Shown here: positions 1-64,000 of the stretch, one piece after another
How positions within the stretch are numbered: the stretch's first letter is position 1
How the letters are laid out: each line of letters begins with the position of its first letter
DNA from: Nitrosopumilus sp.
GTDB lineage: Archaea > Thermoproteota > Nitrososphaeria > Nitrososphaerales > Nitrosopumilaceae
Length of the DNA stretch: 64,000 bases
Direction of reading: 5' to 3'
NCBI GenBank assembly: GCA_965218785.1
Contig: OZ244650.1
Span: 604,110 to 668,109, forward strand
Position numbers and translations under genes: made by a program
The notes under the pieces: generated by a model
Told to the model about the DNA's origin: nothing
Databases searched by the model: none
The model's input: the letters and a program-made list of their open reading frames with translations, nothing else

Positions 1-340
1 GTTTGGAAACTATTCTGCACTTGCCTTCCTCTGTTTCTAGTATCGCGCCTTTTGTAATTATGCCTCGTCTTTTGTAATCGTTGTTTGTTGCATTCTCCAA
101 AACCTTTAGAATTTTTGTCTTTTTAACTTTGGCATCCCCTGTTGCTAGATTGACAAAATCAATTGTCTTCAATGCCGTCTTTCTATTGTCGCCGCGAACT
201 CTTCTTGTAATGGTTACCTGAGCTCCGTTTATGGGCTCATTTGGATACCTGTCCAACTCATATTTTCGTCTGGTTCTAAGCGGATGTCTTCTGCCTCCGG
301 TCGTTTTACTAGTTGCCAGATTCTCTACGGACTTTCTCAC
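1..340 (-). CDS. rps8e: 30S ribosomal protein S8e (3' end runs off the window)
   Basis: Manual minus-strand translation from GTG at 340: ...TGGRRHPLRTRRKYELDRYPNEP...RRVRGDNRKTALK...NNDYKRRGIITKGAILETEEGKCRIVSK, typical S8e. Not in the ORF track. Confidence 0.93.
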   Translation of the reverse strand, partial: MRKSVENLATSKTTGGRRHPLRTRRKYELDRYPNEPINGAQVTITRRVRGDNRKTALKTIDFVNLATGDAKVKKTKILKVLENATNNDYKRRGIITKGAILETEEGKCRIVSK

Positions 341-411
341 AAAACCTTGTCTGAATCACTCTAATTTATACAAAACGCAAAAAATCCGCCCTGGGCTAGG
401 TATCTGCTTGA

Positions 412-981
412 CTATGTTGTAATTTGAGGAGTGGGGGCCGTATGGCTCATGCTGGCAGTCTTTCTTACTTTGGAGAATAATCTTTGTTTTAGATCTTCGA
501 CATCCCCCTTGATTCCGAAATATTTTTGGAATTTTTCAGTCGTTGCGTAAATTTTTAATCTGCCGACATTTTGATGACTGATGTAATCTAACTGTCTGAG
601 TTCTTTTAGGTGTGCATAAACTCCTGTACCCCTTGTCTCTACAAGCTGCTTTGATGAGATCGGCTGCATATATGCAATGTAGGATAGGGTCTTGAGTGTC
701 GCATTTGGAAGAACTGGTTTTGAGGCATATCTTTTCACCGTGGCACTATACTCTGGTTTTAACTGAAATACGTATGAACCATCTGGAAGTATGACTACTT
801 CTATTGCCTTGAATGCCGACTTTGTCTTTTTCATGATATTGCCGAGTAATTCCAACGTCTTTGTTCTGGATTCTGTGCCTGATGCCCTGATTATCTCTTC
901 TATCCTGAGTGGTCTTCCTGCAGAGTATAATGCCGCCTCAACCCTTGCAGTTGCCTCACCCATGTTCTCAATTTTAGCCAA
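412..981 (-). CDS. scpB: Segregation and condensation protein B (SMC-Scp complex)
   Basis: VEAALYSAGRPL, TLKTLSYIAYMQPI, LKELRQLDYI, YATTEKFQKYFG are ScpB-type motifs; adjacent to scpA-like gene. Confidence 0.88.
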   Translation of the reverse strand: MAKIENMGEATARVEAALYSAGRPLRIEEIIRASGTESRTKTLELLGNIMKKTKSAFKAIEVVILPDGSYVFQLKPEYSATVKRYASKPVLPNATLKTLSYIAYMQPISSKQLVETRGTGVYAHLKELRQLDYISHQNVGRLKIYATTEKFQKYFGIKGDVEDLKQRLFSKVRKTASMSHTAPTPQITT

Positions 982-1033
982 TTACTATCACTTGTCTGAA
1001 ATCTAGTTAAAGAAACCCTTTCTTCATTTTTGA

Positions 1034-1720
1034 TCAGTTTGTTAACTCTTCTTTAATTGATATGATCCTGATGTCGTCTTCTACCTGCTCTAGATCCACC
1101 TTCTGGTCTCTGGCCAAAAACAGCACGGCAAAGAAGCATCTTATCGAATCAATCCCGTCAAGTTCTGCAATAATATCGCGTAGTAATCCAAATCCTGTCG
1201 GTGAGATTTTCTTCATTATCAGATCCTCGTATTTTCCAATAATGCTTTCAAGTGAAATAAAGTATTCCTGAAAATCAGGTGCGTCAATTGGCTCTATTTC
1301 CAGCGGTTTGTTTCTTCTTGACTGGGGATTTGCAATCGTTCCTATGAGCTTTTGGAGCAGTCCTAGCAGGTCATCTAATGATACCGGATATGTTGATTCA
1401 TGTCTAAATGGTATATCGATTAGTTCAATGTCCACGTCTGTTCTCTGATGTATTGGTTTTTTTGCCATAGCCGCCTTTTGTAGTGCAAAAATACTATCGA
1501 CTTTCATTCTATAGATTAATGAGGATGACAGTGCTGCCATTCCTGCTACTTTGAGATCCTTTTTACCTGATTTTTCTAGAATTTTTACCAGCAGATCCAA
1601 AATCTGGATCAAGTCAATCTCCCAGATATCTTTTTTGGCAACAGATGAGGGACTAAATAGAACATTTATCGGTTCCTGAGAAATACTTTGGGAAGTTTCT
1701 GATTTACTCACACTGTACAT
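1034..1720 (-). CDS. scpA: Segregation and condensation protein A (kleisin-like)
   Basis: DIWEIDLIQIL, ALSSSLIYRMKV and C-terminal CFFAVLFLARDQKVDLEQ resemble archaeal ScpA; directly upstream of scpB. Start moved to ATG 1720 to avoid overlap with the divergent gene. Confidence 0.75.
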   Translation of the reverse strand: MYSVSKSETSQSISQEPINVLFSPSSVAKKDIWEIDLIQILDLLVKILEKSGKKDLKVAGMAALSSSLIYRMKVDSIFALQKAAMAKKPIHQRTDVDIELIDIPFRHESTYPVSLDDLLGLLQKLIGTIANPQSRRNKPLEIEPIDAPDFQEYFISLESIIGKYEDLIMKKISPTGFGLLRDIIAELDGIDSIRCFFAVLFLARDQKVDLEQVEDDIRIISIKEELTN

Positions 1721-1787
1721 TATGTCGTATTCAATAATATCTAAGGGCTCTATTTTTTTCCCATTTCCAGTCAACTCTTATATTGTT

Positions 1788-2882
1788 ATGACGAAAAACC
1801 AACCTATGAAATCCGTCCAGATCCCAAATCCTAATGAGCCCCTTACGATATCCGAATCTGAGACTCCAATACCCCGAGGAAACCAGGTCCTAGTTAAAGT
1901 AAGATCTGTGGGTGTATGTCACAGTGATTTGCACTTGTGGGAGGGCGGATATGATCTTGGCGATGGTCAAATAATGAAAGTCACAGACCGGGGTGTAAAA
2001 TACCCGGTAACTCCGGGACATGAAATTGTCGGAACCGTCGAGAAGATCGGCGATGGCGTTTCTGGAACATCGATAGGAGACGAGGTTTTGGTTTTTCCTT
2101 GGATTGGCTGTGGGGAGTGCCCTGCATGTATGGAAGGAGATGAGAACCTGTGTGATACTCCAAAATCAATGGGTGTTTTTCAAGACGGCGGCTATTCTGA
2201 TTACACCCTAGTTCCCCATTTCAAATATCTGGCAAAACTTGACGGCGTTGATCCTGATGCTGCAACCTCGCTTGCCTGCTCTGGACTCACTGCATATAAT
2301 GCAGTAAAGAAAGCAAACATGCATTCACCAGAATACCTGGTGATAGTGGGAGCCGGCGGTCTGGGATTGATGGCAATTCAGATTGCAAAGGCAATAACAA
2401 AGGCCAAAATCATATGCATTGACAATGATGATAAAAAATTTGACACTGCAAAAAAGATGGGCGCTGACTTTGTTGTAAACACCAGCGTCACTGGTTCCAT
2501 ATCCACCGGAGTCGGAAGTCCTACAGATAAAATAATCTCCATCTGTAACGGCAAGGGCGCAGACAGCGTAATTGATTTTGTAAATGCGCCTCAAACCGTA
2601 AAGGTCGGTCTGGGGTCTTTACGTAAAAGGGGAAACCTGGTACTTGTTGGTCTTTTTGGCGGATCTCTGGAATTATCCCTTGTAACAATCCCACTCAAAT
2701 CCATTACCATTCGTGGCGTATACACTGGAAATTACAGCGACATGGTCGAACTTCTTGATCTTGCAAGAAAGGGAATCATTAATCCGGTCATTTCAAAAAA
2801 ATACACACTTGATGAGGCAAGCAACGCCTTGGAGGATCTCAGGGCACGAAAAATTATCGGCCGTGCCGTGATCAATCCATGA
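1788..2882 (+). CDS. Zinc-dependent alcohol dehydrogenase (MDR family)
   Basis: GVCHSDLH, GHEIVG, structural Zn CGECPAC...C, Rossmann GAGGLG. Confidence 0.92.
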   Translation: MTKNQPMKSVQIPNPNEPLTISESETPIPRGNQVLVKVRSVGVCHSDLHLWEGGYDLGDGQIMKVTDRGVKYPVTPGHEIVGTVEKIGDGVSGTSIGDEVLVFPWIGCGECPACMEGDENLCDTPKSMGVFQDGGYSDYTLVPHFKYLAKLDGVDPDAATSLACSGLTAYNAVKKANMHSPEYLVIVGAGGLGLMAIQIAKAITKAKIICIDNDDKKFDTAKKMGADFVVNTSVTGSISTGVGSPTDKIISICNGKGADSVIDFVNAPQTVKVGLGSLRKRGNLVLVGLFGGSLELSLVTIPLKSITIRGVYTGNYSDMVELLDLARKGIINPVISKKYTLDEASNALEDLRARKIIGRAVINP

Positions 2883-2929
2883 TTTACCACGCCGGCTAAA
2901 CTCTAATGCATTTTTGATTCATGTAGAAT

Positions 2930-3505
2930 CTAGTTTGTGATTTGATCATCTAAAATCCATCCCGATTTTAAAATTCCTTGATCTTCTTGTTCGCCAATTC
3001 CTGTTGCAAACCTCCAGATAAACGGCGCATCAGTGCTCATCTTCTCCTTGATTTTTAAAAGCGATTCCATTTCAGAATTTAGATTCTCATCTGCGGCTCC
3101 GTGTTCCTTGCAAAATTTACATTTTTCATCAAATGTAATCGGATCTATTTGGATTAATGGAAACGTCATACATGCAAGCGGTCTTTCACTGTAAATTTTA
3201 CATGGAAATCCGCCATGTGGTGATTTGTTTCCGCTGTCAGTATCCAGGAAAGGACATGTATTCCCATTCTTCTCGATTCCCATCATCTGATATGCCAAAA
3301 TTTTCGTCGGGATTGAATTCTTATCCTCGGAGATCCCGATTCTTGGCAGTATTTTGATCTTTATCCCATTGGTTTTTGCCAATTTCTCGATTCTTTCTTT
3401 TTCTTCAGGAAGGATTAACACTCCTATTTTTCCAAATTTTTTACTGGGATAATACTCTCTTTCAATACAGCACTGTGCGCATTCTTTTATGCATCTAAAT
3501 TCCAC
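2930..3505 (-). CDS. YkgJ-family cysteine-cluster (Zn/Fe-S) protein
   Basis: CIKECAQCC, CPFLD, CKIYSERPLACMTFP signature. Confidence 0.8.
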   Translation of the reverse strand: MEFRCIKECAQCCIEREYYPSKKFGKIGVLILPEEKERIEKLAKTNGIKIKILPRIGISEDKNSIPTKILAYQMMGIEKNGNTCPFLDTDSGNKSPHGGFPCKIYSERPLACMTFPLIQIDPITFDEKCKFCKEHGAADENLNSEMESLLKIKEKMSTDAPFIWRFATGIGEQEDQGILKSGWILDDQITN

Positions 3506-3611
3506 AAACTGGTTTTAATCATAATGAATAAAATCTCTTGTGTTTGGTTTTATCTGGCATTTCCATCTCAAAAACCCTATCAGTTATATGCTCAGAATAG
3601 CAATGAAAATC

Positions 3612-3923
3612 ATGGGCAAACGCCAAGTAAAAAATGAAAGTGCTCTAAAAGAGATTCGTTTGCCTGAAGAAGGCGAACTGTTTGGCCGTGTTTTGAAGAT
3701 GCTTGGGGGCGAAAATGTCATGATAAAATGTGCCGATAATATTACAAGACGGGGCAGAATCAGGGGAAAACTCAAGAGAAGAGTCTGGATTCGAGATAAT
3801 GATATTGTAATCATTGCCCCCTGGGAATTTAAAAGCGATGAGCGTGGTGATATAATCTGGAGGTTTACACTGCCCCAGGTTACATGGTTAAAAGAGAATA
3901 AACACATTCCTAAGGACTTTTAG
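3612..3923 (+). CDS. eif1a: Translation initiation factor 1A
   Basis: GRVLKMLGG, RGRIRGKLKRRVWIRDNDIVIIAPWEF; start taken at MGKRQV. Confidence 0.95.
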   Translation: MGKRQVKNESALKEIRLPEEGELFGRVLKMLGGENVMIKCADNITRRGRIRGKLKRRVWIRDNDIVIIAPWEFKSDERGDIIWRFTLPQVTWLKENKHIPKDF

Positions 3924-3988
3924 TCCTGACTCTGAATGACTGTTTTTGACATCTAACTTAATATAGTGAATAATTGTTGCAAAAACAA

Positions 3989-4180
3989 ATGGAACAAGGT
4001 ACCGTAAAATGGTTTAACCGTACTAAGGGCTTTGGTTTTATTGAAAGAGAGGGTGGAGACGATCTGTTTGTACATAAGACAGATGTTGACGGATTCATCA
4101 ACGAAGGCGATAAAGTCGAGTTTGAAGTAGGCGAAGGTAAAAAAGGACCAGCAGCACAAAAAGTCAAAAAATCAGAGTAG
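3989..4180 (+). CDS. csp: Cold-shock domain protein
   Basis: GTVKWFN, KGFGFI (RNP1), DLFVH (RNP2). Confidence 0.95.
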
Positions 4181-4412
4181 GCAATGAATTTTTTAATTTA
4201 AGAGTTAAATTTTATTATCTTAAATCAGTCTATCTTTTTATTATTTTTATAAATTAAAATTCAAGATTTTCATGTCTCATATTAAATTCTTTAATTCGTA
4301 CTGCAGATACAAATAGTTGAGATATCCGTTGGGTTCTTTGGTAAAATCGGGGTTTCACTAAACCTTTTATCCAAAACTGACAAGGAATAGAAAAGGAGAT
4401 GGCTGAGAAGGC

Positions 4413-5761
4413 GTGCAAAAAATGAGTGCAAAAATAATAATTGTAATCGCAATAGTCGTTTTGGCAATAGTTACCGCAGGAATAGCGTATTCAGTTGGTC
4501 TTGATCAGCCGCCCAGGATCAACAGACAGTCTCCCTTTATAGATGTGGCCGTGCCATACGATACAGACTATACAGCAATCATAGATGCTGCTGTTCACAC
4601 CACCGATACGACCATACCTGAGAGCGTGTCTCAATCAAACAACGCTTTTACCATCGACTTTTACAGGCAGGTATCAAGTGAACTTGATGCTGACTCGAAC
4701 ATATTCTTCTCACCTACAAGCATGTACATGGCATTTTCCCTCCTGTACGAGGGTGCAAAACAAAACACGGCCGAGGAGATACAGCAGGTATTCGGATTTG
4801 AGCCTGATGAAACGATGCGCCATAACGACACGGCACATGCAATATCCTCCATAAACCGTGACGATCCGCATGCCACGCTTGCCATGGCAAACGCGCTGTG
4901 GCTTGCCGACTGGTTTGAGCCGTATGACTCTTACCTTGATGTCGGGCGCCAGACATATCTTGCTGGCATTAAGACAGTCAGCTTTACTAAACCCGTAGAA
5001 GAGCCGGAGGTGTCAAGCAGATAAATGACTGGGCATCAGATAACACAAACGGCAAGATTCCAAAGGTCATTGGAAAGGAGAGTGTAGACGGCGCAACTGC
5101 CATGGCAATTACCAATGCAATTTACTTCAAGGGTACGTGGCTGACGCAGTTTGATCCCGAGAATACAAAAGAATCTGACTTTTGGACTAGCGAATCAAAA
5201 AACACCACTGCCAATTTTATGGCAAACAATGCTGTATTTCACTATACAAAGTCACATGGTGCACAGGTGCTCAAGATACCATATGATGGTGACAGGCTCT
5301 CCATGCTAGTCATTTTACCCGAGGATAGACATGGAATCGATACGCTAGAGAAATCGCTGACACAGGAGATGATAGAGGGATGGCAGCAGAACATGCACTC
5401 TACAGATGTACTAGTAGAGATGCCAAAGTTCAAGATGAGTACGCATTATGACCTTAAAAAACACCTAAAAAACCTCGGAATAAACGATGTCTTTGTTCCA
5501 GGAACATCAGATCTATCCGGTATTGCATATGTGGGTGACAGGAATCTGTATGTATCTAAAGCCAATCAGGTTGCATTTGTAGATGTAAACGAGGAGGGAA
5601 CAGAGGCCGCCGCCGTCACAACCGGCACGCTGAGTATGACAACACTCTCACACCCATCACCACCACGATTCATTGCAGACCACCCATTCATATTCATAAT
5701 ACAGGACGATGAGAGCGGTGCAATCCTGTTCATGGGACGGCTCTCTGATCCCAGTTCCTGA
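4413..5761 (+). pseudogene. Serpin with N-terminal membrane anchor, split by one frameshift near 5000-5015
   Basis: ORF1 has NAFTIDFY, NIFFSPTS, ANALW. The shifted frame continues KQINDWASDNTNGKIPK...AITNAIYFKGTW to EEGTEAAAVT and FIADHPFIFII. Confidence 0.9.
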
Positions 5762-6145
5762 TGACATATCTGGAATCTGTCAACGGGAGATATTCAATAA
5801 CGCAATAAAACGTAATAGGGAAATCATAAACCAGAAAACACTGAAAATACTAAAACCCAATTAAGATAATGCTAAAATGAATACATTAGAAATTAACTTT
5901 AGCAATTGCGGGAAGATGCAACTTTATGATGAAAACCCGTATTACAAAATAGCCACAAAATATGAAAGAAATCACAAAATAAATTCCCGCATTTTTAATC
6001 CCATTTCAAATTCATCCTGTGATTTGATCGCATCTCTGAATGCCCGATCTATCTTTAAGATTTTGAATATTGGTTTTTGGATGCTGTCTTTTTGTGACTG
6101 CTTATCTCTCAGATCTGGCATATGGGAGTTGAATTTAATTGTGAA

Positions 6146-6269
6146 TCCCGCGGGGCGGAGTTGAACCACCGACAACCCGGTTTCTGTATGCCTGATATGC
6201 TGCTATTTGATCAGCCATCTAAAGCCAACAACTACAGCCGGAAGCTCTACCAGGCTGAGCTACCACGGG
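6146..6269 (-). tRNA. trnY: tRNA-Tyr(GUA) with ~50-nt intron at position 37/38 (6182-6231)
   Basis: Acceptor stem CCCGTGG/CCGCGGG-A with C1:G72; D arm AGCTCAGCCTGGTAGAGC; anticodon GTA at 6235-6233; T loop TTCAACT; CTGT/ACAG helix flanked by 3-nt bulges (BHB-like). Confidence 0.93.
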
Positions 6270-6376
6270 ACAAGGAAAACAAAGATCCATGCCATTAAAA
6301 AACTATCGTAGGTGCCTTCCCACAGTTGATCGTGGGATTCGTATAAGCATAAATACCTTCAAAAGTTTTTGTAGCT

Positions 6377-6991
6377 TTGATGTCTGAACTAAAACTCTCC
6401 TATTCTGGTTATGTTTGCGCCCCATATCTGCATACGCATGAATCAGTTGAGATAAAAGAGTCCTGGATTAATTCAAAAAATATCGAGAAATTATTTTTTG
6501 TTACAGGCACGTTTTCTAATGAAAGCAAACCCTACTTTTCTGATTCTACCAACCATTACCTTCTAGCCAAATACAGGGACAGTGAAGAGATCTTCAAAGA
6601 CCTTTCTGTGCATAATCAATGCAAAACATCCTTTGTTTTTAACGTAAAAGACGATCTCTTCCAAAGAGAGGTTGAAGATCAAACCAATTTTGTCTCAGTA
6701 TACTATGTCGAATACGGGGAAGATGACGATGATCTGCAAGAAATCGCAAACCTTCTACTAAAAAGAGAAAAGATTGCAAAAGCCGGACTGGGAAACATGG
6801 ATACTTTTTGCCTGACTCCCTCAAAATTCACGTTTCCATACTCTGAAAACATCGTAGTCATTGAAGTCGCAAGCGAAAAGAGCCATCAAAGTGTAAAGAA
6901 ATATTGCGAGCAAACACGACGTGATGTCAACCGAAAAGGGTTGACAATGACTAACTTGATGAGTCTCTCAATCCTTGATCAACTAAAGTAG
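6377..6991 (+). CDS. Conserved hypothetical protein
   Basis: 204-aa ORF with backbone-like composition between the tRNA and eIF-5A; no motif recognised. Confidence 0.7.
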   Translation: MMSELKLSYSGYVCAPYLHTHESVEIKESWINSKNIEKLFFVTGTFSNESKPYFSDSTNHYLLAKYRDSEEIFKDLSVHNQCKTSFVFNVKDDLFQREVEDQTNFVSVYYVEYGEDDDDLQEIANLLLKREKIAKAGLGNMDTFCLTPSKFTFPYSENIVVIEVASEKSHQSVKKYCEQTRRDVNRKGLTMTNLMSLSILDQLK

Positions 6992-7025
6992 AAAAGTTAA
7001 ATATTCGACGAAAAACTGTTTTTTC

Positions 7026-7436
7026 ATGAGCAAACCCTCTGATCTTGGTTCTTTGAAAATAGGTTCTTACATTCTGCTGCCACACTCCGATCAACCAAGC
7101 GGTGAACCATGTAGAATTACAGAATATGATACATCAAAACCAGGAAAGCACGGTGCGGCCAAAGCCCGAATCGTCGGTGAGGGAATATTTGATGGACAAA
7201 AAAGACCGCACGTGGGACCTGTCAGCATGCAAATCCACATTCCAATGATTAACAAAAAACTAGGCCAGATAATCTCCATAAACGGAGACACGGTTCAGGT
7301 CATGGACTCTGAAACTTTTGAAACAATTGACGTATCCCTGATTGATGATGAAGTTAAAGGCAAGCTAGAAAATGGTCAAAATGTAGAGTATTGGGTTGTA
7401 ATGGATAAAACTAAAATCATGCGTATTAAGAGCTGA
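7026..7436 (+). CDS. eif5a: Translation initiation/elongation factor 5A
   Basis: Hypusination motif SKPGKHGAAKAR. Confidence 0.97.
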   Translation: MSKPSDLGSLKIGSYILLPHSDQPSGEPCRITEYDTSKPGKHGAAKARIVGEGIFDGQKRPHVGPVSMQIHIPMINKKLGQIISINGDTVQVMDSETFETIDVSLIDDEVKGKLENGQNVEYWVVMDKTKIMRIKS

Positions 7437-7551
7437 TATGATGCTGATGATGAATGGAAAAGCCGTCTGATTTTTGATGAGGATTATGAGTAATGAGGCA
7501 TCTTTTTTCAACAAATTTCAAAGGTTTGTTGAATCAAAATTTTTTTAGATC

Positions 7552-8241
7552 ATGAATCTGGGCTCTCTTTTTTCAGGTGGAAAAGATAGCACGTGTGCAA
7601 TCTATCTGGCACAAAAACAGGGACATGATGTAACATGTCTTCTAAGTGTCTTTACAAAATCCGAAGAAAGTCATTTGCTGCACCATCCAAATTTACAATG
7701 GACAAAACTACAGTCAGAATCAATGAAAATTCCCCAACTAACCATCGACTCTCATTCTGATGAGACTGATGATGAATTATCACTGCTTGAAGATTTGATT
7801 CAAGATGCCAAGGAACAATTCCATATCGAGGGGCTAGTTCATGGTGGAATTAAAAGCCGATTTCAAAAGGAAAAATTTCAAGCCCTTTGTTCAAAACTAA
7901 ATTTGGTGGCAGTCTCCCCATTGTGGGATGCTGATCCAAAACAATACATGAATGATCTGCTTGATTCAAACTTTGATTTTATAATGACGACTGTCTCCTC
8001 TGATGGTCTGGATGACGCATGGCTTGGCAGAGTCATTTCACGATCTAATCTTGATACCTTGCAATCCCTGTCTGAGAAATTCGGCTTTAACCTGGATTTC
8101 GAAGGGGGGGAGGCAGAAACGTTTGTGATTGACTGTCCCCTCTTTTCAAATCCGATCAAAATTAACCGTGCCAATAAGACATGGGATGGATATAGAGGAA
8201 GGTTTGAAATAGTGGATGCGGAATTGAACTATAATGCTTGA
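7552..8241 (+). CDS. dph6: Diphthine--ammonia ligase (PP-loop ATPase)
   Basis: SGGKDS PP-loop, PLW, EGGEAETFVIDCPLF. Confidence 0.88.
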   Translation: MNLGSLFSGGKDSTCAIYLAQKQGHDVTCLLSVFTKSEESHLLHHPNLQWTKLQSESMKIPQLTIDSHSDETDDELSLLEDLIQDAKEQFHIEGLVHGGIKSRFQKEKFQALCSKLNLVAVSPLWDADPKQYMNDLLDSNFDFIMTTVSSDGLDDAWLGRVISRSNLDTLQSLSEKFGFNLDFEGGEAETFVIDCPLFSNPIKINRANKTWDGYRGRFEIVDAELNYNA

Positions 8242-9559
8242 TGGATTAAAGGACAACCTGGGCGCCGCACTCAAAAAAATTCTCAAATCCTCGGGCATAG
8301 ATGAGGATCTTATAAAAGAACTCTCCCGTGATGTTCAAAGGGCACTGATAAATTCTGACGTAGATGTTGAACTGGTTTTGAAGGTTACAGACCAACTCAC
8401 AGAGCGTGCATTAAATGAAACCCCCCCTCCCGGACTGTCACGTAAAAACCATATCGTGAACATACTATATGATGAACTCTCCAAATTAATGGGAAATGAA
8501 TCTGATTTTGACTTTAAATCTGGAAAACAAAACAAGATAGTCCTGCTTGGAATCCAGGGAAGTGGTAAAACCACGGTCACATCAAAACTTGCCAGATTCT
8601 TGACAAAACAGGGATATGCAGTCGGGGTCGTAGGTGCTGATACCTATAGACCAGGAGCACTAGTGCAGCTTAAAACCATGTGTGAAAAATCAAACGTTGA
8701 AGTTTATGGTGAAGAAAATAACAAGGATTCGCCTAGTATTGTAAAAAACGGGTTGAAACATTTCGGAGGCCAGCCCTTGGATGTTGTCTTGATTGATACT
8801 GCCGGCCGTCACAAGGAGGAGCAAGACCTGCTAGAGGAAATGTCTAGAATTAACAAGGCTGCCGAACCGGATCTGGCATTACTTGTAATTGATGCGACTA
8901 TAGGACAGCAGTGCTATAGCCAGGCAGCGGCATTTCATAAAACCATTCCAGTAGGCGGTGTCATCATTACAAAATTGGATAGCTCTGCAAAGGGCGGAGG
9001 CGCACTTGCGGCATCCACTGCTACTGGCGCACAAATAATGTACATTGGTACAGGTGAACGAGTTGATGATTTGGAAAAATTCTCCCCAACCCGATTTGTT
9101 GGACGGCTACTTGGAATGGGCGACATTCAAACAGTACTGGATTTGGCCAAACGACTAGAAGATGAAGGGGATGGCGTACGAATGAAAAGAATTTCTAGTG
9201 GAAAAATGAGCATGGATGATTTCTTTTATCAGTTAGAAGAGGTTACCAAGGTCGGTTCATTAAAAGGCATTCTTGAGAGCATGCCCGGTCTCTCAGGAAT
9301 GGTAAAAGATGATCAGCTAGATCAAATGGAGGGAAGAGTTGAGAAATGGCGCTATATCATTCAGAGTATGACCAAAGATGAAAAAACAGATCCTACCCTG
9401 ATTCGTCAGTCGAGAATCAAAAGAATCGCCCGGGGTTCTGGCTGGCCAGAAGGTGAAGTCAAGGAACTGCTCAAAAATTACACACAATCTAAGAACATGA
9501 TGAAGGCTTCAAAGGGGCGTCAGATGCAAGGCACTCTTAGAAAAATGGGCCTGGGATAA
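8234..9559 (+). CDS. srp54: Signal recognition particle protein SRP54
   Basis: GIQGSGKTT, DTYRPGA, DTAGRH, TKLD, GTGE, Met-rich M domain with SRIKRIARGSG. Confidence 0.97.
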   Translation: MLDGLKDNLGAALKKILKSSGIDEDLIKELSRDVQRALINSDVDVELVLKVTDQLTERALNETPPPGLSRKNHIVNILYDELSKLMGNESDFDFKSGKQNKIVLLGIQGSGKTTVTSKLARFLTKQGYAVGVVGADTYRPGALVQLKTMCEKSNVEVYGEENNKDSPSIVKNGLKHFGGQPLDVVLIDTAGRHKEEQDLLEEMSRINKAAEPDLALLVIDATIGQQCYSQAAAFHKTIPVGGVIITKLDSSAKGGGALAASTATGAQIMYIGTGERVDDLEKFSPTRFVGRLLGMGDIQTVLDLAKRLEDEGDGVRMKRISSGKMSMDDFFYQLEEVTKVGSLKGILESMPGLSGMVKDDQLDQMEGRVEKWRYIIQSMTKDEKTDPTLIRQSRIKRIARGSGWPEGEVKELLKNYTQSKNMMKASKGRQMQGTLRKMGLG

Positions 9560-9581
9560 TCTCACAGAATTATTTTCTGAC

Positions 9582-10727
9582 ATGTCTGATTATCAAGAAA
9601 TCACCTCCATTACAAATCAGATCCTGCAAAAACACGAATTATGTGATCAGTGTTTGGGCAGATTATTCTCAAAACAACTACACCTTTCATCCAACAGACT
9701 TCTTGGCAAAAAACTCAGGAAAAATCCAAACCTTTCTCAAAAATGCCATATCTGTAAAAATCTATTTGAGAACCTAGGTCATTTTTTAAAATTAATGCTT
9801 GATGCCTCGTCGGACTATTCTTTTTCATCATTTAGCATTGGCGCAATCATCAAACCGTCCATTGTCGATAGGGATGATTACATCCGTTCAAAATACAAAT
9901 TAAGAGGAATTGACGGCATAAAGACGGACATCACAAAAGAATTGGGAAAATTCTTTTCAAGAAAAACAAAAAAGTCAGTTGATTTTTTGGATCCTGATCT
10001 GACTTTTACCATAAATCTCAAGGACGAATCATGTCAGTTACGTTCAAAATCAATAACCCTTTCTGGACGATATGTCAAAACTTTGAAAGGCATGCCACAA
10101 AAGCAGAAATCCTGTTTGAACTGTCTTGGAAAGGGATGTCGAGTCTGCAGCTTTCATGGAATCTCGGAATTTGACAGCATTGAAGGAATCATCTCCAAAT
10201 TTCTTTTTGAAAAATTCGGCGGAACCACTGCTAAATTCACATGGATTGGAGGCGAGGATAAATCTAGCCTGGTTTTAGGTAGTGGCAGACCGTTTTTTGT
10301 CAAGATTCAGAATCCACTGGCAAGAAATTTGAGATTATCTTCTAAAAAATTTGATTCACTTAAAATCACCAATCTTAAGACGGTTTTAGAATCCCCCAAA
10401 AAACCTCTCAAATTTGCCTCGTTAATGGATGTGAAGATATCTGCAGAATCCAAAATTGACTCAAAAAATCTGCAAAAATTAAAGGATCTTCAGAAACACA
10501 CAATCGTCGTATATGAAAAATCCGGAAAACGCTCTGAAAAGAAGATCTTTTCTATAAAATACAAAAAGAATTCTGAGCATGCATTTACCATGTTTGTCAA
10601 AACCGAGGGAGGCCTTCCAATAAGGCGATTTGTAAACGGTGATGACGTATCTCCGAGTGTCTCTAAAGTCCTTGGCATTCCTTGCAAGTGCCAAGACTTT
10701 GATTTTCTCGATATTGAGATAAAATGA
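9582..10727 (+). CDS. pus10: tRNA pseudouridine(54/55) synthase Pus10-like
   Basis: N-terminal CDQCLGR, THUMP-like region, GRYVK, GEDK..LG.GRPF, EGGLPI. Confidence 0.8.
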   Translation: MSDYQEITSITNQILQKHELCDQCLGRLFSKQLHLSSNRLLGKKLRKNPNLSQKCHICKNLFENLGHFLKLMLDASSDYSFSSFSIGAIIKPSIVDRDDYIRSKYKLRGIDGIKTDITKELGKFFSRKTKKSVDFLDPDLTFTINLKDESCQLRSKSITLSGRYVKTLKGMPQKQKSCLNCLGKGCRVCSFHGISEFDSIEGIISKFLFEKFGGTTAKFTWIGGEDKSSLVLGSGRPFFVKIQNPLARNLRLSSKKFDSLKITNLKTVLESPKKPLKFASLMDVKISAESKIDSKNLQKLKDLQKHTIVVYEKSGKRSEKKIFSIKYKKNSEHAFTMFVKTEGGLPIRRFVNGDDVSPSVSKVLGIPCKCQDFDFLDIEIK

Positions 10728-10895
10728 TAACAATTAACTAGCACTAAATATCAAAGATAACATGCCAATTAGAAAAAAAGGTAAACATCAAAGACACGCT
10801 GATCAAAGGGCTCAAACCCGCAAAAAAAAGAAATCCGGAAAACCACGATCTTAATTAAATCAACCTTTTTACATTCATAATTATCGAGGTAAATC

Positions 10896-11603
10896 GTGGA
10901 TCCGCTAATACGCCTCAAGGACGCACACACTAAAGGGCTAATTCCTGACGACGTGTTTGATCTTGCCATGAAACGTTTTCCAATTACTGTTGATGGGATA
11001 AACCGAATTGAGAAGGCATCTGGAATTCAATACCCTGTCGCATACGTTGAACCATCACTGGTACTTTCTTCTCCACACCCAAATTCATATGAATACGGTA
11101 TCTTGTTTGCAAGAACGCTTCCTGTGATGTTTGAAGAACAGTTTCAGGTTGTGATTCAGATTTCGGCCCCACTTGTTGCCTATGGACTCAAGGGGACAAT
11201 TCATGCAATTCTGGCACATGAATTTTTACATTTTCTAGAATTAATAAGAAAAATCTCAAAAATGGAATTACTATCTGACGAGATTTCCGGCAATCTATTT
11301 GAAAACGTCTACAGTGATGAAACTAGATTGTTTGAACCCCGAGTTGTTTTCAAAGATCGAACTTTGTTAAACCACATTACCAAGAAATTCCCTGCCGGGT
11401 TTCGTGATTACAAGCTTGAAGACAAGGCCGTAAAATTTTGGGCCGACAAAAATCTTCCCAAGACCAACATCGCTTTGGATAGCAACACTGTAAAACTATC
11501 TGCAGAATCCCTTTCTAAAATTAAATTAGATCCTAAATTTATTTCAAAAATTGAAGAGTTGGAAAAAAAGAGTTCAAAAATTCATAAAAAAAGATTGTAC
11601 TAG
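10896..11603 (+). CDS. Conserved hypothetical protein with HExxH motif
   Basis: ILAHEFLHFLE zincin-like motif. Confidence 0.65.
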   Translation: MDPLIRLKDAHTKGLIPDDVFDLAMKRFPITVDGINRIEKASGIQYPVAYVEPSLVLSSPHPNSYEYGILFARTLPVMFEEQFQVVIQISAPLVAYGLKGTIHAILAHEFLHFLELIRKISKMELLSDEISGNLFENVYSDETRLFEPRVVFKDRTLLNHITKKFPAGFRDYKLEDKAVKFWADKNLPKTNIALDSNTVKLSAESLSKIKLDPKFISKIEELEKKSSKIHKKRLY

Positions 11604-11616
11604 TTTAATTAATTTG

Positions 11617-11790
11617 TCATTGATTATATTCTGTCAATCCACATTTTCCACAAGTTTGTCTGTCCTTGTGTTTTGACATAAACACGCCTTTTCCGCATCT
11701 TGAACAGTCCTTTCTGTCTCTTGAAATTTTGTCTCCATCAACTTTGTAATATGAATAAACACTTGGGCTAGAGCCTTTCTTGCCTGCCAT
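11617..11790 (-). CDS. rps27ae: 30S ribosomal protein S27ae
   Basis: Manual translation [57 protein letters not shown] (57 aa, below the ORF-track cutoff). Confidence 0.95.
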
Positions 11791-12326
11791 TATTCAGATT
11801 TCGCCTCTTTTTTATCTGGGGTTTCGTCTGCTTTATCCTTTACATCCCCTGCTGGTTTTTCTTCTACAACAGCTTTATCCTTTACATCCCCTGCTGGTTT
11901 TTCTTCTGCAGCAGCGGCATCCCCTGCTGGTTTTTCTTCTACAACAGCTTTATCCTTTACATCCCCTGCTGGTTTTTCTTCTGCAGCAGCGGCATCCCCT
12001 GCTGGTTTTTCTGCAGCCGCAGCGGCCTCTTCTGCAAGTTTAGCTTTGGTTTTTTCCAGTCTTGAGAAGATTGTTGGATCAACGTGTTTTTTTGCCAACA
12101 CTTCATCATCATAAACATAGAAAGTACCTGTAATCGTAGGTCTTCCTACATGGGTTTTTAATCCCATTGGAATTACAACCTTGCCATCTAGTTTGAATTC
12201 CTTGGTAATCATATCTACTGCTTCCATCTTTTTGAGCCTGCCTCCCAATCCTGCAAAATTACAAGTTAGCTCCCTTCTAGACAGAAAAGTGTTATCAACA
12301 TCTGTAATTGTCTCAATAATGGACAT
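11790..12326 (-). CDS. rps24e: 30S ribosomal protein S24e with repetitive acidic C-terminal tail
   Basis: [29 protein letters not shown]; upstream of rps27ae as is usual in archaea. Start taken at MSIIET. Confidence 0.88.
11830..12026. repeat. In-frame 33-bp and 42-bp tandem units in the rps24e tail
   Basis: ATCCCCTGCTGGTTTTTCTTCT recurs; encodes [11 protein letters not shown] and [14 protein letters not shown]. Confidence 0.9.
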
Positions 12327-12411
12327 ATGTATCCCAAATCCTTTGGGCATTTTATATAAACCTTGATTGAAATTAGCGAAGAAATTTAAGAAATCCATGT
12401 CAAATAACTCC

Positions 12412-12972
12412 ATGGAAAGATACCTGCTTCATTTTAAAAATGAGGGACATGTCCCCAAACACTGCAGAGAACTGGCGTACAAGGCAAGGGATCTTGCATC
12501 TGGGATGAATATATCAATAAGACTTGCCAGGGTGGCCACCAAATTTATCGAATTTGACGTGGCCTCTAAAAAAGAGGATCTGGATTTACTTGTTCAAAAA
12601 CTGTCCCCGATTGGAACCATTGATAACGTCAGACATGTCTTTGAAGAGCATATAGAGAAAGAACAAGGAATCACTGACGGGATATTCTACTTTAACAATG
12701 AACGATTTTGGGAATGTCATGAGGCATTTGAAGGTGTCTGGCTCCAGTGTTATGGACGAGAAAAAGAACTGGTTCAGGGCATTATTCTAGTTGCAGTTGC
12801 GTTTGCCCATAAACAAGAAAATGAAGAAAGCATCGGTATTGGAATGCTGAGCCGGGCTTTAGAAAAATTAGGAACCTCCCCTACCGTATATCACTCCATC
12901 GATGTTGATAGAATAAGGAAAAAATCCGTTCAAATGCAACAGGCAAACAAGTTGACTAGATTTGAGATTTAA
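12412..12972 (+). CDS. DUF309-family protein
   Basis: FNNERFWECHEAFEGVW...LVQGIILVAVAFAH. Confidence 0.8.
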   Translation: MERYLLHFKNEGHVPKHCRELAYKARDLASGMNISIRLARVATKFIEFDVASKKEDLDLLVQKLSPIGTIDNVRHVFEEHIEKEQGITDGIFYFNNERFWECHEAFEGVWLQCYGREKELVQGIILVAVAFAHKQENEESIGIGMLSRALEKLGTSPTVYHSIDVDRIRKKSVQMQQANKLTRFEI

Positions 12973-14242
12973 TCAGTTCTAAAGACTTTGAAACCACTTC
13001 TGCTCCCTGAAGCAAACCGATACTTCCCTTCTTGGCCTGCTGCTCCGTCATTCTTGTCGTACCATCGTTTTTAATAAAATTCGCCGAAACCAAAACCGGA
13101 ACGGGATCATCACTGTGTCCCTTGTTGATGCAGGGCGTGGAATGGTCAGCTGATATGATGATTGCAACTTTGCTTGAATCAATATTCTCGACAAGCGTCT
13201 TGAAGAACCGCTGATCAATCTCCTCTATGTTTTTCATTTTGCCAACTGCGTCCCCGTCATGACCAAATTCATCTGGTCCCTTGAGGTGTACATATATCGC
13301 ATTTTGTGTCTGCATGGCCTTTGCAGCCATCCTTGCCTTTTCCTCATAATCTGTTAATCCTCCGGCTTCAAATGCCTTCATTTCTAGAACTTTTGAAATG
13401 CCAATCTCAACGGGCATGTCTACTATGCACGAAAAATTCATTGCGTATTTTTCATTAATTGGAACGACATCCGGATATTTGTTGCCTGCATCCCTTAGCA
13501 GAATACAGCTGAGCTGTTTTTTGTTTTGCCCCTTCCGTTTTTTGTTGATTTCTGCCTCCTTCATAATGCCGATTGCCTGCTCTGAAAACTCATTTACCAG
13601 ACTTGCGGTAAGTTTTGAATCCTTGGTCTCCTCTAAGGGCAGACATTTTTCGATCCTTAGATAATCCCCGACGGCTTTTGCCACCCCCATGCCACCAATG
13701 TTGCTATATGCCGGATCAGTATTGGTGATTTTTGATGATAATTTTTTAGAGTCTGTTCTAATCCTGACTGTCACCCTGTGTCCGATTGTTGGGGAGACTA
13801 CCACCGTCGTATCCGGATGTGAAAATTTGATTTTTTCTTCAATTTCTTTTGCCACCCCGACTGCGTCTTCCTTTTCAATATGCCTGCCTGCCCTTCTGTC
13901 TGTAATCACGCCTTTCTCATCAAGTGTGGAATAGTTTCCCCGTAAAGCCAAATCACCATCTTTAAAATCGATTCCAATTCCTATGGCCTCAATAACACCG
14001 CGTCCGGCATAATCCATATAGTTGAACTTGTATCCCAACATGTTAAAAACGGCAATGTCTGATTCTGGTGCTATCCCCTTCCCAACTGAAATTACTTCCC
14101 CGATTACCCCATTACTTGCAATTTTATCCAAAATCGGAGTCCTTGCAGCCTCTAATGGCGTTCTTCCATCCAAATCAGGATGTGGCAGATCCCCAACACC
14201 GTCCAAAAGCACGTAAACCATGTGAATACCTGAATTATCCAA
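12956..14242 (-). CDS. apgM: 2,3-bisphosphoglycerate-independent phosphoglycerate mutase (archaeal type)
   Basis: LDGVGD, TPLEAARTP, PESDIA, HLKGPDEFGHDG, ADHSTP. Confidence 0.92.
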   Translation of the reverse strand: MDNSGIHMVYVLLDGVGDLPHPDLDGRTPLEAARTPILDKIASNGVIGEVISVGKGIAPESDIAVFNMLGYKFNYMDYAGRGVIEAIGIGIDFKDGDLALRGNYSTLDEKGVITDRRAGRHIEKEDAVGVAKEIEEKIKFSHPDTTVVVSPTIGHRVTVRIRTDSKKLSSKITNTDPAYSNIGGMGVAKAVGDYLRIEKCLPLEETKDSKLTASLVNEFSEQAIGIMKEAEINKKRKGQNKKQLSCILLRDAGNKYPDVVPINEKYAMNFSCIVDMPVEIGISKVLEMKAFEAGGLTDYEEKARMAAKAMQTQNAIYVHLKGPDEFGHDGDAVGKMKNIEEIDQRFFKTLVENIDSSKVAIIISADHSTPCINKGHSDDPVPVLVSANFIKNDGTTRMTEQQAKKGSIGLLQGAEVVSKSLELIKSQI

Positions 14243-14396
14243 AATATCCCTGCTTATCTAAGATCACATACTTTGTTTTAAAGCTATCAAAACATGGTTA
14301 TGTCGGGCTATCGAGACCTAGAAAATCAGATTGAATTATTCAAAATATGAATTCTAATAATAGATAATTTAAATACAAATTTTATAAACAGCCCAT

Positions 14397-15692
14397 GTGA
14401 GATTAGAAAAAGTTTTTGGAGTAATTAATGATGATCTATCAACATATGTATCAAGGCAAGAAATAGATGACTGCTTTAAGAAAGCGTTTGAGCAAAAAAG
14501 GCAACTTGTAGTATATGGCTCATCTAAACAAGGAAAGACCACACTTCTAAATGCCCATATAGCGCAGGAAAATAAAATTACAGTTCAATGTTCTCCAACA
14601 ATAACTTTACACGATATTTATAAAACCATTCTTAAAAAATTACAGATTACAATTCAATCTAGTAGTTCAATTGAAAATGAAGACAGTACCAAAACTAAGT
14701 TTAATTTTAAAGTAAAAATTCCCATGTTAGCTGAAGCGGGAATAGAAGTTGAAAAATCATCAGGTGAACGAGAAACAAATTCCGAATTATAGATGGATAT
14801 TGACAGTGCACAAGATGTGGCAGAAATACTGAAAAAATATTTTCCTGAAAAAATCGTCATACTTGAAAATTTTCATTATTTAGAAGAGAAGGAACAAAAA
14901 TTATTTGCTTTTGATTTAAGAACATTTCAAGATATTGATGTGCGAGTAATAATTTTAGGAATTTGGAGAGAAAGAAACAGATTAACTCAGTATAATGGAG
15001 ATTTACAAGACAGAATAATTGAATTACCTGTAGAACCTTGGACGGGAGAGCATTTACAAGAAATAATCAAGTTGGGTGAAAAATCTCTCAATATAGATAT
15101 GAGTGACATTAGGAATGATCTGATTAAAGAATCATTTGGTAATGTTGGAATGTTACAAGAATTATGTAAAGAATGTTGTTATGATGCACACATAATTGAA
15201 ACTGAAGATCTAAGGAAATTAACAAATGATAATTTACAAAATGCTATTGCTAAAATTACTAATTCGTATGCAAGTAGATTCCACAGAGCACTTGAAACAT
15301 TTGCAGATGCTAAACCAAGACAATCTCCAGATGGAAGTCAAGGGTTAGGAATGCCATATTTTTTTGTACGTGTTGTTCTTTCAAATTCCGATGCACGACA
15401 AATTAAAAATGGATTATCTGTGTACGATTTGAGAAAAGCAATTAAAAAAATCCATCCAAATCACGATAATAGAAGATTTGATAGTGCTCTTACTATTTTT
15501 CTCAATAGAATAAACATATATCAAAAAAATCACGGCATTACTCCCTCAATTTTTGACTATGATACCAATTTACGACAATTAAATATTGTTGATCCTAATT
15601 TCTTCTTTTTTGTTAGACATTATAATCATGATGAATTTTTAGAGGGTTTAAAACTACCACTTGGATATGCAAAAAAAACTCCAAGTTCATAA
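14397..15692 (+). CDS. AT-rich orphan P-loop ATPase
   Basis: Walker A GSSKQGKTT, Walker B-like IVILENFH; visibly more AT-rich than its neighbours. Confidence 0.75.
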
Positions 15693-15696
15693 ATCT

Positions 15697-16479
15697 CAGA
15701 ATTTTCAGGAATTTCAGGAATTTCAGGAATTTCAGGAATTTGAGGAATTTCAGGAATTTCAGGAATTTCAGGAATTTGAGGAATTTCAGGAATTTCAGGA
15801 AGGTTTGAGGAATTTGAGGAATTTCAGGAATTTGAGGAATTTCAGGAATTTCAGGAATTTCAGGAATTTCAGGAATTTCAGGAATTTCAGGAATTTCAGG
15901 AATTTCAGGAATTTGAGGAATTTCAGGAATTTCAGGAATTTCAGGAGGAATTTCAGGAATTTGAGGAATTTCAGAAATTTCAGGAATTTCAGGAATTTCA
16001 GGAATTTCAGGAATTTCAGGAATTTCAGGAATTTCAGGAATTTCAGGAATTTCAGGAATTTCAGGAAGCTTTGAGGAATTTCAGGAATTTCAGGAAGGAA
16101 TTTCAGGAATTTCAGGAATTTCAGGAATTTCAGGAATTTGAGGAATTTCAGGAATTTGAGGAATTTCAGGAATTTCAGGAATTTCAGGAATTTCAGGAAT
16201 TTCAGGAATTTCAGGGAGCTTTGAATTTCAGGAATTTCAGGAAGGTTTGAGGAATTTCAGGAATTTCAGGAATTTCAGGAATTTGAGGAATTTCAGGAAA
16301 GTTTCAGGAATTTCAGGAATTTGAGGAATTTCAGGAATTTGAGGAATTTGAGGAATTTGAGGAATTTGAGGAATTTGAGGAATTTCAGGAATTTCAGGAG
16401 AAAGTTTCAGGAATTTCAGGAATTTGAGGAATTTCAGGAATTTGAGGAATTTGAGGAATTTGAGGAATTTGAGGAATTT
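15697..16479. repeat. Tandem array of ~85 9-bp units, GGAATTT(C/G)A, with a few variant interruptions
   Basis: Directly visible in the sequence. Confidence 0.97.
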
Positions 16480-16572
16480 TAGAGCTGACACCTCTAAATG
16501 AGAGCACATTTTGCATGTTTTTAGTCACGCACTTATTTATTTCTCATACCCCATGTGATAAGAATTCTTCAA

Positions 16573-16720
16573 GAGGGTCTGTTGCAAATTGGTGATATAT
16601 GCATGAACTCCAATCTTGATAAGATCCTGATTTCATGTCTCGATCATTAGACAGAACCCAAAACATGCGATCAAAAAAAACCCAAGACTCGTTGTTTTAT
16701 TTTTCCAAAACATAATTTTT
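16573..16720 (-). mobile_element. Possible IS end remnant (IS1182/IS5-like)
   Basis: GAGGGTCTGTTGCAAA resembles IS terminal repeats; minus strand reads FGKIKQ..LGF, like a transposase C-terminus. Degraded, and no partner end was found. Confidence 0.25.
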
Positions 16721-16821
16721 TGATGGGAACATCCCAACCTGTTAAACCCGTGGATTTTTTTTATCTGGGTTTTAATCATGACTTAGCAAACATTTTAAAA
16801 CACATATTTTAGATAACAATC

Positions 16822-17838
16822 ATGGGAGATATGCGCAAGGATTACGTATCTGAGCGCTTTATGATAATTTCAAAAAAAGATGACAAAGTCCCCGACCCAA
16901 AAAAATTCCCATACGCACCTGGAAATGAAGCCATGACAAATCCCTCCGTTTTGTCCCTTGTTGCAAAGGATGGAATGCTGCAGCGGCTTCAGGACAATGA
17001 GGATGAATATGTGAAAGGATGGTCAATTAGGGTTTTTGAAAGCAAAAATCCCATAGTATCAATAGAGACTGAAAATTCCTACAGTGATCGGCCTTTTTAT
17101 AGCGAACCGGCATATGGATACCATTACATCGTGGTTGCAACCCCCAACAAAACAGACACGTTTGCAACAATTGATGCTGAACAATGGTCAAATGTCCTTG
17201 TAGTCGTTCAGGACAGATTAAGATGGCTTTACACCCAAAAAGGCGTTACATACGTCTCCATTTATGCTGACCACGGCGAGCTGGCAGGCAATGAAAATCC
17301 ACATCCACACCTTCACATTCTTACATTTTCTACAATCCCGCCAATAATTGAAAACGAGGCAGAGGCCTCCCACAAGATTCTAAATGAAAAAGGTGTATGT
17401 CCCATGTGTCAGATAGTGCATGAAGAGACTGCAGGCAAGCGGGAGATACTTCAGACAGAGGGATTTATCGCGTTTTGTCCGTGGTCCCCCTCCCATCCTT
17501 ACGAATTCTGGATTTCCCCCAAAAAACACACTACAAGTTTCTCAAAAATCACTCAAAAAGAGATTAACAATCTATCTCTGATTCTAAGATCCACCTTGGG
17601 CGGTCTTTCTAACACCATCAAAAACGTCTCATATAACTTGGTATTTCATCTCTCTCCTGAAAAGAAAAACAGCAGGCAAATTCACTGGCACATTGAAGTC
17701 TATCCAATCACCAAGGCATGGTCTGGATTAGAACGTGGATATGGAATCTTCCTAAATGACGTGTCTCCTGAGCAGGCCGCCGAAAAACTTGGAGTTGCCT
17801 GCCGAAAGGAGATGGCAAATCTTGTCGGCATTGTCTGA
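16822..17838 (+). CDS. galT: GalT-like nucleotidyltransferase (HIT superfamily)
   Basis: YGYHYIVV, HPHLH, CPMC, HPYEFWISPKKH, HWHIEVYP. Confidence 0.75.
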   Translation: MGDMRKDYVSERFMIISKKDDKVPDPKKFPYAPGNEAMTNPSVLSLVAKDGMLQRLQDNEDEYVKGWSIRVFESKNPIVSIETENSYSDRPFYSEPAYGYHYIVVATPNKTDTFATIDAEQWSNVLVVVQDRLRWLYTQKGVTYVSIYADHGELAGNENPHPHLHILTFSTIPPIIENEAEASHKILNEKGVCPMCQIVHEETAGKREILQTEGFIAFCPWSPSHPYEFWISPKKHTTSFSKITQKEINNLSLILRSTLGGLSNTIKNVSYNLVFHLSPEKKNSRQIHWHIEVYPITKAWSGLERGYGIFLNDVSPEQAAEKLGVACRKEMANLVGIV

Positions 17839-17846
17839 TTTTTTGA

Positions 17847-18320
17847 ATGGTTTATTTATCAACTAAAACTGCTAGAATCATGGCAATTGAGAAATGGCTT
17901 GCAATTACCAGTGTTGCACTATTTGCAATGTTTGCAGGAGAAATGATCTCAGTTTATAATTTCATGATCGATCCTCCGGAGGAATTCACATTCCTGGGAT
18001 CCTTTTCAGCGGATCCAAAAATACTTCAATTCATCTCAATTGGCATCGCACCTGCCGGAATCCTGGCAGCCGTTGCCTTTATCATGTCTAGACAGTATGG
18101 CTCAAAACCAATCGGCGCGATGATCATCGTTGGTGGAATAATCCTGTTGGCAGGAATGCTTGTCTGTTATTTACTGCTAGAGAAAATTAATCCGATATAT
18201 CTTACAGATGTTGTTTTGCTTGCACCATTTTTGTTTATGGCACTCACCATTCCCGTAGTTATAGTCGGCGCATGCTTGCTCAAAGAGAAAAAGAAACGCC
18301 CCAGAAAGGAATTTTTTTAG
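17847..18320 (+). CDS. Hypothetical membrane protein (about 4 TM)
   Basis: Four hydrophobic segments and a basic C-terminus. Confidence 0.7.
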   Translation: MVYLSTKTARIMAIEKWLAITSVALFAMFAGEMISVYNFMIDPPEEFTFLGSFSADPKILQFISIGIAPAGILAAVAFIMSRQYGSKPIGAMIIVGGIILLAGMLVCYLLLEKINPIYLTDVVLLAPFLFMALTIPVVIVGACLLKEKKKRPRKEFF

Positions 18321-18760
18321 ACATAGTCATATCTTAGCTCGCTTGCAACATGTCTAAAGCCGAGTTTTTCATAAAATGATTTTACATCATCCGTACAATC
18401 CAAAATTGTCTTGTAACAGCCGCGTTTTTTTGCGATTTCAAGAAGATGGTTCATAATCTTCTCTCCTATCTTCCGTCCCTGAAATTCCGCATCCACCACA
18501 ACGTCTTCAATATGGCCTACCAGTCCGCCGCTATGGATGAATTTCTGTTCAATTATTAGTGTCGCGGCCCCTACTATCCTTCCGTCTGATTCGGCGACTG
18601 CTATGATATGATCCTGGTCTGCGTTAATTTTCTCAAAAATTTCATCTGCCCTGCCCTTGTCAATATGACTTGTCTGTCTTAATGAATCCAGCGTTCTCAA
18701 GAAACCGTTTTGGAGATCCCCGCTTTTTAATTCCCTGATAACTGGCTCGCTCATTTTCAT
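18317..18760 (-). CDS. GNAT acetyltransferase, glucosamine-6-phosphate N-acetyltransferase (GNA1)-like
   Basis: EQKFIH, GHIEDVVV, QGRKIG, GCYKTILDC, FYEKLGF. Confidence 0.85.
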   Translation of the reverse strand: MKMSEPVIRELKSGDLQNGFLRTLDSLRQTSHIDKGRADEIFEKINADQDHIIAVAESDGRIVGAATLIIEQKFIHSGGLVGHIEDVVVDAEFQGRKIGEKIMNHLLEIAKKRGCYKTILDCTDDVKSFYEKLGFRHVASELRYDYV

Positions 18761-18762
18761 CC

Positions 18763-19464
18763 TCAGATTTTTCCAAGCTTTTGAATATAGCGTTGATGTG
18801 CCTTTTCGTAGGATGATTTGTCACCAATATCTGTAAATCCGTTCCTTGTTCTAAAACTGCTGATCAGTTTTTTTCTGTTCATTGCCTTTCTGATAAGATC
18901 ATCCATCCCATATGGCCGATTCTTTGGAATATAGCTCAGGACCTTGGGTTCCATGACGTAACATCCCATGTTTACATCAGCCTTAATCTCTGGTTTTTCA
19001 TTCCAACTCTGAACTTTTCCTGTTTTTAAAGTCTCAATTACGCCATATGGCAGGTTGGTTTTATACTCGTTAAGACTAATTGTGACAAATGCCTTTTTCT
19101 TCCGGTGCTGTTTTATCATGTTTCTAAGGCTAAAATCAAAGACAGAATCCCCATACATGCACACAAAAGTATCATCTATGAAATTCTCCGCGGTTTTGAG
19201 CTGGCCTGCAGTAGCTAGCGGCCTGTTTGAAACTGCATATTCAATATCCACCCCGAAACTCTTTCCGTCTTCAAAATAGTCTTCGATTGTTTTTTTAAGA
19301 TAACTGACACACAAAACAACTGATTTTACACCATTTTTTTTGGTCCAATCAATTAGATGCTCTAGTATCGGCTTTTCACCTAGTGGCAGCATCGGTTTTG
19401 GGATAAATGACGTGTATGGTAAAAGCCTTGTACCTAGTCCCCCGGCAAGAATCACTGCTTTCAC
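18763..19464 (-). CDS. Sugar-phosphate nucleotidyltransferase
   Basis: ILAGGLGTRL, PKPMLP, YGDS. Confidence 0.88.
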   Translation of the reverse strand: MKAVILAGGLGTRLLPYTSFIPKPMLPLGEKPILEHLIDWTKKNGVKSVVLCVSYLKKTIEDYFEDGKSFGVDIEYAVSNRPLATAGQLKTAENFIDDTFVCMYGDSVFDFSLRNMIKQHRKKKAFVTISLNEYKTNLPYGVIETLKTGKVQSWNEKPEIKADVNMGCYVMEPKVLSYIPKNRPYGMDDLIRKAMNRKKLISSFRTRNGFTDIGDKSSYEKAHQRYIQKLGKI

Positions 19465-19513
19465 AAACCCTGTTTGCTTGATGACTATTTATGTAAGTAT
19501 GTATTGGGCGGGA

Positions 19514-20809
19514 TTAAATAACCTTCAAAATCTTTTTCACTATGCTGTCCGGGGTTTTTCCAAAAACTATGATCATCGGTTCTTTCCCGAAATCCCCCTT
19601 GTGAAACACGATGTCAGGTGCCTTGTTTAAATTTCTAATCGAGTTTTTAATTCCCCATTCTATGGTGGAATGCCCTACCTTTACATTTTTGGGCTCTTGA
19701 CTCCTATCATAACTAGAAAAGGTCATTTTTGATTTTTTGATTTTTGATATGGTGACATCCTGGTATTTGAGATTTATTGCCGAGCATACCTGCGGAAATT
19801 TTTTATTGACTGCAAGCAGTGCTGTTGCAACATGTTTTGAGCCACCGTATCTCAGGTCGCCTGCAACAATGACGTCTCTTCCGGATTTTACAATTCTTCC
19901 TGCGATGCCCAGAACATCCCCTGTCGTTTCTGGTTTTTGTCTGGAACTTACAAAATTTGTCTGGCATTCTGGAATATTTTTATAGATATTTTTAATCCCT
20001 ACAAATTCATTGATTGCCTCTGATAATTCTGACTTTATGCTGTCCTGCCCAGTGCTGGTTATGGCGATTCCCCTTCCGAGCATCTTTGCATTTTTTATTG
20101 AATCATAGGCGAATTGCTTTGCAAATTTCACCGATTCCTGCATGCTGTCCCCCTTTACAAATGCAAAAAGCATGGCTGCAGAGTAGTTGCATCCGCTCCC
20201 ATGGTTGATTTTGGAAATTTTATCCCCTGAAACAACGTATTGCTTTTCTCTCTCCAATACAAAATCCGATATCTGGTTGTCTTTTCCATCAATTCCGGTG
20301 ATTACCACATTTTGTGCCCCCATCTTTTGAATTATTTTTGCAACTTTTTTGGGTGAATTTTTTGCATCGATTCTGGTTTTTGAGAGGATTTCTGCCTCAA
20401 ATCTGTTTGGTGTAATTATCGTGGCAAGAGGAATGATTAATTTTTGAAAATCCTTGATGGCAGAGTCTTTAATTAATAATCCTCCCGTGGTTGATTTTAT
20501 TACCGGATCAACTACTATGGGAATTTTTAATTTTTCTAGTTTTTGATGTACTGTTTGGATGGTTTTTGAATCATACACCATTCCAATTTTTATTCCGTCA
20601 ATCTTAAAATCCGACATTACCGAGTTTAACTGGCTTTTTAGAGCATTACGTGAGACTGGTTCGCTTGTATCAAATTTTGTGGTGTTTTGACTGGTAATTG
20701 CGGTAATTACTGTCAAACAATGCGCGTCTAGCAAAGAAAACGCCCTGATGTCACTTTGAATGCCAGCTCCTGATGAAGGATCCGATCCCCCGATAGAAAG
20801 TAAATTCAC
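19514..20809 (-). CDS. thiDN: Bifunctional hydroxymethylpyrimidine kinase / thiamine-phosphate synthase (ThiD-ThiN)
   Basis: GGSDPSSGAGIQSD, VDPV, TPNRFE, HGSGC; C-terminal ThiN motifs IPECQTN, GGSKHVA, GKEPMI. Confidence 0.9.
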   Translation of the reverse strand: MNLLSIGGSDPSSGAGIQSDIRAFSLLDAHCLTVITAITSQNTTKFDTSEPVSRNALKSQLNSVMSDFKIDGIKIGMVYDSKTIQTVHQKLEKLKIPIVVDPVIKSTTGGLLIKDSAIKDFQKLIIPLATIITPNRFEAEILSKTRIDAKNSPKKVAKIIQKMGAQNVVITGIDGKDNQISDFVLEREKQYVVSGDKISKINHGSGCNYSAAMLFAFVKGDSMQESVKFAKQFAYDSIKNAKMLGRGIAITSTGQDSIKSELSEAINEFVGIKNIYKNIPECQTNFVSSRQKPETTGDVLGIAGRIVKSGRDVIVAGDLRYGGSKHVATALLAVNKKFPQVCSAINLKYQDVTISKIKKSKMTFSSYDRSQEPKNVKVGHSTIEWGIKNSIRNLNKAPDIVFHKGDFGKEPMIIVFGKTPDSIVKKILKVI

Positions 20810-20914
20810 ACCGTCTTGCAGTTCTTTGCATTAATCTATTTTTCCTTTAATCCCAAATCTTGATTCGATGGTCTGTGATAGCTGTTTATAGTTGATCGAT
20901 TCTGTTTTATCTGA

Positions 20915-21106
20915 TTGACTAAAATTCCTTTAATTGATGACATGCCTCTCGAGGAATTACGGTGTACGACCTGTTTGCTGCCTATGCAGTACCAGACAAA
21001 AAAAGACGGCAAATTCCTGTGGCAGTGCTTCAAATGCGGAAAACGTTACCTTGTTTCAAACAATGACGATGATCATGTTGAAGAGAGTTGGAGTCCCCCT
21101 AGGTGA
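20915..21106 (+). CDS. Small CxxC-CxxC zinc-finger protein
   Basis: CTTC...CFKCG; start uncertain. Confidence 0.5.
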   Translation: MTKIPLIDDMPLEELRCTTCLLPMQYQTKKDGKFLWQCFKCGKRYLVSNNDDDHVEESWSPPR

Positions 21107-21239
21107 TGGTATCTCTGAAATAGAATACTATAATCCAAAAATCAAAAACTGAGATTGTGTTACACTGTACCATCCGTGTTTACCCGTTTTCATCTGGGAT
21201 CAACGTCTATACTATATACCACGTACACTACAATATACT

Positions 21240-21476
21240 GTGAGTGGAATATCTAGTATCAGGGTATCTAAAGAATCCAAACAACGTTGGGAAAACTACA
21301 AGATTTATCCCAAAGAAAGCATGGAAGATTTGATAAATCGTGTTTTCGCACTAGCTTATGAGACAAAAGAGCCATTTGATGAGGCTGATTTGACTGATAT
21401 TGAAAAATCTCTTGATGATTTTAGAAACAACAGGTATCAGAGCACTGATCAGCTTCTCAAAGAGCTAAAATCTTGA
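21240..21476 (+). CDS. Putative archaeal antitoxin (RelE partner type)
   Basis: SIRVSKESK...ESMEDLINR...DIEKSLDDFRNNRYQSTDQLLKEL pattern; its stop overlaps the start of a RelE-like remnant. Confidence 0.65.
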   Translation: MSGISSIRVSKESKQRWENYKIYPKESMEDLINRVFALAYETKEPFDEADLTDIEKSLDDFRNNRYQSTDQLLKELKS

Positions 21477-21660
21477 GCTGGAATTCTGTGGTCTGATACT
21501 GCCATCAAACAACTAGAAATTCACAAAACAAGATCAGAATGCTGGCAAAAACAAAAGATGTAGAATCTGATCCGTTTGGATGTATTTCAAAACTTTGAGT
21601 AACCATGATGCCTGTTCAGTTGCAGAAGAGATAATACACCCGTCTGAATCATCGAAAAAA
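21473..21660 (+). pseudogene. Frameshifted RelE/ParE-like toxin remnant
   Basis: Pieces in alternating frames: MSW / ILWSDTAIKQLE / RMLAKTKDVESDPFG..SKL / SNHDA. Confidence 0.55.
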
Positions 21661-21726
21661 ATCACGTCAGTTCTACGAGTTTTGGATTTTGTTAATACTT
21701 GCCCTCCTTACGCAAAACCCGTGATT

Positions 21727-23004
21727 CTAACCCAGAATCACGCCTATATCCATAAGATTTGTGTGGGTAAAACCAGTTACGATGTTTGCTTTTTGTTTTT
21801 GAAAGAACCTGCCTGAATCATTATTTTTGAGGAATTCCTTGGTTATCCTCGAGTCCATTTTTGTATTTTCAGTTATTGCCCCTGCAAAAACAGAGTTTCC
21901 ATCAATTCCATCCGTACCCATACATGCAATGACAATCTTTTTTATTTTTTGCGTGTTTTTTAAAATTCTCAGGGCTAATTCCTGATTTCTTCCACCCATT
22001 CCTTTGCCGCGAACCTTTAGCGTTGTTTCTCCTCCGAAAATAAGACATGTTTTTTGTTCTTCTGAAATGTTTTCGAGAATTTTTCTAGTCGCGTCTTTGA
22101 TGTTTTCAAAAATCTGGATTGTAACTACTTTGTAACCCATCTTCTCGGCTGTCTTTTGCATCTCTTTTAGGCAGTTACTGTTATTTGCAATGACGGTATT
22201 CTCAATTTTTGGCTTTGTTGTAATTTTGGCATCCTCCCTTTTCTGTCCTTCTTTTAATATCTGCAGAACTTCCAAAGGCATCTTCCTTTTAATCTTGTAT
22301 TTTTCTAAAATGTCAAAGACATCTGAAAACGTCGTATCATCCATGTATGTGGTACCTGACGCAATAGATGACATGTCATCGTCTTGCACATCTGACATTA
22401 TCAGACCCAGACCATGACACCTCATATTTTGAATCAATCTGCCCCCCTTGATCTTTGATAGATGTTTTCTAACACAATTAAACTCCTGAATTGTGGCACC
22501 TGATTTTAACAGCAGATCCGTAACATAGATTTTATCATTCAGGGTAATCCCGTCTGGCATTGCAAGCAGTGACGAACCTCCTCCCGAAACAAGAAAAATT
22601 ACCATCTCATCACTCCGTTTGTTTTGGAGAAATTTTATCACCTCTTTTGCCGCCTTTACGCTTGTTTTATCTGGTTTGGGATGTCCAGAGTTGAAGATCT
22701 GAAATTTTTTACCCTTGATTCTGGATTTTGAGCCCTTGGGGATTATCACAATTCCGCTTTTTATTGGAATTACTGCATTAAGTGCCCTGGTCATAGAATC
22801 CCCTGCCTTGCCAAATGCCACAGAATAGATGTTAGAATACCCCTCAATATTGACTGACTTTGCCCCAATCCTGATTTCATTAGGTGTCACAAACTTTGGA
22901 ATTATATTTTGAGGATCTGCTGCATAAAGAGCCGCCTCCAAAATTTCAAGACATTCTTTTTTCTTATCCGTAGTTGCCAGTTCTTCGAAATTCTTGATAA
23001 TCAT
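21727..23004 (-). CDS. Glycerate 2-kinase (MOFRL family)
   Basis: AFGKAG, SGHPKPD, LVSGGGSSL, GGETT, GGRNQE, GTDGIDG, TNLMD. Confidence 0.9.
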   Translation of the reverse strand: MIIKNFEELATTDKKKECLEILEAALYAADPQNIIPKFVTPNEIRIGAKSVNIEGYSNIYSVAFGKAGDSMTRALNAVIPIKSGIVIIPKGSKSRIKGKKFQIFNSGHPKPDKTSVKAAKEVIKFLQNKRSDEMVIFLVSGGGSSLLAMPDGITLNDKIYVTDLLLKSGATIQEFNCVRKHLSKIKGGRLIQNMRCHGLGLIMSDVQDDDMSSIASGTTYMDDTTFSDVFDILEKYKIKRKMPLEVLQILKEGQKREDAKITTKPKIENTVIANNSNCLKEMQKTAEKMGYKVVTIQIFENIKDATRKILENISEEQKTCLIFGGETTLKVRGKGMGGRNQELALRILKNTQKIKKIVIACMGTDGIDGNSVFAGAITENTKMDSRITKEFLKNNDSGRFFQKQKANIVTGFTHTNLMDIGVILG

Positions 23005-23055
23005 TACAATTACCAATAATGCAAGATATATAATCGTCAATGATTTTTTTATTTT

Positions 23056-24000
23056 ATGCACACAGTACATATTCCAAAAGTTATCAAATTTGGTGAAAAT
23101 GCACTTGCTGAGACAGAGTATCCCAAAAATGCCCTTGTAGTAACTACTGCCACTCCTGAACTATCTGGAAAATGGCTTGAGAAAATGGGCATTCAAGATT
23201 ACATGCTTTATGATAAGGTAAATCCAGAACCATCAATTGATGATGTTAATTCATTAATTGCTGAATTTAAAGATAAAAAACCATCCATCCTGATCGGATT
23301 GGGCGGTGGCAGCTCATTGGATGTTGTAAAATATTCCGCTCAGGACTTTGGAGTAGAAAAGATCCTGATTCCAACCACGTTTGGAACAGGAGCTGAAATG
23401 ACAACATACTGCGTTTTGAAATTTGATGGCAAAAAGAAACTGTTACATGAAGATCGGTTCCTTGCAGATATGGCCGTTGTTGATTCATATTTTTTGAAAG
23501 GCACTCCACAACAAATCGTAAATAATTCTGTCTGTGATGCCTGCGCCCAAGCAACAGAAGGTTATGATAGCAAGCTTGGAAATGACCTGACAAGAACGCT
23601 GTGCAAGCAGGCATTTGATATTCTGTATGATGCAATTATGAATGACAAACCAGAGAACTATCCATACGGCTCAATGCTGTCTGGAATGGGATTTGGAAAT
23701 TGCTCAACAACCCTTGGACACGCACTGTCATATGTGTTCTCAAACGAGGGAGTACCCCACGGTTACTCGCTATCATCTTGTACCACGGTGGCACACAAGC
23801 ACAACAAGTCAATCTTTTATGATAAATTCAAGCAGGCCATGGAAAAGCTCGGTTTTGATAAATTAGACCTCAAGGCTGATGCATCACAGGCCGCAGATGT
23901 TGTAATGACTGACAAGGGACATTTGGATCCAAACCCGATTCCAATATCCAAAGAAGACGTCATAAAATGTCTTAATGACATCAAAACAGGCAATTTGTAA
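23056..24000 (+). CDS. Fe-containing alcohol dehydrogenase family; probable malonic semialdehyde reductase of the 3HP/4HB cycle (Nmar_1110-like)
   Basis: GGGSSLD, PTTFGTGAE, DACAQATE, GHALSY, PHG; closely resembles my recollection of the N. maritimus enzyme. Confidence 0.8.
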   Translation: MHTVHIPKVIKFGENALAETEYPKNALVVTTATPELSGKWLEKMGIQDYMLYDKVNPEPSIDDVNSLIAEFKDKKPSILIGLGGGSSLDVVKYSAQDFGVEKILIPTTFGTGAEMTTYCVLKFDGKKKLLHEDRFLADMAVVDSYFLKGTPQQIVNNSVCDACAQATEGYDSKLGNDLTRTLCKQAFDILYDAIMNDKPENYPYGSMLSGMGFGNCSTTLGHALSYVFSNEGVPHGYSLSSCTTVAHKHNKSIFYDKFKQAMEKLGFDKLDLKADASQAADVVMTDKGHLDPNPIPISKEDVIKCLNDIKTGNL

Positions 24001-24100
24001 AAATATTCCCATTTTTTATCTTTTTTATATTCTCTTGATAAACTGCGAAATTGGCAGCTTGTCTAAACTTATTTATTCTAATATCTAGACTTAAAGGTAC

Positions 24101-25201
24101 TTGACTCAAAACAAGCTCAAATTTGGCATTCAAAACGGCCTAAATGTTGCAAGAGCAGGTTATACTGAAGACCAGATTTTGACTGCATGTATGCTTGCAG
24201 ACAAAACAGGTTATGACTCTATCTTCTATATGGATCACACCAATGTACCACAATGGAAAAACGCCATCGTCTTGGATCCCTGGGTTATGTTATCTGCAAT
24301 AGCTGCGATAACAAATAATGTGGAACTGGGAACCTGCGTAACTGATGCAATCCGAAGACATCCATCTAACATCGCACTAGCTGCAATCACACTTGACCGG
24401 GTTTCAAAAGGCAGGGCGATTCTTGGTATTGGCGCCGGTGAGGCTCAAAATCTTAAGGAATTTTGCATTCCGTTTGAAAAACCGGTTTCAAAGTGGGAGG
24501 AACAAATCGAAACCATTCACACATTGTATGAATCAACTCCGGATAACACGGTAAATTATGATGGGAAATACTACAAACTTGAAGGTGCATGTCTGCAGGC
24601 TCCGCCAATTAGAAAACCACGTCCTCCAACCTACATGGCCGCCGGTGGCAAGCGCACGCTTGGATTGACTGGCAAGCTTGGTGATGGCTGGCTGCCCATC
24701 GGTTACACTCCGATTCTCTTTGCAGATCACAAGGCACAAATCAAAAAATCCATGGATGAAAACAACAGAACCCAAGAAGAAAAAGACAACTTTGAATTTG
24801 CACTTGATATTGACGTATACTTTTCTGAGGATGCAGAGGAATCCTGGGCAAGAATGAAGGAGGCAGTCAAAGTCAGCCTGTTCAAACCTGAAATCTTGAG
24901 AGTTCACGGACTAAAAGAAATTGAGGGATTTGACTTTAGAAAATACTTTACAGAATATTCAATGTCTAATCAGGATTGGATTGTAAAAATGAGGGAGGCT
25001 GCAACTAAAATTCCCGAATCAGTAGCCCGTTCTTCCACTGCTGTTGGCACGCCTGATGATATAATTCCGACATTTGAAAAATTCATGGATGCCGGTGTTA
25101 ATCACTTTGTAATTAGATTCTGGGGTAAGAACTACTTTGGCTCCATTGACAAATTCGCAAGTCATGTGATGCCGGCACTTCGAGAAAGGGCCAAGCAATG
25201 A
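24101..25201 (+). CDS. Luciferase-like (LLM), probably F420-dependent, oxidoreductase
   Basis: GYDSIFYMDH, DPWVMLSAIAA, RAILGIGAG, GDGWLP, AGVNHFVI. Confidence 0.88.
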   Translation: MTQNKLKFGIQNGLNVARAGYTEDQILTACMLADKTGYDSIFYMDHTNVPQWKNAIVLDPWVMLSAIAAITNNVELGTCVTDAIRRHPSNIALAAITLDRVSKGRAILGIGAGEAQNLKEFCIPFEKPVSKWEEQIETIHTLYESTPDNTVNYDGKYYKLEGACLQAPPIRKPRPPTYMAAGGKRTLGLTGKLGDGWLPIGYTPILFADHKAQIKKSMDENNRTQEEKDNFEFALDIDVYFSEDAEESWARMKEAVKVSLFKPEILRVHGLKEIEGFDFRKYFTEYSMSNQDWIVKMREAATKIPESVARSSTAVGTPDDIIPTFEKFMDAGVNHFVIRFWGKNYFGSIDKFASHVMPALRERAKQ

Positions 25202-25243
25202 CTTTTCCATATCCAGAATCATTCACACTGCCAGTTAAGAATA

Positions 25244-25483
25244 ATGATCGATGACGAGCTTCCCAAGACAGTAAAAAAATGTCTTGATATTTTAAAAGAA
25301 AATGTGGAAATTCTGGCAAATCTTGAGTTTGATTTGGACTCTGAGATCGAGGATGAATTAATGACAGATATGCAATTACATCAGTTATATGACATGACTG
25401 AGGATGTGGCACAATCCTCAAAAATCAAGCGTGCAGAATCCCATCTAGTAAGAAGAAAAGCAGATGATCCATCTAATTTATGA
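25244..25483 (+). CDS. Small acidic hypothetical protein
   Basis: 79-aa ORF; no motif. Confidence 0.4.
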   Translation: MIDDELPKTVKKCLDILKENVEILANLEFDLDSEIEDELMTDMQLHQLYDMTEDVAQSSKIKRAESHLVRRKADDPSNL

Positions 25484-25882
25484 TTTATGAGGTCTTTTGC
25501 TTTTTGCAAATGATTTGGTCCTGCGTTTGTTTCTCTGTTTTTCCAGCCTTTTTCTTGTACGTTCAGTGGATTTTGTTGAACCATGAATAATCTTTGTTTT
25601 GCTTCCGTCCTTTAACATGATCTCCTTTCCCTTGAATCTAAACTCCACATCCCTGCATTTGATATAGTATTTTTTAAGACAGAAAAATATCCTGTTGTTT
25701 GTACCGCGCATGTCCTTGATCTCTTTTGATTTTTTTAACTCATTGATGATATTGCGCAGTAATCCTTTGTCAATATCTGTAATTCTGTGCAGCTCTCTGA
25801 ACCAGATGAATCTTGATTTGCCCCCCCATTCCTCTAAAACATCCAAAACCTGCCGTGTATATTCCTCATTTATCTTGCTCAT
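25478..25882 (-). CDS. Hypothetical basic protein, possible winged helix-turn-helix
   Basis: FRELHRITDIDKGLLRNIINEL...GTNNRIFF resembles a wHTH. Confidence 0.5.
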   Translation of the reverse strand: MSKINEEYTRQVLDVLEEWGGKSRFIWFRELHRITDIDKGLLRNIINELKKSKEIKDMRGTNNRIFFCLKKYYIKCRDVEFRFKGKEIMLKDGSKTKIIHGSTKSTERTRKRLEKQRNKRRTKSFAKSKRPHKS

Positions 25883-26133
25883 AGCTGTCTTGGGGTGTCC
25901 CCGTATTTTAGGGATTGATTAATAAAAAATTTGGATGAAAAAAGTCAAATTTTAGAATGTTTGCCATTTTTGGTTATTTTTGTAATGGATGTCATGAGCG
26001 TGGAATTAAAAAATGAATGCGCTGCACTAGAATGCAGAATTTTGGAAATCAAGGCACTCGAAAAGGAATTAGACGAATACTAGTAGTCATTTCTGGGACT
26101 GCTCGATTTATAAAATGATTTTTCATAACCTTT

Positions 26134-26769
26134 GTGTTGAAACTAGTGGGGATACTGCAGATCAAATCATATGAAAAAATCAAGGAATTTCTGCAAAAAG
26201 AGCACGTTGGAAGAATCTCTAGTATTGATGGGGATGGATTTCCTCAGATAATTCCGATGAATTTTGTTCTTTTAGATGATTTTATCTACATGCACTCTCA
26301 CATCAAGGGTGAAAAACTGGATAATATTTCTAAAAACAACAAGGTCGGCTTTGAAGCGGACAGGGAACTAGAGTTCCTGCCATCCTATTTTGAGGATCCA
26401 CAAGATGCATCCCTGGCAGATACCCTGTACATCAGTGTTGTAGTCAAGGGTCTGGGTTCTCTTGTTGATGACAGGGAGGAAAAAACGCTTGCGCTAAACG
26501 GATTGATGGAAAAATATCAGCCTGAGGGGCAGTATGAGCCGATCAGAGCAGACATGCAGGTCCTGGATCATGTTGCGGTAATCAAGATAGTCCCGCAGAT
26601 ACTGCATGGAAAATACAAGATTGGTCAGAATGTAAATCCTGAAAAAAGAATGGTTCTGGCACAAAAAATTCTAAAAAGAAATTCCCCCACTGCCGGACAA
26701 ACCCTGAAAGTTATGGGCTTTGAGGTTTCTGATGACGGACTCAAGATGGTTGATGAGCCCGTATGGTAG
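26134..26769 (+). CDS. Pyridoxamine 5'-phosphate oxidase-like flavin-binding protein (NimA-like)
   Basis: GRISSID, PQIIPMNF, HSHIKGEKLDNI, YISVVVKG. Confidence 0.85.
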   Translation: MLKLVGILQIKSYEKIKEFLQKEHVGRISSIDGDGFPQIIPMNFVLLDDFIYMHSHIKGEKLDNISKNNKVGFEADRELEFLPSYFEDPQDASLADTLYISVVVKGLGSLVDDREEKTLALNGLMEKYQPEGQYEPIRADMQVLDHVAVIKIVPQILHGKYKIGQNVNPEKRMVLAQKILKRNSPTAGQTLKVMGFEVSDDGLKMVDEPVW

Positions 26770-27015
26770 ACTGATAACAAGTCGACTGTTGTCTAAAGTA
26801 TTTTCTGTCATATTTGGCATCTGGGTGCAATGCATGATTGTGATTGCAAGTTTACACCTCTTTATTTACAGTAAATCTTTGTATGGATGCGTTTTTTGTT
26901 CTCTGCGATTAGTTTGAGAATATTTCATAAATCTTGATTTCTGAGTTTGATACAGATTTGCATAGTATCATTAGATCGGATTGATCATAATTGCCCTTTG
27001 TTGAATCTGACGTTT

Positions 27016-27056
27016 TGGTGCATTTTGGTAATCAGATCGCTAGAATCCACCAGAAC
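27016..27056. repeat. 41-bp direct repeat, copy 1 (imperfect palindrome)
   Basis: TGGTGCATTTTGGTAATCAGATCGCTAGAATCCACCAGAAC; 40/41 identical to 27597-27637. Confidence 0.95.
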
Positions 27057-27088
27057 CACCCAAAATTACTTTGTAAGGCTAAAAAGAA

Positions 27089-27319
27089 TTATTTATCTTC
27101 ATTACATTTGCTGTAAATTACCTTAAAAAATGGAAATGGCAGTTTCATAACATTAAGATATTTGGTAATTTGATCTTCTCTTAATTTATTCTTCTTTGCA
27201 ATGACAACCCTGCTCATCTGTGGATGTTGGAAGAACAAAAAACCTGATGATAAAGTAGGTACCTGAGTGTAACCAAGTGTGACTAAAACTTTTTTAAAAT
27301 GATGCCAATTAAACTTCAA
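27089..27319 (-). CDS. HicA-like toxin
   Basis: Size and pattern FKKVLVTLGY...GFLFFQHP...VVI; downstream of and overlapping a HicB-like ORF. Confidence 0.55.
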   Translation of the reverse strand: MKFNWHHFKKVLVTLGYTQVPTLSSGFLFFQHPQMSRVVIAKKNKLREDQITKYLNVMKLPFPFFKVIYSKCNEDK

Positions 27320-27527
27320 TGAAGTTGGTCTCTATCATTTTGTTATCTGGAGTAAAAAACTCCATTTTGGTTTCTGGAAATGCTTCCACATACCCTTTGA
27401 CAATCTCTTTGAAATTTGATTTTATCTCTGTCTTGTTTTTACCAACTACAATTATTTCCGGATTATCCAAACATTGAGCTAGCATACCCTCCTTGGTCTT
27501 TGTTAACTTTACCTGTAATATTGTCAT
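27309..27527 (-). CDS. Short HicB-like antitoxin
   Basis: VKLTKTKEGMLAQCLDNPEIIVVGKNKTEIKSNFKEIVKGYV fits the HicB N-terminal partial RNase H fold pattern. Confidence 0.6.
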   Translation of the reverse strand: MTILQVKLTKTKEGMLAQCLDNPEIIVVGKNKTEIKSNFKEIVKGYVEAFPETKMEFFTPDNKMIETNFIEV

Positions 27528-27596
27528 GATAATTAATATTAAAATTATTATATATATGTATTATCAATCAAAGGTTGAGTTTTTGATTAATCCTTC

Positions 27597-27637
27597 TGGT
27601 GCATTTTGGTGATCAGATCGCTAGAATCCACCAGAAC
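27597..27637. repeat. 41-bp direct repeat, copy 2 (imperfect palindrome)
   Basis: TGGTGCATTTTGGTGATCAGATCGCTAGAATCCACCAGAAC. Confidence 0.95.
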
Positions 27638-27667
27638 TAAATCTGAGATCATCTGATATCTGATTGC

Positions 27668-27675
27668 TTTAAATT
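27668..27675 (+). promoter_or_regulatory. Putative TATA box for uvrBAC (leaderless)
   Basis: TTTAAATT centred about 27 bp upstream of the uvrB TTG start. Confidence 0.4.
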
Positions 27676-27697
27676 CAGTTTTCAGGGACTGTATCCA

Positions 27698-29650
27698 TTG
27701 AAACGTTCATCCAGCTTTGAGCTAGTGTCTGATTATATTCCCACCGGGGACCAGCCACAGGCAATTGACACACTAGTCGCCGGCGTGAAAAGAAAGACCG
27801 TGCAAACACTGATTGGAGTTACAGGAAGTGGCAAGACTTTTTCAGTTGCAAATGTTATTGCCAGAACAGGAAAAAACACCCTGGTAATATCCCACAACAA
27901 GACCCTTGCAGCCCAGCTTTATTCGGAATTAAAGCAGTTTTTCCCAAAAAACAACGTTGGTTATTTTGTATCATACTATGATTACTATCAGCCTGAAAGT
28001 TACCTCCCACAAACTGATACATACATTGAAAAAGACACCCAGATCAACGAGAAAATTGAAAAATTAAGACTAGAGGCAACTGCCATGCTGCTTTCAGGAG
28101 AGCCTACAATAATCGTATCCACCGTATCCTGTATCTACTCACTTGGAAATCCACGGGACTGGAATGACATGGCAATTACAATTGGCACCGGTGATGAAAT
28201 TAAGCGAGATAATATAATTAGAAAGCTCGTTGATGCCAGATATGAAAGAAACGACACTGAAATCATACCGGGACGCTTCAAAGTGAAAGGCGATACAATC
28301 AGTGTCATTCCTGCGTATTCTGAGGATATAGTTAAAATCTCAATGTTTGGAGATGAGGTTGAAAAAATCACCCTGCTTGATCCCGTCTCATCAAAAGAAA
28401 AACAAAAAATTCCACAAATCAGAATTTATCCTGCCAAACACTATCTTATTGCAAAGGACGTTCGAAAAAAGGCAGTCAAATCAATCAAAGCGGAATTAAA
28501 AAACCATTTACCACAACTAAATGAATTGGAAAATCAGCGACTTGAGATGCGGACAAACTATGATTTGGAAATGATTGAAGAGCTGGGTTACTGTTCTGGA
28601 ATCGAAAACTACTCCAGACACTTTGATGGAAGAAGACCCGGAGAAAAGGCATTCTGCCTGATGGATTTTTTCGGTGATGACTATCTCCTAGTCATCGACG
28701 AATCCCACGTGACATTGCCACAGCTTCACGGAATGTACAAGGGGGATCATTCCAGAAAAAAAGAGCTTGTAACATACGGATTCAGACTGCCAAGTGCATA
28801 TGACAACCGTCCATTAAAATTCGAGGAATTTGAAAAATACATTCAAAATACGATATTTGTATCTGCCACTCCCGCAGAATATGAGAAAAAAACATCCTCA
28901 AAAATCGCCGAGCAACTAGTCAGACCTACGGGCCTGCTTGATCCCATCATCGAGGTTAGATCAACTAAAAACCAGCTCGATGATCTAATCCTGGAGATCA
29001 ACAAAAGGGCAGAAAACTCTGAGCGCGTTCTAGTCACCACCCTTACTAAAAGAATGGCAGAGGATTTGGCTGAATATCTCTCAAAAAAACAAGTCAGGGT
29101 CCGGTACATGCACTCAGAGATAGAGGGATTGCAAAGGACCGAGATAATCCGGCAGCTGCGCCTAGGCGAGTTTGACGTGCTAGTTGGCATCAACCTTCTT
29201 CGTGAAGGATTGGATATTCCAGAGGTCTCCTTAGTGGCAATTTTAGATGCAGACAAGGAGGGGTTTTTACGAAATTTTACCAGCCTTATCCAGACATGCG
29301 GCCGCGCTTCAAGAAATAAAAACGGATCTGTAATAATGTATGCTGATACCACGACACAGTCCATGAAAAACACCATGGATGAGACCAGACGCCGTAGGAA
29401 AAAACAAATCTGCTGGAATCAGGAGCATGATATCACTCCCAGAACCATCATAAAATCCGTCCCAGAACAGGTTACAGCACTAGATGATTCAAAGCTGAAA
29501 TCTGTCCATGATCTCAATACTGATATCATTGATTTGGAGGCACAGATGACAACATATTCTATTGATTTGGATTTTGAGCGGGCAATAGAATGTCGGGATA
29601 GAATAAAAAGACTGAACAAGGAGATTGCATTCAAAGTTGGCAGAAAATAA
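27698..29650 (+). CDS. uvrB: Excinuclease ABC subunit B
   Basis: [25 protein letters not shown] beta-hairpin, [14 protein letters not shown]. Confidence 0.97.
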
Positions 29651-32462
29651 ACTAAGGATTCGCGGTGCGCGACACCACAATCTGAAAAATTTGGACGTTG
29701 ATATCCCGAAAAACAACCTAGTTGTAATAAGCGGGCTGTCAGGTTCTGGAAAATCCACACTTGCTTTTGATACCATCTATGCGGAGGGTCAAAGACGGTA
29801 TGTGGAGTCCCTTTCCTCATATGCCCGCCAGTTTCTAGAAATGATGGACAAGCCGGATGTTGACTCCATCGAGGGTCTCTCACCTGCAATATCCATCCAG
29901 CAAAAAACCACCAGCAAGAACCCGCGCTCCACTGTTGGCACCACCACAGAAATTTATGATTACATGAGATTGCTTTTTGCACGAATTGGAATTCCTTATT
30001 GCACAAACTGCAAAAGAAAAATCTCCACCCAGTCAATTGAAACAATCTGTGATTCTGTTCTCAAGGATTTCAAGGGAAGGAAGATCCTTGTCCTATCGCC
30101 CATAATCCGGAGAAAAAAGGGGACGTATGAGAAACTATTTGAGCAGATCAAAAAGGACGGATACTCTAGAATCCGCCTAAACGGGCAGGTTTTAAACCTG
30201 GATGAGGAGATTCCGCCATTAGACAGGCAAAAATGGCATAACATCGAGATTGTAGTTGACAGAATCACGGCTGAAAAATCCGAGCGCTCCAGACTCTTTG
30301 AAGCAATACAGACTGCCATCAAGGCATCAAAGGGGGATGTGATGATTGCATTTGAAAAAACGGAAAAAATCTTCTCACAAAACAACGCCTGTCCCTACTG
30401 CGGTTTGACTGTGGGGGAACTAGAACCCAGAACTTTTTCGTTTAATTCGCCGTTTGGCATGTGTAATACCTGTAATGGATTGGGTGTAAAGATGGAGTTT
30501 GATGCAGATCTGGTGATACCTGATAAGACAAAGTCGATTTTAGATGGCGCAATAGTTCCTTGGAGCGGAAGATTCTCCTCATTTAGAAGACAGGCACTAA
30601 GAACCGTTGGTAAAAAATTCGGGTTTGATCTAATGACCCCGATTGAAAAAATAAAACCAAGGCATCTTGATATCATCCTGTCTGGCACGGATGATCTAAT
30701 TGATTTTAAATACCGCTCAAAATCCGGAGATTCATCCTGGCAATCCACTAACGCCTTTGAGGGAGTGCTTGCAAACCTTCAGCGTGTCTTCATGGAGACT
30801 GACTCTGAATCAAAACGTGAATGGTTAAAACAGTTCATGAGGGATACCCCCTGCACCACCTGTACCGGCAAAAAACTAAGGGCAGAATCACTTGCAGTCA
30901 AAATCAGCAATAACGGAATCATGGATGTATGTGACATGTCCATTGACAACTGTTATGACTTTTTTTCTACGTTAAAGCTGACTGAAACCGAACAGTACAT
31001 CGCAAGGGATGTTCTAAAGGAGATAAAAGAGCGGCTGGAGTTTCTGATGAATGTCGGATTAAACTATCTCACATTAAACAGATCAAGTGCCACATTATCT
31101 GGAGGTGAATCACAGCGAATCAGACTGGCAACGCAGATCGGCTCCAATCTGACTGGCGTCCTGTACGTTCTTGACGAGCCGACAGTTGGCCTGCATCAGC
31201 GTGACAATCAAAGACTCATTAAAACGCTAACAAAGCTGCGGGACCTTGGAAATACCGTGATAGTTGTGGAGCATGACGAAGAAATCATACGAAATTCCGA
31301 CTGGATAGTCGATTTGGGTCCCGGTGCCGGGGTACACGGCGGTAATGTGGTTTTTGAAGGCACCATAGATAAAATTCTTGATGGGCACAAGTCAGTTACC
31401 GGCAACTATCTAAAGAATCACTCCCTGATACATCTGAAAAACAAGATACGAAACCGCGACTGTCCTAACTCAATAATCATCAAAAAGGCATCAGAAAACA
31501 ATCTTAAAAACATTAATGTTGAAATCCCCCTTGGACTATTCGTCTCAGTTACCGGGGTTTCTGGTTCTGGAAAATCGACTCTGATAAACGACATACTGCT
31601 AAAGTCCCTGCAGAATCATTTTTACAAATCAAATGTGAGGCCTGGAACCCACAAGGAGATCACCGGTTTGGAGAACATTGACAAGGTAATTGCAATAGAT
31701 CAATCCCCGATTGGCAGGACGCCGCGCTCCAATCCTGCAACATACATCGGTGCATTTACCCCCATCAGGGAACTTTATGCAGGTACCGAATTATCAAAAG
31801 AACGGGGATATGCCCCCGGACAGTTCTCCTTTAATGTGGCCAACGGAAGGTGCTTTGCCTGTGACGGTGACGGTGTAAAACAAATTGAAATGCAGTTTCT
31901 CTCTGATGTCTATGTAAAGTGTGACGAATGCAAGGGAAAACGGTACAACTCTGAGACACTTTCTGTGTTGTACAAGGGCAAAAACATCTCTGATATATTG
32001 GATATGACAGTTTATGAGGCATTAAATTTCTTTGAGAATATTCCTGCAATAAAACGGAAATTAGAGACTGTCTATGATGTTGGATTGGGCTACATCAAAC
32101 TGGGGCAGTCCTCAACTACATTGTCTGGCGGCGAGGCCCAAAGAGTAAAGCTCGCATCAGAGTTATCAAAGCGGGGAACCGGAAAAACCCTCTACATCCT
32201 AGATGAGCCCACCACCGGACTTCATTTTGCAGACGTTCAAAAACTATTAGACGTACTAAACCGATTGACAAATCTGGGAAATACGGTGGTGGTAATCGAG
32301 CATAACATGGATGTGATTAAGAACTCTGACTGGCTAATTGATCTTGGACCGGAGGGCGGTGAGAAGGGAGGGTATGTCGTATCTGTTGGAACCCCACGGG
32401 ATGTGGCCCGGTCCACTGCAAGTTATACCGGGAAATATCTAAAGAAACTATTGAAAAAATGA
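29637..32462 (+). CDS. uvrA: Excinuclease ABC subunit A
   Basis: Two ABC cassettes ([21 protein letters not shown]) and Zn fingers; TTG start at 29637 likely. Confidence 0.97.
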
Positions 32463-34045
32463 CTTTTGATATCTCCAAAACTGCAATTCCCGTCTCCCCT
32501 GGAATATACCTGATGAGGGATTCTGATGAAAATATCATCTATATTGGCAAGGCAAAGAATCTGAAAAACCGTGTAAGATCATATTTCCTGAAAAACCAGA
32601 ACTACAAAACCCAGAAACTAGTAGAAAACATCTCTGATATTGAATTTGTCCTGACTAATAATGAAAGCGAGGCATTTCTTTTGGAATCAAACATGATAAA
32701 AAAACACCGCCCTAAATTCAACATTGAATTAAAAGATCAGCAAAGATACACATATCTTCGAATTTCTGATGAAAAATACCCCAGACTGCTGGTGGCCAGA
32801 AGGACCAGGGATGGAAGATTTTTAGGCAAAGGTCAGACATTCGGACCGTTTACCCAGGGCAGCTCCAAACTGCTTACAATTGGCACGCTAAGAAAGGCAT
32901 TTCAAATTAGAATCTGCAAGACCCTTCCAAAAAAGGTGTGTCTGGAATACCATCTGGGGAACTGTGAGGGTCCGTGTGAATTCAAAGACGCACAAAAAAG
33001 GTACCCCCAGCACGTTGCCGCACTAGGAGACGTTCTAAAGGGGAAAAACCAGGCCCGAATTTTTGCCAAAAAGCTAGAAGAAGAGATGCGTAATGCCGCT
33101 AAAATCCAGCAGTTTGAGCGTGCAAAAGACATACGTGATACCCTGATCCGGCTTGCAAGTCTTCAGACCAAACAAAACATGGAATATGTAAAAAACTCTG
33201 ATGAGGAATATTTTGGCATACAGATACAGGAGCACTCTGCCACAATCATGAATTTCAGGATGATTCACGGCGTGATTCGAGACAGTGACAAGTTCTTTTT
33301 TGATCTAGTCGGGGACAACTCTTTTTCAAACTTTCTTTATCAGTATTACACCACACATACAATCCCGAAATTCATCCTTGTAAACACGATTCCCGGTAAT
33401 TACAAATTACTGGAATCCCTGCTTTCTGAACAGGCCGGATTCACCGTCAGAATCCAGGTTCCCGCCCGTGGGAAGAAAAAAGACATCCTGAATCTGATTT
33501 TAAAAAATATCAAGCTGATTCATTCAAAAGGTGGAGATCCCGGAGTGGCAGAATTAAAGGAGATACTAGGCATGTCTGTGACACCCAGGGTCATTGAATG
33601 TTTTGATATCTCAAACCATGGTGCGGACTTTGCAGTGGGGTCTATGGCCAGGTTTGTAGACGGGCAGCCAAACAAATCAGGATACAGAAGATTCAAAATC
33701 AGGACCGTATCTGGCAGAGACGACTATGCAATGATTGGGGAGATTATCAAGCGAAGATATTATCGGTTACTGGAGGAAAACTCGGAGCTTCCTGATCTGA
33801 TTGTAATAGACGGCGGCCGGGGGCAGCTAAACGCAGCTTTGAGATCCCTAGAATCACTTGGATTGGATCTTCCGTGTATTTCATTGGCCAAAGAAAATGA
33901 GGAGGTATTTGCCCCGAGGAGCAAAAACCCCATAGTAATTCCGAAAAACAAACCCTCCTTGAAAATCTTACAGCATGCCCGGGATGAGACTCATAGATTT
34001 GGAGTCGCATACAATAGAACCATTAGAAAAAACAAAATAAAATAA
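32459..34045 (+). CDS. uvrC: Excinuclease ABC subunit C
   Basis: GIY-YIG (GIYLM..YIGKAKNL), CFDISN, IDGGRGQL, DETHRF. Confidence 0.95.
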   Translation: MTFDISKTAIPVSPGIYLMRDSDENIIYIGKAKNLKNRVRSYFLKNQNYKTQKLVENISDIEFVLTNNESEAFLLESNMIKKHRPKFNIELKDQQRYTYLRISDEKYPRLLVARRTRDGRFLGKGQTFGPFTQGSSKLLTIGTLRKAFQIRICKTLPKKVCLEYHLGNCEGPCEFKDAQKRYPQHVAALGDVLKGKNQARIFAKKLEEEMRNAAKIQQFERAKDIRDTLIRLASLQTKQNMEYVKNSDEEYFGIQIQEHSATIMNFRMIHGVIRDSDKFFFDLVGDNSFSNFLYQYYTTHTIPKFILVNTIPGNYKLLESLLSEQAGFTVRIQVPARGKKKDILNLILKNIKLIHSKGGDPGVAELKEILGMSVTPRVIECFDISNHGADFAVGSMARFVDGQPNKSGYRRFKIRTVSGRDDYAMIGEIIKRRYYRLLEENSELPDLIVIDGGRGQLNAALRSLESLGLDLPCISLAKENEEVFAPRSKNPIVIPKNKPSLKILQHARDETHRFGVAYNRTIRKNKIK

Positions 34046-34064
34046 TAAAAAAGGAAGGTTTTGG

Positions 34065-34655
34065 TTAGCTGACTGTAACACTACCAATCATCCATGGATG
34101 AACTATGCAGAAATAATCATAGCTGCCTGAATCCTCAAAGGTCTGTGACCAGGGATCAGCTGCTGGCAACATTAGATCACTGTGAAATACCTCTAATTTT
34201 GCATCTGTTGCTATTCCCGCACTTACTGTGTGCACTGCTGTGTCGGCGTTGGTCCATGTTACTGTATCTCCAGCGTTAATTGTGATATCTGCTGGTATGT
34301 AGCATTCGTTGGTTTCCTGACATCCTTGAACACTTGTACCTAGTGGAATCTCGACATCATGTGTTTGTGGTCCTGTTGATTTTTCAGTCTTTTTCATAAC
34401 CACGTCTTCACCAAACTCAATACTGGATCCTTCCATGATCATACCATCTGTCATCATTGCATCTTTTTCTTTAATGTCAACCTTCGACTCTTCATATGGG
34501 TCTGTTTGGGTGTCTTGCTCCAAAGTTCTAGTTGGTTCATCTAGAGAAGTATATGATGACGTATCTTGTGTGGAATCTCCATATAATGCAATTCCTACAC
34601 CTATGGCGGCAATTGCAATACTAAATACAACTGCTGCCTTGTCTATACTTGCCAT
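34065..34655 (-). CDS. Membrane-anchored cupredoxin (plastocyanin/azurin family)
   Basis: N-terminal TM segment; Cu ligands in VHTV and YFCIVHPWM. Confidence 0.88.
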   Translation of the reverse strand: MASIDKAAVVFSIAIAAIGVGIALYGDSTQDTSSYTSLDEPTRTLEQDTQTDPYEESKVDIKEKDAMMTDGMIMEGSSIEFGEDVVMKKTEKSTGPQTHDVEIPLGTSVQGCQETNECYIPADITINAGDTVTWTNADTAVHTVSAGIATDAKLEVFHSDLMLPAADPWSQTFEDSGSYDYFCIVHPWMIGSVTVS

Positions 34656-34824
34656 AATTGATCCATGACTTGTTATATGCTAAATAAATCTAATCCTTAT
34701 TATCGTGTGTATAATTCCATTTTTACACCCATCTGGGGCAGATACTTGGAAAATATCAAAAAATTTGATTTATGGAAAAATCAACGTCAGGGGATGAGGG
34801 GGGATGGGGATAGGTACAGGGCAG

Positions 34825-35180
34825 GAACTGGAGAGAAACAAAAACGTGGTCTCATGGGTTAAAAACGATTATATCGGATTTGTCATAAGATGTCTGTATA
34901 ACGGAATACTGCATATTATTATCCAGATTTTCTGATTCGACTAAAGAACAGTGTAATGCTGGTTCTTGAGATCAAGGGAATTGATGACAATCAGAACAAG
35001 GAAAAGCGCAGATATCAAGAGGGATGGATAGATATGGTAAATGAGGACGGCAGGTATGGCACCTGGATGTTGGGATGCTGCGTTCCATCCAAAAAATTCG
35101 AGGAATAATTGACAAGCACAACAAGACTCAAGTGTCAGCCAACGAATACCAAATGTCTCAAATGTGGTAAGGTGGGGATC
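34825..35180 (+). pseudogene. C-terminal nuclease fragment of a type III restriction (Res) subunit
   Basis: ELERNKNVVSWVKND.IGF, frameshift, then YYPDFLIRL...LVLEIKG...W...VNEDGRYGTW (PD-(D/E)xK). Confidence 0.7.
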
Positions 35181-35809
35181 CAGCTAGAATGAGACCACTT
35201 GCATACATACACTTTTTGAGTTGCGACTGTAAAAACATGCAAAAAATGTTCTTATTTAGAAAGATTCACTCTAATCATTTGTTGGTAAAATAATCCATTT
35301 TATACTTTAAAATTTCAACAAATGATTCAAGATCTTTGATTTCTACAACATTAAACATGAGTCATCTGTTGGAAAATATCCCTATGGTTGTATAATTTTG
35401 GGGATATCTGATGCATCCGATGAATCGTTAATGAATTTTACGTCGTTGGTGGTATCGACAAGCTGTGTTACAGAGGTCAACCCAATGATGTCTCTTCATA
35501 TTTGTGCATTATCACTTTTAGTTCCGCTATAGTATAATCTGTTTTGTACTTATTACCAGTCAATTTCTACCCGATATTATCCAAGTTTTTATATAAATGA
35601 GTTATGCGTAATCGATCCCAGACGGTAACATTCCGAATGTATAACCTGAAATCAACCACATATTGAGATGCTCCACATACAAAATAAAAATTTATACAAA
35701 AATTTCTGATTTTTTACAAGATTTGATGTTTGATGTACAGAATCAAGTACGGCATGTGCAGGTGATACAGAAAAATGATCCATATATTTCTGAATATGTA
35801 GTTTTAGCA

Positions 35810-36745
35810 TTACTTTGTAGATGGTAATACTCTTACATACGCATTGCCGTTGTGATTTTCAATAATCTTCACAATTTTAGTTTGCTGAAACGTGATATTG
35901 GTTGCATGGAATACTGATAATACCAAGTCCTGAAGTCTTTGATCATCTTCCAGATCAATAATTTTTAGTCCTAAATCTTTGCCTGTACTTCTTACTATGT
36001 GCCTGGAATGACTCTTGAAAACACCATGTGATGAGAGTGTCTTTGCTATACTGTGTCCTCTTGATTCTGCATCTGGTTCATTACCGAACATGTATGTTTT
36101 CAGCCAACGTCCCACAAGATCTTCGGATAATTGTATCGCATTACTACATTGTTGGATCAATCCGGGGCTGTATTGACTCAATAATGGTAGCCATGCACCC
36201 ATCTTTTCTGGCTCATTTTTGGAAATCTTTTGAGCTGCTGTAAACTCATCTAGTATTACTTGTGCTGGCGTCATTTTTATTCCAAATTGAGTTGGAAGTA
36301 ATAACTGCGGATCAATTGGACCCAATGATGATTGTTTTCCCATTACCAATTGATTGGATGAGCATGCAAGCATGGTGGCAGCTGACATGGCTGCTTGTGG
36401 TATTATAACCCGTATATCATCAAATTTTTCACGCAGATACAACACAATTGATTCTACTGCCTCGGCAGAACCACCTGGACTGTGTAGTATTAAGTCTAAT
36501 TCTTTGGTCTTCAAACCATACACTGTTTCCATAAATCCCTGTAGATCTTCATTTGTTATTGAAAATACACCGGCAACAGATCCTGCCGAAGGAGATGTCC
36601 AATTGGATGCATACAAGATTGTATTTCTTTTTGTATATTGATTTAATTCGATTAGATATTTGCGGCGTATATTGTCAAAAGGTGGCTTGCCTGTTGTTTT
36701 AATAGATTCCTGAACCTCACTTAATATTTCTCCCCAGCTTGGCAT
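35810..36745 (-). CDS. SDH-family ClpP-fold serine protease (DUF114-like)
   Basis: LDLILHSPGG, AMSAATMLA (Ser), LGPIDPQ (Asp), FKSHSRHI (His). Confidence 0.85.
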   Translation of the reverse strand: MPSWGEILSEVQESIKTTGKPPFDNIRRKYLIELNQYTKRNTILYASNWTSPSAGSVAGVFSITNEDLQGFMETVYGLKTKELDLILHSPGGSAEAVESIVLYLREKFDDIRVIIPQAAMSAATMLACSSNQLVMGKQSSLGPIDPQLLLPTQFGIKMTPAQVILDEFTAAQKISKNEPEKMGAWLPLLSQYSPGLIQQCSNAIQLSEDLVGRWLKTYMFGNEPDAESRGHSIAKTLSSHGVFKSHSRHIVRSTGKDLGLKIIDLEDDQRLQDLVLSVFHATNITFQQTKIVKIIENHNGNAYVRVLPSTK

Positions 36746-36747
36746 TT

Positions 36748-36930
36748 CTAACTAGTGGAATTTGTGGTTATTATTCCTTGATAATTTGTTCTGAAAATGA
36801 TATTATGTTTCTTCATATACTCTTCATATCTTGATTGCAGTTCTAATAATTCATTTATACCTGCATGTTTTTTTGCCTGTTCAAATAGTTCGTCAAAACT
36901 TGGATTTTTATCCTCAATCTCATTTTCCAT
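36748..36930 (-). CDS. Small ORF coupled to the SDH protease
   Basis: 60 aa; stops 2 bp before the protease ATG; ends GIITTNSTS. Confidence 0.6.
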   Translation of the reverse strand: MENEIEDKNPSFDELFEQAKKHAGINELLELQSRYEEYMKKHNIIFRTNYQGIITTNSTS

Positions 36931-38520
36931 ACTAGATAGATGTGTTGTTGGTAAAAAAAGGTTTCAATTCATGATTGATATCGTTATGATTAAAAAAAAT
37001 TAATAGGAATATTGTAGGCGTCCCAATCGCCTCTGTCATCATTACTACAAAGCAGACATGGCGGATTTGGCAAATACCAAAAAGGTGAAGGCAAAATAGC
37101 ATCTAATTATGCAAACGCGGATTTGGCAGTAAAAGCAATGTTGAAATTCGTTGAAAAAAGAGCAAATAGATAAGATAGTTTCCCTTTTAATATTTTTAAA
37201 GCGCACTTTGCAAATCACAGAGTTTGATACTGATTAATTCTTAAAGTAATTCAAAATACCAAACAAACATCTCAAGAATTAGAAAAAAATGCAAAAATCA
37301 GGATCCGATAACTGCCTTACGCCGGAAAGCACCCGAGAATCCTCGTTATGATCCATTACAAAAGACGGAATTCAGTTTTTTAGAGCATGTGAGAAATTCA
37401 ATGCAGATACATGTGTCGTATATTGAGGAATTAAACAGAGCGGGGTCAAATTGCAGTAATCTTGGATGGGGCGCCACAGCATCGTGCAAAAGATGTCAGG
37501 AAATTTTTTTTTTAAGAAAAAAAACCCAAACGTCAAATTAATTATCCTCCAAAATCCCTTCTCTGAATACAGTAGAGTGCTGGCATCAGGCAAAGCGTTT
37601 GCCGGTCTAATATCGTGCGTCAATCTCCAATATGCATTGTTTCCAAATATTTTAGAACGGTGAGATTCTGCCTGGATGCTGAAAATATCTGTGCAGAGTT
37701 TCCGATATTTGCCTCATAAACATTTGATTATCACTATGCCCAAATACAATGCTGACAGGTGACATCAATGCAAAAATTATACATAAAAAAACAATCCTAT
37801 AACACTGCTGTTGGTACCGGTGTAGGTATGGCATACCGTTTATGGAAAAACAAACAAAGTTACAGGAAAAATTTGAAAAAGCGCTGAATGAACATGTGAG
37901 GCACTGCAAATATCCTGCAGTCAAGGAGGATATCGGGGTATTGACAGTTGAATGCCTAAATGGTCTCAGTCACGAATTCCGGAAACTGCCTGGGTCCGAA
38001 TTGCAAAATCAAACCAAATTACAGAGACGCAGCATGGTCAACTGATTGGAAATTTATCCTGCTGAATTTTTATTCGGTGAGGTCTTGATAATGCTCTTTC
38101 AGACATTGGACCAGTTCCTGTATTTTGACCCGTGTTAACTGACGTGACTTGCCCCAAAAAATAAGACCGGTGATCATCATGGGTCTGACTGTCCCTGACT
38201 TGGCTCATTTTTCATATTTATGGGACGATTCAAAATACAGCAAGAAATTTTCAACAGACAGATTTGAATCTGAAGATCCGTATTTATACCTCATGCCTAG
38301 TAGCACGGTAACTTGGATCTTTTTTTGATCGCCTCAAATCCAATCCTTGAAAACACCCTAATTACGTGCAATAAAAACACCATAAATTACCCATATGGTC
38401 AGAGAATACTTTTTAAACTGCATTTATTATCAAAAACACAGGTAAATAAAACATGATAAATATGACGGAGGTGGGGAACACCGTATTGACACTTGGTGGT
38501 AATGACCCATTTGATGCCAT

Positions 38521-41500
38521 ATGACGATTCTACCTATTGGCCTGCTTGCAATACTTTTTGCATTCTCTGCAGGACTGGTACTATCTGATGCGAATGCCCA
38601 GACTGCTGTCCTGTCTGAAATAGACTCATTTGCCCTTCCAGATAACGGATACCGGCACAACCTGATACATCTTAGCGACGAATTTTACGTCTCCTCACAC
38701 ACTGCAATTCATACTTCTGCAACAGATGAGAATGCTTTATCATCTGTAGTCTACCTCAGACTATACACCATAATTAATGGGGAGATCAATCTGATTCGCG
38801 ACCTTGCAGTAACACCCACTGGAGGTGGTTCCGAGTCCACAGTCCGTTCAGAAACAGAGAACCCAAATTCTACTGGTCTTGCACGCGTAGATGTTGATAG
38901 ACTTGCATTGTCATATACCTCTAGTGGAACAAATATTATTCGAACATATAATGTTACAATTTCTAGTCCTAATCCTGACTTTGTACGGGATAAGCAACGT
39001 GTCTTTCAATCCGTAGGAGATGCAAATAATCACTCTCTGGTAGCACTTGATAAAGAAACGTTGGTACTTTCATATTCGCTGCCTGATGGTAGTCCTGACG
39101 GCTATGTTCAACTTTTCTCTATTCCTCATTCGGGTATTACACTGGATCTTGAGAACACTCTCCGGTATACCGACATACAGGGACGGTATCCATCCTTGGT
39201 AAAACTGGATGATGATAGGGTGGTACTTGCATACAGAACTGTGAGAGCCCAGGTATATATTCAGACCGTTGATATTGTGACCAATGATATGGCCAATGAT
39301 ACACTTAATGCTCGCCTTGCTTTTACGACTATTGATTCCGATGAAAGAACGGCGTACAACTCTCTTATCCGGGTGGATGATAACACCGTGGCCTTGGCAT
39401 ACTCTAGGATTGGTATGAGTACGAACCTGGGCGACGGGGATGGCAGGATCCGCGTCTTTGATGTTGCTGACACAACTGGTGCCATTAGTTCAACTGGTAG
39501 TGGTGCTGTATTTTATGATGACGCTGAAACGGCAGGATCCGAGGAACGCATACACCTCAGCTCGCTGGCACTGCTGGACTCTGATACAATTGCAGTCGCA
39601 TACAGGGGTGAAGGTGGAGCCGGCTTTATCCGATTATATGATATAGCCAGTAATGGTGCTTTGACTGCCAATGGTGAACCATTAGAACACGACTCGGCAA
39701 ACGGTGCGTTCAACTCACTTATCGCGATAGATGATACCACACTGGCACTCGTGTATGGAGGGGATCTTGCTAGGACTGATTTGTCAACGTCCTCTGAAGT
39801 TCCCAACACCATCAAGCTATTTAGTACGGTTTCAGATGTGATGCCGCCAACCATACTTTCTGCCGAGACCACTGATAGTAACACAATCGTGCTTACGGCA
39901 TCAGAACTCCTTGAAGGAATGGCGAATATCGGAGACTTTACCGTTTCTAGCAGTACTCTTTCGGGTCATACTGTTTTTCCCAATACTGTTACTGCTGCTG
40001 AAATATCTGGCAGTACCATAATCCTGACTACAGGCACGGTAATTTCCGGCGGTACTATTACGATTGCAGTGGAATACCGTGGTAACTCCATAACTGATGG
40101 TGTAGGAAACGCACTTGCGAGATTTACCGATCAGTCCGTGAGCAACCGCGAGGTCGGCGTACCAATCATAACTAGCGTATCGGCAACACCTGGTACCTAC
40201 AAAATAGGTGATACCATCGACATCACCGTAACGCTTAACACGTCAGTATTTGTATCAAATTCAAACGGACGACTGGAACTGAATTTTGGCACTATTACTA
40301 GAGAGGTACCCATTTCCTCAAGTGTTACTAATAGTAATACTATTACCTTGCCATTCCCGTATACGGTTGCTACAGGAGATACTTCTGCTAATCTAAATTA
40401 TGTCGATACAAACTCGTTTCTAGGTTCTTCCGGTCACTTTACTGGTCCGGAAGGCCTTCTAAATCTGGCACTTCCTCCAACCACTTCAGCTGATTCGCTT
40501 GGCGGCTCTAATATAATAGTGACTGGTATTGCACCAATCATATCCACTGCTGTAACCACTGGTAGCACCACAATCGTACTTACGGCATCAGAGGCCCTTA
40601 CAGGAACTATTGCTACCGGAGACTTTACCGTTGATGGCAATACCGTTATGGGTATACCTATACTATCTGATGGCACTACCATAACCATAACTGTGGACAC
40701 GGCAATTATCGGCGGCAATACAGTTACTGTGGATTACGGCGGTACCGCACTAGTTAATGCCGCAGGAAACGCACTTGCAACATTTGACGATCGCCCCGTG
40801 ACAAACAACGAGGCACCAATACCTGTCATAACTGACGTATCGGCAACAGGCGGTCCATACACCGCAGGTAATACCGTCCCCATTACCGTAACATACGACC
40901 TGGCAGTAAGAGTAGTTGGAAACCCAGAACTGTTGCTGGCTACTGGCGACCCTGTTGCTGGCACCCCTAATACACCGGCAGTCTATCATTCCAGTCCTAC
41001 TCCAACTACACTGCTATTCAATTATATGGTTGCTGCAACAGATAATTCTGCTGATCTAAATTATGTCGGTACAGACTCGCTTACACTAAGCGGCAGCGAC
41101 AGCATCCTGTCCACCGCTGATAGCGCAGTTGCCAGTCTGACGCTTCCTGACCCCTCTGTTAACTCCTTTGGGGGATCTAACATAGTAGTGGATAATGTGG
41201 CTCCTTTTCCATCTATAAATCGCGCTGTTCCTACCAATCCCACACTCCCGTTTGATATAGAATACGCTGTCCTGTTTTCAGAGCCTGTAACAGGTCTTAT
41301 GGCATCTGAAATTATGGTAACTGGAACAGCATCCGGTGGTTCCCCTGTAGTATCAGACTTTGTAGGAACCCCCCCTACCGACAGGTACACCTTTAATGTG
41401 GAAATCACCGCTGATGGTACAGTCGAAGTAACGATTCCTGCAGGTGTGGCAATGGATCGGGTAAACATCGGCAATACAGCATTATTAACATCAGTCATCG

Positions 41501-44500
41501 ATACAATTGATACTACGGCACCTTTCTACCGTTCTGCTGTAACCACTGATGCAAACACGATTACAATTACAGTATCAGAACCCCTTGACGAAAGTGTTGA
41601 TGCTGTTGCCTCAGACTTTAGCGTTACATCCAACGGCATTGCCAACGGCCTTACCGCCCTACCTGAAATAAATGACAATATCATAACCCTAAGGGTAGGC
41701 ACGCCAATTCTCGGCGGTCATGCGATTACAGTGCAATATTCTGGTATGAATCTAATTGATGCAGCAGGTAACGCACTTGAGATCTTTACAAGGAATCCGA
41801 CAAACACCTTGGATGTTCCAACAACTCCTGCCGTAACTGGGGTAACTGGACTAGGCGGTTTTTACTTTTCGGGTTTCTCCATTGACATCGAGGTAACATT
41901 TGACGAGGCAGTAACCGTATCTACAGAATCTGGAATCCCGCGAATAATCCTGGATACTGGTGTTACTGGTGGTACAGCAGTCAACTATGTCAGAACCGAG
42001 AGTGGTGGAACTGTCTTGGTATTCGACTATTCAACTGCCCCCGGACACAATTCTGAGAAACTCAACTATGTCAACACGGGCTCCCTCATACTAAACGGCG
42101 GAAGCATAAATGCCGCTGATGATGCTAATCCTGCCGATCTGACACTTCCTGCAGTTGCTTCTACAGCATCACTTGGCAACTCTAACATAGTGGTGGATAC
42201 TGTAATACCCAGTGTAACCATATCCTCTGATAACCTCCTCACAAAATCTCGCAGCATCACATTTACTGCCGAGTTTACAGAGGACGTGACAGGCTTTGTT
42301 GATACTACAAATGATATCGTGGTATCTGGTGCGGCAACAACTGTCACAACAATAACTCCCGTTAACGGCACCCATTACGACTTTGTTGTGGATGCCACCG
42401 CTGATGGCGCAGTCACCGTATCCATCCCCGCAGATGCGGCAATGGATAGGGCAGATAACGGCAATACGGTATCTGACCCATACACCATCACAGTCGATAC
42501 TGTAGCACCCACCGTGACTATATCTACTGATACCGCTAATGGCGGCTCGCAAAACACCAACACAATATCATACAATGTCGACTTTAGCGAGGGAGTCCAC
42601 GACTTTGTCGAAGGTGATATTACCGTAACTGGAACGGCGCCCTTTGGTACACCCGCAATAAGAAACTTTAATGAAGTCGGTCCAGAAGAGTATACGTTTG
42701 ACGTGGTAACCACCGATAATGGTACAGTCCTGGTAACGATTCCCGCAGGTGTGGCAACAGATGATGCGACCAACGGCAACGAGGCATCTGCCACATATAC
42801 TGTCACAGTTGATGATGACATACCCACTGTCACCATAAGCGCTACTGACAGTGCTGGCACTGCTACCGCTAATGGCGGCTCGCAAAACGACAACACAATA
42901 TCATACACTGCCACCTTTAGCAAGCCTGTAACAGGCTTTGAAATAGATGATATCACGATATCTGGATCAGCACCACTTGGTACGCCTGCAGTAACAAACT
43001 TTGATATAACAAACGCACCCGAGTATACGTTTGACGTGGTAACCACCAATGATGGCACAGTCCTTGTATCCATCGCGGAAAATGTGGCAGCAGATACGGC
43101 AGGCAACGGCAACGCGGCATCTGGCGTATATACCGTTACAGTTGATAATGTCGTACCCACCGTGATGCTGGGTTCTACTACTACTGCAGTTGATGGCGGC
43201 TCGCAAAACACCAGCATAGCATCCTACACTGTCATGTTTAGCGAGGATGTCGAGAACTTTGTCGAAGGTGATATCACAGTAACTGGAACGGCATCAGGTG
43301 GTTCCCCTGGAGTATCAAGCTTTGCAGGAATCGGTGCCTCATACACCTTTAACGTGGAGACCAGCGCTGATGGTACAGTCGAAGTAACGATTCCCGCAGG
43401 TGTGGCAGCAGATGCGGCAGGCAACCTCAACACGGAATCCCTCATGCACACTATTACAGTTGATACTACCGTGCCAACTGTGGGGATAACCACTGATACT
43501 GCTAATGGCGGCTCGCAAAACACCAACACAATATCATACACTGCCACCTTTAGCGAGGCAGTCAACAACTTTGTCGTAGATGATATCACAGTAACTGGAA
43601 CGGCATCCGGCGGTTCGCCTACAGCAACAATCTTTGACGGAAGCGGTGCCTCATATACCTTTAACGTGGTAACCAGCGCTGATGGTACAGTCGAGGTAAT
43701 GATTCCCGCAAATGTGGCAACAGATACGGCAAACAACGACAACATGGAATCTGGCACATACACCGTCACAGTTGATACCCTCGCGCCTACCATCATGTCT
43801 GTGGAAACCACTGATAGTACCACGATCGTAATTACCGCATTAGAACCCCTTGCAGAAATTACTCCTACGGGAGTCTTTACCGTTACTGACAACACCGTTA
43901 ATGGCATTCCTACAATATCTGGCAGTACCATAACCATAATCGTTGGCACATCAATAGTGTTTGGAGACACACCTGAAGTAACATATGTTGGCACTGACCT
44001 AACTGATGTCGCCGGAAACGCACTTGAGGCGATTACCGACCGGACTGTAACAAACAACGTGCCAGTCGCTGGCGCGCCAGTTGTAACCGGCGTAGCGGCA
44101 CCGCCCGGTTCATACAAAGAGGGTGATACCATTAATATCACCGTAACATTTAACGAGGCAGTAACCGTATCTACAACATCTGGAACCCCGCAACTGACGC
44201 TGGAGACTGGTGATCCTGATGCGGTAGCTGTCTATACCCTCACCGGCTCTACTGGAACTGCCCTGATATTCGAGTATACGGTTGCTGCAGGAGAGAATTC
44301 TGCTGATCTCAACTATGTGAGTATAAACTCGCTTGACCTAAACGGCGGAACCATAGTTGCTGTAGCTCCCGGCGCTACTCCCGCATCCACGACACTTCCT
44401 GCTATTACCGCCGTTGAGTCACTTGGCGGCAGCTCTGCTGTAATTGTGGATACTATGGCGCCAACTGTAGTCATAACTAACATTCAAACCACTAATATCG

Positions 44501-47500
44501 GCGGCTTTTCCTCCTCCCGCGTCCTTACCTTCATTGCCACCTTTAGCGAGGAAGTCAACAACTTTGTCGTAGGTGATATCACGGTAGGTGGAACGGCTAC
44601 TGTCACAGCAGCAGCTAGCGTTATGCAACAACCTTTCGGAGACCGCTCCATATACACCATTGCTGTGACTGCCCCCGCTGATGGTACAGTCGTTGTATCA
44701 ATTCCCCTAAATGCTGCAGCAGATGATGCAGGCAACGGCAACATGGCATCTGACCCATACACCATCACAGTCGATACTGCAGCACCCACCGTAACCATAA
44801 CCGCAGATGATGTAAATGCTAACGGTTTCACAAACTCTGCTGCCATTACCTATAATGCCAAATTTAACGAGGTCGTGTCAGATTTTGATAACGCAAATGA
44901 TATTACACTAGGTGGTACGGCAACTGCAACTGTCTCAGCACCAACGGCCATTAACGGCACCGACTATACCTTTGTTGTGACTAGCACCGCTGATGCTACC
45001 TCCGCCAATGATGGCACCGTCGTCGTATCCATACCTGTAAATGCGGTATCAGATGCGGCAGGAAACAACAACGCGGCATCTGCCCCATATACTGTCACAA
45101 TCGATACCGTGGTATCCGGCGTGCAAATAACTACTATTACTGATAATGACGGAACACAAAACAGCAACACGATATCATACTCTGCAGTCTTTGGCGAGGC
45201 TGTGACAGGCTTTGATCTGGCAGATATTGACGTATCTGGAACGGCATCCAATAATGCACCTGTAGCATCAAGCTTTTCAGGAAGCGGGCTTTCCTACGCC
45301 TTTGACGTGGTGGTAGCCTCAGGCGATGGCACCGTCATAGTAAGGATTCCAGCAAATGTGGCAGTTGATAGGGCAGGCAACGGTCACACGGCATCTAACA
45401 CATACACAGTCACAGTCGATACTGCCCTACCCACCGTAGAGATAACCGCTGACGGTGTCGCTAATGGCGGCTCGCAAACCACCGACACTGTATCCTATAC
45501 AGCCACCTTTAACGAGGAAGTTGTGAACTTTGTAGTAGCTGATATTGAAGTATCTGGAACGGCATCCTTTGGTACACCTGCAGTAACAGACTTTGATGCA
45601 ACAAACGCGCCCGTGTATACGTTTGACGTGATGACCACCGATGACGGTACAGTCGTCGTATCAATCCCCGAAGGTGCGGCAACAGATGCAGGAACCAACG
45701 GCAACGTGGCATCCGGCGATCACACAGTCACAGTTGATACCAGCATACCCAGCGTAACTGGCGTAGCTGCAACAGGCGGCTCATACATGGCAAGCGACCG
45801 CATTGACATCATCGTAACATTTGACGAGCAAGTAGAGGTAACTGGCGAGCCAACTTTAACTCTGGATACCGGCGCAGTGGTAAGCTTTAATGCTTTCGTT
45901 GACACCAGCCGTCTCACCTTGCAATTTCCATATACCGTTACCGCAGGACAAAATTCTGACGATCTCAACTATGTGGATGTAGACTCACTTGACCTAAGCG
46001 GCGGAAGCATCACAGCATTTGATAACGGCATTCCTGCTAGCCTGTTACTTCCCGCAACCACCCTTGATGACTCACTTGGCGGCTCTGATGTAATAGTGGA
46101 CACTACCGCACCAAGATTCCTGTCTGCTCAGACCACCACTCCAAACACGATTGAAATTATCATATCAGAACCCCTTGATCAAACTATGACTGCAGGAACC
46201 TTTACCGTTGCCACCAATACCGTTTCTGGCACTCCTGTGATATCTGGCAGTACCATAACCATAACTGTTGGCATGGCAATAACGTCCGCAGACACGCTCA
46301 CAGTATCATACACAACTGACACCGGTGGTATAGCTGACATTGCCGGAAACGCACTTGAAACATTTGCTAATCCAGAGACCGTGACAAACAACGTGCCAGA
46401 CGCTACTGCACCAACTGTACTTAGCGTATCGGCACCGCCCGGTACCCACACCACCGGTGCCACAATTGACATCACCGTAGCATTTGATGAGGCAGTGGAT
46501 GTGACTGGCGTCCCGCAACTGACGCTGGATACTGGTGCTGTAGTTGACTATACCTCAGGCACGGGTGGAACTGACCTGCTATTCCAGTATACCGTTGCCG
46601 CAGGAGAGAATTCTGCTGATCTCAACTATGCCAATGTAAACTCACTTGCACTAAACAGCGGAACCATTAATGTCGCTGGTGGCACTACTGCTGTAAATCT
46701 GGTGCTTCCTGCAACCACCGCTGCAACATCACTTGGCGGCAGCTCTGCTGTAATTGTGGATACTACGGCACCAACTGTAACCATATCTAACGATCAAACC
46801 ACTAGTGACGGTGAGACTGCCACCACCCGCACCCTCGACTACACTGTCGAGTTTTCAGAGACTGTGACAGGCTTTGCCATGAATGATATCACAGTATCTG
46901 GGGCGGCAACCGCACCTGATGCTGCACCGGCCGGATCCGATGACACGTACACCTTTACTGTGACTGCCCCAGCCGACGGTACAGTCACCGTATCCATCCC
47001 CGCAGGCGCGGCAGCAGATGAGGCAGGCAACGACAACATTGTATCTGCCGATTATACAGTCATAATTGATGCCACCGCGCCAACCATCATGTCTGCTGCA
47101 ACCAGTGGTAGTACCACGATCGTAATTACCGCATCAGAACCACTTGCAGAAATTACTCCTACGGGAGACTTTACCGTTACTGACAACACCGTTAATGGCA
47201 TTCCTACAATATCTGGCAGTACCATAACCATAATCGTTGGCACATCAATAGTGTTTGGAGACACACCTGAAGTAACATATGTTGGCACTGACCTAACTGA
47301 TGTCGCCGGAAACGCACTTGCAGCGATTACCTCCCAGACTGTAACAAACAACGTGCCAGTCGCTGGCGTGCCAGTTGTAACCGGCGTAGCGGCACCGCCC
47401 GGTACACACAATGCGGGTGATACCATTGATATCACCGTAACATTTAACGAGGCAGTGGATGTGACTGGCACCCCGCAACTGACGCTGGAGACTGGTGATA

Positions 47501-50500
47501 CTGATGCGGTAGCTGACTATACCTCCACCGGCTCGACTGGAACTGCCCTGATATTCGAGTATACGGTTGCTGCAGGAGAGAATTCTGCTGATCTCAACTA
47601 TGTCGGTACAACCTCGCTTGACCTAAACGGCGGAACCATACTTGCTGAAGCTGACAGCGTTACTCCCGCATCCCTGACACTTCCTGCAACTACTGATGCC
47701 ACATCACTTGGCGGCAGCTCTGCAGTAGTTGTGGATGCTGTGGTACCAACTGTAACCATATCTGCCAGTGTCGATAATGACGGCAGCACAAACGACGGCT
47801 CTGTATTTTATACTGCCACCTTTAGCGAGGATGTAACCGGCTTTGATGTCGCAGCTGATATTACAGTATCTGGTACTGCAGCTGCAACCCTCACTACACC
47901 AACCGGTTCTGGCAGCACGTACACCTTTGCTGCAACTACCACTAATGGCGGAACAATCACAGTGTTGATTCCTGCAGATGCGGCAGCTGATACTGCCACC
48001 AACGGCAACACGGCATCTGCCACATACACCGTTACAGTAAACAGTTTATCCCAAATAAACTCACTTGACCTTACACCAGGCGGCTATAGGCACAACCTGG
48101 TACATTTCACCGGTGATTACTATGTCTCATCCCACACTGTAACTAGAGCCAATAGCGATGATGCGGCTCTCTGGAATTTTGACACTGTTCTTAACCTGTA
48201 CAGTATCATTGGCGGGGACATTACGTTGATTGGCAGTCGGACGGTTGAAACCCGAACTCAGGATAAAACCACGACGATTAACGAATTTACAACCCACCCA
48301 AGATCCACCGCTGTTACAGCTGTGGATGATGATACCATCGCAGTTACATATGTGGCCAGCAGTACCAGTCGTCTCAGAACATATGATGTTGATACCGCAT
48401 CTACCACTGCACCGTTTGGCACTTCTGTACTTACCTCCCTAGGAACTTCCGGTACTCTCACGCAGGAGCAGACGCACAACCACTCCCTGGTAACACTTGA
48501 TGCGACCAGGCTGGTAGTGGCATATTCGTATCCTGATGCCTCCACTACCAACTATATCCAGATTATCAATGTTGTTTCCGGTACCGGCGCTTTGACACCT
48601 GAAACTCCTGTGGAAATCACCGACACACTGGGACAGTACTCATCCCTGGTAAGACTCGATGGTAATACCGTGGTAGTTGCATACAGGGCTGATGCTAACG
48701 AATATGGATACCTGCGGGCATATAATATTTCAGCCGATAACACCATTGCTCCCGGAGATGCTGTTCAGATCGAGGGTTCCAGAATCGCGCACACCTCCCT
48801 TATCCGGGTGGATGATGATACGGTAGCTGTTGCATACTCTGCGCTTGGTCTTGATACATCCACGACTGACGGACAGGCAAACCTCAAGGTCTATAATGTT
48901 GACACAAATGCCGCCATTACCGGAGGTACCGGGGTTGCCAGTTCTGTATATTATGATGATGCCGTGGCAGATGTCACATTTGAAGAACATGCACATCTCA
49001 ACTCGCTGGCACTGCTAAATACTGATACGCTGGCAGTTGCATACAGGGGCGATGGCCCCGCAGGCAATGTTCGATTATACGACATAGACCTCTCAACAAA
49101 CGGCCTGACTGCCCGTGGCGAAGCATTCGTACATGACACGGTAAACGGTGCATTCAACTCGCTTGTCAGCATAAATGATGAAACACTGGCACTTGTATAC
49201 GGAGGGGATCTTCCATCTGTAATAGCAAACACTGACACTCCAAACACCATCAAGACACTTGCGGTTTTAGGTCCTGATACGACTGTACCAACCATCGTAG
49301 CTGCTGTAACTAGTGATGCGAATACGATCGTACTTACTGCATCCGAATTCCTTGCAAGAACTGCGGCTACCCCGGTCTTTACCGTACCTGGCAATGCAGT
49401 TACTGGTACTGTAATACTTGGAACTACCGTAACCATAACTGTGGATACCCAGATATCGCTCGGGGACACACCCACGATAAATTACGCAGTTGGTGGTGCC
49501 ATAACTGATGCTGCAGGAAACGCACTTGCGGCATTTGCTGCCCTGCCTGTGACAAACAACGTAGATGATGCCACCCGCCCAACTGCAATCATAACTAACG
49601 CTGATATCGCTGATGGCGACACCACACTTACTGACACCACCGCATCCTACACTGTCACCTTCAACGAGCCTGTGCCAGGCTTTGATGTGGCAGATATCAT
49701 AATATCCGGAACGGCATCAGGTGGTGCACCGGTACCATCAAACTTTGAAACTGCTACGGCAGACATCTCATACACCTTTGATGTGGTGACTACATCTGAT
49801 GGTACGGTAATAGTATCCGTACCTGAAAATGTGGCAGCAGATCCTGCAGGTAACCAAAACACGGCATCTAACACATATACCATCACAGTTGATGCGGAAG
49901 TACCTGAGATAGTATCTGCAAGGCTCTCCACTGATACAATCACCATAATCTACAGCAAACTAGTAACTACGGATGCCTCCCATTATGATGACGTAATGTC
50001 ACCTGCTGGCACGCCCCATACAATAGATTCGTTTATTGATGCCACTCCCGATGATGCCAATTACACTGTCATATCACTCATCCTCTCAACTACCCCAGCC
50101 GGAACCACTGCCACAATCGACATAGCTGGTCCAACAAAGACATCAGACTCTACATCGGCGCTCTCACCACTAGAAGACTATCCGGTAACAGCAGAAGTCA
50201 ACGTCGTACTTGACGCTACTGATAACCGCATCGCAGTAACTGATTTTGATTCCACCCTTGCCACAGTCAGATATCCAAGTACAGTCGATGCCACGCTGGA
50301 TTATTCATCACTGATAGACGGCGAATCAGTGACTCCAACTGCTACGACAAACACCGAGATTGTAGTAACTGCGACAGGTATACGTGGAGGGGACATACAG
50401 GTGACAATCCCTGCCACCACCACCTTTAGCTCTTCTACCTTTGATGGAATACTGATTCTGCCAACTGACTCTGGATCCGGCTGTGATTCCACTGCAATAA

Positions 50501-51456
50501 CTTCTGGTGCACAGGCATCCTGCATCGAGATAGGACAGGCAGGCTCTGTGATAAATACGGATAAACCGATACGGATACAGCTTGGAGGACAGGCAGGCAA
50601 CGTTCCATGGTACTCTCAGGGCGGTGCTGCAGCTACCCAGATAACTGCAGCGTGTACTGCCGATGATCTTACCCCTGTATCAGCGCAGCTTGACGGCACC
50701 GGGGAGTGCTTCATAAATACCAATCTTGACCTGATAATCTGGACTGCACACTTTACAGTATTTGGCTCAAACCTGGTAACACCACCACCGGTTGTTGTTG
50801 TTGCACCAGAATCAGAACCAACACCCGCATCCGAACCCGCTCCTAGAAGATCAGGCGGAGGAGGACACGGCAACACACTTGATCCACGTGTATGTGGCGG
50901 CGTACTGTGCAGTGAACAGGGATCTAACAACCAGTCTTCAGGCACCCCTTCAACTAGCAGGTCTTCAAGCGACCAAATCCGTACCGTACCACGTGTAACT
51001 CCTGAGCAAACACAGGAACCTGACAGAACACAAAATGGTGCAGATCCGGCACTTGGCACACCAGAGCCTGAACCATCCCCACTGCCAAAGACTCCAGAAC
51101 CAGGCTTAACGAATCCGGCACCCGGCTCTACTGTGGATCCAGAACCGGGCTCAACGAATCCGGCACCCGGATTACTTGTGGATCCAGAACCGGGCTCAAC
51201 GAATCCGGCACCCGGATTACTTGTGGATCCAGAACCGGGCTCAACTAGTCCTGCACCCGGATTACTTGTGGACCCAGAACCAGGCTCAACTAGTCCTGCA
51301 CCCGGATTACTTGTGGATCCAGAACCAGGCTCAACGAATCCGGCACCCGGCTCTACTGTGGACCCAGAACCAGGCTCTACTGTGGACCCAGAACCAGAAC
51401 AAGCCGATGGCATATTTGAACAGATTGGCAGATGGTTCACATCATTATTTGGATAA
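38521..51456 (+). CDS. Giant (4311 aa) secreted modular surface protein/adhesin
   Basis: Signal peptide; two 7-repeat beta-propeller-like blocks; ~28 Ig-like modules of three types; Pro-rich linker; amphipathic C-terminus. Confidence 0.9.
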   Translation: MTILPIGLLAILFAFSAGLVLSDANAQTAVLSEIDSFALPDNGYRHNLIHLSDEFYVSSHTAIHTSATDENALSSVVYLRLYTIINGEINLIRDLAVTPTGGGSESTVRSETENPNSTGLARVDVDRLALSYTSSGTNIIRTYNVTISSPNPDFVRDKQRVFQSVGDANNHSLVALDKETLVLSYSLPDGSPDGYVQLFSIPHSGITLDLENTLRYTDIQGRYPSLVKLDDDRVVLAYRTVRAQVYIQTVDIVTNDMANDTLNARLAFTTIDSDERTAYNSLIRVDDNTVALAYSRIGMSTNLGDGDGRIRVFDVADTTGAISSTGSGAVFYDDAETAGSEERIHLSSLALLDSDTIAVAYRGEGGAGFIRLYDIASNGALTANGEPLEHDSANGAFNSLIAIDDTTLALVYGGDLARTDLSTSSEVPNTIKLFSTVSDVMPPTILSAETTDSNTIVLTASELLEGMANIGDFTVSSSTLSGHTVFPNTVTAAEISGSTIILTTGTVISGGTITIAVEYRGNSITDGVGNALARFTDQSVSNREVGVPIITSVSATPGTYKIGDTIDITVTLNTSVFVSNSNGRLELNFGTITREVPISSSVTNSNTITLPFPYTVATGDTSANLNYVDTNSFLGSSGHFTGPEGLLNLALPPTTSADSLGGSNIIVTGIAPIISTAVTTGSTTIVLTASEALTGTIATGDFTVDGNTVMGIPILSDGTTITITVDTAIIGGNTVTVDYGGTALVNAAGNALATFDDRPVTNNEAPIPVITDVSATGGPYTAGNTVPITVTYDLAVRVVGNPELLLATGDPVAGTPNTPAVYHSSPTPTTLLFNYMVAATDNSADLNYVGTDSLTLSGSDSILSTADSAVASLTLPDPSVNSFGGSNIVVDNVAPFPSINRAVPTNPTLPFDIEYAVLFSEPVTGLMASEIMVTGTASGGSPVVSDFVGTPPTDRYTFNVEITADGTVEVTIPAGVAMDRVNIGNTALLTSVIDTIDTTAPFYRSAVTTDANTITITVSEPLDESVDAVASDFSVTSNGIANGLTALPEINDNIITLRVGTPILGGHAITVQYSGMNLIDAAGNALEIFTRNPTNTLDVPTTPAVTGVTGLGGFYFSGFSIDIEVTFDEAVTVSTESGIPRIILDTGVTGGTAVNYVRTESGGTVLVFDYSTAPGHNSEKLNYVNTGSLILNGGSINAADDANPADLTLPAVASTASLGNSNIVVDTVIPSVTISSDNLLTKSRSITFTAEFTEDVTGFVDTTNDIVVSGAATTVTTITPVNGTHYDFVVDATADGAVTVSIPADAAMDRADNGNTVSDPYTITVDTVAPTVTISTDTANGGSQNTNTISYNVDFSEGVHDFVEGDITVTGTAPFGTPAIRNFNEVGPEEYTFDVVTTDNGTVLVTIPAGVATDDATNGNEASATYTVTVDDDIPTVTISATDSAGTATANGGSQNDNTISYTATFSKPVTGFEIDDITISGSAPLGTPAVTNFDITNAPEYTFDVVTTNDGTVLVSIAENVAADTAGNGNAASGVYTVTVDNVVPTVMLGSTTTAVDGGSQNTSIASYTVMFSEDVENFVEGDITVTGTASGGSPGVSSFAGIGASYTFNVETSADGTVEVTIPAGVAADAAGNLNTESLMHTITVDTTVPTVGITTDTANGGSQNTNTISYTATFSEAVNNFVVDDITVTGTASGGSPTATIFDGSGASYTFNVVTSADGTVEVMIPANVATDTANNDNMESGTYTVTVDTLAPTIMSVETTDSTTIVITALEPLAEITPTGVFTVTDNTVNGIPTISGSTITIIVGTSIVFGDTPEVTYVGTDLTDVAGNALEAITDRTVTNNVPVAGAPVVTGVAAPPGSYKEGDTINITVTFNEAVTVSTTSGTPQLTLETGDPDAVAVYTLTGSTGTALIFEYTVAAGENSADLNYVSINSLDLNGGTIVAVAPGATPASTTLPAITAVESLGGSSAVIVDTMAPTVVITNIQTTNIGGFSSSRVLTFIATFSEEVNNFVVGDITVGGTATVTAAASVMQQPFGDRSIYTIAVTAPADGTVVVSIPLNAAADDAGNGNMASDPYTITVDTAAPTVTITADDVNANGFTNSAAITYNAKFNEVVSDFDNANDITLGGTATATVSAPTAINGTDYTFVVTSTADATSANDGTVVVSIPVNAVSDAAGNNNAASAPYTVTIDTVVSGVQITTITDNDGTQNSNTISYSAVFGEAVTGFDLADIDVSGTASNNAPVASSFSGSGLSYAFDVVVASGDGTVIVRIPANVAVDRAGNGHTASNTYTVTVDTALPTVEITADGVANGGSQTTDTVSYTATFNEEVVNFVVADIEVSGTASFGTPAVTDFDATNAPVYTFDVMTTDDGTVVVSIPEGAATDAGTNGNVASGDHTVTVDTSIPSVTGVAATGGSYMASDRIDIIVTFDEQVEVTGEPTLTLDTGAVVSFNAFVDTSRLTLQFPYTVTAGQNSDDLNYVDVDSLDLSGGSITAFDNGIPASLLLPATTLDDSLGGSDVIVDTTAPRFLSAQTTTPNTIEIIISEPLDQTMTAGTFTVATNTVSGTPVISGSTITITVGMAITSADTLTVSYTTDTGGIADIAGNALETFANPETVTNNVPDATAPTVLSVSAPPGTHTTGATIDITVAFDEAVDVTGVPQLTLDTGAVVDYTSGTGGTDLLFQYTVAAGENSADLNYANVNSLALNSGTINVAGGTTAVNLVLPATTAATSLGGSSAVIVDTTAPTVTISNDQTTSDGETATTRTLDYTVEFSETVTGFAMNDITVSGAATAPDAAPAGSDDTYTFTVTAPADGTVTVSIPAGAAADEAGNDNIVSADYTVIIDATAPTIMSAATSGSTTIVITASEPLAEITPTGDFTVTDNTVNGIPTISGSTITIIVGTSIVFGDTPEVTYVGTDLTDVAGNALAAITSQTVTNNVPVAGVPVVTGVAAPPGTHNAGDTIDITVTFNEAVDVTGTPQLTLETGDTDAVADYTSTGSTGTALIFEYTVAAGENSADLNYVGTTSLDLNGGTILAEADSVTPASLTLPATTDATSLGGSSAVVVDAVVPTVTISASVDNDGSTNDGSVFYTATFSEDVTGFDVAADITVSGTAAATLTTPTGSGSTYTFAATTTNGGTITVLIPADAAADTATNGNTASATYTVTVNSLSQINSLDLTPGGYRHNLVHFTGDYYVSSHTVTRANSDDAALWNFDTVLNLYSIIGGDITLIGSRTVETRTQDKTTTINEFTTHPRSTAVTAVDDDTIAVTYVASSTSRLRTYDVDTASTTAPFGTSVLTSLGTSGTLTQEQTHNHSLVTLDATRLVVAYSYPDASTTNYIQIINVVSGTGALTPETPVEITDTLGQYSSLVRLDGNTVVVAYRADANEYGYLRAYNISADNTIAPGDAVQIEGSRIAHTSLIRVDDDTVAVAYSALGLDTSTTDGQANLKVYNVDTNAAITGGTGVASSVYYDDAVADVTFEEHAHLNSLALLNTDTLAVAYRGDGPAGNVRLYDIDLSTNGLTARGEAFVHDTVNGAFNSLVSINDETLALVYGGDLPSVIANTDTPNTIKTLAVLGPDTTVPTIVAAVTSDANTIVLTASEFLARTAATPVFTVPGNAVTGTVILGTTVTITVDTQISLGDTPTINYAVGGAITDAAGNALAAFAALPVTNNVDDATRPTAIITNADIADGDTTLTDTTASYTVTFNEPVPGFDVADIIISGTASGGAPVPSNFETATADISYTFDVVTTSDGTVIVSVPENVAADPAGNQNTASNTYTITVDAEVPEIVSARLSTDTITIIYSKLVTTDASHYDDVMSPAGTPHTIDSFIDATPDDANYTVISLILSTTPAGTTATIDIAGPTKTSDSTSALSPLEDYPVTAEVNVVLDATDNRIAVTDFDSTLATVRYPSTVDATLDYSSLIDGESVTPTATTNTEIVVTATGIRGGDIQVTIPATTTFSSSTFDGILILPTDSGSGCDSTAITSGAQASCIEIGQAGSVINTDKPIRIQLGGQAGNVPWYSQGGAAATQITAACTADDLTPVSAQLDGTGECFINTNLDLIIWTAHFTVFGSNLVTPPPVVVVAPESEPTPASEPAPRRSGGGGHGNTLDPRVCGGVLCSEQGSNNQSSGTPSTSRSSSDQIRTVPRVTPEQTQEPDRTQNGADPALGTPEPEPSPLPKTPEPGLTNPAPGSTVDPEPGSTNPAPGLLVDPEPGSTNPAPGLLVDPEPGSTSPAPGLLVDPEPGSTSPAPGLLVDPEPGSTNPAPGSTVDPEPGSTVDPEPEQADGIFEQIGRWFTSLFG
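43815..44330. repeat. Near-identical intragenic duplicate of ~47109-47610
   Basis: Long exact matches at offset ~3294 bp, e.g. CTTTACCGTTACTGACAACACCGTTAATGGC...GCCGGAAACGCACTTG. Confidence 0.9.
51136..51396. repeat. 45-bp tandem repeat encoding DPEPGST(N/S)PAPG(LL/ST)V, 5 full copies plus partials
   Basis: Visible in both DNA and protein. Confidence 0.92.
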
Positions 51457-51479
51457 ACACGCGTCTTTGTTGGATGATG

Positions 51480-51820
51480 ACAGCTATCTGAAATATCCAG
51501 TAACTTATTCTGACGTATCTTCTTAATTGCAGGGGTCTTATGGCATCATGCATTATCAAACAATTATCAGTGCGATAAATCCTAATGGCAGTCAAATTGG
51601 TAAAACCATCTGGAAAAAATACATACTGCCATTTGATAACTTTAGAATTTACTGTTATTATGATATCATCTAAAGATGTACTCCAATCCTCAAAACAAAC
51701 CAGCATAATGCAGCGTATTTTGATTGCAGATTTTTTTTACCGTGTGGATATCCGCATGATTTGCTCTGCCCATCTATGGAATACTACATATCCTGAAATC
51801 TTTTTGTATTTCCATCCCAG
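51480..51820 (-). pseudogene. Possible decayed RNase H-like conserved thaumarchaeal gene
   Basis: Frame-hopping pieces NLQSKYAAL / AGLF*G / IGV / DDIIITVNSK resemble, from memory, a Nitrosopumilus family. Confidence 0.3.
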
Positions 51821-51909
51821 TAACAGCACGTGCTATGTCAATCAAAAAGTGGTCTTTTGTCTATATAATTTGAATGCGTCATTTATGATCACAGATTGAA
51901 AGGTGTATT

Positions 51910-52113
51910 ATGCCTGAATCGCGCACCTTCTTTAAGATAGTTGACGAGCTAGTAACATCTTCTGAATATGATCCAGAGTTGGCAGACGGAATCAAGTGGC
52001 TCGATGATCAGGCACAAAAAAAAGGCATCACGCTTTATGATATGGTCTTTGAAGTGTTATACAGGCATGATGTGGATTCCAAGGCAAAAACCTGGCTTCG
52101 TACAAGAAACTAA
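51910..52113 (+). CDS. Small conserved hypothetical protein
   Basis: 67-aa ORF with typical start context; converges on citrate synthase. Confidence 0.7.
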   Translation: MPESRTFFKIVDELVTSSEYDPELADGIKWLDDQAQKKGITLYDMVFEVLYRHDVDSKAKTWLRTRN

Positions 52114-52116
52114 AAA

Positions 52117-53280
52117 TTATTTTCTCAGGTCTAACGTTTTGTATTCGCATCCTTCCGGACCGCAGTATTTTCCAACATAGGTGGCCTTTGGTCTGTACAA
52201 CGCCGGTTTTGGTGCGGCCTCTGCAAATTTTTCCTCGATAATGTGGGCTGCCCATCCTACAACCCTGGAAATTGCAAATATCGGGGTGTTTAGATCCATT
52301 GGAATTTTTAACATGTAATAGATTGAGGCACTGTACAAATCCACATTCGGATAAATGTCCCGGTCTTTTTGTAACTTTATCTCAGAAATAGTCACAGTCT
52401 CAATTTTTTCAGTAATGGCAAACCATGGTTCCTTGGTTTGCCCTGCAAGCTTTCTTGATAGTTCCTTTAGAACCTGCGCACGCGGGTCATATGTTTTATA
52501 AACGGCGTGTCCCATTCCCATGATTCTCTCACCCCCGCCTATTTTATCCCTGATCCATGACTCTACATTTTTTATATCGTGAATCTCCAATAGCATCTTC
52601 ATGACTTCGGTATTTGCCCCTCCGTGCAGCTCCCCACTTAGCGCCCCGATTGCGGCACTTGATGCCGAATACATGTGCGCCCTAGTTGATGCAACCTGTC
52701 TTGCAGTAAACGTTGAGGCATTAAAGGTGTGATCTGCATGAAGAATCAGACATACATCGAAGATCTTCTCTGTCTCCGGTGCCGGTATCTCGCCGGACAT
52801 CATGTATAAAAAATTTGCAGCATGACTCAACGAAGGATCAGGATCTATGATTTCCAGCCCGTTTCTTATTCTCTGCCAGCTTGCAATGATGGTTGGAACC
52901 TTTGCGATTAGATTAATTGCCCTGTCATAACTGGCATCCTTGTTTGAAAACTCTTCGTCATAATACCCCGCTAGTGCGGCAACAAATGCCTGAATCATAT
53001 CCATGGGATCGGCATCCTTTCTCCAGTTTCCCATGTTCTTTTGCATCTGTTTTGGAATGAACCTGGCATCGACCATCTTTGCTTTAAACTCGTCTAGCTG
53101 CTGCTTGTTTGGCAGGATGTCATAAAGCAGCAGATATGCCGTTTCCTCAAAGGTTGAATTTTCCGTAAGATCCAAAATATCATATCCCCTGTAGATGAGC
53201 CTGCCTTTCTCCCCGTCAATGTTTGATATCCTGGTGTCTGCAATCTCTATTCCCCTCAGACCTATATTTTTGGTCTCCAT
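52117..53280 (-). CDS. gltA: Citrate synthase
   Basis: GLRGI, HADHTFNAS, GELHGGAN, MGMGHAVYK, PNVDLYS, SRVVGWAAH. Confidence 0.96.
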   Translation of the reverse strand: METKNIGLRGIEIADTRISNIDGEKGRLIYRGYDILDLTENSTFEETAYLLLYDILPNKQQLDEFKAKMVDARFIPKQMQKNMGNWRKDADPMDMIQAFVAALAGYYDEEFSNKDASYDRAINLIAKVPTIIASWQRIRNGLEIIDPDPSLSHAANFLYMMSGEIPAPETEKIFDVCLILHADHTFNASTFTARQVASTRAHMYSASSAAIGALSGELHGGANTEVMKMLLEIHDIKNVESWIRDKIGGGERIMGMGHAVYKTYDPRAQVLKELSRKLAGQTKEPWFAITEKIETVTISEIKLQKDRDIYPNVDLYSASIYYMLKIPMDLNTPIFAISRVVGWAAHIIEEKFAEAAPKPALYRPKATYVGKYCGPEGCEYKTLDLRK

Positions 53281-53397
53281 ACTAGCATGTCAAAAAATCT
53301 TCTATTATATTTTTTCCAAAATCATGTATGTGAAGTTTAGTATTTAGTCTAAAATGGCAACTTTTGCTCATAAATGAAAATTTTTAGTTAAAAATTA

Positions 53398-53589
53398 ATG
53401 AACATCCATGAGCGTGAACACCTCAAAAGACTAGACGATCTCGTGCTTGCCGCATCACCTAAAACACTGGAAAAAATTCAGGAAATTGACCATCAGACAC
53501 AGATGGAGGGATTATCCCTTTACGACGTATACCTTGATTCGAATTCCCTGGTTAATCCGGGCATCAAAAAACCAGCAAAGAAATCCTGA
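53398..53589 (+). CDS. Small hypothetical protein
   Basis: 63-aa ORF in backbone context. Confidence 0.55.
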   Translation: MNIHEREHLKRLDDLVLAASPKTLEKIQEIDHQTQMEGLSLYDVYLDSNSLVNPGIKKPAKKS

Positions 53590-53636
53590 TTTTTCATATT
53601 TCATTTAAATGAGGGCTAGTAATTTTTTTATTCATA

Positions 53637-54701
53637 TTGACCGTATCTAAAACCAGGAAATCTGCAACCAGGAAAACCGTAAAAAAGACCGCCAAAAAAA
53701 CGGTCAAAACCCCCAAAAAACCGCGACGTACAAAAACAATCTGTATCTCCCACAAGGAGGACGCAGATGGAATCAGCTCTGCTGCGTTAATACGACAGGC
53801 CTTTGGCGGTGATGCGCTACTTGTAGACTATCCCGGACAGATGGAGGCATTGCAACAGATGGTTTTAGATGAAAAACTAAAGACTCTCTTCATCTGTGAT
53901 CTTGGTCTGAGCAAAAAGACGCAGGATGAATTTATTGACATCATGGCTGCCTTACGAAAAGACAAGGTTTCAGTTACCTATATCGATCACCATGACATTG
54001 ATCCCGGCGTTGTAAAATCGCTTAAAAAACTCAAAGTCAAAGTAATTCATAATGTTAACGAATGCACCGCAGTACAGGTCTACTCTGCATTCAAATCAAA
54101 ACTCGTTGATCATGCCTCATTTGTTGCAGCGTGTGCGGCAATTACCGACTATATGGAGGACAGGCCGATTGGCTCAAAACTGCTTCAAATCTACGACAGA
54201 CAGTTTGCATTGATTAACGCAACTGTTCTTACCTACAACATTGTAGGCCATCAAAAGGAACCGGACTATCTGCAGTATCTAGTAGAGGAGCTGGCAGACT
54301 CGAAATTCCCGCATCAAATTCCAAACACCTTTGAATTTGCCCAGATTCAGGTCGAAAAACTATCACAGATGATTGCAAAGGTAAAGAAGGGGCTGAAGAC
54401 CATGAGCAATCTGGGACACATGGAAATCCTTGATGCCGGTGCTAGCGGCGCAGTTAATTTTGTCATGGGACTGTCAGGAAAGAATGTTGGCGTTGCATAC
54501 AAGGAGCGAGTTGATCATGGTATTTACGCGGTTTCAGTTAGAGGTTCAAAAGACTGTAAAGTCCATCTGGGCAAGATCGTAAATGTACTGGCATCTGATC
54601 TTGGCGGTTCGGGCGGGGGACACGACAGGGCATGCGGCGCAGTCATTCCAAAACCGAAAATCAAAAAATTCATTACAGAACTAAATAAAAAGATAAGATA
54701 A
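53637..54701 (+). CDS. DHH/DHHA1 phosphoesterase
   Basis: SHKEDADG, ICDLG, IDHH, SVRG, GGGHDRACG. Confidence 0.88.
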   Translation: MTVSKTRKSATRKTVKKTAKKTVKTPKKPRRTKTICISHKEDADGISSAALIRQAFGGDALLVDYPGQMEALQQMVLDEKLKTLFICDLGLSKKTQDEFIDIMAALRKDKVSVTYIDHHDIDPGVVKSLKKLKVKVIHNVNECTAVQVYSAFKSKLVDHASFVAACAAITDYMEDRPIGSKLLQIYDRQFALINATVLTYNIVGHQKEPDYLQYLVEELADSKFPHQIPNTFEFAQIQVEKLSQMIAKVKKGLKTMSNLGHMEILDAGASGAVNFVMGLSGKNVGVAYKERVDHGIYAVSVRGSKDCKVHLGKIVNVLASDLGGSGGGHDRACGAVIPKPKIKKFITELNKKIR

Positions 54702-54994
54702 TCACGCAAAAACCTGCAGACTGCATGGGTGCGCCCTTGAACCTGCTATGATTTGCAGGTACTGTCATATCATGGCAAAAGGCACGAATTTGTGGGTTGT
54801 TTTCAGGATGTTTGATTTTGTTATTTATCTTGTCTTGGGCAAGACCCGTATCTGGTTTGATGATTTCCGGTTCACTGCTGTGCATTTCTTTTAATTAAGC
54901 GGGAACATAACGATTCAATCGTTAAAAGGATTTGCCCAAATCAAATACAAAACTGGAAGAATTTTTTAATAATTTGCAGACTGGTTCTTTATAG

Positions 54995-56128
54995 TTGAAT
55001 CTAAAGACGGCCGTACCACTCGTTGTACTCGGTGTTGTAACTGTGGTGCTGATCCTGTCTTTTTCTGATTCTTTTGTATTGCCGCCAGTCACGTCTAATC
55101 CTGCTACTGTCACCACCCCCACGTCTGAAATCCAACCGGCTTATTCGGGATTGACCATTATGGAAACAGATGGAATCCGGCACAGCATTCCCCTTGATAA
55201 AATAAAGAGCGGGGGACCTCCCAAAGATGGAATTCCATCCGTTGATGAGCCTAAATTTGCCGGGGTTTCGGACTCCCATTTCATATCTGATGCTGATACC
55301 GTGATTGGATTGGAGATCAACGATGATGCCAGGGCATATCCGATATTTATTTTAGTCTGGCATGAAATTATTAATGACACGGTGGGCGGCATTCCTGTTT
55401 CTGTAACATACTGCCCGCTTTGTTATACCAACCAGGTCTTTGAGCGAATAATTAACGGCAAGGTAGTAGAGTTTGGCACGTCTGGAAAACTGTACAACAG
55501 TAATTTGCTGATGTATGACAGATATACGGAATCCTACTGGAGTCAGGCCCTTGGAACCGCAGTCAAAGGGGAGCTGACTGGGTATGAACTGGATTTAATT
55601 CCGTTTGATGTTATTACCTGGGGTGATTGGAAGAGACTTCATCCTGACACCGTGGTGCTCACTACAGATACGGGATACGTTCGTGCATATGATGTTGATC
55701 CCTATGGTAATTATTATACAGAACCACGGATCATATTTCCTGTGGAACACAGCGATGACCGACTGGATCCCAAGGAGATAGTCATCGGGTTTGAGCAAGA
55801 CGATGTTTACAAGGCATACAAACAAAACGATGTTGAATCTGAGGTGGTAATCAACGATTCTGTAGGGCCGACTCCTGTGTTGCTTGCTTCGTTGTTTTCT
55901 GAAAATTCCAGGGCTTTTGTAAGGCTGGTCGGTGATGAGACACTGGATTTTGTCTATGAGGATGGAAAAATTTTGGATTCTATGACGGGATCCGAATGGA
56001 ATTATGACGGGTTGTCTGTCTCTGGTACGTATCAGGGGGAACAACTACAAAGGATGCCAATCGAGCCTGGATTTTGGTTTGAATGGGTTGCATTTCATCC
56101 ACAAACTTTGGTGTATGGTGTTAATTGA
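54995..56128 (+). CDS. DUF3179-family membrane-anchored protein
   Basis: SGGPPKDGIPS, WHEIINDTVGG, TYCPLC, FGTSGKLYNSNLLMYDR, WFEWVAFHP. Confidence 0.85.
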   Translation: MNLKTAVPLVVLGVVTVVLILSFSDSFVLPPVTSNPATVTTPTSEIQPAYSGLTIMETDGIRHSIPLDKIKSGGPPKDGIPSVDEPKFAGVSDSHFISDADTVIGLEINDDARAYPIFILVWHEIINDTVGGIPVSVTYCPLCYTNQVFERIINGKVVEFGTSGKLYNSNLLMYDRYTESYWSQALGTAVKGELTGYELDLIPFDVITWGDWKRLHPDTVVLTTDTGYVRAYDVDPYGNYYTEPRIIFPVEHSDDRLDPKEIVIGFEQDDVYKAYKQNDVESEVVINDSVGPTPVLLASLFSENSRAFVRLVGDETLDFVYEDGKILDSMTGSEWNYDGLSVSGTYQGEQLQRMPIEPGFWFEWVAFHPQTLVYGVN

Positions 56129-56607
56129 CTGGTCCTGTCTCAAAAGCTGTTCTTGCTGGAATTGCCACCGTTACAGTCTATCTTTTAGTAGTTGTAGTTA
56201 CAACCCCTGCGTTGGAGCCTGCCGCTGCCATTAGTGCGGCGTTTCAGCTAAATTCAATTGTGATTATCGGAATGGGCGTGGGGATTGGATTACAGGTGTT
56301 TCTCACCGGGAAGAGCAGGCTGCTTGGATGCAAGCTTTTGGTAAAGAAAAAAGCATTTGGGGGAAATACTGCAGGTGCGGCTGCCACATCCTTTTTCTCT
56401 TTTTTCTCCCTGATTCCACTTGGTTGCTGCGGATGGTGGCTTTACGCCCTGTCACTGCTTCCTAGCGTGGTGGGAACCGGCGCGTCTGCCGTCCTGATAG
56501 AGTACAGTCAGGTTTTGGCATATGTTGGGCTGGTCATAATTTTTGGGTTTGCAGGACTGACTGCCTTTAAATTAAGACAGGAACAGGGACTACAAAAAAC
56601 AGCCTAG
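56125..56607 (+). CDS. Membrane protein with a Cys-Cys motif
   Basis: About 4 TM segments, LGCCGWW; overlaps the DUF3179 stop by 4 bp. Confidence 0.7.
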   Translation: MTGPVSKAVLAGIATVTVYLLVVVVTTPALEPAAAISAAFQLNSIVIIGMGVGIGLQVFLTGKSRLLGCKLLVKKKAFGGNTAGAAATSFFSFFSLIPLGCCGWWLYALSLLPSVVGTGASAVLIEYSQVLAYVGLVIIFGFAGLTAFKLRQEQGLQKTA

Positions 56608-56632
56608 CTTTTTTCTAGCGACTGTTACCCTT

Positions 56633-56679
56633 GTAGTTTTTGGTTTGATAAAATTGATCTCAAAAACATTTGCGTGTCA
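56633..56679. repeat. Left direct repeat of AT-rich island
   Basis: GTAGTTTTTGGTTTGATAAAATTGATCTCAAAAACATTTGCGTGTCA matches 59973-60017 with 3 substitutions and a 2-bp indel. Confidence 0.88.
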
Positions 56680-56803
56680 TTATATAAGAAGATGAAACGT
56701 ATGGCAGAATCAACCTGATCCGTTATATGATGCTAGCAGATCTAGTATTGGAGGGGGTTTGGCATGGGAGAACCAAAACAAGAGATATTTATTTTTGAAT
56801 AAA

Positions 56804-57268
56804 TTATGTTGAGGTTCCTGCAGGATAGACATTCGCAGGATCGTTTCGTGGATTGATTCTAATATTGTTCTTGTACATGCTTAATGCTTGTTCATCACTC
56901 GTGACAATAACCGTATTGGGAAGTAATGAATTATTTATCATACTAAATTCTCCAAACTGTATTTGGGGCGAAATGGGAATAATCACCTTATTTCTTATTA
57001 TATTTTTCATAAATAAATCATCAAGAGAAACGAAAGAAAATTTTTTGTTTGATTTGAATAATCTGTAGGTACTCTGTAAATTATTTTTATCATTTTTATG
57101 ATAATGAGATCTTCGAATAAATTCTAAGAATATACTATGTAAAATTATAATATTATCTTGATCTTCTGTAAGAATACCATCAAACCATTTTTTAACATTA
57201 GCTTGTTTCAATGAAAAATAATCCTCTAGAACTGTTGTATCTAGAACTAAATTTTCAGCATTCATCAA
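56804..57268 (-). CDS. PIN-domain (VapC-like) protein
   Basis: LVLDTTVL, FLEF, GEF, IVTSDE give the PIN-like acidic spacing. Confidence 0.6.
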   Translation of the reverse strand: MMNAENLVLDTTVLEDYFSLKQANVKKWFDGILTEDQDNIIILHSIFLEFIRRSHYHKNDKNNLQSTYRLFKSNKKFSFVSLDDLFMKNIIRNKVIIPISPQIQFGEFSMINNSLLPNTVIVTSDEQALSMYKNNIRINPRNDPANVYPAGTST

Positions 57269-57537
57269 AATCTATCGCGAAGTTTATTTAGAGATTCTAC
57301 AAATTCTTTACCTGTCAATTGTTTCCCTATTGTAATTTGATGTAATTCATAATCGTCGTCAACAATTGCCAATTTACTTTTACTTTTCCAATCAAGTTTA
57401 TCTAAAACATCTTTAGGCAAATAAATTGCACCATTTGATGATACTTCTAATTCTGAGATATTCTCTTGATGTGAATATTCTTCATTATAGCGTCTCCAGC
57501 TATTTTCACGGGATTGTAATTGTTTATTTAAAATCAT
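57265..57537 (-). CDS. AbrB/MazE-fold (VapB-like) antitoxin
   Basis: VSSNGAIYLPKDVLDKLDW; 4-bp overlap with the PIN gene. Confidence 0.65.
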   Translation of the reverse strand: MILNKQLQSRENSWRRYNEEYSHQENISELEVSSNGAIYLPKDVLDKLDWKSKSKLAIVDDDYELHQITIGKQLTGKEFVESLNKLRDRF

Positions 57538-57599
57538 ATCTTAATTTCATCAACCTAGTTTAAAAATTAATCGCATTATGGGGCGTTATCCGTAAATTC

Positions 57600-58300
57600 C
57601 ATCAAAATATGTTGTATTATATGAAAAGTACATCCGCTAGTCATCTGCATCATTCTCCATCCATTCTGGGTTGTTTTTTCTGATCGTATCTGTGGTCTTT
57701 TTGTTTCTAAACGCCATAAGCGGGGTTCATAGTTATCAATGTCAAGTGAAAAGTGCAGTCTTGACTCGTTGTAATAGTCTACATCTCCTTAAGAGTACGA
57801 TAATGGAATATCTCATCTTCTATCGTCCTGTGAAATCTCTCCAGCTTGCCGTTTGCCTGCGGATGATATGGTCTGGAATTTATCAGCACGATGTCTTTTG
57901 CCAAAAGCTCCTCCTCAAACAAGACAAGTCTCCATGTTCCATTTATCTGCATTTTTTTCCTGCCGTTTTGTCCCACAAAATACGAACCAGTATCTGAGAG
58001 TATGGATGCAGGTGCACCGAATCTCTTGATTGCCAGTCTGAGCAACATTACTGTATTCTCAGATGTGGCATTCTCTGCGGAGGATTCTTTAGCTACGGAA
58101 CAGCATCCTATGCAGTTTGATTCATCTGATCGCTATTGTGTAGTATGTCCGGAATGAATTTTAGTAAGATCCCATTTTCCTGTTTTTTGAACTGGATACT
58201 TGTGTTATAGATTCCATCTTTTTCCCCTAATGATTGGTTGTTTTTCTTGGAATATATGCCTTTCTGCTATATGTGGTATTCCCTGTACACCCGAATTTCG
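57600..58300 (-). mobile_element. Degraded IS481-like DDE (rve) transposase
   Basis: ILSDTGSYF, SRPYHPQANGKLERFHRTIE, then shifted YNESRLHFSLD; several frameshifts and stops. Confidence 0.8.
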
Positions 58301-58410
58301 TTTTTATTCAGATATGATTATTTTAGAACGGTACAATCTGTCTGAATGTTGAGAAATATCAAAATAAAATAAAGTAACATAAGTTTTGATCGTCACCATA
58401 TAATGAAAAA

Positions 58411-58686
58411 TCAGTCATATTTACTCAATCTATGTACTATTACATTGCATCCGTATAGAGAACCGAAAATTGCAGACATGCAAAGTCCAAATGTAACATA
58501 TGGTGTAAATGTCGGACCTATCATCCCTTGCATATCAGTAAAACTTGGACCAAAAAAAGATTCTTTGAATAATAATACTCCTGCCATAATAATAAACAAA
58601 TGATCAACAACTGATGCTCTGTCTTTTGGTGTTAAATCTTTTAGATGTTCTATTATTTTTTCTATGGATTTTAGTGAGAATTTCAA
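58411..58686 (-). CDS. Small 2-TM hypothetical protein
   Basis: Two hydrophobic segments; starts 1 bp after the upstream stop. Confidence 0.55.
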   Translation of the reverse strand: MKFSLKSIEKIIEHLKDLTPKDRASVVDHLFIIMAGVLLFKESFFGPSFTDMQGMIGPTFTPYVTFGLCMSAIFGSLYGCNVIVHRLSKYD

Positions 58687-58687
58687 T

Positions 58688-59134
58688 TTACTTTTTTAGT
58701 CCGAGAATACTTGCAGATAATGGTCCACAAATTGCTATTGCAATGATATAATTGAATGGACTGGGAACTGTAACTATTGCTGAGGCGGATAATGTTATTG
58801 CTATTCCTGCTGATAATATCAAAGGAAGTTTTGATCCTTTCTTTTTTCTATTGATTTTACGTGTTCTAGAATCTATTAAACCCATATTTGATTTTTGATG
58901 TAATCGGTTAGACCCAACCATAGATTTGTTGTATGTAGACACAGAAAGTAACCGCTTATATTTTTGATGATCTGATTGCATTGTTCTTTGATTTGTTGTG
59001 CTAAATCTTATTTTTGCTTTACATCTAATTTTTTGATGTGTAATCATTAATCTATTATCACTTTTAATGGAATGTGTTTTTTCCAATTTGTGATATGATG
59101 ATGATTTTTTGACTAACCGTGTTTCCATAATCAT
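58688..59134 (-). CDS. Hypothetical basic protein with C-terminal TM hairpin
   Basis: Lys/Arg-rich N-terminal region plus two hydrophobic C-terminal segments; 4-bp overlap with the upstream ORF. Confidence 0.55.
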   Translation of the reverse strand: MIMETRLVKKSSSYHKLEKTHSIKSDNRLMITHQKIRCKAKIRFSTTNQRTMQSDHQKYKRLLSVSTYNKSMVGSNRLHQKSNMGLIDSRTRKINRKKKGSKLPLILSAGIAITLSASAIVTVPSPFNYIIAIAICGPLSASILGLKK

Positions 59135-59592
59135 ATATCTCCATCAAACTTGTCTTTATGAGCATTTATGTATTCCTTGTAATCACTCAAAATTTTTTGC
59201 CATATATTTGACATGTTTTCAAAGTCTTTCATAGGTATCAGATATTCTTTACCGTCCTCATCCTTATTTGTTTTTATTTTTAATGAAATGATTGGTATTT
59301 GACCGATTATTTTATGCTTATCATCATAAACTGAACGAAATATTAATTGATCATCAAATCCTATGAGTTTATTTGATTCCTCATCCAACTGGATATTTGA
59401 AAGATATATAAAATTAAATTTGTTAATCATCTCTGAAGATATAATTTTTAAAAATTCTCGAATATTTTCTTTTATGTTTTCATTTAATTGAGATGTTTCT
59501 AAATAATTTTCTAACAACTCCTTATGGCTTTTGTTATAGTGAATTAATGTTGTAATTGAATTAATTGTAAGAGATAATACTATCTTCTTCAT
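59131..59592 (-). CDS. Hypothetical protein
   Basis: 153-aa AT-rich ORF; may be frameshift-linked to 59561-59737. Confidence 0.55.
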   Translation of the reverse strand: MKKIVLSLTINSITTLIHYNKSHKELLENYLETSQLNENIKENIREFLKIISSEMINKFNFIYLSNIQLDEESNKLIGFDDQLIFRSVYDDKHKIIGQIPIISLKIKTNKDEDGKEYLIPMKDFENMSNIWQKILSDYKEYINAHKDKFDGDI

Positions 59593-59737
59593 TAATTTCG
59601 ATATTATTTGAAATTAATGTTTGTAGATCACCATCTTTTAATTTCTTGACAAATTCTATTACTTGTTTTTTATCTGAAAAGATTTTTTCTAATTCTGGTT
59701 TAAAATAATTTATGAAATTTTCTTTGTCATGATCCAT
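59561..59737 (-). CDS. Small hypothetical ORF (58 aa), or N-terminal part of the next gene
   Basis: Manual translation MDHDKENFINYFKPELEKIFSDKKQVIEF...ISYN. Confidence 0.4.
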   Translation of the reverse strand: MDHDKENFINYFKPELEKIFSDKKQVIEFVKKLKDGDLQTLISNNIEINEEDSIISYN

Positions 59738-59972
59738 GATTAAATTACTGATTTGGATAATAAATCATTATATATTTGATTCTGTATAATTTGGTAGATT
59801 TGAAATATAGATCTTCTCCAAATTGAAAATTTGTACCAAAGTTGAAAAATTAAGATGAGATATATCATTTGAATCTCTCACACCTGATATATTGTGTAAT
59901 CGTCATGTTTTCTGAGGATTGTCGAATTATGGTGGGGGATCGATCTCATTGTTTTAGGACAAGGACGATTTG

Positions 59973-60017
59973 GTGGTTTTTGGTTTGATAAAATTAATCT
60001 CAAATATTTGCGTGTCA
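59973..60017. repeat. Right direct repeat of AT-rich island
   Basis: GTGGTTTTTGGTTTGATAAAATTAATCTCAAATATTTGCGTGTCA. Confidence 0.88.
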
Positions 60018-60040
60018 CTCTGGCAGGATTCCTTGCCGTA

Positions 60041-60409
60041 TCAAGACGGTGAGACTGTAAATGCGAAAAATTCCCCCCTGTCCCTGCTGGCAAATTTTGC
60101 AATCCTTGCCATGAATCCGTATTTCTTGTCTCTCATTTTTACTGCATCCCTGATCTCCTGCCCTGATAATATTTTGGCAGTACCTGGGATCCAATCCCCC
60201 GTAACCCTGCCCCTCATCGTACACAATGCAAACTTTACCTGTGAATTATTCCTAAGACGCTTTACTTTGCCTGTCTGTTCTCTTGTGACGACATAGATCA
60301 AATCCCCATTAACTACAAACCAAACCGGGGTTTTGACTGCCTGATTATTTCTTCGATAGGTTTCAAGCGAGATGTACTTTTGGGATTTTATCTCCTCCAA
60401 ACTAAACAT
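60041..60409 (-). CDS. PPOX-class F420-dependent oxidoreductase
   Basis: YISLETYRRNNQAVKTPVWF, GKVKRLRNN. Confidence 0.85.
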   Translation of the reverse strand: MFSLEEIKSQKYISLETYRRNNQAVKTPVWFVVNGDLIYVVTREQTGKVKRLRNNSQVKFALCTMRGRVTGDWIPGTAKILSGQEIRDAVKMRDKKYGFMARIAKFASRDRGEFFAFTVSPS

Positions 60410-60576
60410 GCTTGCCTGTCATGTTTCTGGAATTAATATCATGCGGCACACTTTAATTTTACCTGTTTTTCCATCTTCTTATGATCTTCCTGCATCCCAA
60501 TACCGGCAGAATGCAGTAGACACATCCTCTTTGAAATTGAACAACAAATAAACAGCCACACTCTTCTTTGCCGTGA

Positions 60577-60774
60577 TTACATTCTTGGCAGTTCATGTTT
60601 CTTACTCCGCGGCTTTGATCTTAACCTGGTCTTACAGCACGGACATGAAACTTGCTCTGTAAAGAAAAACAGTGCACACAAAGAACACCACTTTTGACCT
60701 ATTTTGTAACGCAGGTTGCTTGTAATTGACGTGGATTTTAGCCGGCTGCATAATCCGCGGCACATCTGAACCAT
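60577..60774 (-). CDS. Small Cys-rich zinc-binding protein
   Basis: CRGLC, CSLC, CPCC, then RLRSKPR. Confidence 0.65.
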   Translation of the reverse strand: MVQMCRGLCSRLKSTSITSNLRYKIGQKWCSLCALFFFTEQVSCPCCKTRLRSKPRSKKHELPRM

Positions 60775-60819
60775 GAATCAATCCGCCCGAAAATATATTT
60801 AAGAAAATATTCCAATCCG

Positions 60820-61275
60820 TCATTCTGAAATTTCTACAACCGCATCAATTTCAGTCATGGAATCTAGCGGCAGACTGGAGACTCCTACTGCAATTCTGGA
60901 ATGTCTTCCCTTCTCGCCGAATATCTCAAAAAACAAGTCCGAGGCAGAATTGATAACGACGGGCTGTGCTGCAAACCCTGGAGCAGAATTTACAAATCCT
61001 GAGAGTCTTACAATCCTTGCCACCTTATCCAGGTCTCCAAGCTCTCTTTTGATTTGGGCAAGTATGTTGACTGCACACATTCTTGCAGATTTTTGGGCAG
61101 TCTCCAAATTATCATCTGAGACTTTGCCGGTAAAGACTACCCTGCCATCCTCCATTGGAATCTGCCCTGAGATGAAAAGCAGGTTTCCTGTTCTCACTGC
61201 GGGAACATATGATCCTGCCGGTGTTGGCGGATCTGGCAGTCTTATCCCCAAAGATTCCAGTTTTTCTTCAATCAA
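60820..61275 (-). CDS. RidA/YjgF family protein
   Basis: GSYVP, ISGQIP, GFVNS, NSASDL, HSRIAVG. Confidence 0.9.
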   Translation of the reverse strand: MIEEKLESLGIRLPDPPTPAGSYVPAVRTGNLLFISGQIPMEDGRVVFTGKVSDDNLETAQKSARMCAVNILAQIKRELGDLDKVARIVRLSGFVNSAPGFAAQPVVINSASDLFFEIFGEKGRHSRIAVGVSSLPLDSMTEIDAVVEISE

Positions 61276-61301
61276 GAATTTCTGCGCAGTCTTGTCTGAT
61301 T

Positions 61302-62468
61302 TTAGTTTTTACTTATCTTGATGTGGACCCTTTCACCCTTGCTGTTGCTAGAGCCGTTTTGAAAGATCGTCCTGGTCTTATATCCCTGTTTTTGGAGACA
61401 TCCGTCTAAAATGGAGACCCATGGCAGGGAATGGCCGCTATTTAGCTTTGATTCTACTGTGATGTTCTTGGAGTTTGCCTCAAAATTGACATGCCCTGAG
61501 CAAGTTATCTGCATGATTACATCCATTATCTCTATGATATCATCAAGCGATCTTGATTTTAGTGAGACCCCGTTTCTCTCCAGTAATTTGAGCATGTCTG
61601 ATTCGGGTTTTTTCGATATCATTATGGAGTTTAGAAGATACGTCAGACCAGTCTCGTTGACTGTCTTGATAATCTTGTAAATTTCCTGGGCCTCTGTTTT
61701 TGTCATATCTGCAAGAGCCTTGGTCTTTGTTGCACCCTTCCAAATATTTGAGAACACCCTCTCCTGATTTACCCCCAGGATGTCAGTCGCTGAAAATATT
61801 GCACCCTTTCCGTTTGTGCTGTTTACCATTAGTAATTCTGTCCCATCAAAGATAAAGCAGTTCTGAGTAATCTCTGATGCCTTTATCTCTGCCCCGTAGG
61901 GAATCGCACTATACGCTTCAGAGCAGATCTGTGTTGGTGATACCAGCAGTTTGACTTCCAGGTTTCTGCGTAGTACTGCCGTCATCTGTTCCCTGCATTC
62001 TGCCAGTAACCCAAGCCCCCACTGGTCTGCCATTATCCGAATCGATGATTTTGAGCCTTCGACCATTGTTTGAAGCTGCGCCACCACGTTGTTTGCACTG
62101 ATGTGAAAATATCTTTTTTCCTCAGAACCCCTTGTTTTTCTGCTCTCCTCGCTTGCTTTTTTCAAATTTGAGACCAGTGAATTCATCGCATTTACTTTGT
62201 TGATCTGCTCGTGAATTATCCCGTCAAATGCGTCTTCAGGTGCAATTGCAGTACACATTATCGGCTTGCTTTTTGAGATGATTGCCAGTTTTTTATTCTC
62301 AAGTTTCAGCAAAGTAGGATAAATTTTGGTTCTTGGAATCTCCGAATAGTATGCCAGCTCTCCTGCTGAAATCGTTCCCCTTGCAATCAATGCCACGTAT
62401 GCCTGGGCCTCGTACCTGCTCAACCCAAACTCCTCCAGACTGACCGTTAATGCGTGCTCATTTACCAT
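61302..62468 (-). CDS. TrmB-family transcriptional regulator
   Basis: FGLSRYEAQAYVAL, IPRTKIYPTLLKL winged HTH plus C-terminal effector domains. Confidence 0.85.
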   Translation of the reverse strand: MVNEHALTVSLEEFGLSRYEAQAYVALIARGTISAGELAYYSEIPRTKIYPTLLKLENKKLAIISKSKPIMCTAIAPEDAFDGIIHEQINKVNAMNSLVSNLKKASEESRKTRGSEEKRYFHISANNVVAQLQTMVEGSKSSIRIMADQWGLGLLAECREQMTAVLRRNLEVKLLVSPTQICSEAYSAIPYGAEIKASEITQNCFIFDGTELLMVNSTNGKGAIFSATDILGVNQERVFSNIWKGATKTKALADMTKTEAQEIYKIIKTVNETGLTYLLNSIMISKKPESDMLKLLERNGVSLKSRSLDDIIEIMDVIMQITCSGHVNFEANSKNITVESKLNSGHSLPWVSILDGCLQKQGYKTRTIFQNGSSNSKGERVHIKISKN

Positions 62469-62712
62469 GATTCCACTCTAATTGTTATTAGGTAATATTG
62501 AGAGCTAAATTCCTTTACATAACTACTCAAAAAAATTCAAAATCGTATCTGCACACGGGTGTAACCGTGGTTACTAAATTGATTGTTACAACGTCCTCTA
62601 ATACAAAATCATGATCAATAAACTGATGCTAGTTAAATGTGAAATTAAAAGATTCGATGATGATAAAAACACCTCCCATTCAGTTACGCTGGTTCCAAGA
62701 CTGGATTACTCC

Positions 62713-63201
62713 ATGAATCTGCTAGATGAGATCACCGGGATTCTCAGTAAACGGATAAATGCCATAAAAAGATCAAACGAGGATTTGGCTGCAGAGTTTG
62801 ATGAAACAGACAAAACACATCTTGCCTCGATCAGACTAGAACAGACACTGCTGTTCTCCCTTGAGGTCTTATCCCAAACAAAAAGGCAGATGGCTCAAAT
62901 CTCCGGCATAAACAGCATTCCTGAGGTTCTACCATCGTCAATTCCGATGATTCGGACAGTCTGCGCACAACTTTATGATGTAATTCCCCAGTGCAGCCGG
63001 AGACTATCTGAATTATCCGTCCATTTGGGCAGTATAGCGCTGGATTCGGCAGTAATTACAAAGGCCAGACTGGACTTTGGCCTCTCCAATGAGGAATCTG
63101 CGACTCTGCTTAATAAAGTAAAATTGATGGTAGACTCTAAATTAAGTAAGCAGTACCCTAATCTTGATTTTTTTAAAATATCTAGCACTTGGCAATACTA
63201 A
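62713..63201 (+). CDS. Divergent CdvB/ESCRT-III-like protein
   Basis: Helical Snf7-like pattern (LEQ...IPMIRTV...LSEL) and C-terminal EESATLL...KLSKQYPNL; two genes upstream of cdvC, consistent with the recalled N. maritimus Nmar_1090-1088 order. Confidence 0.6.
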   Translation: MNLLDEITGILSKRINAIKRSNEDLAAEFDETDKTHLASIRLEQTLLFSLEVLSQTKRQMAQISGINSIPEVLPSSIPMIRTVCAQLYDVIPQCSRRLSELSVHLGSIALDSAVITKARLDFGLSNEESATLLNKVKLMVDSKLSKQYPNLDFFKISSTWQY

Positions 63202-63680
63202 ACACCAGACGGAGTCTTGTACGGGATATTGAACGAATAAAGACGATATCTTCAAAAATCGATAAAAAGATATCTGAAATCAAGCCGTCTGATGCTGAAA
63301 AGATAGACAAACTTACCCTGGAAGAACTGGGGGATTTGAATAAAATTGTCGGAATTGCCGATTTCATGCTGTGCAAATATGCCGAGAATAAGGACATGCA
63401 CTCGATTTTAAAACATTTTGTATCCATCATATCTGATACTGCAAAATCCCTTGATGATATCAACGATGAAATCTCTGAATTAATACTCTCAGCTGAGGAC
63501 TCTATTAACAAGGTAAAGGACATTCATACGCACATCTCTGACCGGTCTGAAATTAAAAGAGGATTTCATAACGGATCCGGGTATGATGTATCCAAAACAA
63601 GTGGAATTAATTTAACCAATCCTACGACAGAGATTAACATACCTGAATACCAACAAAATTCTCAAGAACAAACTACATAG
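63189..63680 (+). CDS. Hypothetical coiled-coil protein between the cdvB-like gene and cdvC
   Basis: 163-aa helical ORF overlapping the upstream stop. Confidence 0.65.
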   Translation: MAILNTRRSLVRDIERIKTISSKIDKKISEIKPSDAEKIDKLTLEELGDLNKIVGIADFMLCKYAENKDMHSILKHFVSIISDTAKSLDDINDEISELILSAEDSINKVKDIHTHISDRSEIKRGFHNGSGYDVSKTSGINLTNPTTEINIPEYQQNSQEQTT

Positions 63681-63689
63681 GTAATTAAG

Positions 63690-64000
63690 ATGAGTTTGGC
63701 CCCCCAAGAATTAGAAAACACTGCTAGTAAATATGCCTCTGAGGCTATCAAATTTGATTCTCAGGGCGCCCGTGGCATGGCAATCACCCATTATCAGCAG
63801 GCAATCGACTCGCTTGTGAAACTGTTACAGCTTTATCCTAACAGCAAGCTAAACCTCATCTACAAGGAAAGATGCAACTCTTATCATAACAGAATTCAGG
63901 CACTGCAGCAGGCCCACGGCGTGGATCCTGCAGTTGATCCAAAGGCATCCCCGGAAGATCAAAAAAAATCCGTTCAAAGACAAGAGGCAGAAAACGACTT
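63690..64000 (+). CDS. cdvC: Cell division AAA ATPase CdvC/Vps4 (N-terminal MIT domain; truncated by the window)
   Basis: Manual translation MSLAPQELENTASKYASEAIKFDSQGARGMAITHYQQAIDSLVKLLQLYP... Confidence 0.85.
   Translation, partial: MSLAPQELENTASKYASEAIKFDSQGARGMAITHYQQAIDSLVKLLQLYPNSKLNLIYKERCNSYHNRIQALQQAHGVDPAVDPKASPEDQKKSVQRQEAEND

What the first reader, a model, noticed from the sequence alone, without database searches (positions are those of the whole stretch)
15697..16479. ~780-bp array of 9-bp units attached to an orphan ATPase
Seen: ~85 tandem copies of GGAATTT(C/G)A starting within ~5 bp of the ATPase stop. An array this long is very unusual in a compact archaeal genome. Each unit is near-dyad (GGAATTTC vs GAAATTCC) and contains an RAATTY-type site. 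There are no unique spacers. Inference: a protein-loading (centromere/iteron-like) site, a decoy array for a sequence-specific nuclease or methylase, or a hypervariable contingency locus acting with the ATPase.
Basis: partly seen in the sequence, partly recalled or inferred. Interest (0 to 1): 0.75.

Follow-up and report, generated by a model that had tools for sequence, protein, structure and literature searches.

The report
Hypervariable 9-bp minisatellite inside a transposon
The ~790-bp run of 9-bp repeats is real, but it is a fast-changing, non-coding repeat tract carried, with a broken ATPase gene, inside a small jumping-gene remnant (IS6 family) in a Nitrosopumilus archaeon, and nothing found here shows that it has a job of its own.

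Summary
Observation confirmed. There are 86.6 copies of a 9-bp unit at 15692-16479, starting at the last base of the ATPase stop codon.

New context:
- **Transposon remnant.** ATPase plus array form a 2,363-bp insertion (14296-16658). It has ~36-bp terminal inverted repeats (GGTTMTGTC...) and an 8-bp target duplication (CAAAACAT). It is absent from 99.7%-identical relatives. Related copies carry an IS6-family transposase, intact or decayed. The window copy has lost it, and its ATPase has a CAG>TAG nonsense codon.
- **The ATPase.** It belongs to a candidate single-gene defence family, PADLOC PDC-S59.
- **Clade-wide association.** In Nitrosopumilus relatives (ATPase ≥67% identical), 10 of 11 loci have a tandem array anchored at the same stop codon. 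Copy number runs from 3 to 90 and each lineage has its own unit.
- **No array elsewhere.** About 78 more distant homologues have none.
- **Fast turnover.** Copy number differs (10.8 vs 3.8) between alleles whose flanks are 100% identical.
- **Non-coding.** No reading frame survives the array. The near-dyad is no better than permuted 9-mers, and the motif is not dispersed elsewhere in the window.

Best reading (about 0.6): a slippage-driven minisatellite hitchhiking at the cargo/core junction of the transposon. A terminator/insulator or protein-loading role is not excluded.

The parts
14288..14295 (.). Left copy of the 8-bp target-site duplication, CAAAACAT
   Evidence: The empty site in L001/L002 has a single CAAAACAT. 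The window has one copy on each side of the insertion.
14296..14331 (+). Left terminal inverted repeat (IRL): GGTTATGTCGGGCTATCGAGACCTAGAAAATCAGAT
   Evidence: Inverted-repeat pair I5. The same ends bound the related elements in L003, L008, L009, L069, L011 and L107.
14368..14375 (+). TATA-like box TTTAAATA, about 22 nt upstream of the GTG start (inferred archaeal promoter)
   Evidence: The block GATTAATTTAAATA..TTTTATGAAC is conserved upstream of the ATPase in all Nitrosopumilus loci, including those without TIRs. Promoter function is inferred, not shown.
14397..15692 (+). AAA+ P-loop ATPase gene of the PADLOC PDC-S59 family. It is a pseudogene here, or split into 131 + 299 aa, because of an in-frame TAG at 14790-14792 (CAG in L009).
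   Evidence: Translation; Walker A GSSKQGKTT; Pfam AAA_22/TniB/nSTAND6, weak. Relatives hit PDC-S59 at E 1e-69 to 1e-72. L009 is 96.8% identical and intact. The T at 14790 is confirmed in an independent run, X1, while X2/X3 have C. The AF2 model resembles the ORC/Cdc6, RFC and TnsC AAA+ clade.
15692..16479 (+). The 9-bp tandem array: 86.6 copies of AATTTCAGG/AATTTGAGG plus irregular 11- and 13-nt units. Non-coding.
   Evidence: Stops or frameshifts occur in all six frames.
16480..16622 (.). 143-bp spacer between array and right end. Related 'type A' elements carry a small ORF and the IS6 transposase here; both are deleted in the window.
   Evidence: 96.6% identical to the same stretch of L009. 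No transposase homology in this stretch or anywhere in the window. L003, L008 and L109 carry small ORF + transposase at this position.
16623..16658 (-). Right terminal inverted repeat (IRR). Read on the - strand: GGTTCTGTCTAATGATCGAGACATGAAATCAGGATC
16659..16666 (.). Right copy of the 8-bp target-site duplication, CAAAACAT

Best explanation
The array is a non-coding, hypervariable 9-bp minisatellite (VNTR). It sits at the junction between the cargo gene (a PDC-S59-type AAA+ ATPase) and the core module (small ORF + DDE transposase) of an IS6-family cargo-carrying transposon found in Nitrosopumilus.

It arose once, at or overlapping the ATPase stop codon (..AGTTCATAA|ATTTCAGG..), in the ancestor of one Nitrosopumilus ATPase clade. 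Since then it has expanded, contracted and homogenised by replication slippage and unequal recombination. That explains why each lineage has its own unit and its own copy number. It travels passively with the element.

The window holds a decayed, non-autonomous copy: the transposase module is deleted and the ATPase carries a nonsense codon, while the TIRs and the 8-bp target duplication are still intact. The insertion is polymorphic in the population.

Shown: the anatomy, the mobility signature, the clade-wide association, the fast turnover and the non-coding status. Inferred: slippage as the mechanism, and the absence of any sequence-specific function.
For: 1. Insertion. The window matches L001/L002 at 99.7-99.9% except for 14296..16658. 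That stretch is bounded by 8-bp CAAAACAT duplications and ~36-bp imperfect TIRs. An empty-site joint is also seen in run X4.

2. IS6 family. TIRs begin GGTTCTGT and the duplication is 8 bp. A stitched decayed transposase from L008 hits Pfam DDE_Tnp_IS240 at 51.9 bits against a cut-off of 27. Intact 371-aa homologues are named 'IS6 family transposase [Nitrosopumilus ureiphilus]'. An 8-bp target repeat is the family rule (PMC7986276). The complete element L109 has TSD TTAAAAAT, intact ATPase, array, small ORF and a 375-aa transposase.

3. The array is anchored at the stop codon in 10 of 11 loci of the ≥67% clade:
- window: 86.6 copies
- L009: 90.4 copies
- L008: 29.6 copies of an 18-mer
- L003: 25.6 copies
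- L109: 10.8 copies
- L005/L006: about 10 and 8 copies
- L069: 9.7 copies
- L011: 5.2 copies
- L112: 3.4 copies
- L108: 3.2 copies of a 32-mer
. Nothing above 2.4 copies lies next to the stop in about 78 more distant homologues.

4. Fast turnover.
- L109 vs L110: gene 1299/1299 identical, 600 nt downstream 600/600 identical, but 10.8 vs 3.8 copies.
- L005 vs L006: flanks 99.1% identical, arrays differ.
- Window vs L009: flanks 96.6-96.8% identical with at most one gap column, arrays 81% with 69 gap columns.

5. Concerted evolution. Arrays are perfect in L003, L008 and L109, and units are lineage-specific.

6. Non-coding. All six frames are broken by 11- and 13-nt units. L009's 38-bp higher-order block is not a multiple of 3.

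7. No sign of a special motif. The dyad is not better than permuted units. The motif is not enriched outside the array. The resemblance to the TIR inner motif is within chance, p 0.1-0.5.

8. Arrays persist or grow beside dead ATPase genes (window, L011, L069) and beside dead or missing transposases (L003, L008, window, L009).
Against: - Position and period have been kept across a clade whose ATPase has diverged to 67-72% identity. That is long for a purely neutral repeat.
- An ATTTYA core (a T-run on the ATPase sense strand) is retained in every lineage.
- The array is present in the one fully intact element (L109), so it is not only a product of decay.
- Slippage was not observed directly. 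No long reads were available to measure within-population length variation at this locus.
- No transcript or binding data exist.
Confidence: 0.6

Rival explanations
1. Multi-terminator / insulator. The array is a series of weak archaeal oligo-T termination signals (T3-T5 on the ATPase sense strand). They would stop cargo transcription in the tail-to-tail spacer and shield the small ORF and transposase module from read-through.
For: The array always starts at the stop codon and fills the convergent spacer between the ATPase and the small ORF. The only part of the unit conserved across lineages is the T-run plus A (AATTTCA, AATTTTA, ATTTTTA, ATTTTCA). The array is present in the intact element L109. 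That archaeal RNA polymerase terminates at U-tracts is general knowledge, not tested here.
Against: The window's main unit has only T3. Eighty-six copies are far more than termination would need. Copy number ranges from 3 to 90 with no sign of an optimum. In the window and L009 the module to be insulated is gone, yet these arrays are the longest. No RNA data were found. The bacterial-type terminator scan finds nothing, but it does not model archaeal signals.
Confidence: 0.15
2. Protein-loading array (iteron- or centromere-like, or a titration sink). The units would be binding sites for the AAA+ ATPase, the IS6 transposase, the small AbrB-like protein or a host chromatin protein.
For: Tight physical linkage to the ATPase gene across the clade. 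The ATPase model resembles DNA-loading AAA+ proteins: ORC/Cdc6 (1w5t, TM 0.45-0.49) and the TnsC filament (7m99, TM-target 0.63). The TIR inner segment (GACCTGAAAT..) looks like the unit on the - strand (CCTGAAATT).
Against: About 78 homologues work without any array. The unit drifts between lineages at 3-4 of 9 positions. The TIR resemblance is within chance. The motif is not found elsewhere in 64 kb. IS6 relatives with other cargo (L107) have the small ORF and transposase but no array. The period of 9 bp is off the helical repeat. The element is a chromosomal transposon with no replication or partition need. The window's ATPase is truncated.
Confidence: 0.1
3. RNA-level element. The array would be transcribed as the ATPase 3'UTR and form a long G·U-rich hairpin or a protein/sRNA sponge affecting mRNA stability.
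For: A 231-nt stretch folds to -87.5 kcal/mol as + strand RNA, z = -13 against shuffles. The + strand folds better than the - strand for most long-array units.
Against: The right null is tandem arrays of permuted 9-mers, and these fold as well or better in 46% of cases. The units of L011 and L069 do not fold at all on the + strand. There is no evidence of transcription and no Rfam family.
Confidence: 0.05
4. Decoy or target array for a sequence-specific nuclease or methylase (RAATTY/GAATTY-like site).
For: Each canonical unit contains GAATTT.
Against: The site is absent from the units of L011 (CAATTT), L069 and L109 (ATTTTCAGC). No restriction-modification gene lies in the element. Methylation could not be examined.
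Confidence: 0.03
5. Coding repeat or phase-variable contingency tract, for example a PEI/PQI- or KFL-repeat protein on the - strand, or a C-terminal extension of the ATPase.
For: Four of six frames of a perfect unit are open. Similar 9-mers do encode PEI/PKI peptide repeats in unrelated metagenomic proteins.
Against: In the window every frame is broken within 140 codons or fewer by +2/+4 indel units and TGA units. L009 has regular 10- and 11-nt units. The TAA stop before the array is conserved in all array-bearing loci. The tract lies outside any coding sequence or promoter.
Confidence: 0.03
6. Assembly artefact: a collapsed or inflated repeat.
For: Short-read contigs cannot span the array. 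One Logan contig shows a collapsed form that skips 619 bp. The copy number is unverified.
Against: The array has a unique, non-periodic pattern of variant units. Independent assemblies of four other genomes have 230-838-bp arrays at the same place. k-mer depth rises several-fold to about 17-fold inside the array, as expected for a true multi-copy tract.
Confidence: 0.02

Closest known systems
Prokaryotic VNTR / minisatellite loci (for example intergenic MIRU-VNTRs of mycobacteria and the 9-12-bp VNTRs used for typing Yersinia or Bacillus).
   Same: Head-to-tail short units. Copy number differs between otherwise identical alleles. Homogenisation within each array. Non-coding position between genes.
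   Different: This array is embedded in a mobile element and so is present at different chromosomal sites in different genomes. It is anchored on a stop codon across a whole gene clade. It reaches about 90 copies in a ~2-Mb archaeal genome.
IS6-family insertion sequences (IS26, IS257, archaeal ISH14-like); review PMC7986276
   Same: DDE_Tnp_IS240 transposase in related copies. TIRs starting GGTTCTG. 8-bp target duplication. Non-autonomous derivatives known.
   Different: Typical IS6 members are 0.7-0.9 kb and have a single gene. ISfinder lists only one member with a passenger gene. These elements are 2.4-3.4 kb. They carry an ATPase (or other cargo, sometimes a tRNA), a conserved antisense small ORF, a 371-375-aa transposase with an N-terminal Zn-finger/SWIM-like extension, and an internal minisatellite. 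The window copy has no transposase.
PADLOC PDC-S59 candidate single-gene defence ATPase
   Same: Relatives of the window's ATPase match the model end to end at E 1e-69 to 1e-72. Walker A and the ENFHYL Walker-B region are invariant across archaea and bacteria.
   Different: The defence role is a prediction only, and no paper mentions the name. The window's copy is interrupted by a stop. No bacterial member examined has the array.
Iteron / parC / parS-type repeat arrays next to partition or initiator ATPases
   Same: A run of short direct repeats immediately beside a gene for a DNA-dependent-type NTPase.
   Different: No replicon and no ParA/ParB or Rep. The unit is not conserved. There are far more copies, with 9-bp spacing. 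The association is absent from most of the ATPase family.
Tandem-repeat tracts inside eukaryotic transposons that seed satellites (general knowledge)
   Same: An internal short tandem repeat that expands inside a TIR element and spreads with it.
   Different: This is a prokaryotic host. There is a single array per element, and no evidence of spread as an independent satellite: the metagenome scan found only unrelated coding repeats.

Membership tests
VNTR / minisatellite (non-coding tandem repeat evolving by slippage or unequal exchange) | Head-to-tail copies of a short unit, far beyond chance | tested here: met
   86.6 copies, 89% match. 74 motif hits in the array against 0.07 expected in the window.
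VNTR / minisatellite (non-coding tandem repeat evolving by slippage or unequal exchange) | Copy number differs between alleles with near-identical flanks | tested here: met
   L109 vs L110: 10.8 vs 3.8 copies with 100% identical gene and 600-nt downstream flank. L005 vs L006 and window vs L009 also differ. Not measured at the window's own locus.
VNTR / minisatellite (non-coding tandem repeat evolving by slippage or unequal exchange) | Not translated | tested here: met
   All six frames are interrupted. Unit lengths of 10, 11 and 13 nt occur.
VNTR / minisatellite (non-coding tandem repeat evolving by slippage or unequal exchange) | Within-array homogenisation with between-lineage divergence (concerted evolution) | tested here: met
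   Perfect arrays with different units: L003 AATTTTAGG, L008 18-mer, L109 ATTTTCAGC, L011 AATTTCACC.
IS6-family transposable element (context of the array) | DDE transposase of the IS6/IS240 type | tested here: not met
   No transposase homology in the window, so the window copy is at most a non-autonomous derivative. The feature is met in relatives: L008 stitched pseudogene at 51.9 bits on PF13610 and an intact 375-aa gene in L109.
IS6-family transposable element (context of the array) | 8-bp direct target duplication | tested here: met
   CAAAACAT at 14288-14295 and 16659-16666, single in the empty site. Also L003 CCGATTAG, L107 ACACAATG and L109 TTAAAAAT. Not seen for L009.
IS6-family transposable element (context of the array) | Short terminal inverted repeats of the GG(C/T)(A/T)CTG type | tested here: met
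   GGTTATGTC.. / GGTTCTGTC... The comparison with the IS26/IS257 IR consensus is from memory.
Iteron / centromere-like protein-loading array | Cognate partition or initiator protein (ParA/ParB/Rep) and a replicon that needs it | tested here: not met
   The ATPase model is in the AAA+ ORC/RFC/TnsC clade. The locus is a chromosomal transposon insertion.
Iteron / centromere-like protein-loading array | Sequence-specific binding of a protein to the unit | not testable with these tools
   Needs EMSA, pull-down or ChIP.
Iteron / centromere-like protein-loading array | Unit sequence conserved with the protein | tested here: inconclusive
   Only the core ATTTYA is kept, and 3-4 of 9 positions vary between lineages. 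There is no array in about 78 homologues.
Contingency (phase-variable) locus | Repeat tract inside a coding sequence or promoter, so that copy number switches expression | tested here: not met
   The tract begins at the stop codon and lies in a tail-to-tail spacer. Its period is a multiple of 3.
CRISPR array | Repeats separated by unique spacers | tested here: not met
   Units are contiguous.
PADLOC PDC-S59 (the ATPase) | Full-length match to the family HMM | tested here: met
   P0002, which is 87% identical to the window's gene, matches at E 2.6e-71 over residues 2-410. The window's own gene is split by TAG.
PADLOC PDC-S59 (the ATPase) | Anti-phage activity | not testable with these tools
   Candidate system only. 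No paper found.

The most novel reading that the evidence does not exclude
The stop-codon-anchored array is a selected cis-element of this cargo transposon, not junk. It could be a tunable stack of weak terminators that insulates the IS6 transposase from cargo transcription. Or it could be a loading/titration platform for the TnsC/ORC-like AAA+ ATPase or the transposase, in which case an IS6 element would have acquired an IstB/TnsC-style helper with its own DNA site. Retention of position, period and a T-run core through about 30% protein divergence, and presence in the intact element L109, leave this open.
Probability: 0.2. Interest if true: 0.65.

Novelty: new member of a known kind. Interest (0 to 1): 0.38.

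Why it matters
- **Reclassification.** An apparently mysterious 'array + orphan ATPase' becomes a defined mobile unit. It is an IS6-family cargo transposon, rare for that family, and archaeal members listed so far are Euryarchaeota and Crenarchaeota. It ferries a candidate defence ATPase between Nitrosopumilus genomes and sites.
- **Practical use.** The minisatellite is the fastest-evolving part of these genomes seen here. It could serve as a strain-level marker in long-read metagenomes of ammonia-oxidising archaea.
- **If the array is functional.** It would be a new kind of cis-regulatory module in a prokaryotic transposon.
- **If it is not.** It is a clean natural example of minisatellite birth at a stop codon and of concerted evolution in an archaeon.

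Tried and rejected
1. **Coding repeat.** Six-frame translation shows every frame broken. Rejected.
2. **Special dyad or hairpin.** The RNA fold gives z = -13 against sequence shuffles. But arrays of permuted or random 9-mers fold as well (46% at or below -66 kcal/mol; DNA 70%). Rejected as evidence.
3. **Array unit derived from, or mimicking, the TIR inner motif (GACCTGAAAT..).** The longest exact matches of 6-8 nt are reached by 10-52% of permutations. Not significant.
4. **Dispersed copies of the motif as genomic binding sites.** One or two per 64 kb, roughly as expected.
5. **Metagenome and viral scans for the array pattern.** These gave 12 + 1 hits, all short (4-14 copies). None has the ATPase or the transposase. 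The five examined in detail (L089, L094, L096, L098, L100) lie within open reading frames reading as PEI/PKI/SSG-type peptide repeats. No further information on this element.
6. **RNA evidence.** No RNA runs were identified.
7. **Population copy number.** Only Logan contigs were available, and they break at the array.
8. **Bacterial promoter/terminator scan.** Nothing above chance, and it does not model archaeal signals.
9. **Rfam.** No family in the region.
10. **Literature.** 'PDC-S59' is in no paper. The thaumarchaeal mobile-element survey (PMC6563490) never uses the term 'tandem repeat' and the passages read describe no such element.

Full report
**1.

Tandem Repeats Finder reports one array at 15692..16479: period 9, 86.6 copies, 89% matches. 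Parsing gives 53 AATTTCAGG and 20 AATTTGAGG units plus about ten irregular pieces, among them 11-mers such as AAGGTTTGAGG and a 13-mer. GGAATTTSAGG occurs 75 times in the window, 74 of them in the array, against 0.07 expected from shuffles. The array begins at the last base of the ATPase stop codon (TAA, 15690-15692). There are no spacers.

**2. The 'orphan ATPase' is one broken gene**

ORFs 14397..14792 and 14793..15692 are a single ~430-codon reading frame. It has Walker A (GSSKQGKTT) and an ENFHYL Walker-B region, and it is interrupted by an in-frame TAG at 14790-14792.

- The closest relative, L009 (96.8% identical), has CAG there and is intact.
- The T is confirmed in an independent public run (X1). 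Two other runs have C.
- Relatives match PADLOC's candidate single-gene defence family PDC-S59 end to end, at E 1e-69 to 1e-72.
- Pfam gives only weak AAA_22/TniB/nSTAND hits.
- An AlphaFold model (pLDDT 82) resembles the initiator/clamp-loader AAA+ clade: RFC, archaeal ORC/Cdc6 and the TnsC filament.
- The family is highly conserved (~40% identity) across many bacterial phyla and archaea.

**3. ATPase plus array is a transposon insertion**

Two metagenome contigs, L001 and L002, are 99.7-99.9% identical to the window on both sides but lack 14296..16658. The empty site reads ..ATCAAAACAT|GCGATC... The occupied site has CAAAACAT on both sides (14288-14295 and 16659-16666). It also has imperfect ~36-bp terminal inverted repeats, GGTTATGTCGGGCTATCGAGACCTAGAAAATCAGAT and GGTTCTGTCTAATGATCGAGACATGAAATCAGGATC. 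The island is AT-rich, at 32% GC against 41% for the window. Run X4 holds the empty-site joint. Runs X1-X3 show several different flanks joined to the element's ends, so the element sits at more than one site in those communities.

**4. The element belongs to the IS6 family**

- Related copies in L003 and L008 have the same TIRs. Between array and right end they carry a conserved 62-aa antisense ORF and a decayed DDE transposase.
- The stitched L008 protein scores 51.9 bits on PF13610 (DDE_Tnp_IS240), against a cut-off of 27.
- Intact 371-aa homologues are annotated 'IS6 family transposase [Nitrosopumilus ureiphilus]'.
- An 8-bp target repeat is the family's hallmark, and only one passenger-carrying member is listed in ISfinder (PMC7986276).
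- In N. ureiphilus (L107) an intact relative has the layout IRL | cargo (214-aa ORF + tRNA-Leu) | small ORF(-) | transposase | IRR, with TSD ACACAATG and no array.
- L109 is a complete ATPase-carrying element. It has TSD TTAAAAAT, an intact ATPase, (ATTTTCAGC)x10.8, the small ORF, an intact 375-aa transposase and a tRNA-Ile.

The array therefore sits at the cargo/core junction, in the tail-to-tail spacer between the ATPase and the small ORF. The window and L009 are a deletion derivative with no small ORF and no transposase.

**5.

I fetched the ATPase loci and ran TRF on the 3' flank of each.

| Locus | ATPase identity to window | Array at the stop codon |
|---|---|---|
| window | – | 86.6 copies |
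| L009 | 97% | 90.4 copies, 838 bp |
| L008 | 87% | 29.6 perfect copies of an 18-mer, 532 bp |
| L003 | 87% | 25.6 perfect copies of AATTTTAGG |
| L112 | 85% | 3.4 copies |
| L011 | ~80-89% | 5.2 copies of AATTTCACC |
| L069 | ~82-93% | 9.7 copies of ATTTCAACA/ATTTCACAA |
| L005 / L006 | 76% | about 10 / 8 copies |
| L109 / L110 | 73% | 10.8 / 3.8 copies of ATTTTCAGC |
| L108 | 67% | 3.2 copies of a 32-mer, readable as 9+9+9+5 |
| L004 | 89% | none; homology ends exactly where the array would begin, next to an IS66 transposase |

None of the Nitrosopumilus homologues at 60-63% identity (L010, L012, L113-115) has an array. Nor do about 75 bacterial and other archaeal loci, where nothing exceeds 2.4 copies next to the stop. 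The array is thus a lineage-specific companion of this gene cassette, not a feature of the ATPase family.

**6. The array is the fastest-evolving part**

- L109 and L110 have identical ATPase genes (1299/1299) and identical 600-nt downstream flanks, but 10.8 vs 3.8 copies.
- L005 and L006 (flanks 99.1% identical) differ in unit number and composition.
- Window and L009 are 96.6-96.8% identical in both flanks, with at most one gap column. Their arrays align at 81% with 69 gap columns. L009 also has other units (AATCTTAGG, GAGGTTTGAGG) in 38/73-bp higher-order blocks.
- Perfect arrays with lineage-specific units (L003, L008, L109) indicate recent expansion and homogenisation.
- Only the core ATTTYA is shared. 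GGAATT, the dyad and the RAATTY site are not.

**7. Tests of function**

- Coding: all six frames are broken.
- Hairpin or dyad: the RNA fold looks striking against sequence shuffles (z = -13). It is ordinary against the proper null of tandem arrays of permuted 9-mers, 46% of which do as well. The units of L011 and L069 do not fold.
- Dispersed sites: none beyond expectation.
- Similarity to the TIR inner motif: within chance.
- Same 9-mers elsewhere: only short runs of 4-14 copies with no ATPase or transposase nearby. The five loci examined lie in open frames reading as PEI/PKI/SSG-type peptide repeats in unrelated contexts.
- Link to a working ATPase or transposase: long arrays sit beside a nonsense-mutated ATPase (window) and beside dead or absent transposases (L003, L008, L009, window). 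Short arrays sit beside frameshifted or deleted ATPases (L011, L069).
- Transcription, methylation and protein binding could not be examined.

**8. Interpretation**

The best-supported reading (about 0.6) is a non-coding minisatellite. It was born at the ATPase stop codon: the last 9 nt, AGTTCATAA, already look like a diverged unit, and in L005 the stop-containing unit TTCATAAAT is itself repeated. It is maintained by slippage or unequal exchange and hitchhikes in an IS6-family cargo transposon. The window holds a decayed, non-autonomous copy.

What keeps functional readings alive, about 0.35 in total, is threefold. The position, the 9-bp period and a sense-strand T-run have been retained across a clade diverged to about 70% protein identity. 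The array is also present in the fully intact element L109. The most plausible functional rivals are a stack of weak archaeal terminators insulating the transposase module (0.15) and a protein-loading or titration array (0.10).

**9. Novelty and score**

Tandem repeats and IS6 elements are both known kinds. New here are three things:

- an IS6-family cargo transposon in Nitrosopumilus carrying a candidate defence ATPase;
- a clade-wide, stop-codon-anchored, hypervariable 9-bp minisatellite inside it;
- arrays of up to about 90 copies in ~2-Mb genomes.

Without evidence of function this is a well-explained curiosity and a potential strain marker rather than a new system. Interest is 0.38.

Noticed in passing
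window 6146-6269 (-): Rfam tRNA hit (43 bits) spanning 124 nt, which ARAGORN does not call. Probably an intron-containing archaeal tRNA.
   Followed up: no
window 11843-12012: Perfect 75-bp x 2.3 tandem duplication inside the ORF 11790-12413 (-), which carries a ribosomal S24e domain. The same duplication is present in L001/L002.
   Followed up: no
window 42526-43778 and 51093-51377: 312-333-bp repeats (about 5 copies) and 45-bp x 6.3 repeats in a GC-rich (47-51%) stretch at 40-52 kb. They look like giant repetitive protein genes.
   Followed up: no
window 58001-60000: GC drops to 29%. Possibly another inserted island.
   Followed up: no
L008 748-2038: A separate ~1.3-kb element with a 381-aa TnpB/Cas12f-like ORF (PF07282 TNB domain). 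It is bounded by inverted GGTTCTG(T/C)GAAGTTATCGGGAGTTA ends that resemble the IS6-type TIR start.
   Followed up: partly
L107 3814-6174 (Nitrosopumilus ureiphilus CP026995): Intact IS6-family element with the same architecture but different cargo: a 214-aa ORF and a tRNA-Leu(CAG) gene at 4592-4668. TSD ACACAATG, no array.
   Followed up: partly
L109 ~110-3466: Complete ATPase-carrying element that also holds a tRNA-Ile(TAT) gene (3289-3374) between transposase and IRR. tRNA genes as IS6 cargo appear in two elements.
   Followed up: partly
L003 7536-7724 (-), L107 4750-4938 (-), L109 1683-1943 (-), L101 4754-4921 (-): A small ORF (55-86 aa), divergent from the transposase gene, is conserved at 39-60% identity across these IS6 elements. 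By eye it looks AbrB/SpoVT-like (..RIPKPI..LG.P..KFVI..). Pfam is silent.
   Followed up: partly
L113 553-7725: Three copies of a 60%-identical ATPase homologue within 8 kb, in alternating orientation and without arrays.
   Followed up: no
L010 3790-3900: Two short clusters of CTGAAATCA repeats (x2.7), the reverse complement of the TGATTTCAG array variant, lie upstream of a 61%-identical ATPase that has no downstream array.
   Followed up: no
L009 3900 and 6312: This element, 97% identical to the window's, has intact TIRs but no matching 8-bp duplication (flanks CTAAAATT / TTTCCTTT). This would fit IS6-type cointegrate or recombination history.
   Followed up: no

What the first reader, a model, noticed from the sequence alone, without database searches (positions are those of the whole stretch)
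27012..27637. Minimal hicBA cassette bracketed by two 41-bp hairpin-forming direct repeats at the uvrBAC promoter
Seen: copies at 27016-27056 and 27597-27637 (one mismatch) enclose only the hicB/hicA-like pair. Each copy folds almost completely: TTCTGGTG-C-ATTTTGG-TGAT-CAG-ATCG-CTAGAAT-C-CACCAGAA. Most departures from perfect palindromy are G-T wobbles on the + strand (they would be A-C mismatches on the - strand), which suggests selection for a strand-specific ssDNA or RNA fold rather than a simple operator. No recombinase or transposase lies nearby. Copy 2 sits ~60 bp upstream of uvrB. Inference: a recombinase-in-trans cassette system that uses folded single-stranded sites (analogous to attC or HUH/REP sites but with a different consensus), possibly coupling cassette movement or expression to DNA damage. 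Alternatively, insertion duplicated a regulatory hairpin.
Basis: partly seen in the sequence, partly recalled or inferred. Interest (0 to 1): 0.8.

Follow-up and report, generated by a model that had tools for sequence, protein, structure and literature searches.

The report
IS6-type mini-transposon pair carrying hicBA
The two hairpin repeats are copies of a tiny, many-copy mobile element that consists only of the two end sequences of an IS6-type insertion sequence, and together they appear to have carried a small toxin-antitoxin-like gene pair into a spacer upstream of uvrB: an ordinary kind of mobile DNA in an unusually small form, not a new recombination system or a DNA-damage switch.

Summary
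Two direct 44-nt copies (27013-27056 and 27594-27637, 2 mismatches) fold well on the + strand only. They enclose just two small minus-strand ORFs, whose predicted folds match HicB and HicA, and copy 2 ends 60 bp before uvrB.

The repeat is not specific to uvrB. In three public runs that hold this genome, 52-85 contigs per run match only the 44-mer and have unrelated flanks. Depth there is about 15-90 times that of the flanking genome. None of 80 related Nitrosopumilaceae uvrB loci has the repeat, and about half of those with both flanking genes have only a 40-58 bp PNPOx-uvrB spacer.

The consensus unit is 47 nt: two 23-bp inverted ends separated by one base. Its tip, GGTTCTG, is identical to the ends of full-length IS6-family elements from Nitrosopumilus relatives and matches the IS257 end at 11 of the first 12 bases.

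The whole copy1-cargo-copy2 block is flanked by GAATCTGA and AAATCTGA, an 8-bp target duplication (7/8; chance about 0.001). This is the direct-repeat layout of IS26-like pseudo-compound transposons.

The hairpin is best explained as a by-product of back-to-back ends. I found no support for an attC/HUH-like single-strand site or for coupling to DNA damage. The cognate transposase was not found.

The parts
27011..27057 (+). Copy 1 of the 47-nt element (44-nt core 27013-27056): two 23-bp inverted ends around one base. The outer (left) tip is degenerate (CGTTTTG instead of GGTTCTG). The inner tip, CAGAACC, is intact.
   Evidence: consensus tips from loose ends
27592..27638 (+). Copy 2 of the 47-nt element (44-nt core 27594-27637), in direct orientation to copy 1. 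Its tips are CC.. and ..CT instead of GG.. and ..CC.
27003..27010 (.). Left 8-bp flank GAATCTGA of the composite, the putative target-site duplication.
   Evidence: sequence; 7/8 identity to 27639-27646; empirical chance 0.0012
27639..27646 (.). Right 8-bp flank AAATCTGA of the composite, the putative target-site duplication.
27309..27527 (-). HicB-like antitoxin gene (72 aa; N-terminal HicB fold only, no DNA-binding domain).
   Evidence: no HMM hit
27089..27319 (-). HicA-like toxin ORF (76 aa), overlapping hicB by 11 nt. It has Ser where the L089 homologue has the His of 'TSHGY'. It was not called as a gene in the public contig and may be inactive.
27528..27591 (-). A/T-rich upstream region of hicB (TATATATA block). 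It belongs to the cargo, because homology to the L082/L083 cassette runs up to 27592.
   Evidence: inferred promoter
26770..27002 (.). Older spacer DNA of unknown origin between the PNPOx stop and the composite. It has no homologue in any fetched locus. With 27647-27697 it would give a pre-insertion spacer of about 290 bp.
27653..27697 (+). Conserved uvrB promoter region (GATATC..TTGCTTTAAATTCAGTTTT; TATA-like TTTAAAT at 27668-27674). Homology to relatives resumes here.
27698..29650 (+). uvrB (the first gene of uvrB-uvrA-uvrC), the right-hand neighbour.
26134..26769 (+). Pyridoxamine-5'-phosphate-oxidase-like gene, the left-hand neighbour. It is syntenic with uvrB in 72 of 80 relatives.

Best explanation
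The repeat is a member of a lineage-specific family of minimal MITEs with tens of copies. The consensus unit is 47 nt: GGTTCTGGTGCATTTTGGTGATC-A-GATCGCTAGAATCCACCAGAACC. It consists of nothing but a left and a right IS6-family-type terminal inverted repeat. It has no coding capacity, so an IS6-family DDE transposase (PF13610) encoded elsewhere in the genome must move it in trans.

The unit copy1-hicA/hicB-copy2 has the architecture of an IS26-like pseudo-compound transposon. A DNA circle carrying one copy of the element plus the hicBA-like pair would have integrated by copy-in (replicative) cointegrate formation into a spacer of about 290 bp upstream of the uvrB promoter. That reaction duplicates the element, giving two direct copies, and duplicates 8 bp of target.

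Shown here:
- the repeat is multi-copy with unrelated flanks;
- its tips match IS6 ends;
- the two copies are in direct orientation;
- the outer flanks are 7/8 identical over 8 bp;
- relatives lack the repeat at uvrB;
- the cargo occurs in other genomic contexts.

Inferred:
- the transposase and its action in trans;
- the circular intermediate;
- the order of events.

The hairpin is a geometric by-product of back-to-back inverted ends. The outer tips are now mutated, so the composite is probably immobile. I see no sign of any effect on uvrB.
For: 1. Multi-copy family. 52-85 contigs per run match only 27594-27637. At least 19 distinct left flanks and 19 distinct right flanks are seen in one run. 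Depth at the repeat core is 4908, 836 and 13100, against 157-320, 5-10 and about 140 in the flanks. A third copy, with 4 mismatches, lies in a strain-variable segment (L091).

2. Lineage-specific and an insertion. None of the 80 relatives' loci (about 1 Mb in total) has a match within 12 mismatches. About half of the 72 relatives with both genes have a PNPOx-uvrB spacer of 40-58 bp, and homology to the window resumes at 27653.

3. IS6-type ends.
- In all three variant classes of flank, the loose-end consensus shows GG before the core and C after it.
- The two 23-bp halves are 19/23 identical as inverted repeats.
- The tip GGTTCTG equals the tips of full-length IS6 elements in relatives: L089 has 26-bp perfect inverted ends, and L098-L101 have a perfect 8-bp duplication, TAATTTCA.
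- The first 12 bases match the IS257 end GGTTCTGTTGCAAAGTT at 11 positions (PMC4856351).
- The IS6 family is defined by GG tips, conserved short ends, 8-bp duplications and direct-repeat pseudo-compound transposons. MITEs and archaeal members are known (PMC7986276).

4. Target duplication. In the register set by the GG/CC tips, the outer flanks are GAATCTGA and AAATCTGA. The empirical chance of at least 7/8 is 0.0012. The flanks of each copy taken singly do not match each other.

5. IS6 transposases are abundant in the clade: 1128 homologues at E<1e-20, some named IS6-family transposase of Nitrosopumilus.

6. The cargo travels with IS6-type ends.
- The 92%-identical cassette (L082/L083) has, at exactly the same junction, a 261-nt element. 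That element shares the first 23 nt, and its other end is GGCTCTGATGCAAG when read inward. A 13-nt tip remnant lies on the far side.
- In L089 a full IS6 element ends 70 nt upstream of the hicB homologue.
Against: - No IS6 transposase, and no full-length element with matching ends, was found for this organism. None lies in the 64-kb window. I could not search the rest of the genome.
- The internal IS6 motifs are only partly kept (CTGGT versus cTGTt, GCAT versus caaa).
- The actual tips of both window copies are degenerate.
- The solo copy in L091 and the 261-nt copies in L082 have no 8-bp duplication of their own.
- The left flank of the window composite (GAATCTGA|CG) resembles the left flank of the L082 element (AATCATGA|GG). 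The 8-mer could therefore reflect a target preference, or belong to a larger block moved by other means.
- It is unclear how two ends 47 bp apart could be brought together by one transposase complex. The spread of solo copies therefore remains unexplained.
- The copy number comes from assembler word depth in metagenomes that also hold related strains, so it is approximate.
Confidence: 0.62

Rival explanations
1. The repeat is a dispersed palindromic element of unknown mobiliser (REP-like, or some other MITE family), and two members landed independently on either side of a hicBA pair that was already there. On this reading the bracketing, and the resemblance of the tips to IS6 ends, are coincidences.
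For: The family is multi-copy with sharp 44-47-nt boundaries. Solo copies exist (L091). Abutting copies without cargo exist in the runs (joints 27057->27594). The cognate transposase was not found.
Against: Neither copy has its own flanking duplication, whereas the outer flanks of the pair match 7/8. The element-cargo junction on the hicA side is the same in the window and in L082/L083, so the element and the cargo share history. The tip GGTTCTG is identical to IS6 elements in relatives. As far as I recall, REP-associated transposases (RAYTs) are bacterial.
Confidence: 0.15
2. The whole block, including its 8-bp flanks, was moved here as part of a larger segment. This could have been by homologous or illegitimate recombination, or by another mobile element. 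On this reading the flank similarity is inherited, not made at this site.
For: The left flank 8-mer resembles the one next to the homologous element in L082, and L082 also has AATCATTT just beyond the cassette's other end. A 6-bp CTGATA occurs at 26771-26776 and again at 27653-27658, bracketing the entire 876-bp difference from relatives. The PNPOx-uvrB spacer receives unrelated cargo in many relatives.
Against: Beyond about 10 nt, the flanks of the window block and the L082 block show no significant similarity. A 6-mer repeat is weak evidence. This rival still treats the repeat as an IS6-type MITE and disputes only the last step.
Confidence: 0.12
3. One reading: the hairpins are folded single-strand recombination sites (attC-like or HUH/REP-like) used by a recombinase acting in trans, forming a new cassette system.
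For: The + strand folds strongly and the - strand does not. The two copies are direct and enclose a promoter-bearing small cassette. The family is multi-copy. Two variant substitutions in L091 keep pairing on the + strand (T.G to T-A and G-C to G.T).
Against: The strand asymmetry rests on 3 wobble pairs (p=0.25). Copy 1 has an uncompensated G-C to A.C change and a weaker fold. No compensatory double changes were seen. The 8-bp flanking duplication and the GG-tipped inverted ends are hallmarks of a DDE transposase, not of tyrosine-recombinase or HUH sites, which leave no such duplication. No integrase or HUH gene was found in the parts of the window I annotated.
Confidence: 0.05
4. The hairpin is a regulatory element of uvrBAC (an operator, an RNA element or a terminator) that was duplicated when hicBA inserted.
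For: Copy 2 lies 30 bp upstream of the uvrB TATA box, and the sequence is palindromic like an operator.
Against: It is absent upstream of uvrB in all 80 relatives, whose promoter is otherwise conserved. It is present at tens of unrelated sites. There is no Rfam match.
Confidence: 0.02

Closest known systems
IS6/IS26-family pseudo-compound transposons and translocatable units (IS26, IS257/IS431, IS1216)
   Same: Cargo is bounded by two directly oriented copies. An 8-bp target duplication surrounds the whole unit. The ends are GG-tipped and begin GGTTCTG.TGCA. The unit 'one copy plus adjacent cargo' recurs in another genome.
   Different: The bounding units are 47-bp elements made only of ends, not ~800-bp insertion sequences with their own transposase. 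The host is a thaumarchaeon. The cargo is a hicBA-like pair rather than a resistance gene. The transposase is unidentified.
IS6-family MITEs (two listed in ISfinder, 227 and 336 bp, per PMC7986276)
   Same: Both IS ends are present, with no ORF, and mobilisation is presumed to be in trans. The 261-nt relative in L082/L083 falls in that size range.
   Different: The 47-nt form has only 1 nt between the two 23-bp ends and is far smaller than described MITEs. It is amplified to tens of copies.
MITE-bounded composite elements (for example, the MITE pairs that flank class 1 integrons in Acinetobacter; from memory)
   Same: Two copies of a non-autonomous element bracket and mobilise passenger genes, with a target duplication around the whole.
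   Different: A different IS family and a different duplication length, and those MITEs are several hundred bp long.
Bacterial REP elements / REPINs with RAYT transposases, and IS200/IS605-derived PATEs
   Same: Short, imperfect palindromes dispersed in intergenic DNA in many copies.
   Different: Those are recognised as single-strand hairpins by HUH enzymes, have a conserved 5' tetranucleotide and leave no target duplication. Here the tips match DDE IS6 ends and an 8-bp duplication is present.
Integron attC sites
   Same: An imperfect palindrome sits at a cassette boundary, and one strand folds better.
   Different: There is no IntI, attI or Pc platform. attC recombination leaves no 8-bp duplication. 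Copies of this element are nearly identical in sequence, whereas attC sites conserve structure rather than sequence.

Membership tests
IS6/IS26-family-derived MITE | Short terminal inverted repeats with a GG dinucleotide at the tips and family motifs (cTGTt, caaa) | tested here: met
   The consensus tips are GG...CC. GGTTCTG is identical to the IS6 elements in L089, L098 and L103. The first 12 bases match the IS257 end at 11 positions. The internal motifs are only partly kept (CTGGT, GCAT). The window's own tips are degenerate.
IS6/IS26-family-derived MITE | 8-bp direct target duplication | tested here: inconclusive
   The composite is flanked by GAATCTGA and AAATCTGA, 7/8 identical, chance 0.0012. 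The solo copy in L091 and the 261-nt copies in L082 have none. The flank also resembles the one in L082.
IS6/IS26-family-derived MITE | Both IS ends present with no transposase ORF (the definition of a MITE) | tested here: met
   The unit is 23 + 1 + 23 nt, and the halves are 19/23 identical as inverted repeats. There is no room for an ORF.
IS6/IS26-family-derived MITE | A cognate DDE transposase (PF13610) with matching ends in the same genome | not testable with these tools
   None lies in the window. Homologues are abundant in the clade, but the four elements whose ends I read have different inner end sequences.
IS26-like pseudo-compound transposon | Passenger DNA flanked by two copies in direct orientation, produced by cointegrate formation | tested here: met
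   Both copies are on the + strand, 581 bp start to start. Whether cointegrate formation produced the layout is inferred, not shown.
Integron cassette / attC | An IntI tyrosine recombinase with attI and Pc next to the array, and attC sites conserved in structure but not in sequence | tested here: not met
   No integrase was found in the parts of the window I annotated. Copies are near-identical in sequence (only one variable position above 1%). An 8-bp duplication is present.
REP/RAYT or IS200/IS605 (HUH) hairpin ends | Strand-specific hairpin recognition, no target duplication, an associated Y1 HUH transposase | tested here: not met
   The strand asymmetry is not significant (3 wobble pairs). 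An 8-bp flank duplication is present. No HUH gene was found in the annotated parts of the window. The rest of the genome was not tested.
HicAB type II toxin-antitoxin | Sequence membership in the HicA (PF07927) and HicB (UPF0150-like) families | tested here: not met
   There is no hit at E<=10 in Pfam, NCBIfam or PADLOC, and no profile hit against PDB sequences.
HicAB type II toxin-antitoxin | A HicB N-terminal fold and a HicA dsRBD-like fold, encoded as an adjacent overlapping pair | tested here: met
   The top Foldseek hits are HicB structures (probability 0.85-0.97, TM 0.53-0.64) and HicA structures (probability 0.85-0.99). The ORFs overlap by 11 nt. The HicA model is of low confidence (pLDDT 62).
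HicAB type II toxin-antitoxin | A catalytic histidine in HicA | tested here: inconclusive
   The window protein has Ser where the L089 homologue has His in 'TSHGY'. The equivalence of that position to the catalytic His rests on my reading, not on a structural alignment.

The most novel reading that the evidence does not exclude
The 47-bp ends-only elements serve as portable docking sites for an IS6 transposase acting in trans. Circles made of one element plus a small gene cassette could then be inserted next to, or exchanged between, any of the tens of copies in the genome, as in the IS26 'targeted conservative' route. This would be in effect an integron-like cassette-shuffling network for toxin-antitoxin and defence genes in ammonia-oxidising archaea. 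It would rest on the smallest functional transposon substrate described so far.
Probability: 0.15. Interest if true: 0.6.

Novelty: new variant of a known kind. Interest (0 to 1): 0.33.

Why it matters
If the reading is right, an IS6-family transposase can amplify and use a substrate that is nothing but its two 23-bp ends. Such mini-elements can then build IS26-style composite units that move small toxin-antitoxin genes around a thaumarchaeal genome. That bears on two points: how small a transposon can be, and how accessory genes spread in Nitrosopumilaceae, where mobile elements are little studied.

It also has a practical use. Perfectly folding 'orphan hairpins' in archaeal intergenic DNA should be checked against IS end sequences before they are read as RNA or recombination structures. 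For uvrBAC biology it has no evident consequence.

Tried and rejected
- Rfam and tRNA scans found nothing at the locus.
- A sigma-70 promoter and terminator scan was uninformative, as expected for an archaeon.
- Three pattern scans found no match: a degenerate hairpin pattern in viral contigs, the 25-nt core in JGI metagenomes and the 23-nt left half in JGI metagenomes. The family is therefore absent from those collections.
- I guessed that the 102-aa ORF inside the 261-nt relative is a decayed C-terminus of an IS6 transposase. It has no significant similarity and no Pfam hit, so I dropped the idea.
- I first read CTGATA (26771-26776 and 27653-27658) as the duplication of a single 876-bp insertion. 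I kept it only as a weak alternative once the 8-bp duplication at the element tips was seen.
- I looked for extended homology between the left flanks in the window and in L082. It is not significant.
- I looked for the parent IS by sampling IS6 transposase homologues. Their tips match, but the inner end sequences differ.
- A lookup for near-identical strains with an empty site, through the exact PNPOx protein, returned only the source contig.
- No RNA-only runs were available, so transcription of the hairpin could not be tested.
Full report
**1. The observation**

The repeat finder gives a 44-nt direct repeat at 27013-27056 and 27594-27637 with two mismatches. A 40-mer search with up to 3 mismatches finds only these two places in the 64-kb window, where none is expected by chance.

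As single strands, the + strand copies fold into near-complete hairpins (-18.0 and -22.6 kcal/mol; z -3.7 and -5.0). The - strand versions are no better than shuffles.

Between the copies lie only two overlapping minus-strand ORFs of 72 and 76 aa. Copy 2 ends 60 bp before the uvrB start. Rfam has no match at the locus.

**2. The two small genes**

Neither ORF matches any Pfam, NCBIfam or PADLOC model, even at E<=10. A profile built from the ten homologues finds nothing among PDB sequences.

- The 72-aa protein has nine homologues, all from Nitrosopumilus-like assemblies. An AlphaFold model built on that alignment is confident (pLDDT 89). Its best PDB matches are consistently HicB antitoxin N-terminal domains: 6u0i, 3k6q, 4p7d, 6hpb, 2dsy and 6g1c, with probability 0.85-0.97 and TM 0.53-0.64, although E-values are only 0.1-1.
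- The 76-aa ORF could be modelled only from a single sequence (pLDDT 62). Its top hits are nevertheless HicA toxins: 1whz, 6g26, 6hpb_A and 5yrz.

'hicBA-like' is therefore fair at the level of fold and gene arrangement, but not of sequence family. The window's HicA-like protein has Ser where the L089 homologue has the His of 'TSHGY'. The ORF was not called as a gene in the public contig. It may be inactive.

**3. The locus in relatives**

UvrB retrieved 80 Nitrosopumilaceae loci with 80-86% amino-acid identity. The gene order luciferase-like / orf79 / orf134 / PNPOx / uvrB is conserved.

In about half of the 72 loci with both flanking genes, the PNPOx stop and the uvrB start are only 40-58 bp apart. 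That spacer holds a conserved promoter-like block..GATATCACCATTGCTTTAAATTCAGTTTT... The window keeps this block, and its homology to the relatives resumes at 27653/27654. About 880 bp of the window's 928-bp spacer is therefore extra DNA. No relative has the 44-mer anywhere in its locus, even allowing 12 mismatches. This rules out a conserved uvrB operator or RNA element.

The spacer is also hypervariable in the other relatives:
- Spacer lengths run from 65 bp to 5.1 kb.
- Cargo includes unrelated small ORFs, a GNAT acetyltransferase, and a tyrosine-integrase element carrying DUF5343 and a HEPN domain (L079).
- Some loci have a second promoter allele, CGTTAGCTATAAGTTCAGTTT, sometimes duplicated on both sides of the cargo.

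It is a permissive insertion hotspot. Nothing ties it specifically to this repeat.

**4. The repeat is a dispersed, many-copy element**

Three public runs hold the window sequence. When their contigs are laid on the locus, 52-85 contigs per run match only 27594-27637 and then run on into unrelated sequence:
- In one run, at least 19 different left flanks start at 27594 and at least 19 different right flanks start after 27637.
- Assembler depth at the repeat core is 4908, 836 and 13100. The flanking genome is at 157-320, 5-10 and about 140.
- Only one position varies in more than 1% of the depth, so most copies are nearly identical. Copies with 3-6 differences sit inside longer contigs.
- Contigs in which two units abut without cargo also exist (joints 27057->27594).

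A third copy, with 4 mismatches, was recovered in L091. L091 is a low-coverage strain variant of window positions 57.6-60.0 kb. The copy lies there in a swapped-in 4.9-kb segment, next to an inverted rve-type transposase fragment.

Two copies in 64 kb fit a genome-wide count of some tens. High copy number, near-identity, sharp ends and restriction to one lineage all point to a recently active mobile element.

**5. What kind of element**

In all three variant classes of flank, the consensus shows GG just before the core and C just after it. The unit is therefore 47 nt: GGTTCTGGTGCATTTTGGTGATC-A-GATCGCTAGAATCCACCAGAACC. That is two 23-bp inverted repeats, 19/23 identical, separated by one base.

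The tip GGTTCTG is the tip of the full-length IS6-family elements I could read in relatives:
- L089: a 1.9-kb element with 26-bp perfect ends, GGTTCTGTAACATC...
- L098-L101: a 2.65-kb element, GGTTCTGCTAACTT.., with a perfect 8-bp duplication, TAATTTCA.
- L103 and L092: right ends ..CAGAACC.

The first 12 bases match the IS257 end GGTTCTGTTGCAAAGTT at 11 positions (PMC4856351).

The IS6 review (PMC7986276) defines the family by several features: GG tips, conserved short ends, 8-bp target duplications, and pseudo-compound transposons 'invariably' bounded by direct repeats as a result of cointegrate formation. It also notes that MITEs exist and that the family is abundant in archaea. PF13610 transposases are abundant in Nitrosopumilaceae: 1128 homologues at E<1e-20, some annotated as IS6-family transposase of Nitrosopumilus.

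**6. The composite**

With the 47-nt register fixed by the tips, the 8 bp outside copy 1 (27003-27010, GAATCTGA) and the 8 bp outside copy 2 (27639-27646, AAATCTGA) are 7/8 identical. Pairs of 8-mers at the same spacing across the window reach that level with frequency 0.0012. The flanks of each copy taken singly do not match each other.

Direct orientation together with an outer 8-bp duplication is what copy-in integration predicts for a circle carrying one element plus cargo. The pre-insertion spacer would then have been about 290 bp, which is within the range seen in relatives.

**7. The cargo travels with such ends**

HicB homologues sit in different genomic neighbourhoods in each genome examined.

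The closest one (92% identity; L082 and L083, the latter from the window's own sample) shares the whole cargo from 27058 to 27592. At exactly the same hicA-side junction it has a 261-nt element. That element begins with the same 23 nt. Its other end, read inward, is GGCTCTGATGCAAG.., which is even closer to the IS6 consensus. A second copy of the 261-nt element and a 13-nt tip remnant lie in the same orientation.

In L089 a full IS6 element ends 70 nt upstream of the hicB homologue.

**8. Why not a folded single-strand site**

- The hairpin follows automatically from two inverted ends placed back to back.
- The + strand bias rests on three transition mismatches that happen to be G-T on that strand (two-sided p = 0.25).
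- Copy 1 carries an uncompensated G-C to A.C change and folds less well. The L091 copy shows only single-sided changes. No compensatory pair change was seen.
- An 8-bp staggered-cut duplication is not produced by tyrosine recombinases or by HUH enzymes.
- No recombinase gene was found in the parts of the window I annotated. The only exception is a decayed rve fragment at 57779-58048.

**9. Caveats**

- The transposase, and a full-length parent with these exact ends, were not found. I could not search the rest of the genome.
- The window's own tips are degenerate (CG.. and ..CT on the outside).
- The solo L091 copy and the 261-nt copies lack duplications of their own. This is common for IS26-like elements after deletions, inversions or recombination, but it is still negative evidence.
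- The left flank 8-mer resembles the flank of the homologous element in L082 (AATCATGA|GG). L082 also has ..GATTAATCT|CC|AATCATTT at the far end of the cassette. That could be the footprint of a lost right-hand copy with its own 6/8 duplication. It could also be a target preference, or a sign that a larger block moved with its flanks. Beyond about 10 nt, the flanks are unrelated.
- It is not clear how a single 47-bp unit could bring its two ends together in one transposase complex. How solo copies multiplied is therefore open. The ends of two different copies, or the IS26-type targeted conservative route, are possibilities.

**10. Verdict**

The finding is real but largely ordinary. It is a hicBA-like pair bracketed by two copies of a lineage-specific, ends-only IS6-type MITE, in an IS26-like pseudo-compound arrangement, sitting in an insertion hotspot upstream of uvrB. 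The unusual points are the minimal size of the element (47 bp), its amplification in a thaumarchaeon and its apparent ability to bound a composite. There is no evidence for a new recombination chemistry or for any link to DNA damage.

Noticed in passing
L002-L081, between the PNPOx homologue and uvrB (about positions 5700-6000 in most loci): The PNPOx-uvrB spacer is a hypervariable insertion hotspot across Nitrosopumilaceae. About half of the loci have 40-58 bp, about 28 have 160-370 bp with unrelated small ORFs, and seven have 0.8-5.1 kb. There are two promoter alleles (..CCATTGCTTTAAATTCAGTTTT and ..CGTTAGCTATAAGTTCAGTTTT). In L017, L019, L025, L072 and L079 a promoter copy lies on both sides of the cargo.
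   Followed up: partly
L079:832-5983: A 5.1-kb insertion at the same site carries a tyrosine integrase (PF00589), DUF5343, a Swt1-like HEPN protein and a possible replication protein. It looks like an integrated element that uses the uvrB-promoter region as its attachment site.
   Followed up: partly
window 57612-60005, compared with L091:4746-9627: There is a strain-level structural variant in the same sample. 2.4 kb of the window is replaced by 4.9 kb carrying an ATPase_2/AAA_16 gene, a TPR protein and a MazE-like pair. An rve-type transposase fragment (window 57779-58048) is inverted between the two versions, and a third copy of the 44-mer lies at L091:5031-5074.
   Followed up: partly
L082:9870-13120 and L083: This is a nested mobile-element 'junkyard'. 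It holds two 261-nt relatives of the repeat, an IS66-like remnant bounded by GTAACACCCTA..CCTAATGCA direct repeats that carries a second HicB/HicA-like pair, and outer direct repeats of the form ..ATTCTGAATAAAAT..TAAATT...
   Followed up: partly
L098-L101:22-2673: An IS6-family element of 2.65 kb, with a perfect 8-bp duplication (TAATTTCA), appears to carry an N6 DNA methyltransferase gene as a passenger inside its inverted ends.
   Followed up: no
window 26953/27567, runs X3 and X1: A minor contig (depth about 30-36, against about 150) joins 26953 directly to 27567. It therefore lacks copy 1 and both small genes but keeps the 27 nt before copy 2. The rest of that contig does not match the window at 80% or more, so it may come from a related strain. 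The breakpoints fit no model I considered.
   Followed up: partly
window 27057->27594 (joints in runs X1-X3): Some contigs have two repeat units directly abutting with no cargo. These are tandem or adjacent copies somewhere in the community.
   Followed up: no
window 4413-5761 and 14397-16074: A serpin gene is split into two ORFs (4413-5024 and 5102-5761). An AAA/STAND-like ATPase seems broken into 2-3 ORFs. These are possible pseudogenes and would fit a genome under decay.
   Followed up: no
window 38521-51456: A single ORF of 4311 aa on the + strand (a giant protein). I did not examine it.
   Followed up: no
window 6146-6269 (-): Rfam finds a tRNA spanning 124 nt (probably intron-containing) that ARAGORN misses.
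   Followed up: no
window 26262-26585, run X2: Run X2 contains a relative about 80% identical over the PNPOx gene, at about 5000-fold depth. The window genome is at 5-10-fold in that run. The depth of the repeat there does not scale with that abundant relative.
   Followed up: no

Follow-up and report, generated by a model that had tools for sequence, protein, structure and literature searches.

The window analysed here is a stretch of 64,000 nucleotides from a Nitrosopumilus species. Among its ORFs are two adjacent genes on the minus strand, a small ORF and, directly downstream of it, a gene for an SDH-type serine protease with the ClpP fold. The pair occupies a gene-poor stretch of somewhat lower GC content between a plastocyanin-like gene and the gene for a 4311-aa surface protein. 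The features on which the following account is based are these:

34810..35110 (approx.), plus strand: frameshifted C-terminal remnant of a restriction endonuclease of the type III / BPTD_3080 family, with the rest of the gene missing
35810..36745, minus strand: gene for the SDH-type ClpP-fold serine protease, 311 aa, starting with ATG
36746..36747, minus strand: 2-nt spacer between the stop of the small ORF and the ATG of the protease gene, read from the sequence
36748..36930, minus strand: gene for the small partner, a 60-aa ORF with the stop codon TAG, its product ending ...IITTNSTS
36950..36961, minus strand: candidate archaeal TATA-like box, CCTTTTTTTACC, from a reading of the sequence
37395..37520 (approx.), plus strand: faint remnant of a DDE_3 (IS630-like) transposase (PF13358, E = 0.04, 14.2 bits, below the cut-off)

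The small ORF (36930..36748, minus strand, 60 aa) translates to MENEIEDKNPSFDELFEQAKKHAGINELLELQSRYEEYMKKHNIIFRTNYQGIITTNSTS. Its close spacing to the protease gene suggests translational coupling. The candidate TATA-like box has its centre ~26 nt before the start codon of the small ORF; were the box real, the transcript would be leaderless.

The earlier note on this DNA had described a 60-aa ORF ending 2 bp before a protease with Ser, Asp and His motifs, no signal peptide on either product, and a fragment of a restriction gene in a decayed flank. Each of these observations was confirmed. On the minus strand, TAG is followed by two nucleotides and then by ATG. The protease keeps all of the columns that are invariant in an alignment of 26 sequences, its own included. 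Neither protein has a hydrophobic segment as long as a signal peptide or a membrane helix. Finally, the frameshifted remnant at ~34810-35110 (plus strand) gave no Pfam match, and in tblastn its stitched fragment matched plasmid restriction endonuclease genes at 43-45% identity and E ~1e-17. A search for flanking repeats or target-site duplications around the cassette found nothing convincing.

The protease and its small partner

The window protease matches the Pfam family PF01972 (SDH_protease) with 55.8 bits against a cut-off of 31.3 (E = 4.8e-15). Because this alignment covers only residues 79-149, the protease represents a divergent subfamily. Its score against the NCBIfam equivalog NF047768 (Clp_like_SDH), 63.8 bits, is below the curated cut-off of 250 bits; judged by sequence, the window's subfamily is distinct from that of NF047768, of which the E. 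coli lambdoid type is an example. Among the PHROG families, the protease matches phrog_11747, whose function is unknown, at E = 1.2e-90. It fell below the gathering score for the ClpP family PF00574 (13 bits against a cut-off of 20.2, E = 0.094), its match to NfeD1b_N was likewise under the cut-off (E = 0.0021), and neither of the two window proteins matched PADLOC-DB v2.0.0 at E <= 1. Relatives of the protease that are 50-60% identical to it number ~7000 and come from Bacteria and Archaea.

The invariant residues include S89 (in HSPGG), S121 (AAMSAAT), D145 (GPIDPQ), H246/H249 (KSHSRH) and H280, and the order Ser-Asp-His (S121, D145, H246/H249) is preserved in all 26 sequences. S121 stands at the nucleophile position of ClpP-fold enzymes. 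In the AlphaFold model of the window protease (pLDDT 88.7), read together with the alignment, a ClpP-like core spans about residues 40-160 and is followed by a helical C-terminal half that bears the conserved His; no separate sensor domain is visible in either. The best matches in a structure search were ClpP subunits and the stomatin-specific protease 1510-N, at 12-17% identity and target-normalised TM-scores of ~0.5, with rmsd values for 1510-N of 4.3-4.9 A over 190-225 alignment columns. Profile searches found no solved structure for either protein of the pair.

The small partner belongs to a family that can be detected only through protease neighbourhoods and a profile. A word-index search with the 60-aa protein returned a single near-identical sequence. 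A profile built from the alignment of 53 upstream ORFs scores the window's protein at E = 3.1e-14 and matches 833 clusters among 1.84 billion representative proteins. The best 150 of these 833 clusters are 47-128 aa long and thus too short to be fusions with the protease. None of the 53 aligned members had a significant match in Pfam or NCBIfam, and the small proteins of the window and of three prophage or plasmid copies had no match in PHROG.

Members of this family are hydrophilic (median GRAVY -0.63) and share one architecture. A helical part bearing the motif A..QPG[IV].[ED]LM.VYG.Y is followed by a few hydrophobic residues (KVIIS or GIITT, for example) and a Ser/Thr-rich tail. For the window's protein, two helices, the short hydrophobic strand GIITT and the tail motif TTNST-S are predicted. 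The strict tail motif [STA][ST][ND]x[ST] occurs in about half of the loci and the looser [ND]x[ST] in about two thirds, either at the C-terminus or a few residues (up to ~10) short of it. Two other readings of the tail were considered and set aside: a glycosylation sequon (N-x-S/T), as no glycosyltransferase is linked to the pair, and a C-terminal degron, as many members carry extra residues beyond the motif. The protein is predicted to fold as a helical hairpin plus tail. In the structure predicted for a read-through fusion, as given by loci whose two genes share a reading frame, the tail was modelled as a beta-strand with a pLDDT of only ~47-65.

Pairing across homologous loci

To place the pair in a wider context, 80 genome loci with a homologous protease were fetched from more than 20 bacterial and archaeal phyla. 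In every one of them, an ORF of 55-85 aa lies just upstream of the protease on the same strand. The family profile matches directly upstream of the protease in 74 of the 80 loci and nowhere else in their six-frame translations, which argues that the small ORF is not a chance reading frame. The remaining six, all from one Bacteroidota/Ignavibacteriota clade, have a divergent ORF in the same layout, and its products end in sequences such as ...ASNQTSIE or ...SSNHS. The distance from the small ORF's stop to the protease ATG is -1 to 27 nt in 78 of 81 loci, with a median of 13 nt. When all ORFs in the loci were clustered, no third conserved gene appeared; the protease and small-ORF families were the only conserved ones.

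The two proteins also change together. Their pairwise distances are correlated (Mantel r = 0.79, reached in none of 2000 permutations), and the small protein evolves much faster, at a mean identity of 24% versus 58% for the protease. Pairing is universal in the window's protease subfamily, and the two genes are inherited and transferred together. The earlier note had proposed that peptide and protease form a two-gene module, and had named as the test whether a small ORF whose product has a Ser/Thr-rich C-terminus is conserved upstream of such proteases. Such an ORF is present in 80 of 80 loci, and this pairing, the lack of a third gene and the co-evolution of the two families together support the proposal.

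An in-frame stop interrupts the protease gene in two of the 80 loci (L013:5944-6999 and L027:5729-6987). The small ORF is still detected in L013. In L027 both genes are broken and the small ORF has lost its tail; this is a dead cassette.

Transfer, mobile elements and decay

The module is sparse: only 550 relatives were confirmed in 185,579 species, with one genome taken per species. The protease tree intermixes phyla and domains. The window's protease groups with four other Nitrosopumilaceae-type sequences within a mainly bacterial half of the tree, and the Nitrososphaera and Nitrosotenuis copies are placed elsewhere. Horizontal transfer of the pair, across domains included, is rampant. The proteases of a Geoglobus MAG (L020) and an Aquificota MAG (L028) are nearly identical, with tip branches of 0.016 and 0.051; this would reflect either a very recent cross-domain transfer or a binning error.

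The immediate neighbours of the pair are diverse. Some are housekeeping genes: those for aconitase, NADH dehydrogenase, urease, MurJ and tryptophan synthase. Others include restriction-modification methylases (Eco57I/N6), DUF1156, transposases of IS1595 and IS21, an integrase of archaeal type, SieB and RmuC. A 1.79-Mb ENA contig (ctg137344; L082:7815-8945) carries the closest full relative of the cassette, at 70% identity. There the pair sits inside a urease accessory cluster, in opposite orientation, between ureD/ureG and ureF/ureE. Such an insertion shows the two genes entering a housekeeping operon together, as a single mobile unit.

Full-length homologues, at 40-51% identity, are found in temperate phages and on other mobile elements, and upstream of every one lies a small ORF whose product ends in a Ser/Thr-rich stretch. 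In Gordonia phage BeeGee the pair follows the tail genes, and in a Shewanella Mu-like phage it lies between a late regulator and the lysis genes. Five Porphyromonas gingivalis prophages (for example phage027a_F0568, L085:2855-3993) carry it directly after hicA/hicB, between head and neck genes; hicAB and the protease pair there look like a small accessory (moron) cluster within the structural module. In a Klebsiella lambdoid region, the pair lies between replication genes and the Q antiterminator; its small ORF matches the family profile at E = 1.3e-11, and nucleotide BLAST found no match to the pair in E. coli genomes. A P. aeruginosa phage-plasmid has the pair next to its integrase. In addition, the protease occurs on 20 IMG/VR viral contigs, and on 8 of these 20 the partner is detectable by profile. 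A more distant SDH-type protease (33% identity) lies in a lambdoid region of the E. coli plasmid pSM107_MCR (L088:3426-4499), in the rexAB position directly after cI. Here a 56-aa ORF abuts the 3' end of the protease gene, that is, downstream of it; this arrangement of the distant type is found in ~17 of 5426 complete E. coli genomes. The unit also occupies variable islands. Its horizontal mobility and its accessory sites on prophages and plasmids fit a conflict or anti-viral role.

A sister strain offers a view of the cassette in decay. Its locus (L081:7195-8464 against window positions 37737-36461; window positions 35191-36524) has the same flanking genes and an intact small ORF with 3 conservative substitutions; as the two small ORFs show only 4 differences, dN/dS is uninformative. 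Its protease gene is disrupted by several frame breaks and ends after ~95 codons, amid rearrangements. The spacer towards the giant gene is ~4.3 kb longer, and a Hydrolase_3 gene lies in the added DNA. The earlier note had taken the intact state of the pair between decayed flanks to imply selection. The pair is indeed intact in the window and its flanks are decayed. However, the protease of the sister strain is broken, and the argument therefore holds for the window's strain only.

In metagenome run X4, the assembler depth of the protease body reaches only about half of the value for the small ORF and the region upstream of it, and loose ends lie near 36483. The halved depth and loose ends fit the coexistence of intact and broken protease alleles in one sample. 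On this evidence the protease can be dispensed with and is polymorphic, which is usual for genes of defence and addiction. In toxin-antitoxin modules, too, it is often the antitoxin gene that survives longer. The pattern of a lost protease and a kept partner was seen in one lineage only and, by a rough Poisson estimate, would arise by chance with a probability of ~15%.

One contig of run X3 joins position 35145 to 37004, skipping 1858 bases with the whole cassette and having a 36-nt side; in other runs, the sequence is divergent from 35145 onward. The contig may represent an allele without the cassette, or a divergent allele rather than an empty site.

Related systems and a model of the pair

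It is useful to compare the pair with systems already described. The DefenseFinder gene name FS_HP_SDH_sah occurs in one published article (PMC13532340). Like the window pair, this system consists of two genes, for an unnamed small or hypothetical protein and a PF01972 protease, and is found on mobile elements. Unlike it, the window copy is chromosomal and resides in a Nitrosopumilus-type archaeon. The Pfam domain after which the system is named is present in the window protease, and the window pair is probably an archaeal member of the FS_HP_SDH_sah kind. The name stands for a hypothetical protein plus an SDH_sah protease and derives from the work of Fillol-Salom et al. (2022, Cell 185:3248), in which accessory genes of phage-inducible chromosomal islands reportedly protected against phages; the examples tested there were reportedly from enterobacterial satellites. 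The description of the module as uncharacterised in the earlier note thus needs qualifying. Its kind has probably been catalogued, although literature searches found no published mechanism for it.

The resemblance to type II toxin-antitoxin systems is one of layout and behaviour. The genes are adjacent and co-oriented with the small one upstream, here at a 2-nt spacing, and this upstream gene, whose product is small, fast-evolving and mostly acidic, stands in tight coupling with the larger gene that follows it. The pair also behaves as a stand-alone, patchily distributed mobile cassette, and in a decayed copy the small gene outlives its partner. In contrast to such systems, the small protein has no DNA-binding domain recognisable in Pfam or NCBIfam among 53 members, and the putative toxin is a self-contained ClpP-fold protease. 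To our knowledge, ClpP-fold proteases are not an established toxin class.

Two comparisons concern the protease itself. With ClpP it has in common the core fold and a nucleophilic Ser at a helix start, but its triad order is Ser-Asp-His, its His lies in an extra C-terminal helical half, and no Clp ATPase gene is linked. The 1510-N (NfeD) protease (PDB 3BPP, 3VIV, 6M4B) is a ClpP-fold enzyme that likewise lacks an AAA+ partner, and it cuts stomatin, the protein encoded next to it, in the C-terminal region. However, 1510-N is membrane-bound and uses a Ser-Lys dyad, whereas the window protease has the Ser-Asp-His layout and both window proteins are soluble. The partners differ as well, since that of 1510-N is an SPFH-domain protein, while the window protease is paired with a helical protein of 60 aa that gave no match to SPFH.

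Our favoured explanation, to which we assign a probability of roughly 55%, is that the pair is a horizontally mobile two-gene conflict module, serving defence or addiction, in which the small partner inhibits the protease as a pseudo-substrate, most likely one of the FS_HP_SDH_sah kind. Its central element would be a cytoplasmic ClpP-fold serine protease with the Ser-Asp-His layout, co-translated with an obligate small partner encoded just upstream. The small protein would form a helical hairpin; its conserved C-terminal strand, together with the Ser/Thr-(Asn/Asp)-x-Ser/Thr tail, would occupy the substrate groove of the protease as a pseudo-substrate. There the tail would act as a tight inhibitor or as a slowly consumed decoy, so that the protease would be harmless as long as the operon is expressed. 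Should synthesis of the partner stop, or should the partner be displaced, for example upon phage infection, the protease would be freed. It could then degrade cellular or phage proteins and cause growth arrest or an aborted infection.

Several observations argue for such a model. First, the protease carries its presumed catalytic His in its own C-terminal half and has no sensor domain, which makes the small partner the likely regulator. Second, the hydrophobic strand and tail, a segment of the kind that occupies the groove of ClpP-fold enzymes, are the only strongly conserved extended element of the partner. Third, the cleavage by 1510-N of its own operon partner's C-terminal region serves as a precedent. 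Finally, the retention of the small ORF in a sister strain without an intact protease counts for a conflict module. Against such a module count the absence of a PADLOC match, the lack of a DNA-binding domain in the partner, and the many housekeeping neighbours.

A more specific version can be offered tentatively. The pair may be a protease toxin-antidote or abortive-infection switch in which the co-translated 60-aa antidote presents its strand and tail as a consumable pseudo-substrate in the active-site groove. In such a switch, the toxin would set the lifetime of its own antitoxin and would fire once synthesis of the partner stops. The same working would be expected in archaea, in bacteria, and in their phages.

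The polarity of the pair could also be the reverse, with the small protein as a latent effector that is activated when the protease cleaves within its C-terminal tail. Pepco/EACC1 modules set the example: a small protein encoded just upstream of a defence protease has a C-terminal tail that is the cleavage target, and removal of the tail activates it (bioRxiv 10.1101/2025.11.14.688446). The window pair shares the gene order, a small protein encoded immediately upstream of a protease, and several family members have 3-12 residues beyond the Ser/Thr motif, as if these were trimmed off. In other respects the two differ. Pepco is a 117-aa beta-barrel pore former, whereas the window's partner is hydrophilic, lacks any hydrophobic or amphipathic stretch long enough to span a membrane, and is predicted to be helical. 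The Pepco/EACC1 proteases are trypsin- or caspase-like and fused to a sensor; the window protease is neither trypsin- nor caspase-like, has the ClpP fold, and carries no fused sensor domain. A hydrophilic helical partner and a protease without a sensor fit reversed polarity less well than they fit the pseudo-substrate model, and we regard the reversal as unlikely.

Somewhat less likely still is a role outside genetic conflict, in which the small protein would serve a stress-response protease as adaptor or chaperone, or would be its physiological substrate. Many neighbours of the pair are housekeeping genes, and housekeeping ClpP-fold proteases with operon partners do exist, 1510-N and stomatin among them. 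Regulated proteolysis of this kind is hard to reconcile with a pair that is very sparse and patchy, is transferred across domains, and has no conserved genomic context. It also sits poorly with the copies in prophage moron positions, on plasmids, and in decayed mobile islets, and with a protease that is polymorphic in one population.

The small ORF, with its conserved N-terminal helical part and Ser/Thr-rich C-terminus, could in principle encode the leader and core of a RiPP-like precursor peptide, with the protease as leader peptidase. We consider this very improbable, because no modifying enzyme, exporter or immunity gene is conserved near the pair and because the motif that would form the core is conserved rather than hypervariable. 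Least probable of all is a prohead maturation protease with a scaffold remnant from a dead provirus, since the weak matches to head maturation proteases (NF045542, E = 1.9e-7; phrog_53, E = 1.7e-5) are far surpassed by the match at E = 1.2e-90 to a PHROG whose function is unknown. In the 80 loci the pair is not accompanied by genes for capsid, portal or terminase, and in the phage genomes examined it lies either away from the head module or between modules, next to toxin-antitoxin genes.

The module is very widespread, with ~7000 protease relatives and 833 small-protein clusters in more than 20 phyla of both domains, in phages and on plasmids, and yet its small component is missing from Pfam and NCBIfam. 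What is new here is an archaeal copy of a kind that has probably been catalogued already as a defence system. Should it indeed be FS_HP_SDH_sah, our analysis adds four things: the partner family and its conserved tail motif are now defined; the pair is found to be obligate and co-evolving; the system occurs in ammonia-oxidising archaea, where defence systems are little studied; and it gains a concrete model of how it may work. If that model is true, a protease toxin checked by a pseudo-substrate partner would represent a new logic for toxin-antitoxin and abortive-infection systems.

What the first reader, a model, noticed from the sequence alone, without database searches (positions are those of the whole stretch)
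38521..51456. 4311-aa mosaic surface protein with two beta-propellers and three interleaved Ig-like module types
Seen: signal peptide; two blocks of seven L..(L/V)D..T(L/V)A(L/V)AY repeats (~38600-39830 and ~48040-49270); about 7-8 modules resembling SwmB/SWM repeats (PTI.SA.TT.S.TI...D.AGNAL), about 7 of the GTY..GDTI.ITVTF...DLNY type, and about 13 Big-like modules (TVTI...Y.ATFSE.V..F...DGTV.V.IPA..A.D.AGN.N). It is Thr/Val/Ala/Asp-rich, Lys-poor and more GC-rich than the backbone. A second propeller near the C-terminal end is unusual. Inference: a long adhesin, lectin or anti-predation/anti-viral coat protein relevant to host association.
Basis: partly seen in the sequence, partly recalled or inferred. 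Interest (0 to 1): 0.7.

Follow-up and report, generated by a model that had tools for sequence, protein, structure and literature searches.

The report
Giant modular surface fibril of Nitrosopumilus
This is a real, intact 4311-residue gene for a giant secreted protein of an ammonia-oxidising archaeon: a long rod of Ig-like modules carrying two seven-bladed propellers, one of a large, fast-changing family of such proteins, and probably a cell-surface binding fibre whose target has not been tested.

Summary
ORF 38521-51456 (+) encodes 4311 aa (439 kDa, pI 4.05). It has a signal peptide, two 7-repeat propellers and 27 beta-sandwich modules (7 A, 7 B, 13 C) in exactly the numbers reported. An independent long-read-style metagenome assembly carries the same 4311-aa protein at 99.75% identity with no gaps, so it is not an assembly chimera.

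Domain assignments:
- C modules are Pfam Big_12.
- A modules are distant SWM_repeat (SwmB-type) domains.
- B modules, the propellers and the C-terminal region match no curated family.

The extra GC lies in codon positions 1 and 2. It reflects amino-acid composition, not foreign DNA.

New context:
- The closest species-representative genome, a Nitrosopumilus MAG, holds at least 13 giant paralogues, about 8% of its chromosome.
- They shuffle the same modules and have up to 7 propellers per ORF.
- They share a leader peptide, and every paralogue whose C-terminus was sampled ends in a proline-rich spacer and the amphipathic tag GIFEQIGRWFTSLFG.
- That genome's orthologue is identical for 750 codons, then patchily divergent, with one extra module unit.

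Most likely this is a C-terminally tethered fibre of roughly 0.1 µm used for binding or recognition. Ligand, anchoring, expression and any host association are untested.

The parts
38521..51456 (+). Whole gene, 4311 codons plus stop
   Evidence: The identical or 99.75%-identical protein occurs in independent assemblies.
38521..38598 (+). Signal peptide, aa 1-26 (MTILPIGLLAILFAFSAGLVLSDANA|QT)
   Evidence: The only hydrophobic peak of the protein. The leader is conserved in paralogues.
38602..39846 (+). Propeller 1, aa 28-442, seven blades
   Evidence: 7 motif copies. AF2 pLDDT 78.9 and pTM 0.84. Foldseek matches propellers only. No Pfam, NCBIfam or PDB sequence match.
39847..40161 (+). A module 1 (SWM_repeat-like)
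40162..40533 (+). B module 1
40534..40821 (+). A module 2
40822..41205 (+). B module 2
41206..41517 (+). C module 1 (Big_12)
41518..41826 (+). A module 3
41827..42210 (+). B module 3
42211..43785 (+). C modules 2-6, a run of five Big_12 modules (42211-42519, 42520-42843, 42844-43176, 43177-43485, 43486-43785)
   Evidence: TRF finds periods of 312-333 bp.
43786..44076 (+). A module 4
   Evidence: AF2 pLDDT ~88.
44077..44475 (+). B module 4
44476..45747 (+). C modules 7-10 (44476-44799, 44800-45126, 45127-45444, 45445-45747)
45748..46107 (+). B module 5 (no preceding A module)
46108..46407 (+). A module 5
46408..46785 (+). B module 6
46786..47076 (+). C module 11
47077..47367 (+). A module 6, part of a recent duplicate of unit A4-B4 (70-90% aa identity)
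47368..47760 (+). B module 7
47761..48045 (+). C module 12
48046..49287 (+). Propeller 2, aa 3176-3589, seven blades, 35-54% identical to propeller 1
49288..49578 (+). A module 7
49579..49905 (+). C module 13
49903..50205 (+). Possible degenerate eighth A-like module (aa ~3795-3895)
   Evidence: Aligns end to end with the A HMM, but the score is 0 bits and not significant.
50398..50805 (+). C-terminal globular domain holding 4 of the protein's 6 cysteines (the other two, C4125 and C4130, lie just downstream in the spacer); motif DLIIWTAHFTVFG
   Evidence: Cys positions. Conserved in paralogues and in P0162-P0165. No Pfam or NCBIfam match.
50806..51408 (+). Pro/Glu/Thr-rich spacer with a Gly hinge; includes a 45-bp x 6.3 tandem repeat (51093-51377) encoding PEPGSTNPAPGLLVD
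   Evidence: Each paralogue has its own repeat unit.
51409..51453 (+). C-terminal amphipathic tag GIFEQIGRWFTSLFG
   Evidence: Ends every paralogue whose C-terminus was sampled, in 1-4 copies. The hydrophobic moment is among the top windows of the protein. No known CTERM model matches and there is no TM helix.

Best explanation
The gene encodes a 439-kDa, very acidic, Sec-exported protein of a Nitrosopumilus-type ammonia-oxidising archaeon. It most likely stands on the cell surface as a long monomeric fibre.

Shown:
- a cleavable-looking leader peptide;
- a seven-bladed beta-propeller right at the mature N-terminus;
- a ~2730-residue rod of 25 beta-sandwich modules of three kinds: A (SWM_repeat-like), B (uncurated) and C (Big_12), arranged as A-B(-C)n super-repeats;
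- a second propeller followed by one more A and one more C module;
- a Cys-containing globular domain, a proline-rich tandem-repeat spacer, and a 15-residue amphipathic tag at the very C-terminus.

Inferred:
- The tag and spacer hold the C-terminal end at the envelope, either at the membrane surface or on the inner face of the S-layer.
- The rod, about 27 modules of 3.5-4.5 nm each and so roughly 0.1 µm, pushes the N-terminal propeller far from the cell.
- The propellers are the ligand-binding heads.

The gene belongs to a family of at least 13 giant paralogues in the closest reference genome. They share the leader and, wherever the C-terminus was sampled, the tail, but shuffle the modules. 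The family changes quickly through gain and loss of module units and through patchy sequence replacement, giving strain-specific surfaces. The target is unknown. It could be particles, other cells, a host matrix or viruses.
For: - Architecture and repeat counts.
- Propeller fold: AF2 pTM 0.84. Foldseek hits are propellers only, including the lectins PHL and PLL and viral surface or tail proteins, with TM up to 0.71.
- The same blades are fused to a phage virion structural protein in P0010, which fits a binding module.
- Rod modules: Big_12 at 112 bits. The A module is related to SWM_repeat. The AF2 model of an A-B-C unit is all-beta and matches tandem Ig proteins.
- C-terminal end is cell-proximal. 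Every paralogue whose C-terminus was sampled keeps the spacer and tag (most also keep the Cys domain) while the N-terminal part varies. Distant relatives with the same propeller end in a TM helix (Nitrosopelagicus) or a sequence that reads as a T9SS sorting domain (Marinimicrobia, assigned by eye).
- Not an artefact, and under constraint. Independent assemblies carry the same 4311-aa ORF, and omega is 0.33 against the 99.7% allele.
- Rapid change. The OZ244579.1 orthologue is identical over codons 1-750, then 5-25% divergent in patches, and has an extra ~430-aa module unit.
- The GC excess comes from composition only.
Against: - There is no evidence of expression. Run types are hidden and no RNA-labelled run was found.
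- There is no TM helix and no known archaeal sorting signal, so attachment is inferred from conservation of a 15-residue tag alone. The protein could simply be released.
- Propeller similarity to lectins is at fold level only: TM 0.5-0.6 and ~10% identity. Equally good matches are enzymes, namely a PL42 lyase and sialidases.
- B and C modules are modelled with low to moderate confidence.
- The strict tag pattern gave only noise in the JGI metagenome collection, so the tag's generality is unproven.
Confidence: 0.6

Rival explanations
1. It is a protective or decoy coat rather than an adhesin. The family of long, acidic, hypervariable fibres shields the S-layer from viruses or grazers, and variation is driven by that arms race. 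The anatomy is the same as in the best explanation; only the purpose differs.
For: - Divergence from a near-identical genome is patchy and mostly nonsynonymous (omega ~1.1 overall), and the module number differs.
- The large paralogue family takes up ~8% of the chromosome.
- The same propeller occurs in phage virion and viral proteins.
- Giant ORFs in marine Synechococcus lie in variable islands whose genes are thought to act in grazer and phage avoidance (PMC2441476).
Against: - There is no functional data.
- omega ~1 can also arise from recombination with diverged alleles.
- No donor tracts were found.
- The N-terminal propeller is perfectly conserved between the two genomes. That is the opposite of what is expected for the most exposed target of an arms race.
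Confidence: 0.2
2. It is an alternative or accessory S-layer component. Its Ig-like modules would be built into, or lie on, the lattice, as in the acidic ten-domain Ig-like S-layer protein of N. maritimus.
For: - It is an acidic Ig-like array, like NmSLP (PMC11153153).
- Sponge-associated ammonia oxidisers have expanded, expressed S-layer protein sets that have been suggested to act in adhesion (PMC6790972).
Against: - Profiles of the A, B and C modules and of the propeller find no solved structure at E<=1. That includes no match to the deposited NmSLP.
- The protein is 2.5 times longer than NmSLP and carries two propellers.
- At least 13 paralogues with different lengths do not fit a regular lattice.
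- N-glycosylation sequons are depleted 4-fold, whereas NmSLP carries 17 glycans.
Confidence: 0.1
3. The propellers are enzymes of the polysaccharide lyase, sialidase or lactonase type. The protein would be a tethered extracellular glycan-processing machine.
For: - The best PDB matches include a PL42 rhamnose-glucuronate lyase (TM 0.58-0.60) and sialidases.
- Paralogues carry Lactonase/SGL-type propellers.
Against: - Identity is about 10%, and WD40 proteins and lectins match about as well, so the hits are generic propeller matches.
- No enzyme family matches in Pfam or NCBIfam.
- The organism is a chemolithoautotroph by lineage. This rests on general knowledge and was not tested here.
Confidence: 0.07
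4. It is a SwmB-like motility protein, or else a misassembled or non-functional ORF.
For: The A modules are related to SWM_repeat. Short-read contigs break up inside the gene.
Against: - SwmB-type swimming is known only from cyanobacteria (PMC2441476).
- Only 7 of the 27 modules are of that type.
- Three independent assemblies agree on the ORF, and omega is 0.33 against the near-identical allele.
Confidence: 0.03

Closest known systems
SwmB of marine Synechococcus (giant repetitive cell-surface protein; Pfam SWM_repeat PF13753)
   Same: Both are giant, repetitive, acidic surface proteins of a marine picoplankter. The A modules are distant homologues of the SWM repeat. The gene class is unevenly distributed between strains (PMC2441476).
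   Different: This one is archaeal, not cyanobacterial. Only 7 of 27 modules are SWM-like. It has two propellers and a different C-terminal end. No link to swimming is known.
Periscope proteins (bacterial surface stalks whose repeat number varies between strains; PMC9704523)
   Same: It is a rod of tandem beta-sandwich domains between a terminal functional domain and a cell-proximal end. The number of module units differs between closely related genomes.
   Different: Most repeats here are only 35-65% identical and of three interleaved kinds, not near-identical copies. Anchoring is unknown. It is archaeal and has many paralogues.
Huge proteins of Thaumarchaeota with SGL/Lactonase propellers, noted in a UniProt survey (PMC11573180)
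   Same: Same lineage and same class. Paralogues of this gene carry NHL, SGL and Lactonase-type propellers.
   Different: The window protein's propellers belong to a different, uncurated family. The survey gives no anatomy, anchor or family structure.
NmSLP, the Ig-like S-layer protein of Nitrosopumilus maritimus (PMC11153153)
   Same: Same genus. Both are acidic arrays of Ig-like domains on the cell surface.
   Different: There is no detectable sequence relationship. This protein has no lattice-type architecture, is depleted in sequons rather than heavily glycosylated, and has propellers.
Giant propeller-headed surface proteins of Marinimicrobia and Nitrosopelagicus (loci L017-L027)
   Same: They carry the same propeller family, at or near the N-terminus in the loci whose N-terminus was sampled (Marinimicrobia L022/L023 and the ~745-aa Nitrosopelagicus proteins L017/L018/L020), at 25-35% identity.
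   Different: Their anchors differ: a sequence read by eye as a T9SS C-terminal domain, or a TM helix plus cytoplasmic repeats. They lack the GIFEQ tag.

Membership tests
Pfam Big_12 (PF19078) bacterial Ig-like domain | HMM score above the gathering threshold (27 bits) | tested here: met
   112.2 bits, E 1.6e-32, 8 stretches. 13 C modules are found with the gene's own HMM.
Pfam SWM_repeat (PF13753), SwmB-type repeat | HMM match of the A modules | tested here: inconclusive
   Not listed for the whole protein at E<=0.01. Three of 7 single modules match, best E 4.3e-5. The A profile retrieves PF13753-annotated proteins and a 'SwmB domain-containing' protein. hhalign gives 98.6%, E 5.6e-16. This makes the A module a distant relative, not a clean member.
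SwmB functional class (non-flagellar swimming) | Required for swimming in a cyanobacterium, together with SwmA | not testable with these tools
   The host here is archaeal, and no motility data exist.
Periscope proteins | Repeat number varies between closely related strains | tested here: met
   The OZ244579.1 orthologue has an extra ~430-aa module unit beside an identical 5' 2.2 kb.
Periscope proteins | Tandem repeats of very high identity forming a single-type stalk | tested here: not met
   There are three interleaved module types. Most copies are 35-65% identical, and only one A-B unit pair reaches 70-90%.
Periscope proteins | Covalent or defined attachment to the cell surface | not testable with these tools
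   Only a conserved C-terminal tag is seen.
Thaumarchaeal S-layer protein (NmSLP type) | Sequence relationship to the solved NmSLP | tested here: not met
   Profiles of A, B, C and the propeller give no PDB hit at E<=1 other than noise.
Archaeal C-terminal sorting signals (PGF-CTERM, PEF-CTERM, PEFG-CTERM and similar) | Signature motif, then a TM helix, then a basic tail; NCBIfam model match | tested here: not met
   No NCBIfam hit for the whole protein or for the last 150 aa at E<=10. No hydrophobic window outside the leader.
Beta-propeller lectins (PLL/PHL type) | Seven-bladed propeller with sequence or site similarity to the lectin family | tested here: inconclusive
   The fold matches (TM 0.52-0.53) but identity is ~10-11%, and enzymes and WD40 proteins match as well.
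LVIVD-repeat or other curated propeller repeats (Pfam) | HMM match | tested here: not met
   No propeller family matches at E<=10 apart from a BNR_4 trace at E 0.19.
RTX/T1SS giant adhesins | RTX nonapeptide repeats and a C-terminal T1SS signal | tested here: not met
   Pfam lists only Big_12. The lineage is archaeal.

The most novel reading that the evidence does not exclude
The shared leader, the proline-rich spacer and the GIFEQIxxWFxSLFG amphipathic tag (1-4 copies) define a previously undescribed surface-display route in ammonia-oxidising archaea. It would tether a lineage-specific arsenal of giant, propeller-headed fibres without a TM helix or any known sorting signal.

The arsenal takes up about 8% of the genome. 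It diversifies by module shuffling and patchy replacement while avoiding N-glycosylation sequons, giving each strain its own recognition surface.
Probability: 0.3. Interest if true: 0.75.

Novelty: new variant of a known kind. Interest (0 to 1): 0.55.

Why it matters
Ammonia-oxidising archaea are usually pictured as small cells with streamlined genomes and a plain S-layer. Here a close relative of the window's genome spends about 8% of its chromosome on giant fibres with binding-type heads, and those fibres differ even between nearly identical genomes.

If the proteins are made and displayed, they are the obvious candidates for how these archaea attach to particles, partners or hosts, or how they evade viruses.

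Three parts have no curated family and are concrete targets for structure and binding work:
- the propeller;
- the B module;
- the C-terminal tag.

The tag could reveal a new way for archaea to hold proteins on their surface.

Tried and rejected
- Whole-protein self-BLAST returned only the identity hit. I replaced it with chunked BLAST.
- NCBIfam found nothing for the whole protein, the tail, the leader, the propeller or the B module.
- PDB sequence profiles for the propeller and the A, B and C modules gave only noise.
- The look-up of encoding contigs had no record for P0002.
- Laying short-read Logan contigs on the gene gave fragmented unitigs and paralogue joints. They could confirm neither contiguity nor expression, because run types are hidden and depths are inflated by repeats. 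A search restricted to RNA-labelled libraries found none.
- The degenerate DNA pattern for the C-terminal tag in JGI metagenome contigs gave 14 hits, all noise.
- The search for donor tracts for the divergent patches, among the sampled paralogues and within the gene, found none above 82% identity for four of the five patches tested; the fifth matched only its own orthologous position, at 91%. Templated gene conversion is therefore unproven.
- The C-terminal-region homologue search found only 4 proteins.
- Foreign origin of the gene, suggested by its higher GC, is rejected because GC3 equals the backbone.
- OZ244579.1 as the window's own genome is rejected. Its orthologue differs and its upstream flank is not syntenic.
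Full report
**1.

- The ORF listing gives a single ORF at 38521..51456 (+), 4311 aa, with an ATG start.
- The protein is 439 kDa with pI 4.05. It has T 16.1%, A 10.6%, V 10.3%, D 7.9% and K 0.4%, and 487 acidic against 99 basic residues.
- The only strongly hydrophobic window is residues 1-21. It is followed by SDANA|QT, a signal-peptide-like leader that recurs in paralogues.
- A regular expression for the blade motif hits exactly seven times in aa 48-412 and seven times in aa 3193-3560, and nowhere else.
- Chunked self-BLAST, alignments and HMMs built from them give 7 A, 7 B and 13 C modules. The order is P-AB-AB-C-AB-C5-AB-C4-B-AB-C-AB-C-P-A-C, followed by a ~510-aa C-terminal region.
- A possible eighth A-like module at aa ~3795-3895 is not significant.
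- No other ORF of the window contains these modules.

**2. It is not an assembly artefact**

- The exact protein is recorded on a 1.99-Mb contig.
- A 4311-aa copy with 99.75% identity and no gaps lies on an independent contig, ERZ25071859 ctg31757_45x_l. It has the same downstream genes, citrate synthase and a DHH phosphoesterase.
- A 4048-aa member that matches the window protein exactly over 4045 aa lies on a 178-kb contig.
- The contig name looks like that of a long-read metagenome assembler. That is my reading, not a tool result.
- Against the 99.75% allele there are 14 synonymous and 13 nonsynonymous changes, omega 0.33. This is weak evidence of purifying selection on the intact ORF.
- Short-read unitigs break up in the repeats and say nothing either way.

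**3. Organism and context**

- The neighbours are housekeeping archaeal genes: SRP54, archaeal Pus10, ThiD-ThiN, UvrABC, a plastocyanin-like protein, citrate synthase and TrmB. There is also a 124-nt intron-bearing tRNA.
- The closest species-representative genome is a Nitrosopumilus sp. MAG, OZ244579.1, 2.36 Mb.
- The higher GC of the gene (0.49) lies in codon positions 1 and 2 (0.544/0.514, against ~0.47/0.35 in neighbours). GC3 is 0.408, within the neighbours' range. It follows from the Thr/Ala/Gly/Val/Asp-rich composition and not from foreign origin.

**4. The parts**

*Propellers.*
- The AF2 model of propeller 1 has pLDDT 78.9 and pTM 0.84, with about 30 strands.
- It matches only propeller folds in the PDB: a PL42 lyase at TM 0.58-0.60, sialidases, WD40 proteins and the lectins PHL and PLL, all at ~10% identity.
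- It matches predicted viral proteins somewhat better (TM up to 0.71), among them phage 'hemagglutinin' and tail-fibre-like proteins.
- No Pfam, NCBIfam, PHROG or PDB sequence family matches.
- An exhaustive profile search finds 1376 cluster representatives at E<=1e-3 and 102 at E<=1e-30. The profile also covered the adjoining A module, so these counts are upper bounds for the propeller.
- One relative, P0010, fuses the blades to a phage virion structural protein domain, phrog_384, E 5e-12.

*C modules.* These are Pfam Big_12 at 112 bits.

*A modules.*
- They are distant SWM_repeat domains. Three of 7 copies hit PF13753, best E 4.3e-5.
- The A profile retrieves PF13753-annotated proteins and a 'SwmB domain-containing' protein.
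- hhalign against those gives 98.6%, E 5.6e-16.
- A is modelled confidently as a beta-sandwich, with pLDDT ~88.

*B modules.* They have no family, only marginal Big_5 hits in 2 of 7 copies. They are modelled as all-beta with low confidence. The A-B-C model matches tandem-Ig proteins.

*C-terminal region.*
- It consists of a globular domain, a Pro-rich spacer with a 45-bp x 6.3 tandem repeat, and the tag GIFEQIGRWFTSLFG. All six cysteines of the protein lie in this region: four in the globular domain and two just downstream of it.
- There is no TM helix and no known CTERM sorting model.
- The tag has one of the highest helical hydrophobic moments in the protein.

**5. The family**

- In 261 kb sampled around propeller matches, OZ244579.1 holds 13 giant open frames of 2170 to more than 8853 aa.
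- They sum to about 65,000 codons, or ~195 kb, which is ~8% of the chromosome. Seven lie between 205 and 318 kb.
- Their architectures are shuffles of P, A, B and C, with 1-7 propellers per ORF. They also carry NHL six-bladed propellers (Pfam E 5e-42), Lactonase/SGL-type propellers and long Thr/Asp/Ser repeat tracts.
- Every paralogue whose C-terminus was sampled ends in a Pro-rich repeat of its own followed by one to four copies of the tag. In the sampled DNA the tag occurs only there.
- Distant relatives place the same propeller at or near the N-terminus of giant proteins, in the loci where the N-terminus was sampled. Those proteins end in a TM helix (Nitrosopelagicus) or in a C-terminal sequence that reads as a T9SS sorting domain (Marinimicrobia). 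I assigned the latter by eye, not with a tool.
- This is the basis for reading the C-terminus as the cell-proximal end and the N-terminal propeller as the distal head.

**6. Variation**

- The OZ244579.1 orthologue is identical over codons 1-750, with only 4 nucleotide differences.
- It then becomes patchily 5-25% divergent, with mostly nonsynonymous codon changes. NG86 omega is 1.08 over aa 1-2857, and dS ranges from 0.001 to 0.30 between segments.
- It carries an extra ~430-aa module unit, and its upstream flank is not syntenic with the window.
- I found no donor tracts for the divergent patches among the sampled loci.
- Recombination with unsampled alleles or paralogues and diversifying selection therefore cannot be separated.
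- The pattern meets one defining feature of 'periscope proteins', repeat-number change between close strains (PMC9704523). It does not meet the near-identical single-type repeats.

**7. Mechanism**

- Most likely (0.6) this is a Sec-exported, C-terminally tethered fibre of roughly 0.1 µm whose propellers bind a target.
- The length assumes 27 modules of 3.5-4.5 nm each and is inferred.
- Tethering by the amphipathic tag, the ligand and expression are all inferred.
- The rivals are a shielding or decoy coat (0.2), an S-layer component (0.1), a tethered enzyme (0.07), and motility or artefact (0.03).
- Nothing here shows a host association. The sources of the runs are coded.

**8. Comparison and novelty**

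- Giant repetitive surface proteins are a known kind. Examples are SwmB (PMC2441476), periscope proteins (PMC9704523) and huge thaumarchaeal proteins with SGL/Lactonase propellers (PMC11573180).
- New here are the uncurated propeller and B-module families, a tail with no TM helix or known sorting signal, the size of the paralogue family in an ammonia oxidiser, and the mosaic divergence.
- I rate it a new variant of a known kind, with interest 0.55.

Noticed in passing
window 38521-51456; OZ244579.1 paralogues in L001-L014: N-x-S/T glycosylation sequons are strongly depleted: 14 observed against 60 ± 6 in shuffles. All 13 paralogues are depleted 1.3-4-fold. Eleven pooled cytoplasmic neighbours are not (31 against 32). 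The repeats are not independent, but the trend holds across the whole family.
   Followed up: partly
P0010 (487 aa, from a Logan assembly): A phage virion structural protein domain (phrog_384, E 5e-12) is fused to blades of the same propeller family. The propeller model's best structural matches are predicted viral proteins (TM up to 0.71).
   Followed up: partly
window 6146-6269 (-): Rfam finds a 124-nt tRNA (43 bits) that ARAGORN in bacterial mode missed. Its length suggests an intron-bearing archaeal tRNA.
   Followed up: no
L013/L002 (OZ244579.1 214635-229517) and L005, L008: Paralogues contain recurring ~283-aa NHL six-bladed propellers (Pfam E 5e-42), Lactonase/SGL-type propellers, a ~1000-aa tract of 'TDTPAISD / SDSPVLSDTASL' repeats, and poly-Gly hinges of up to ~14 Gly.
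   Followed up: partly
L001:1-8703 compared with window 1-37302: The 8.7 kb upstream of the orthologue in OZ244579.1 has no similarity to the window's upstream region. The gene's first 2.2 kb and ~1.2 kb of its upstream spacer are nearly identical, so there is a rearrangement breakpoint next to the gene.
   Followed up: partly
window 14001-16000 and 58001-60000: Two low-GC stretches (0.32 and 0.29, against ~0.40) contain ORFs with no Pfam match (14793-15692, 59131-59592).
   Followed up: no
window 38521-38598 and paralogue leaders: The family's signal peptides have no Lys or Arg in the n-region (MTILPIGLL..., MMLLSLAGLL...). They share the cleavage-like motif SDA(H/N)A|Q.
   Followed up: no
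window 27698-34045: A complete uvrB-uvrA-uvrC cluster lies upstream. A plastocyanin-like copper protein (34065-34655, -) and an SDH-type ClpP-like protease (35810-36745, -) lie between it and the giant gene.
   Followed up: no
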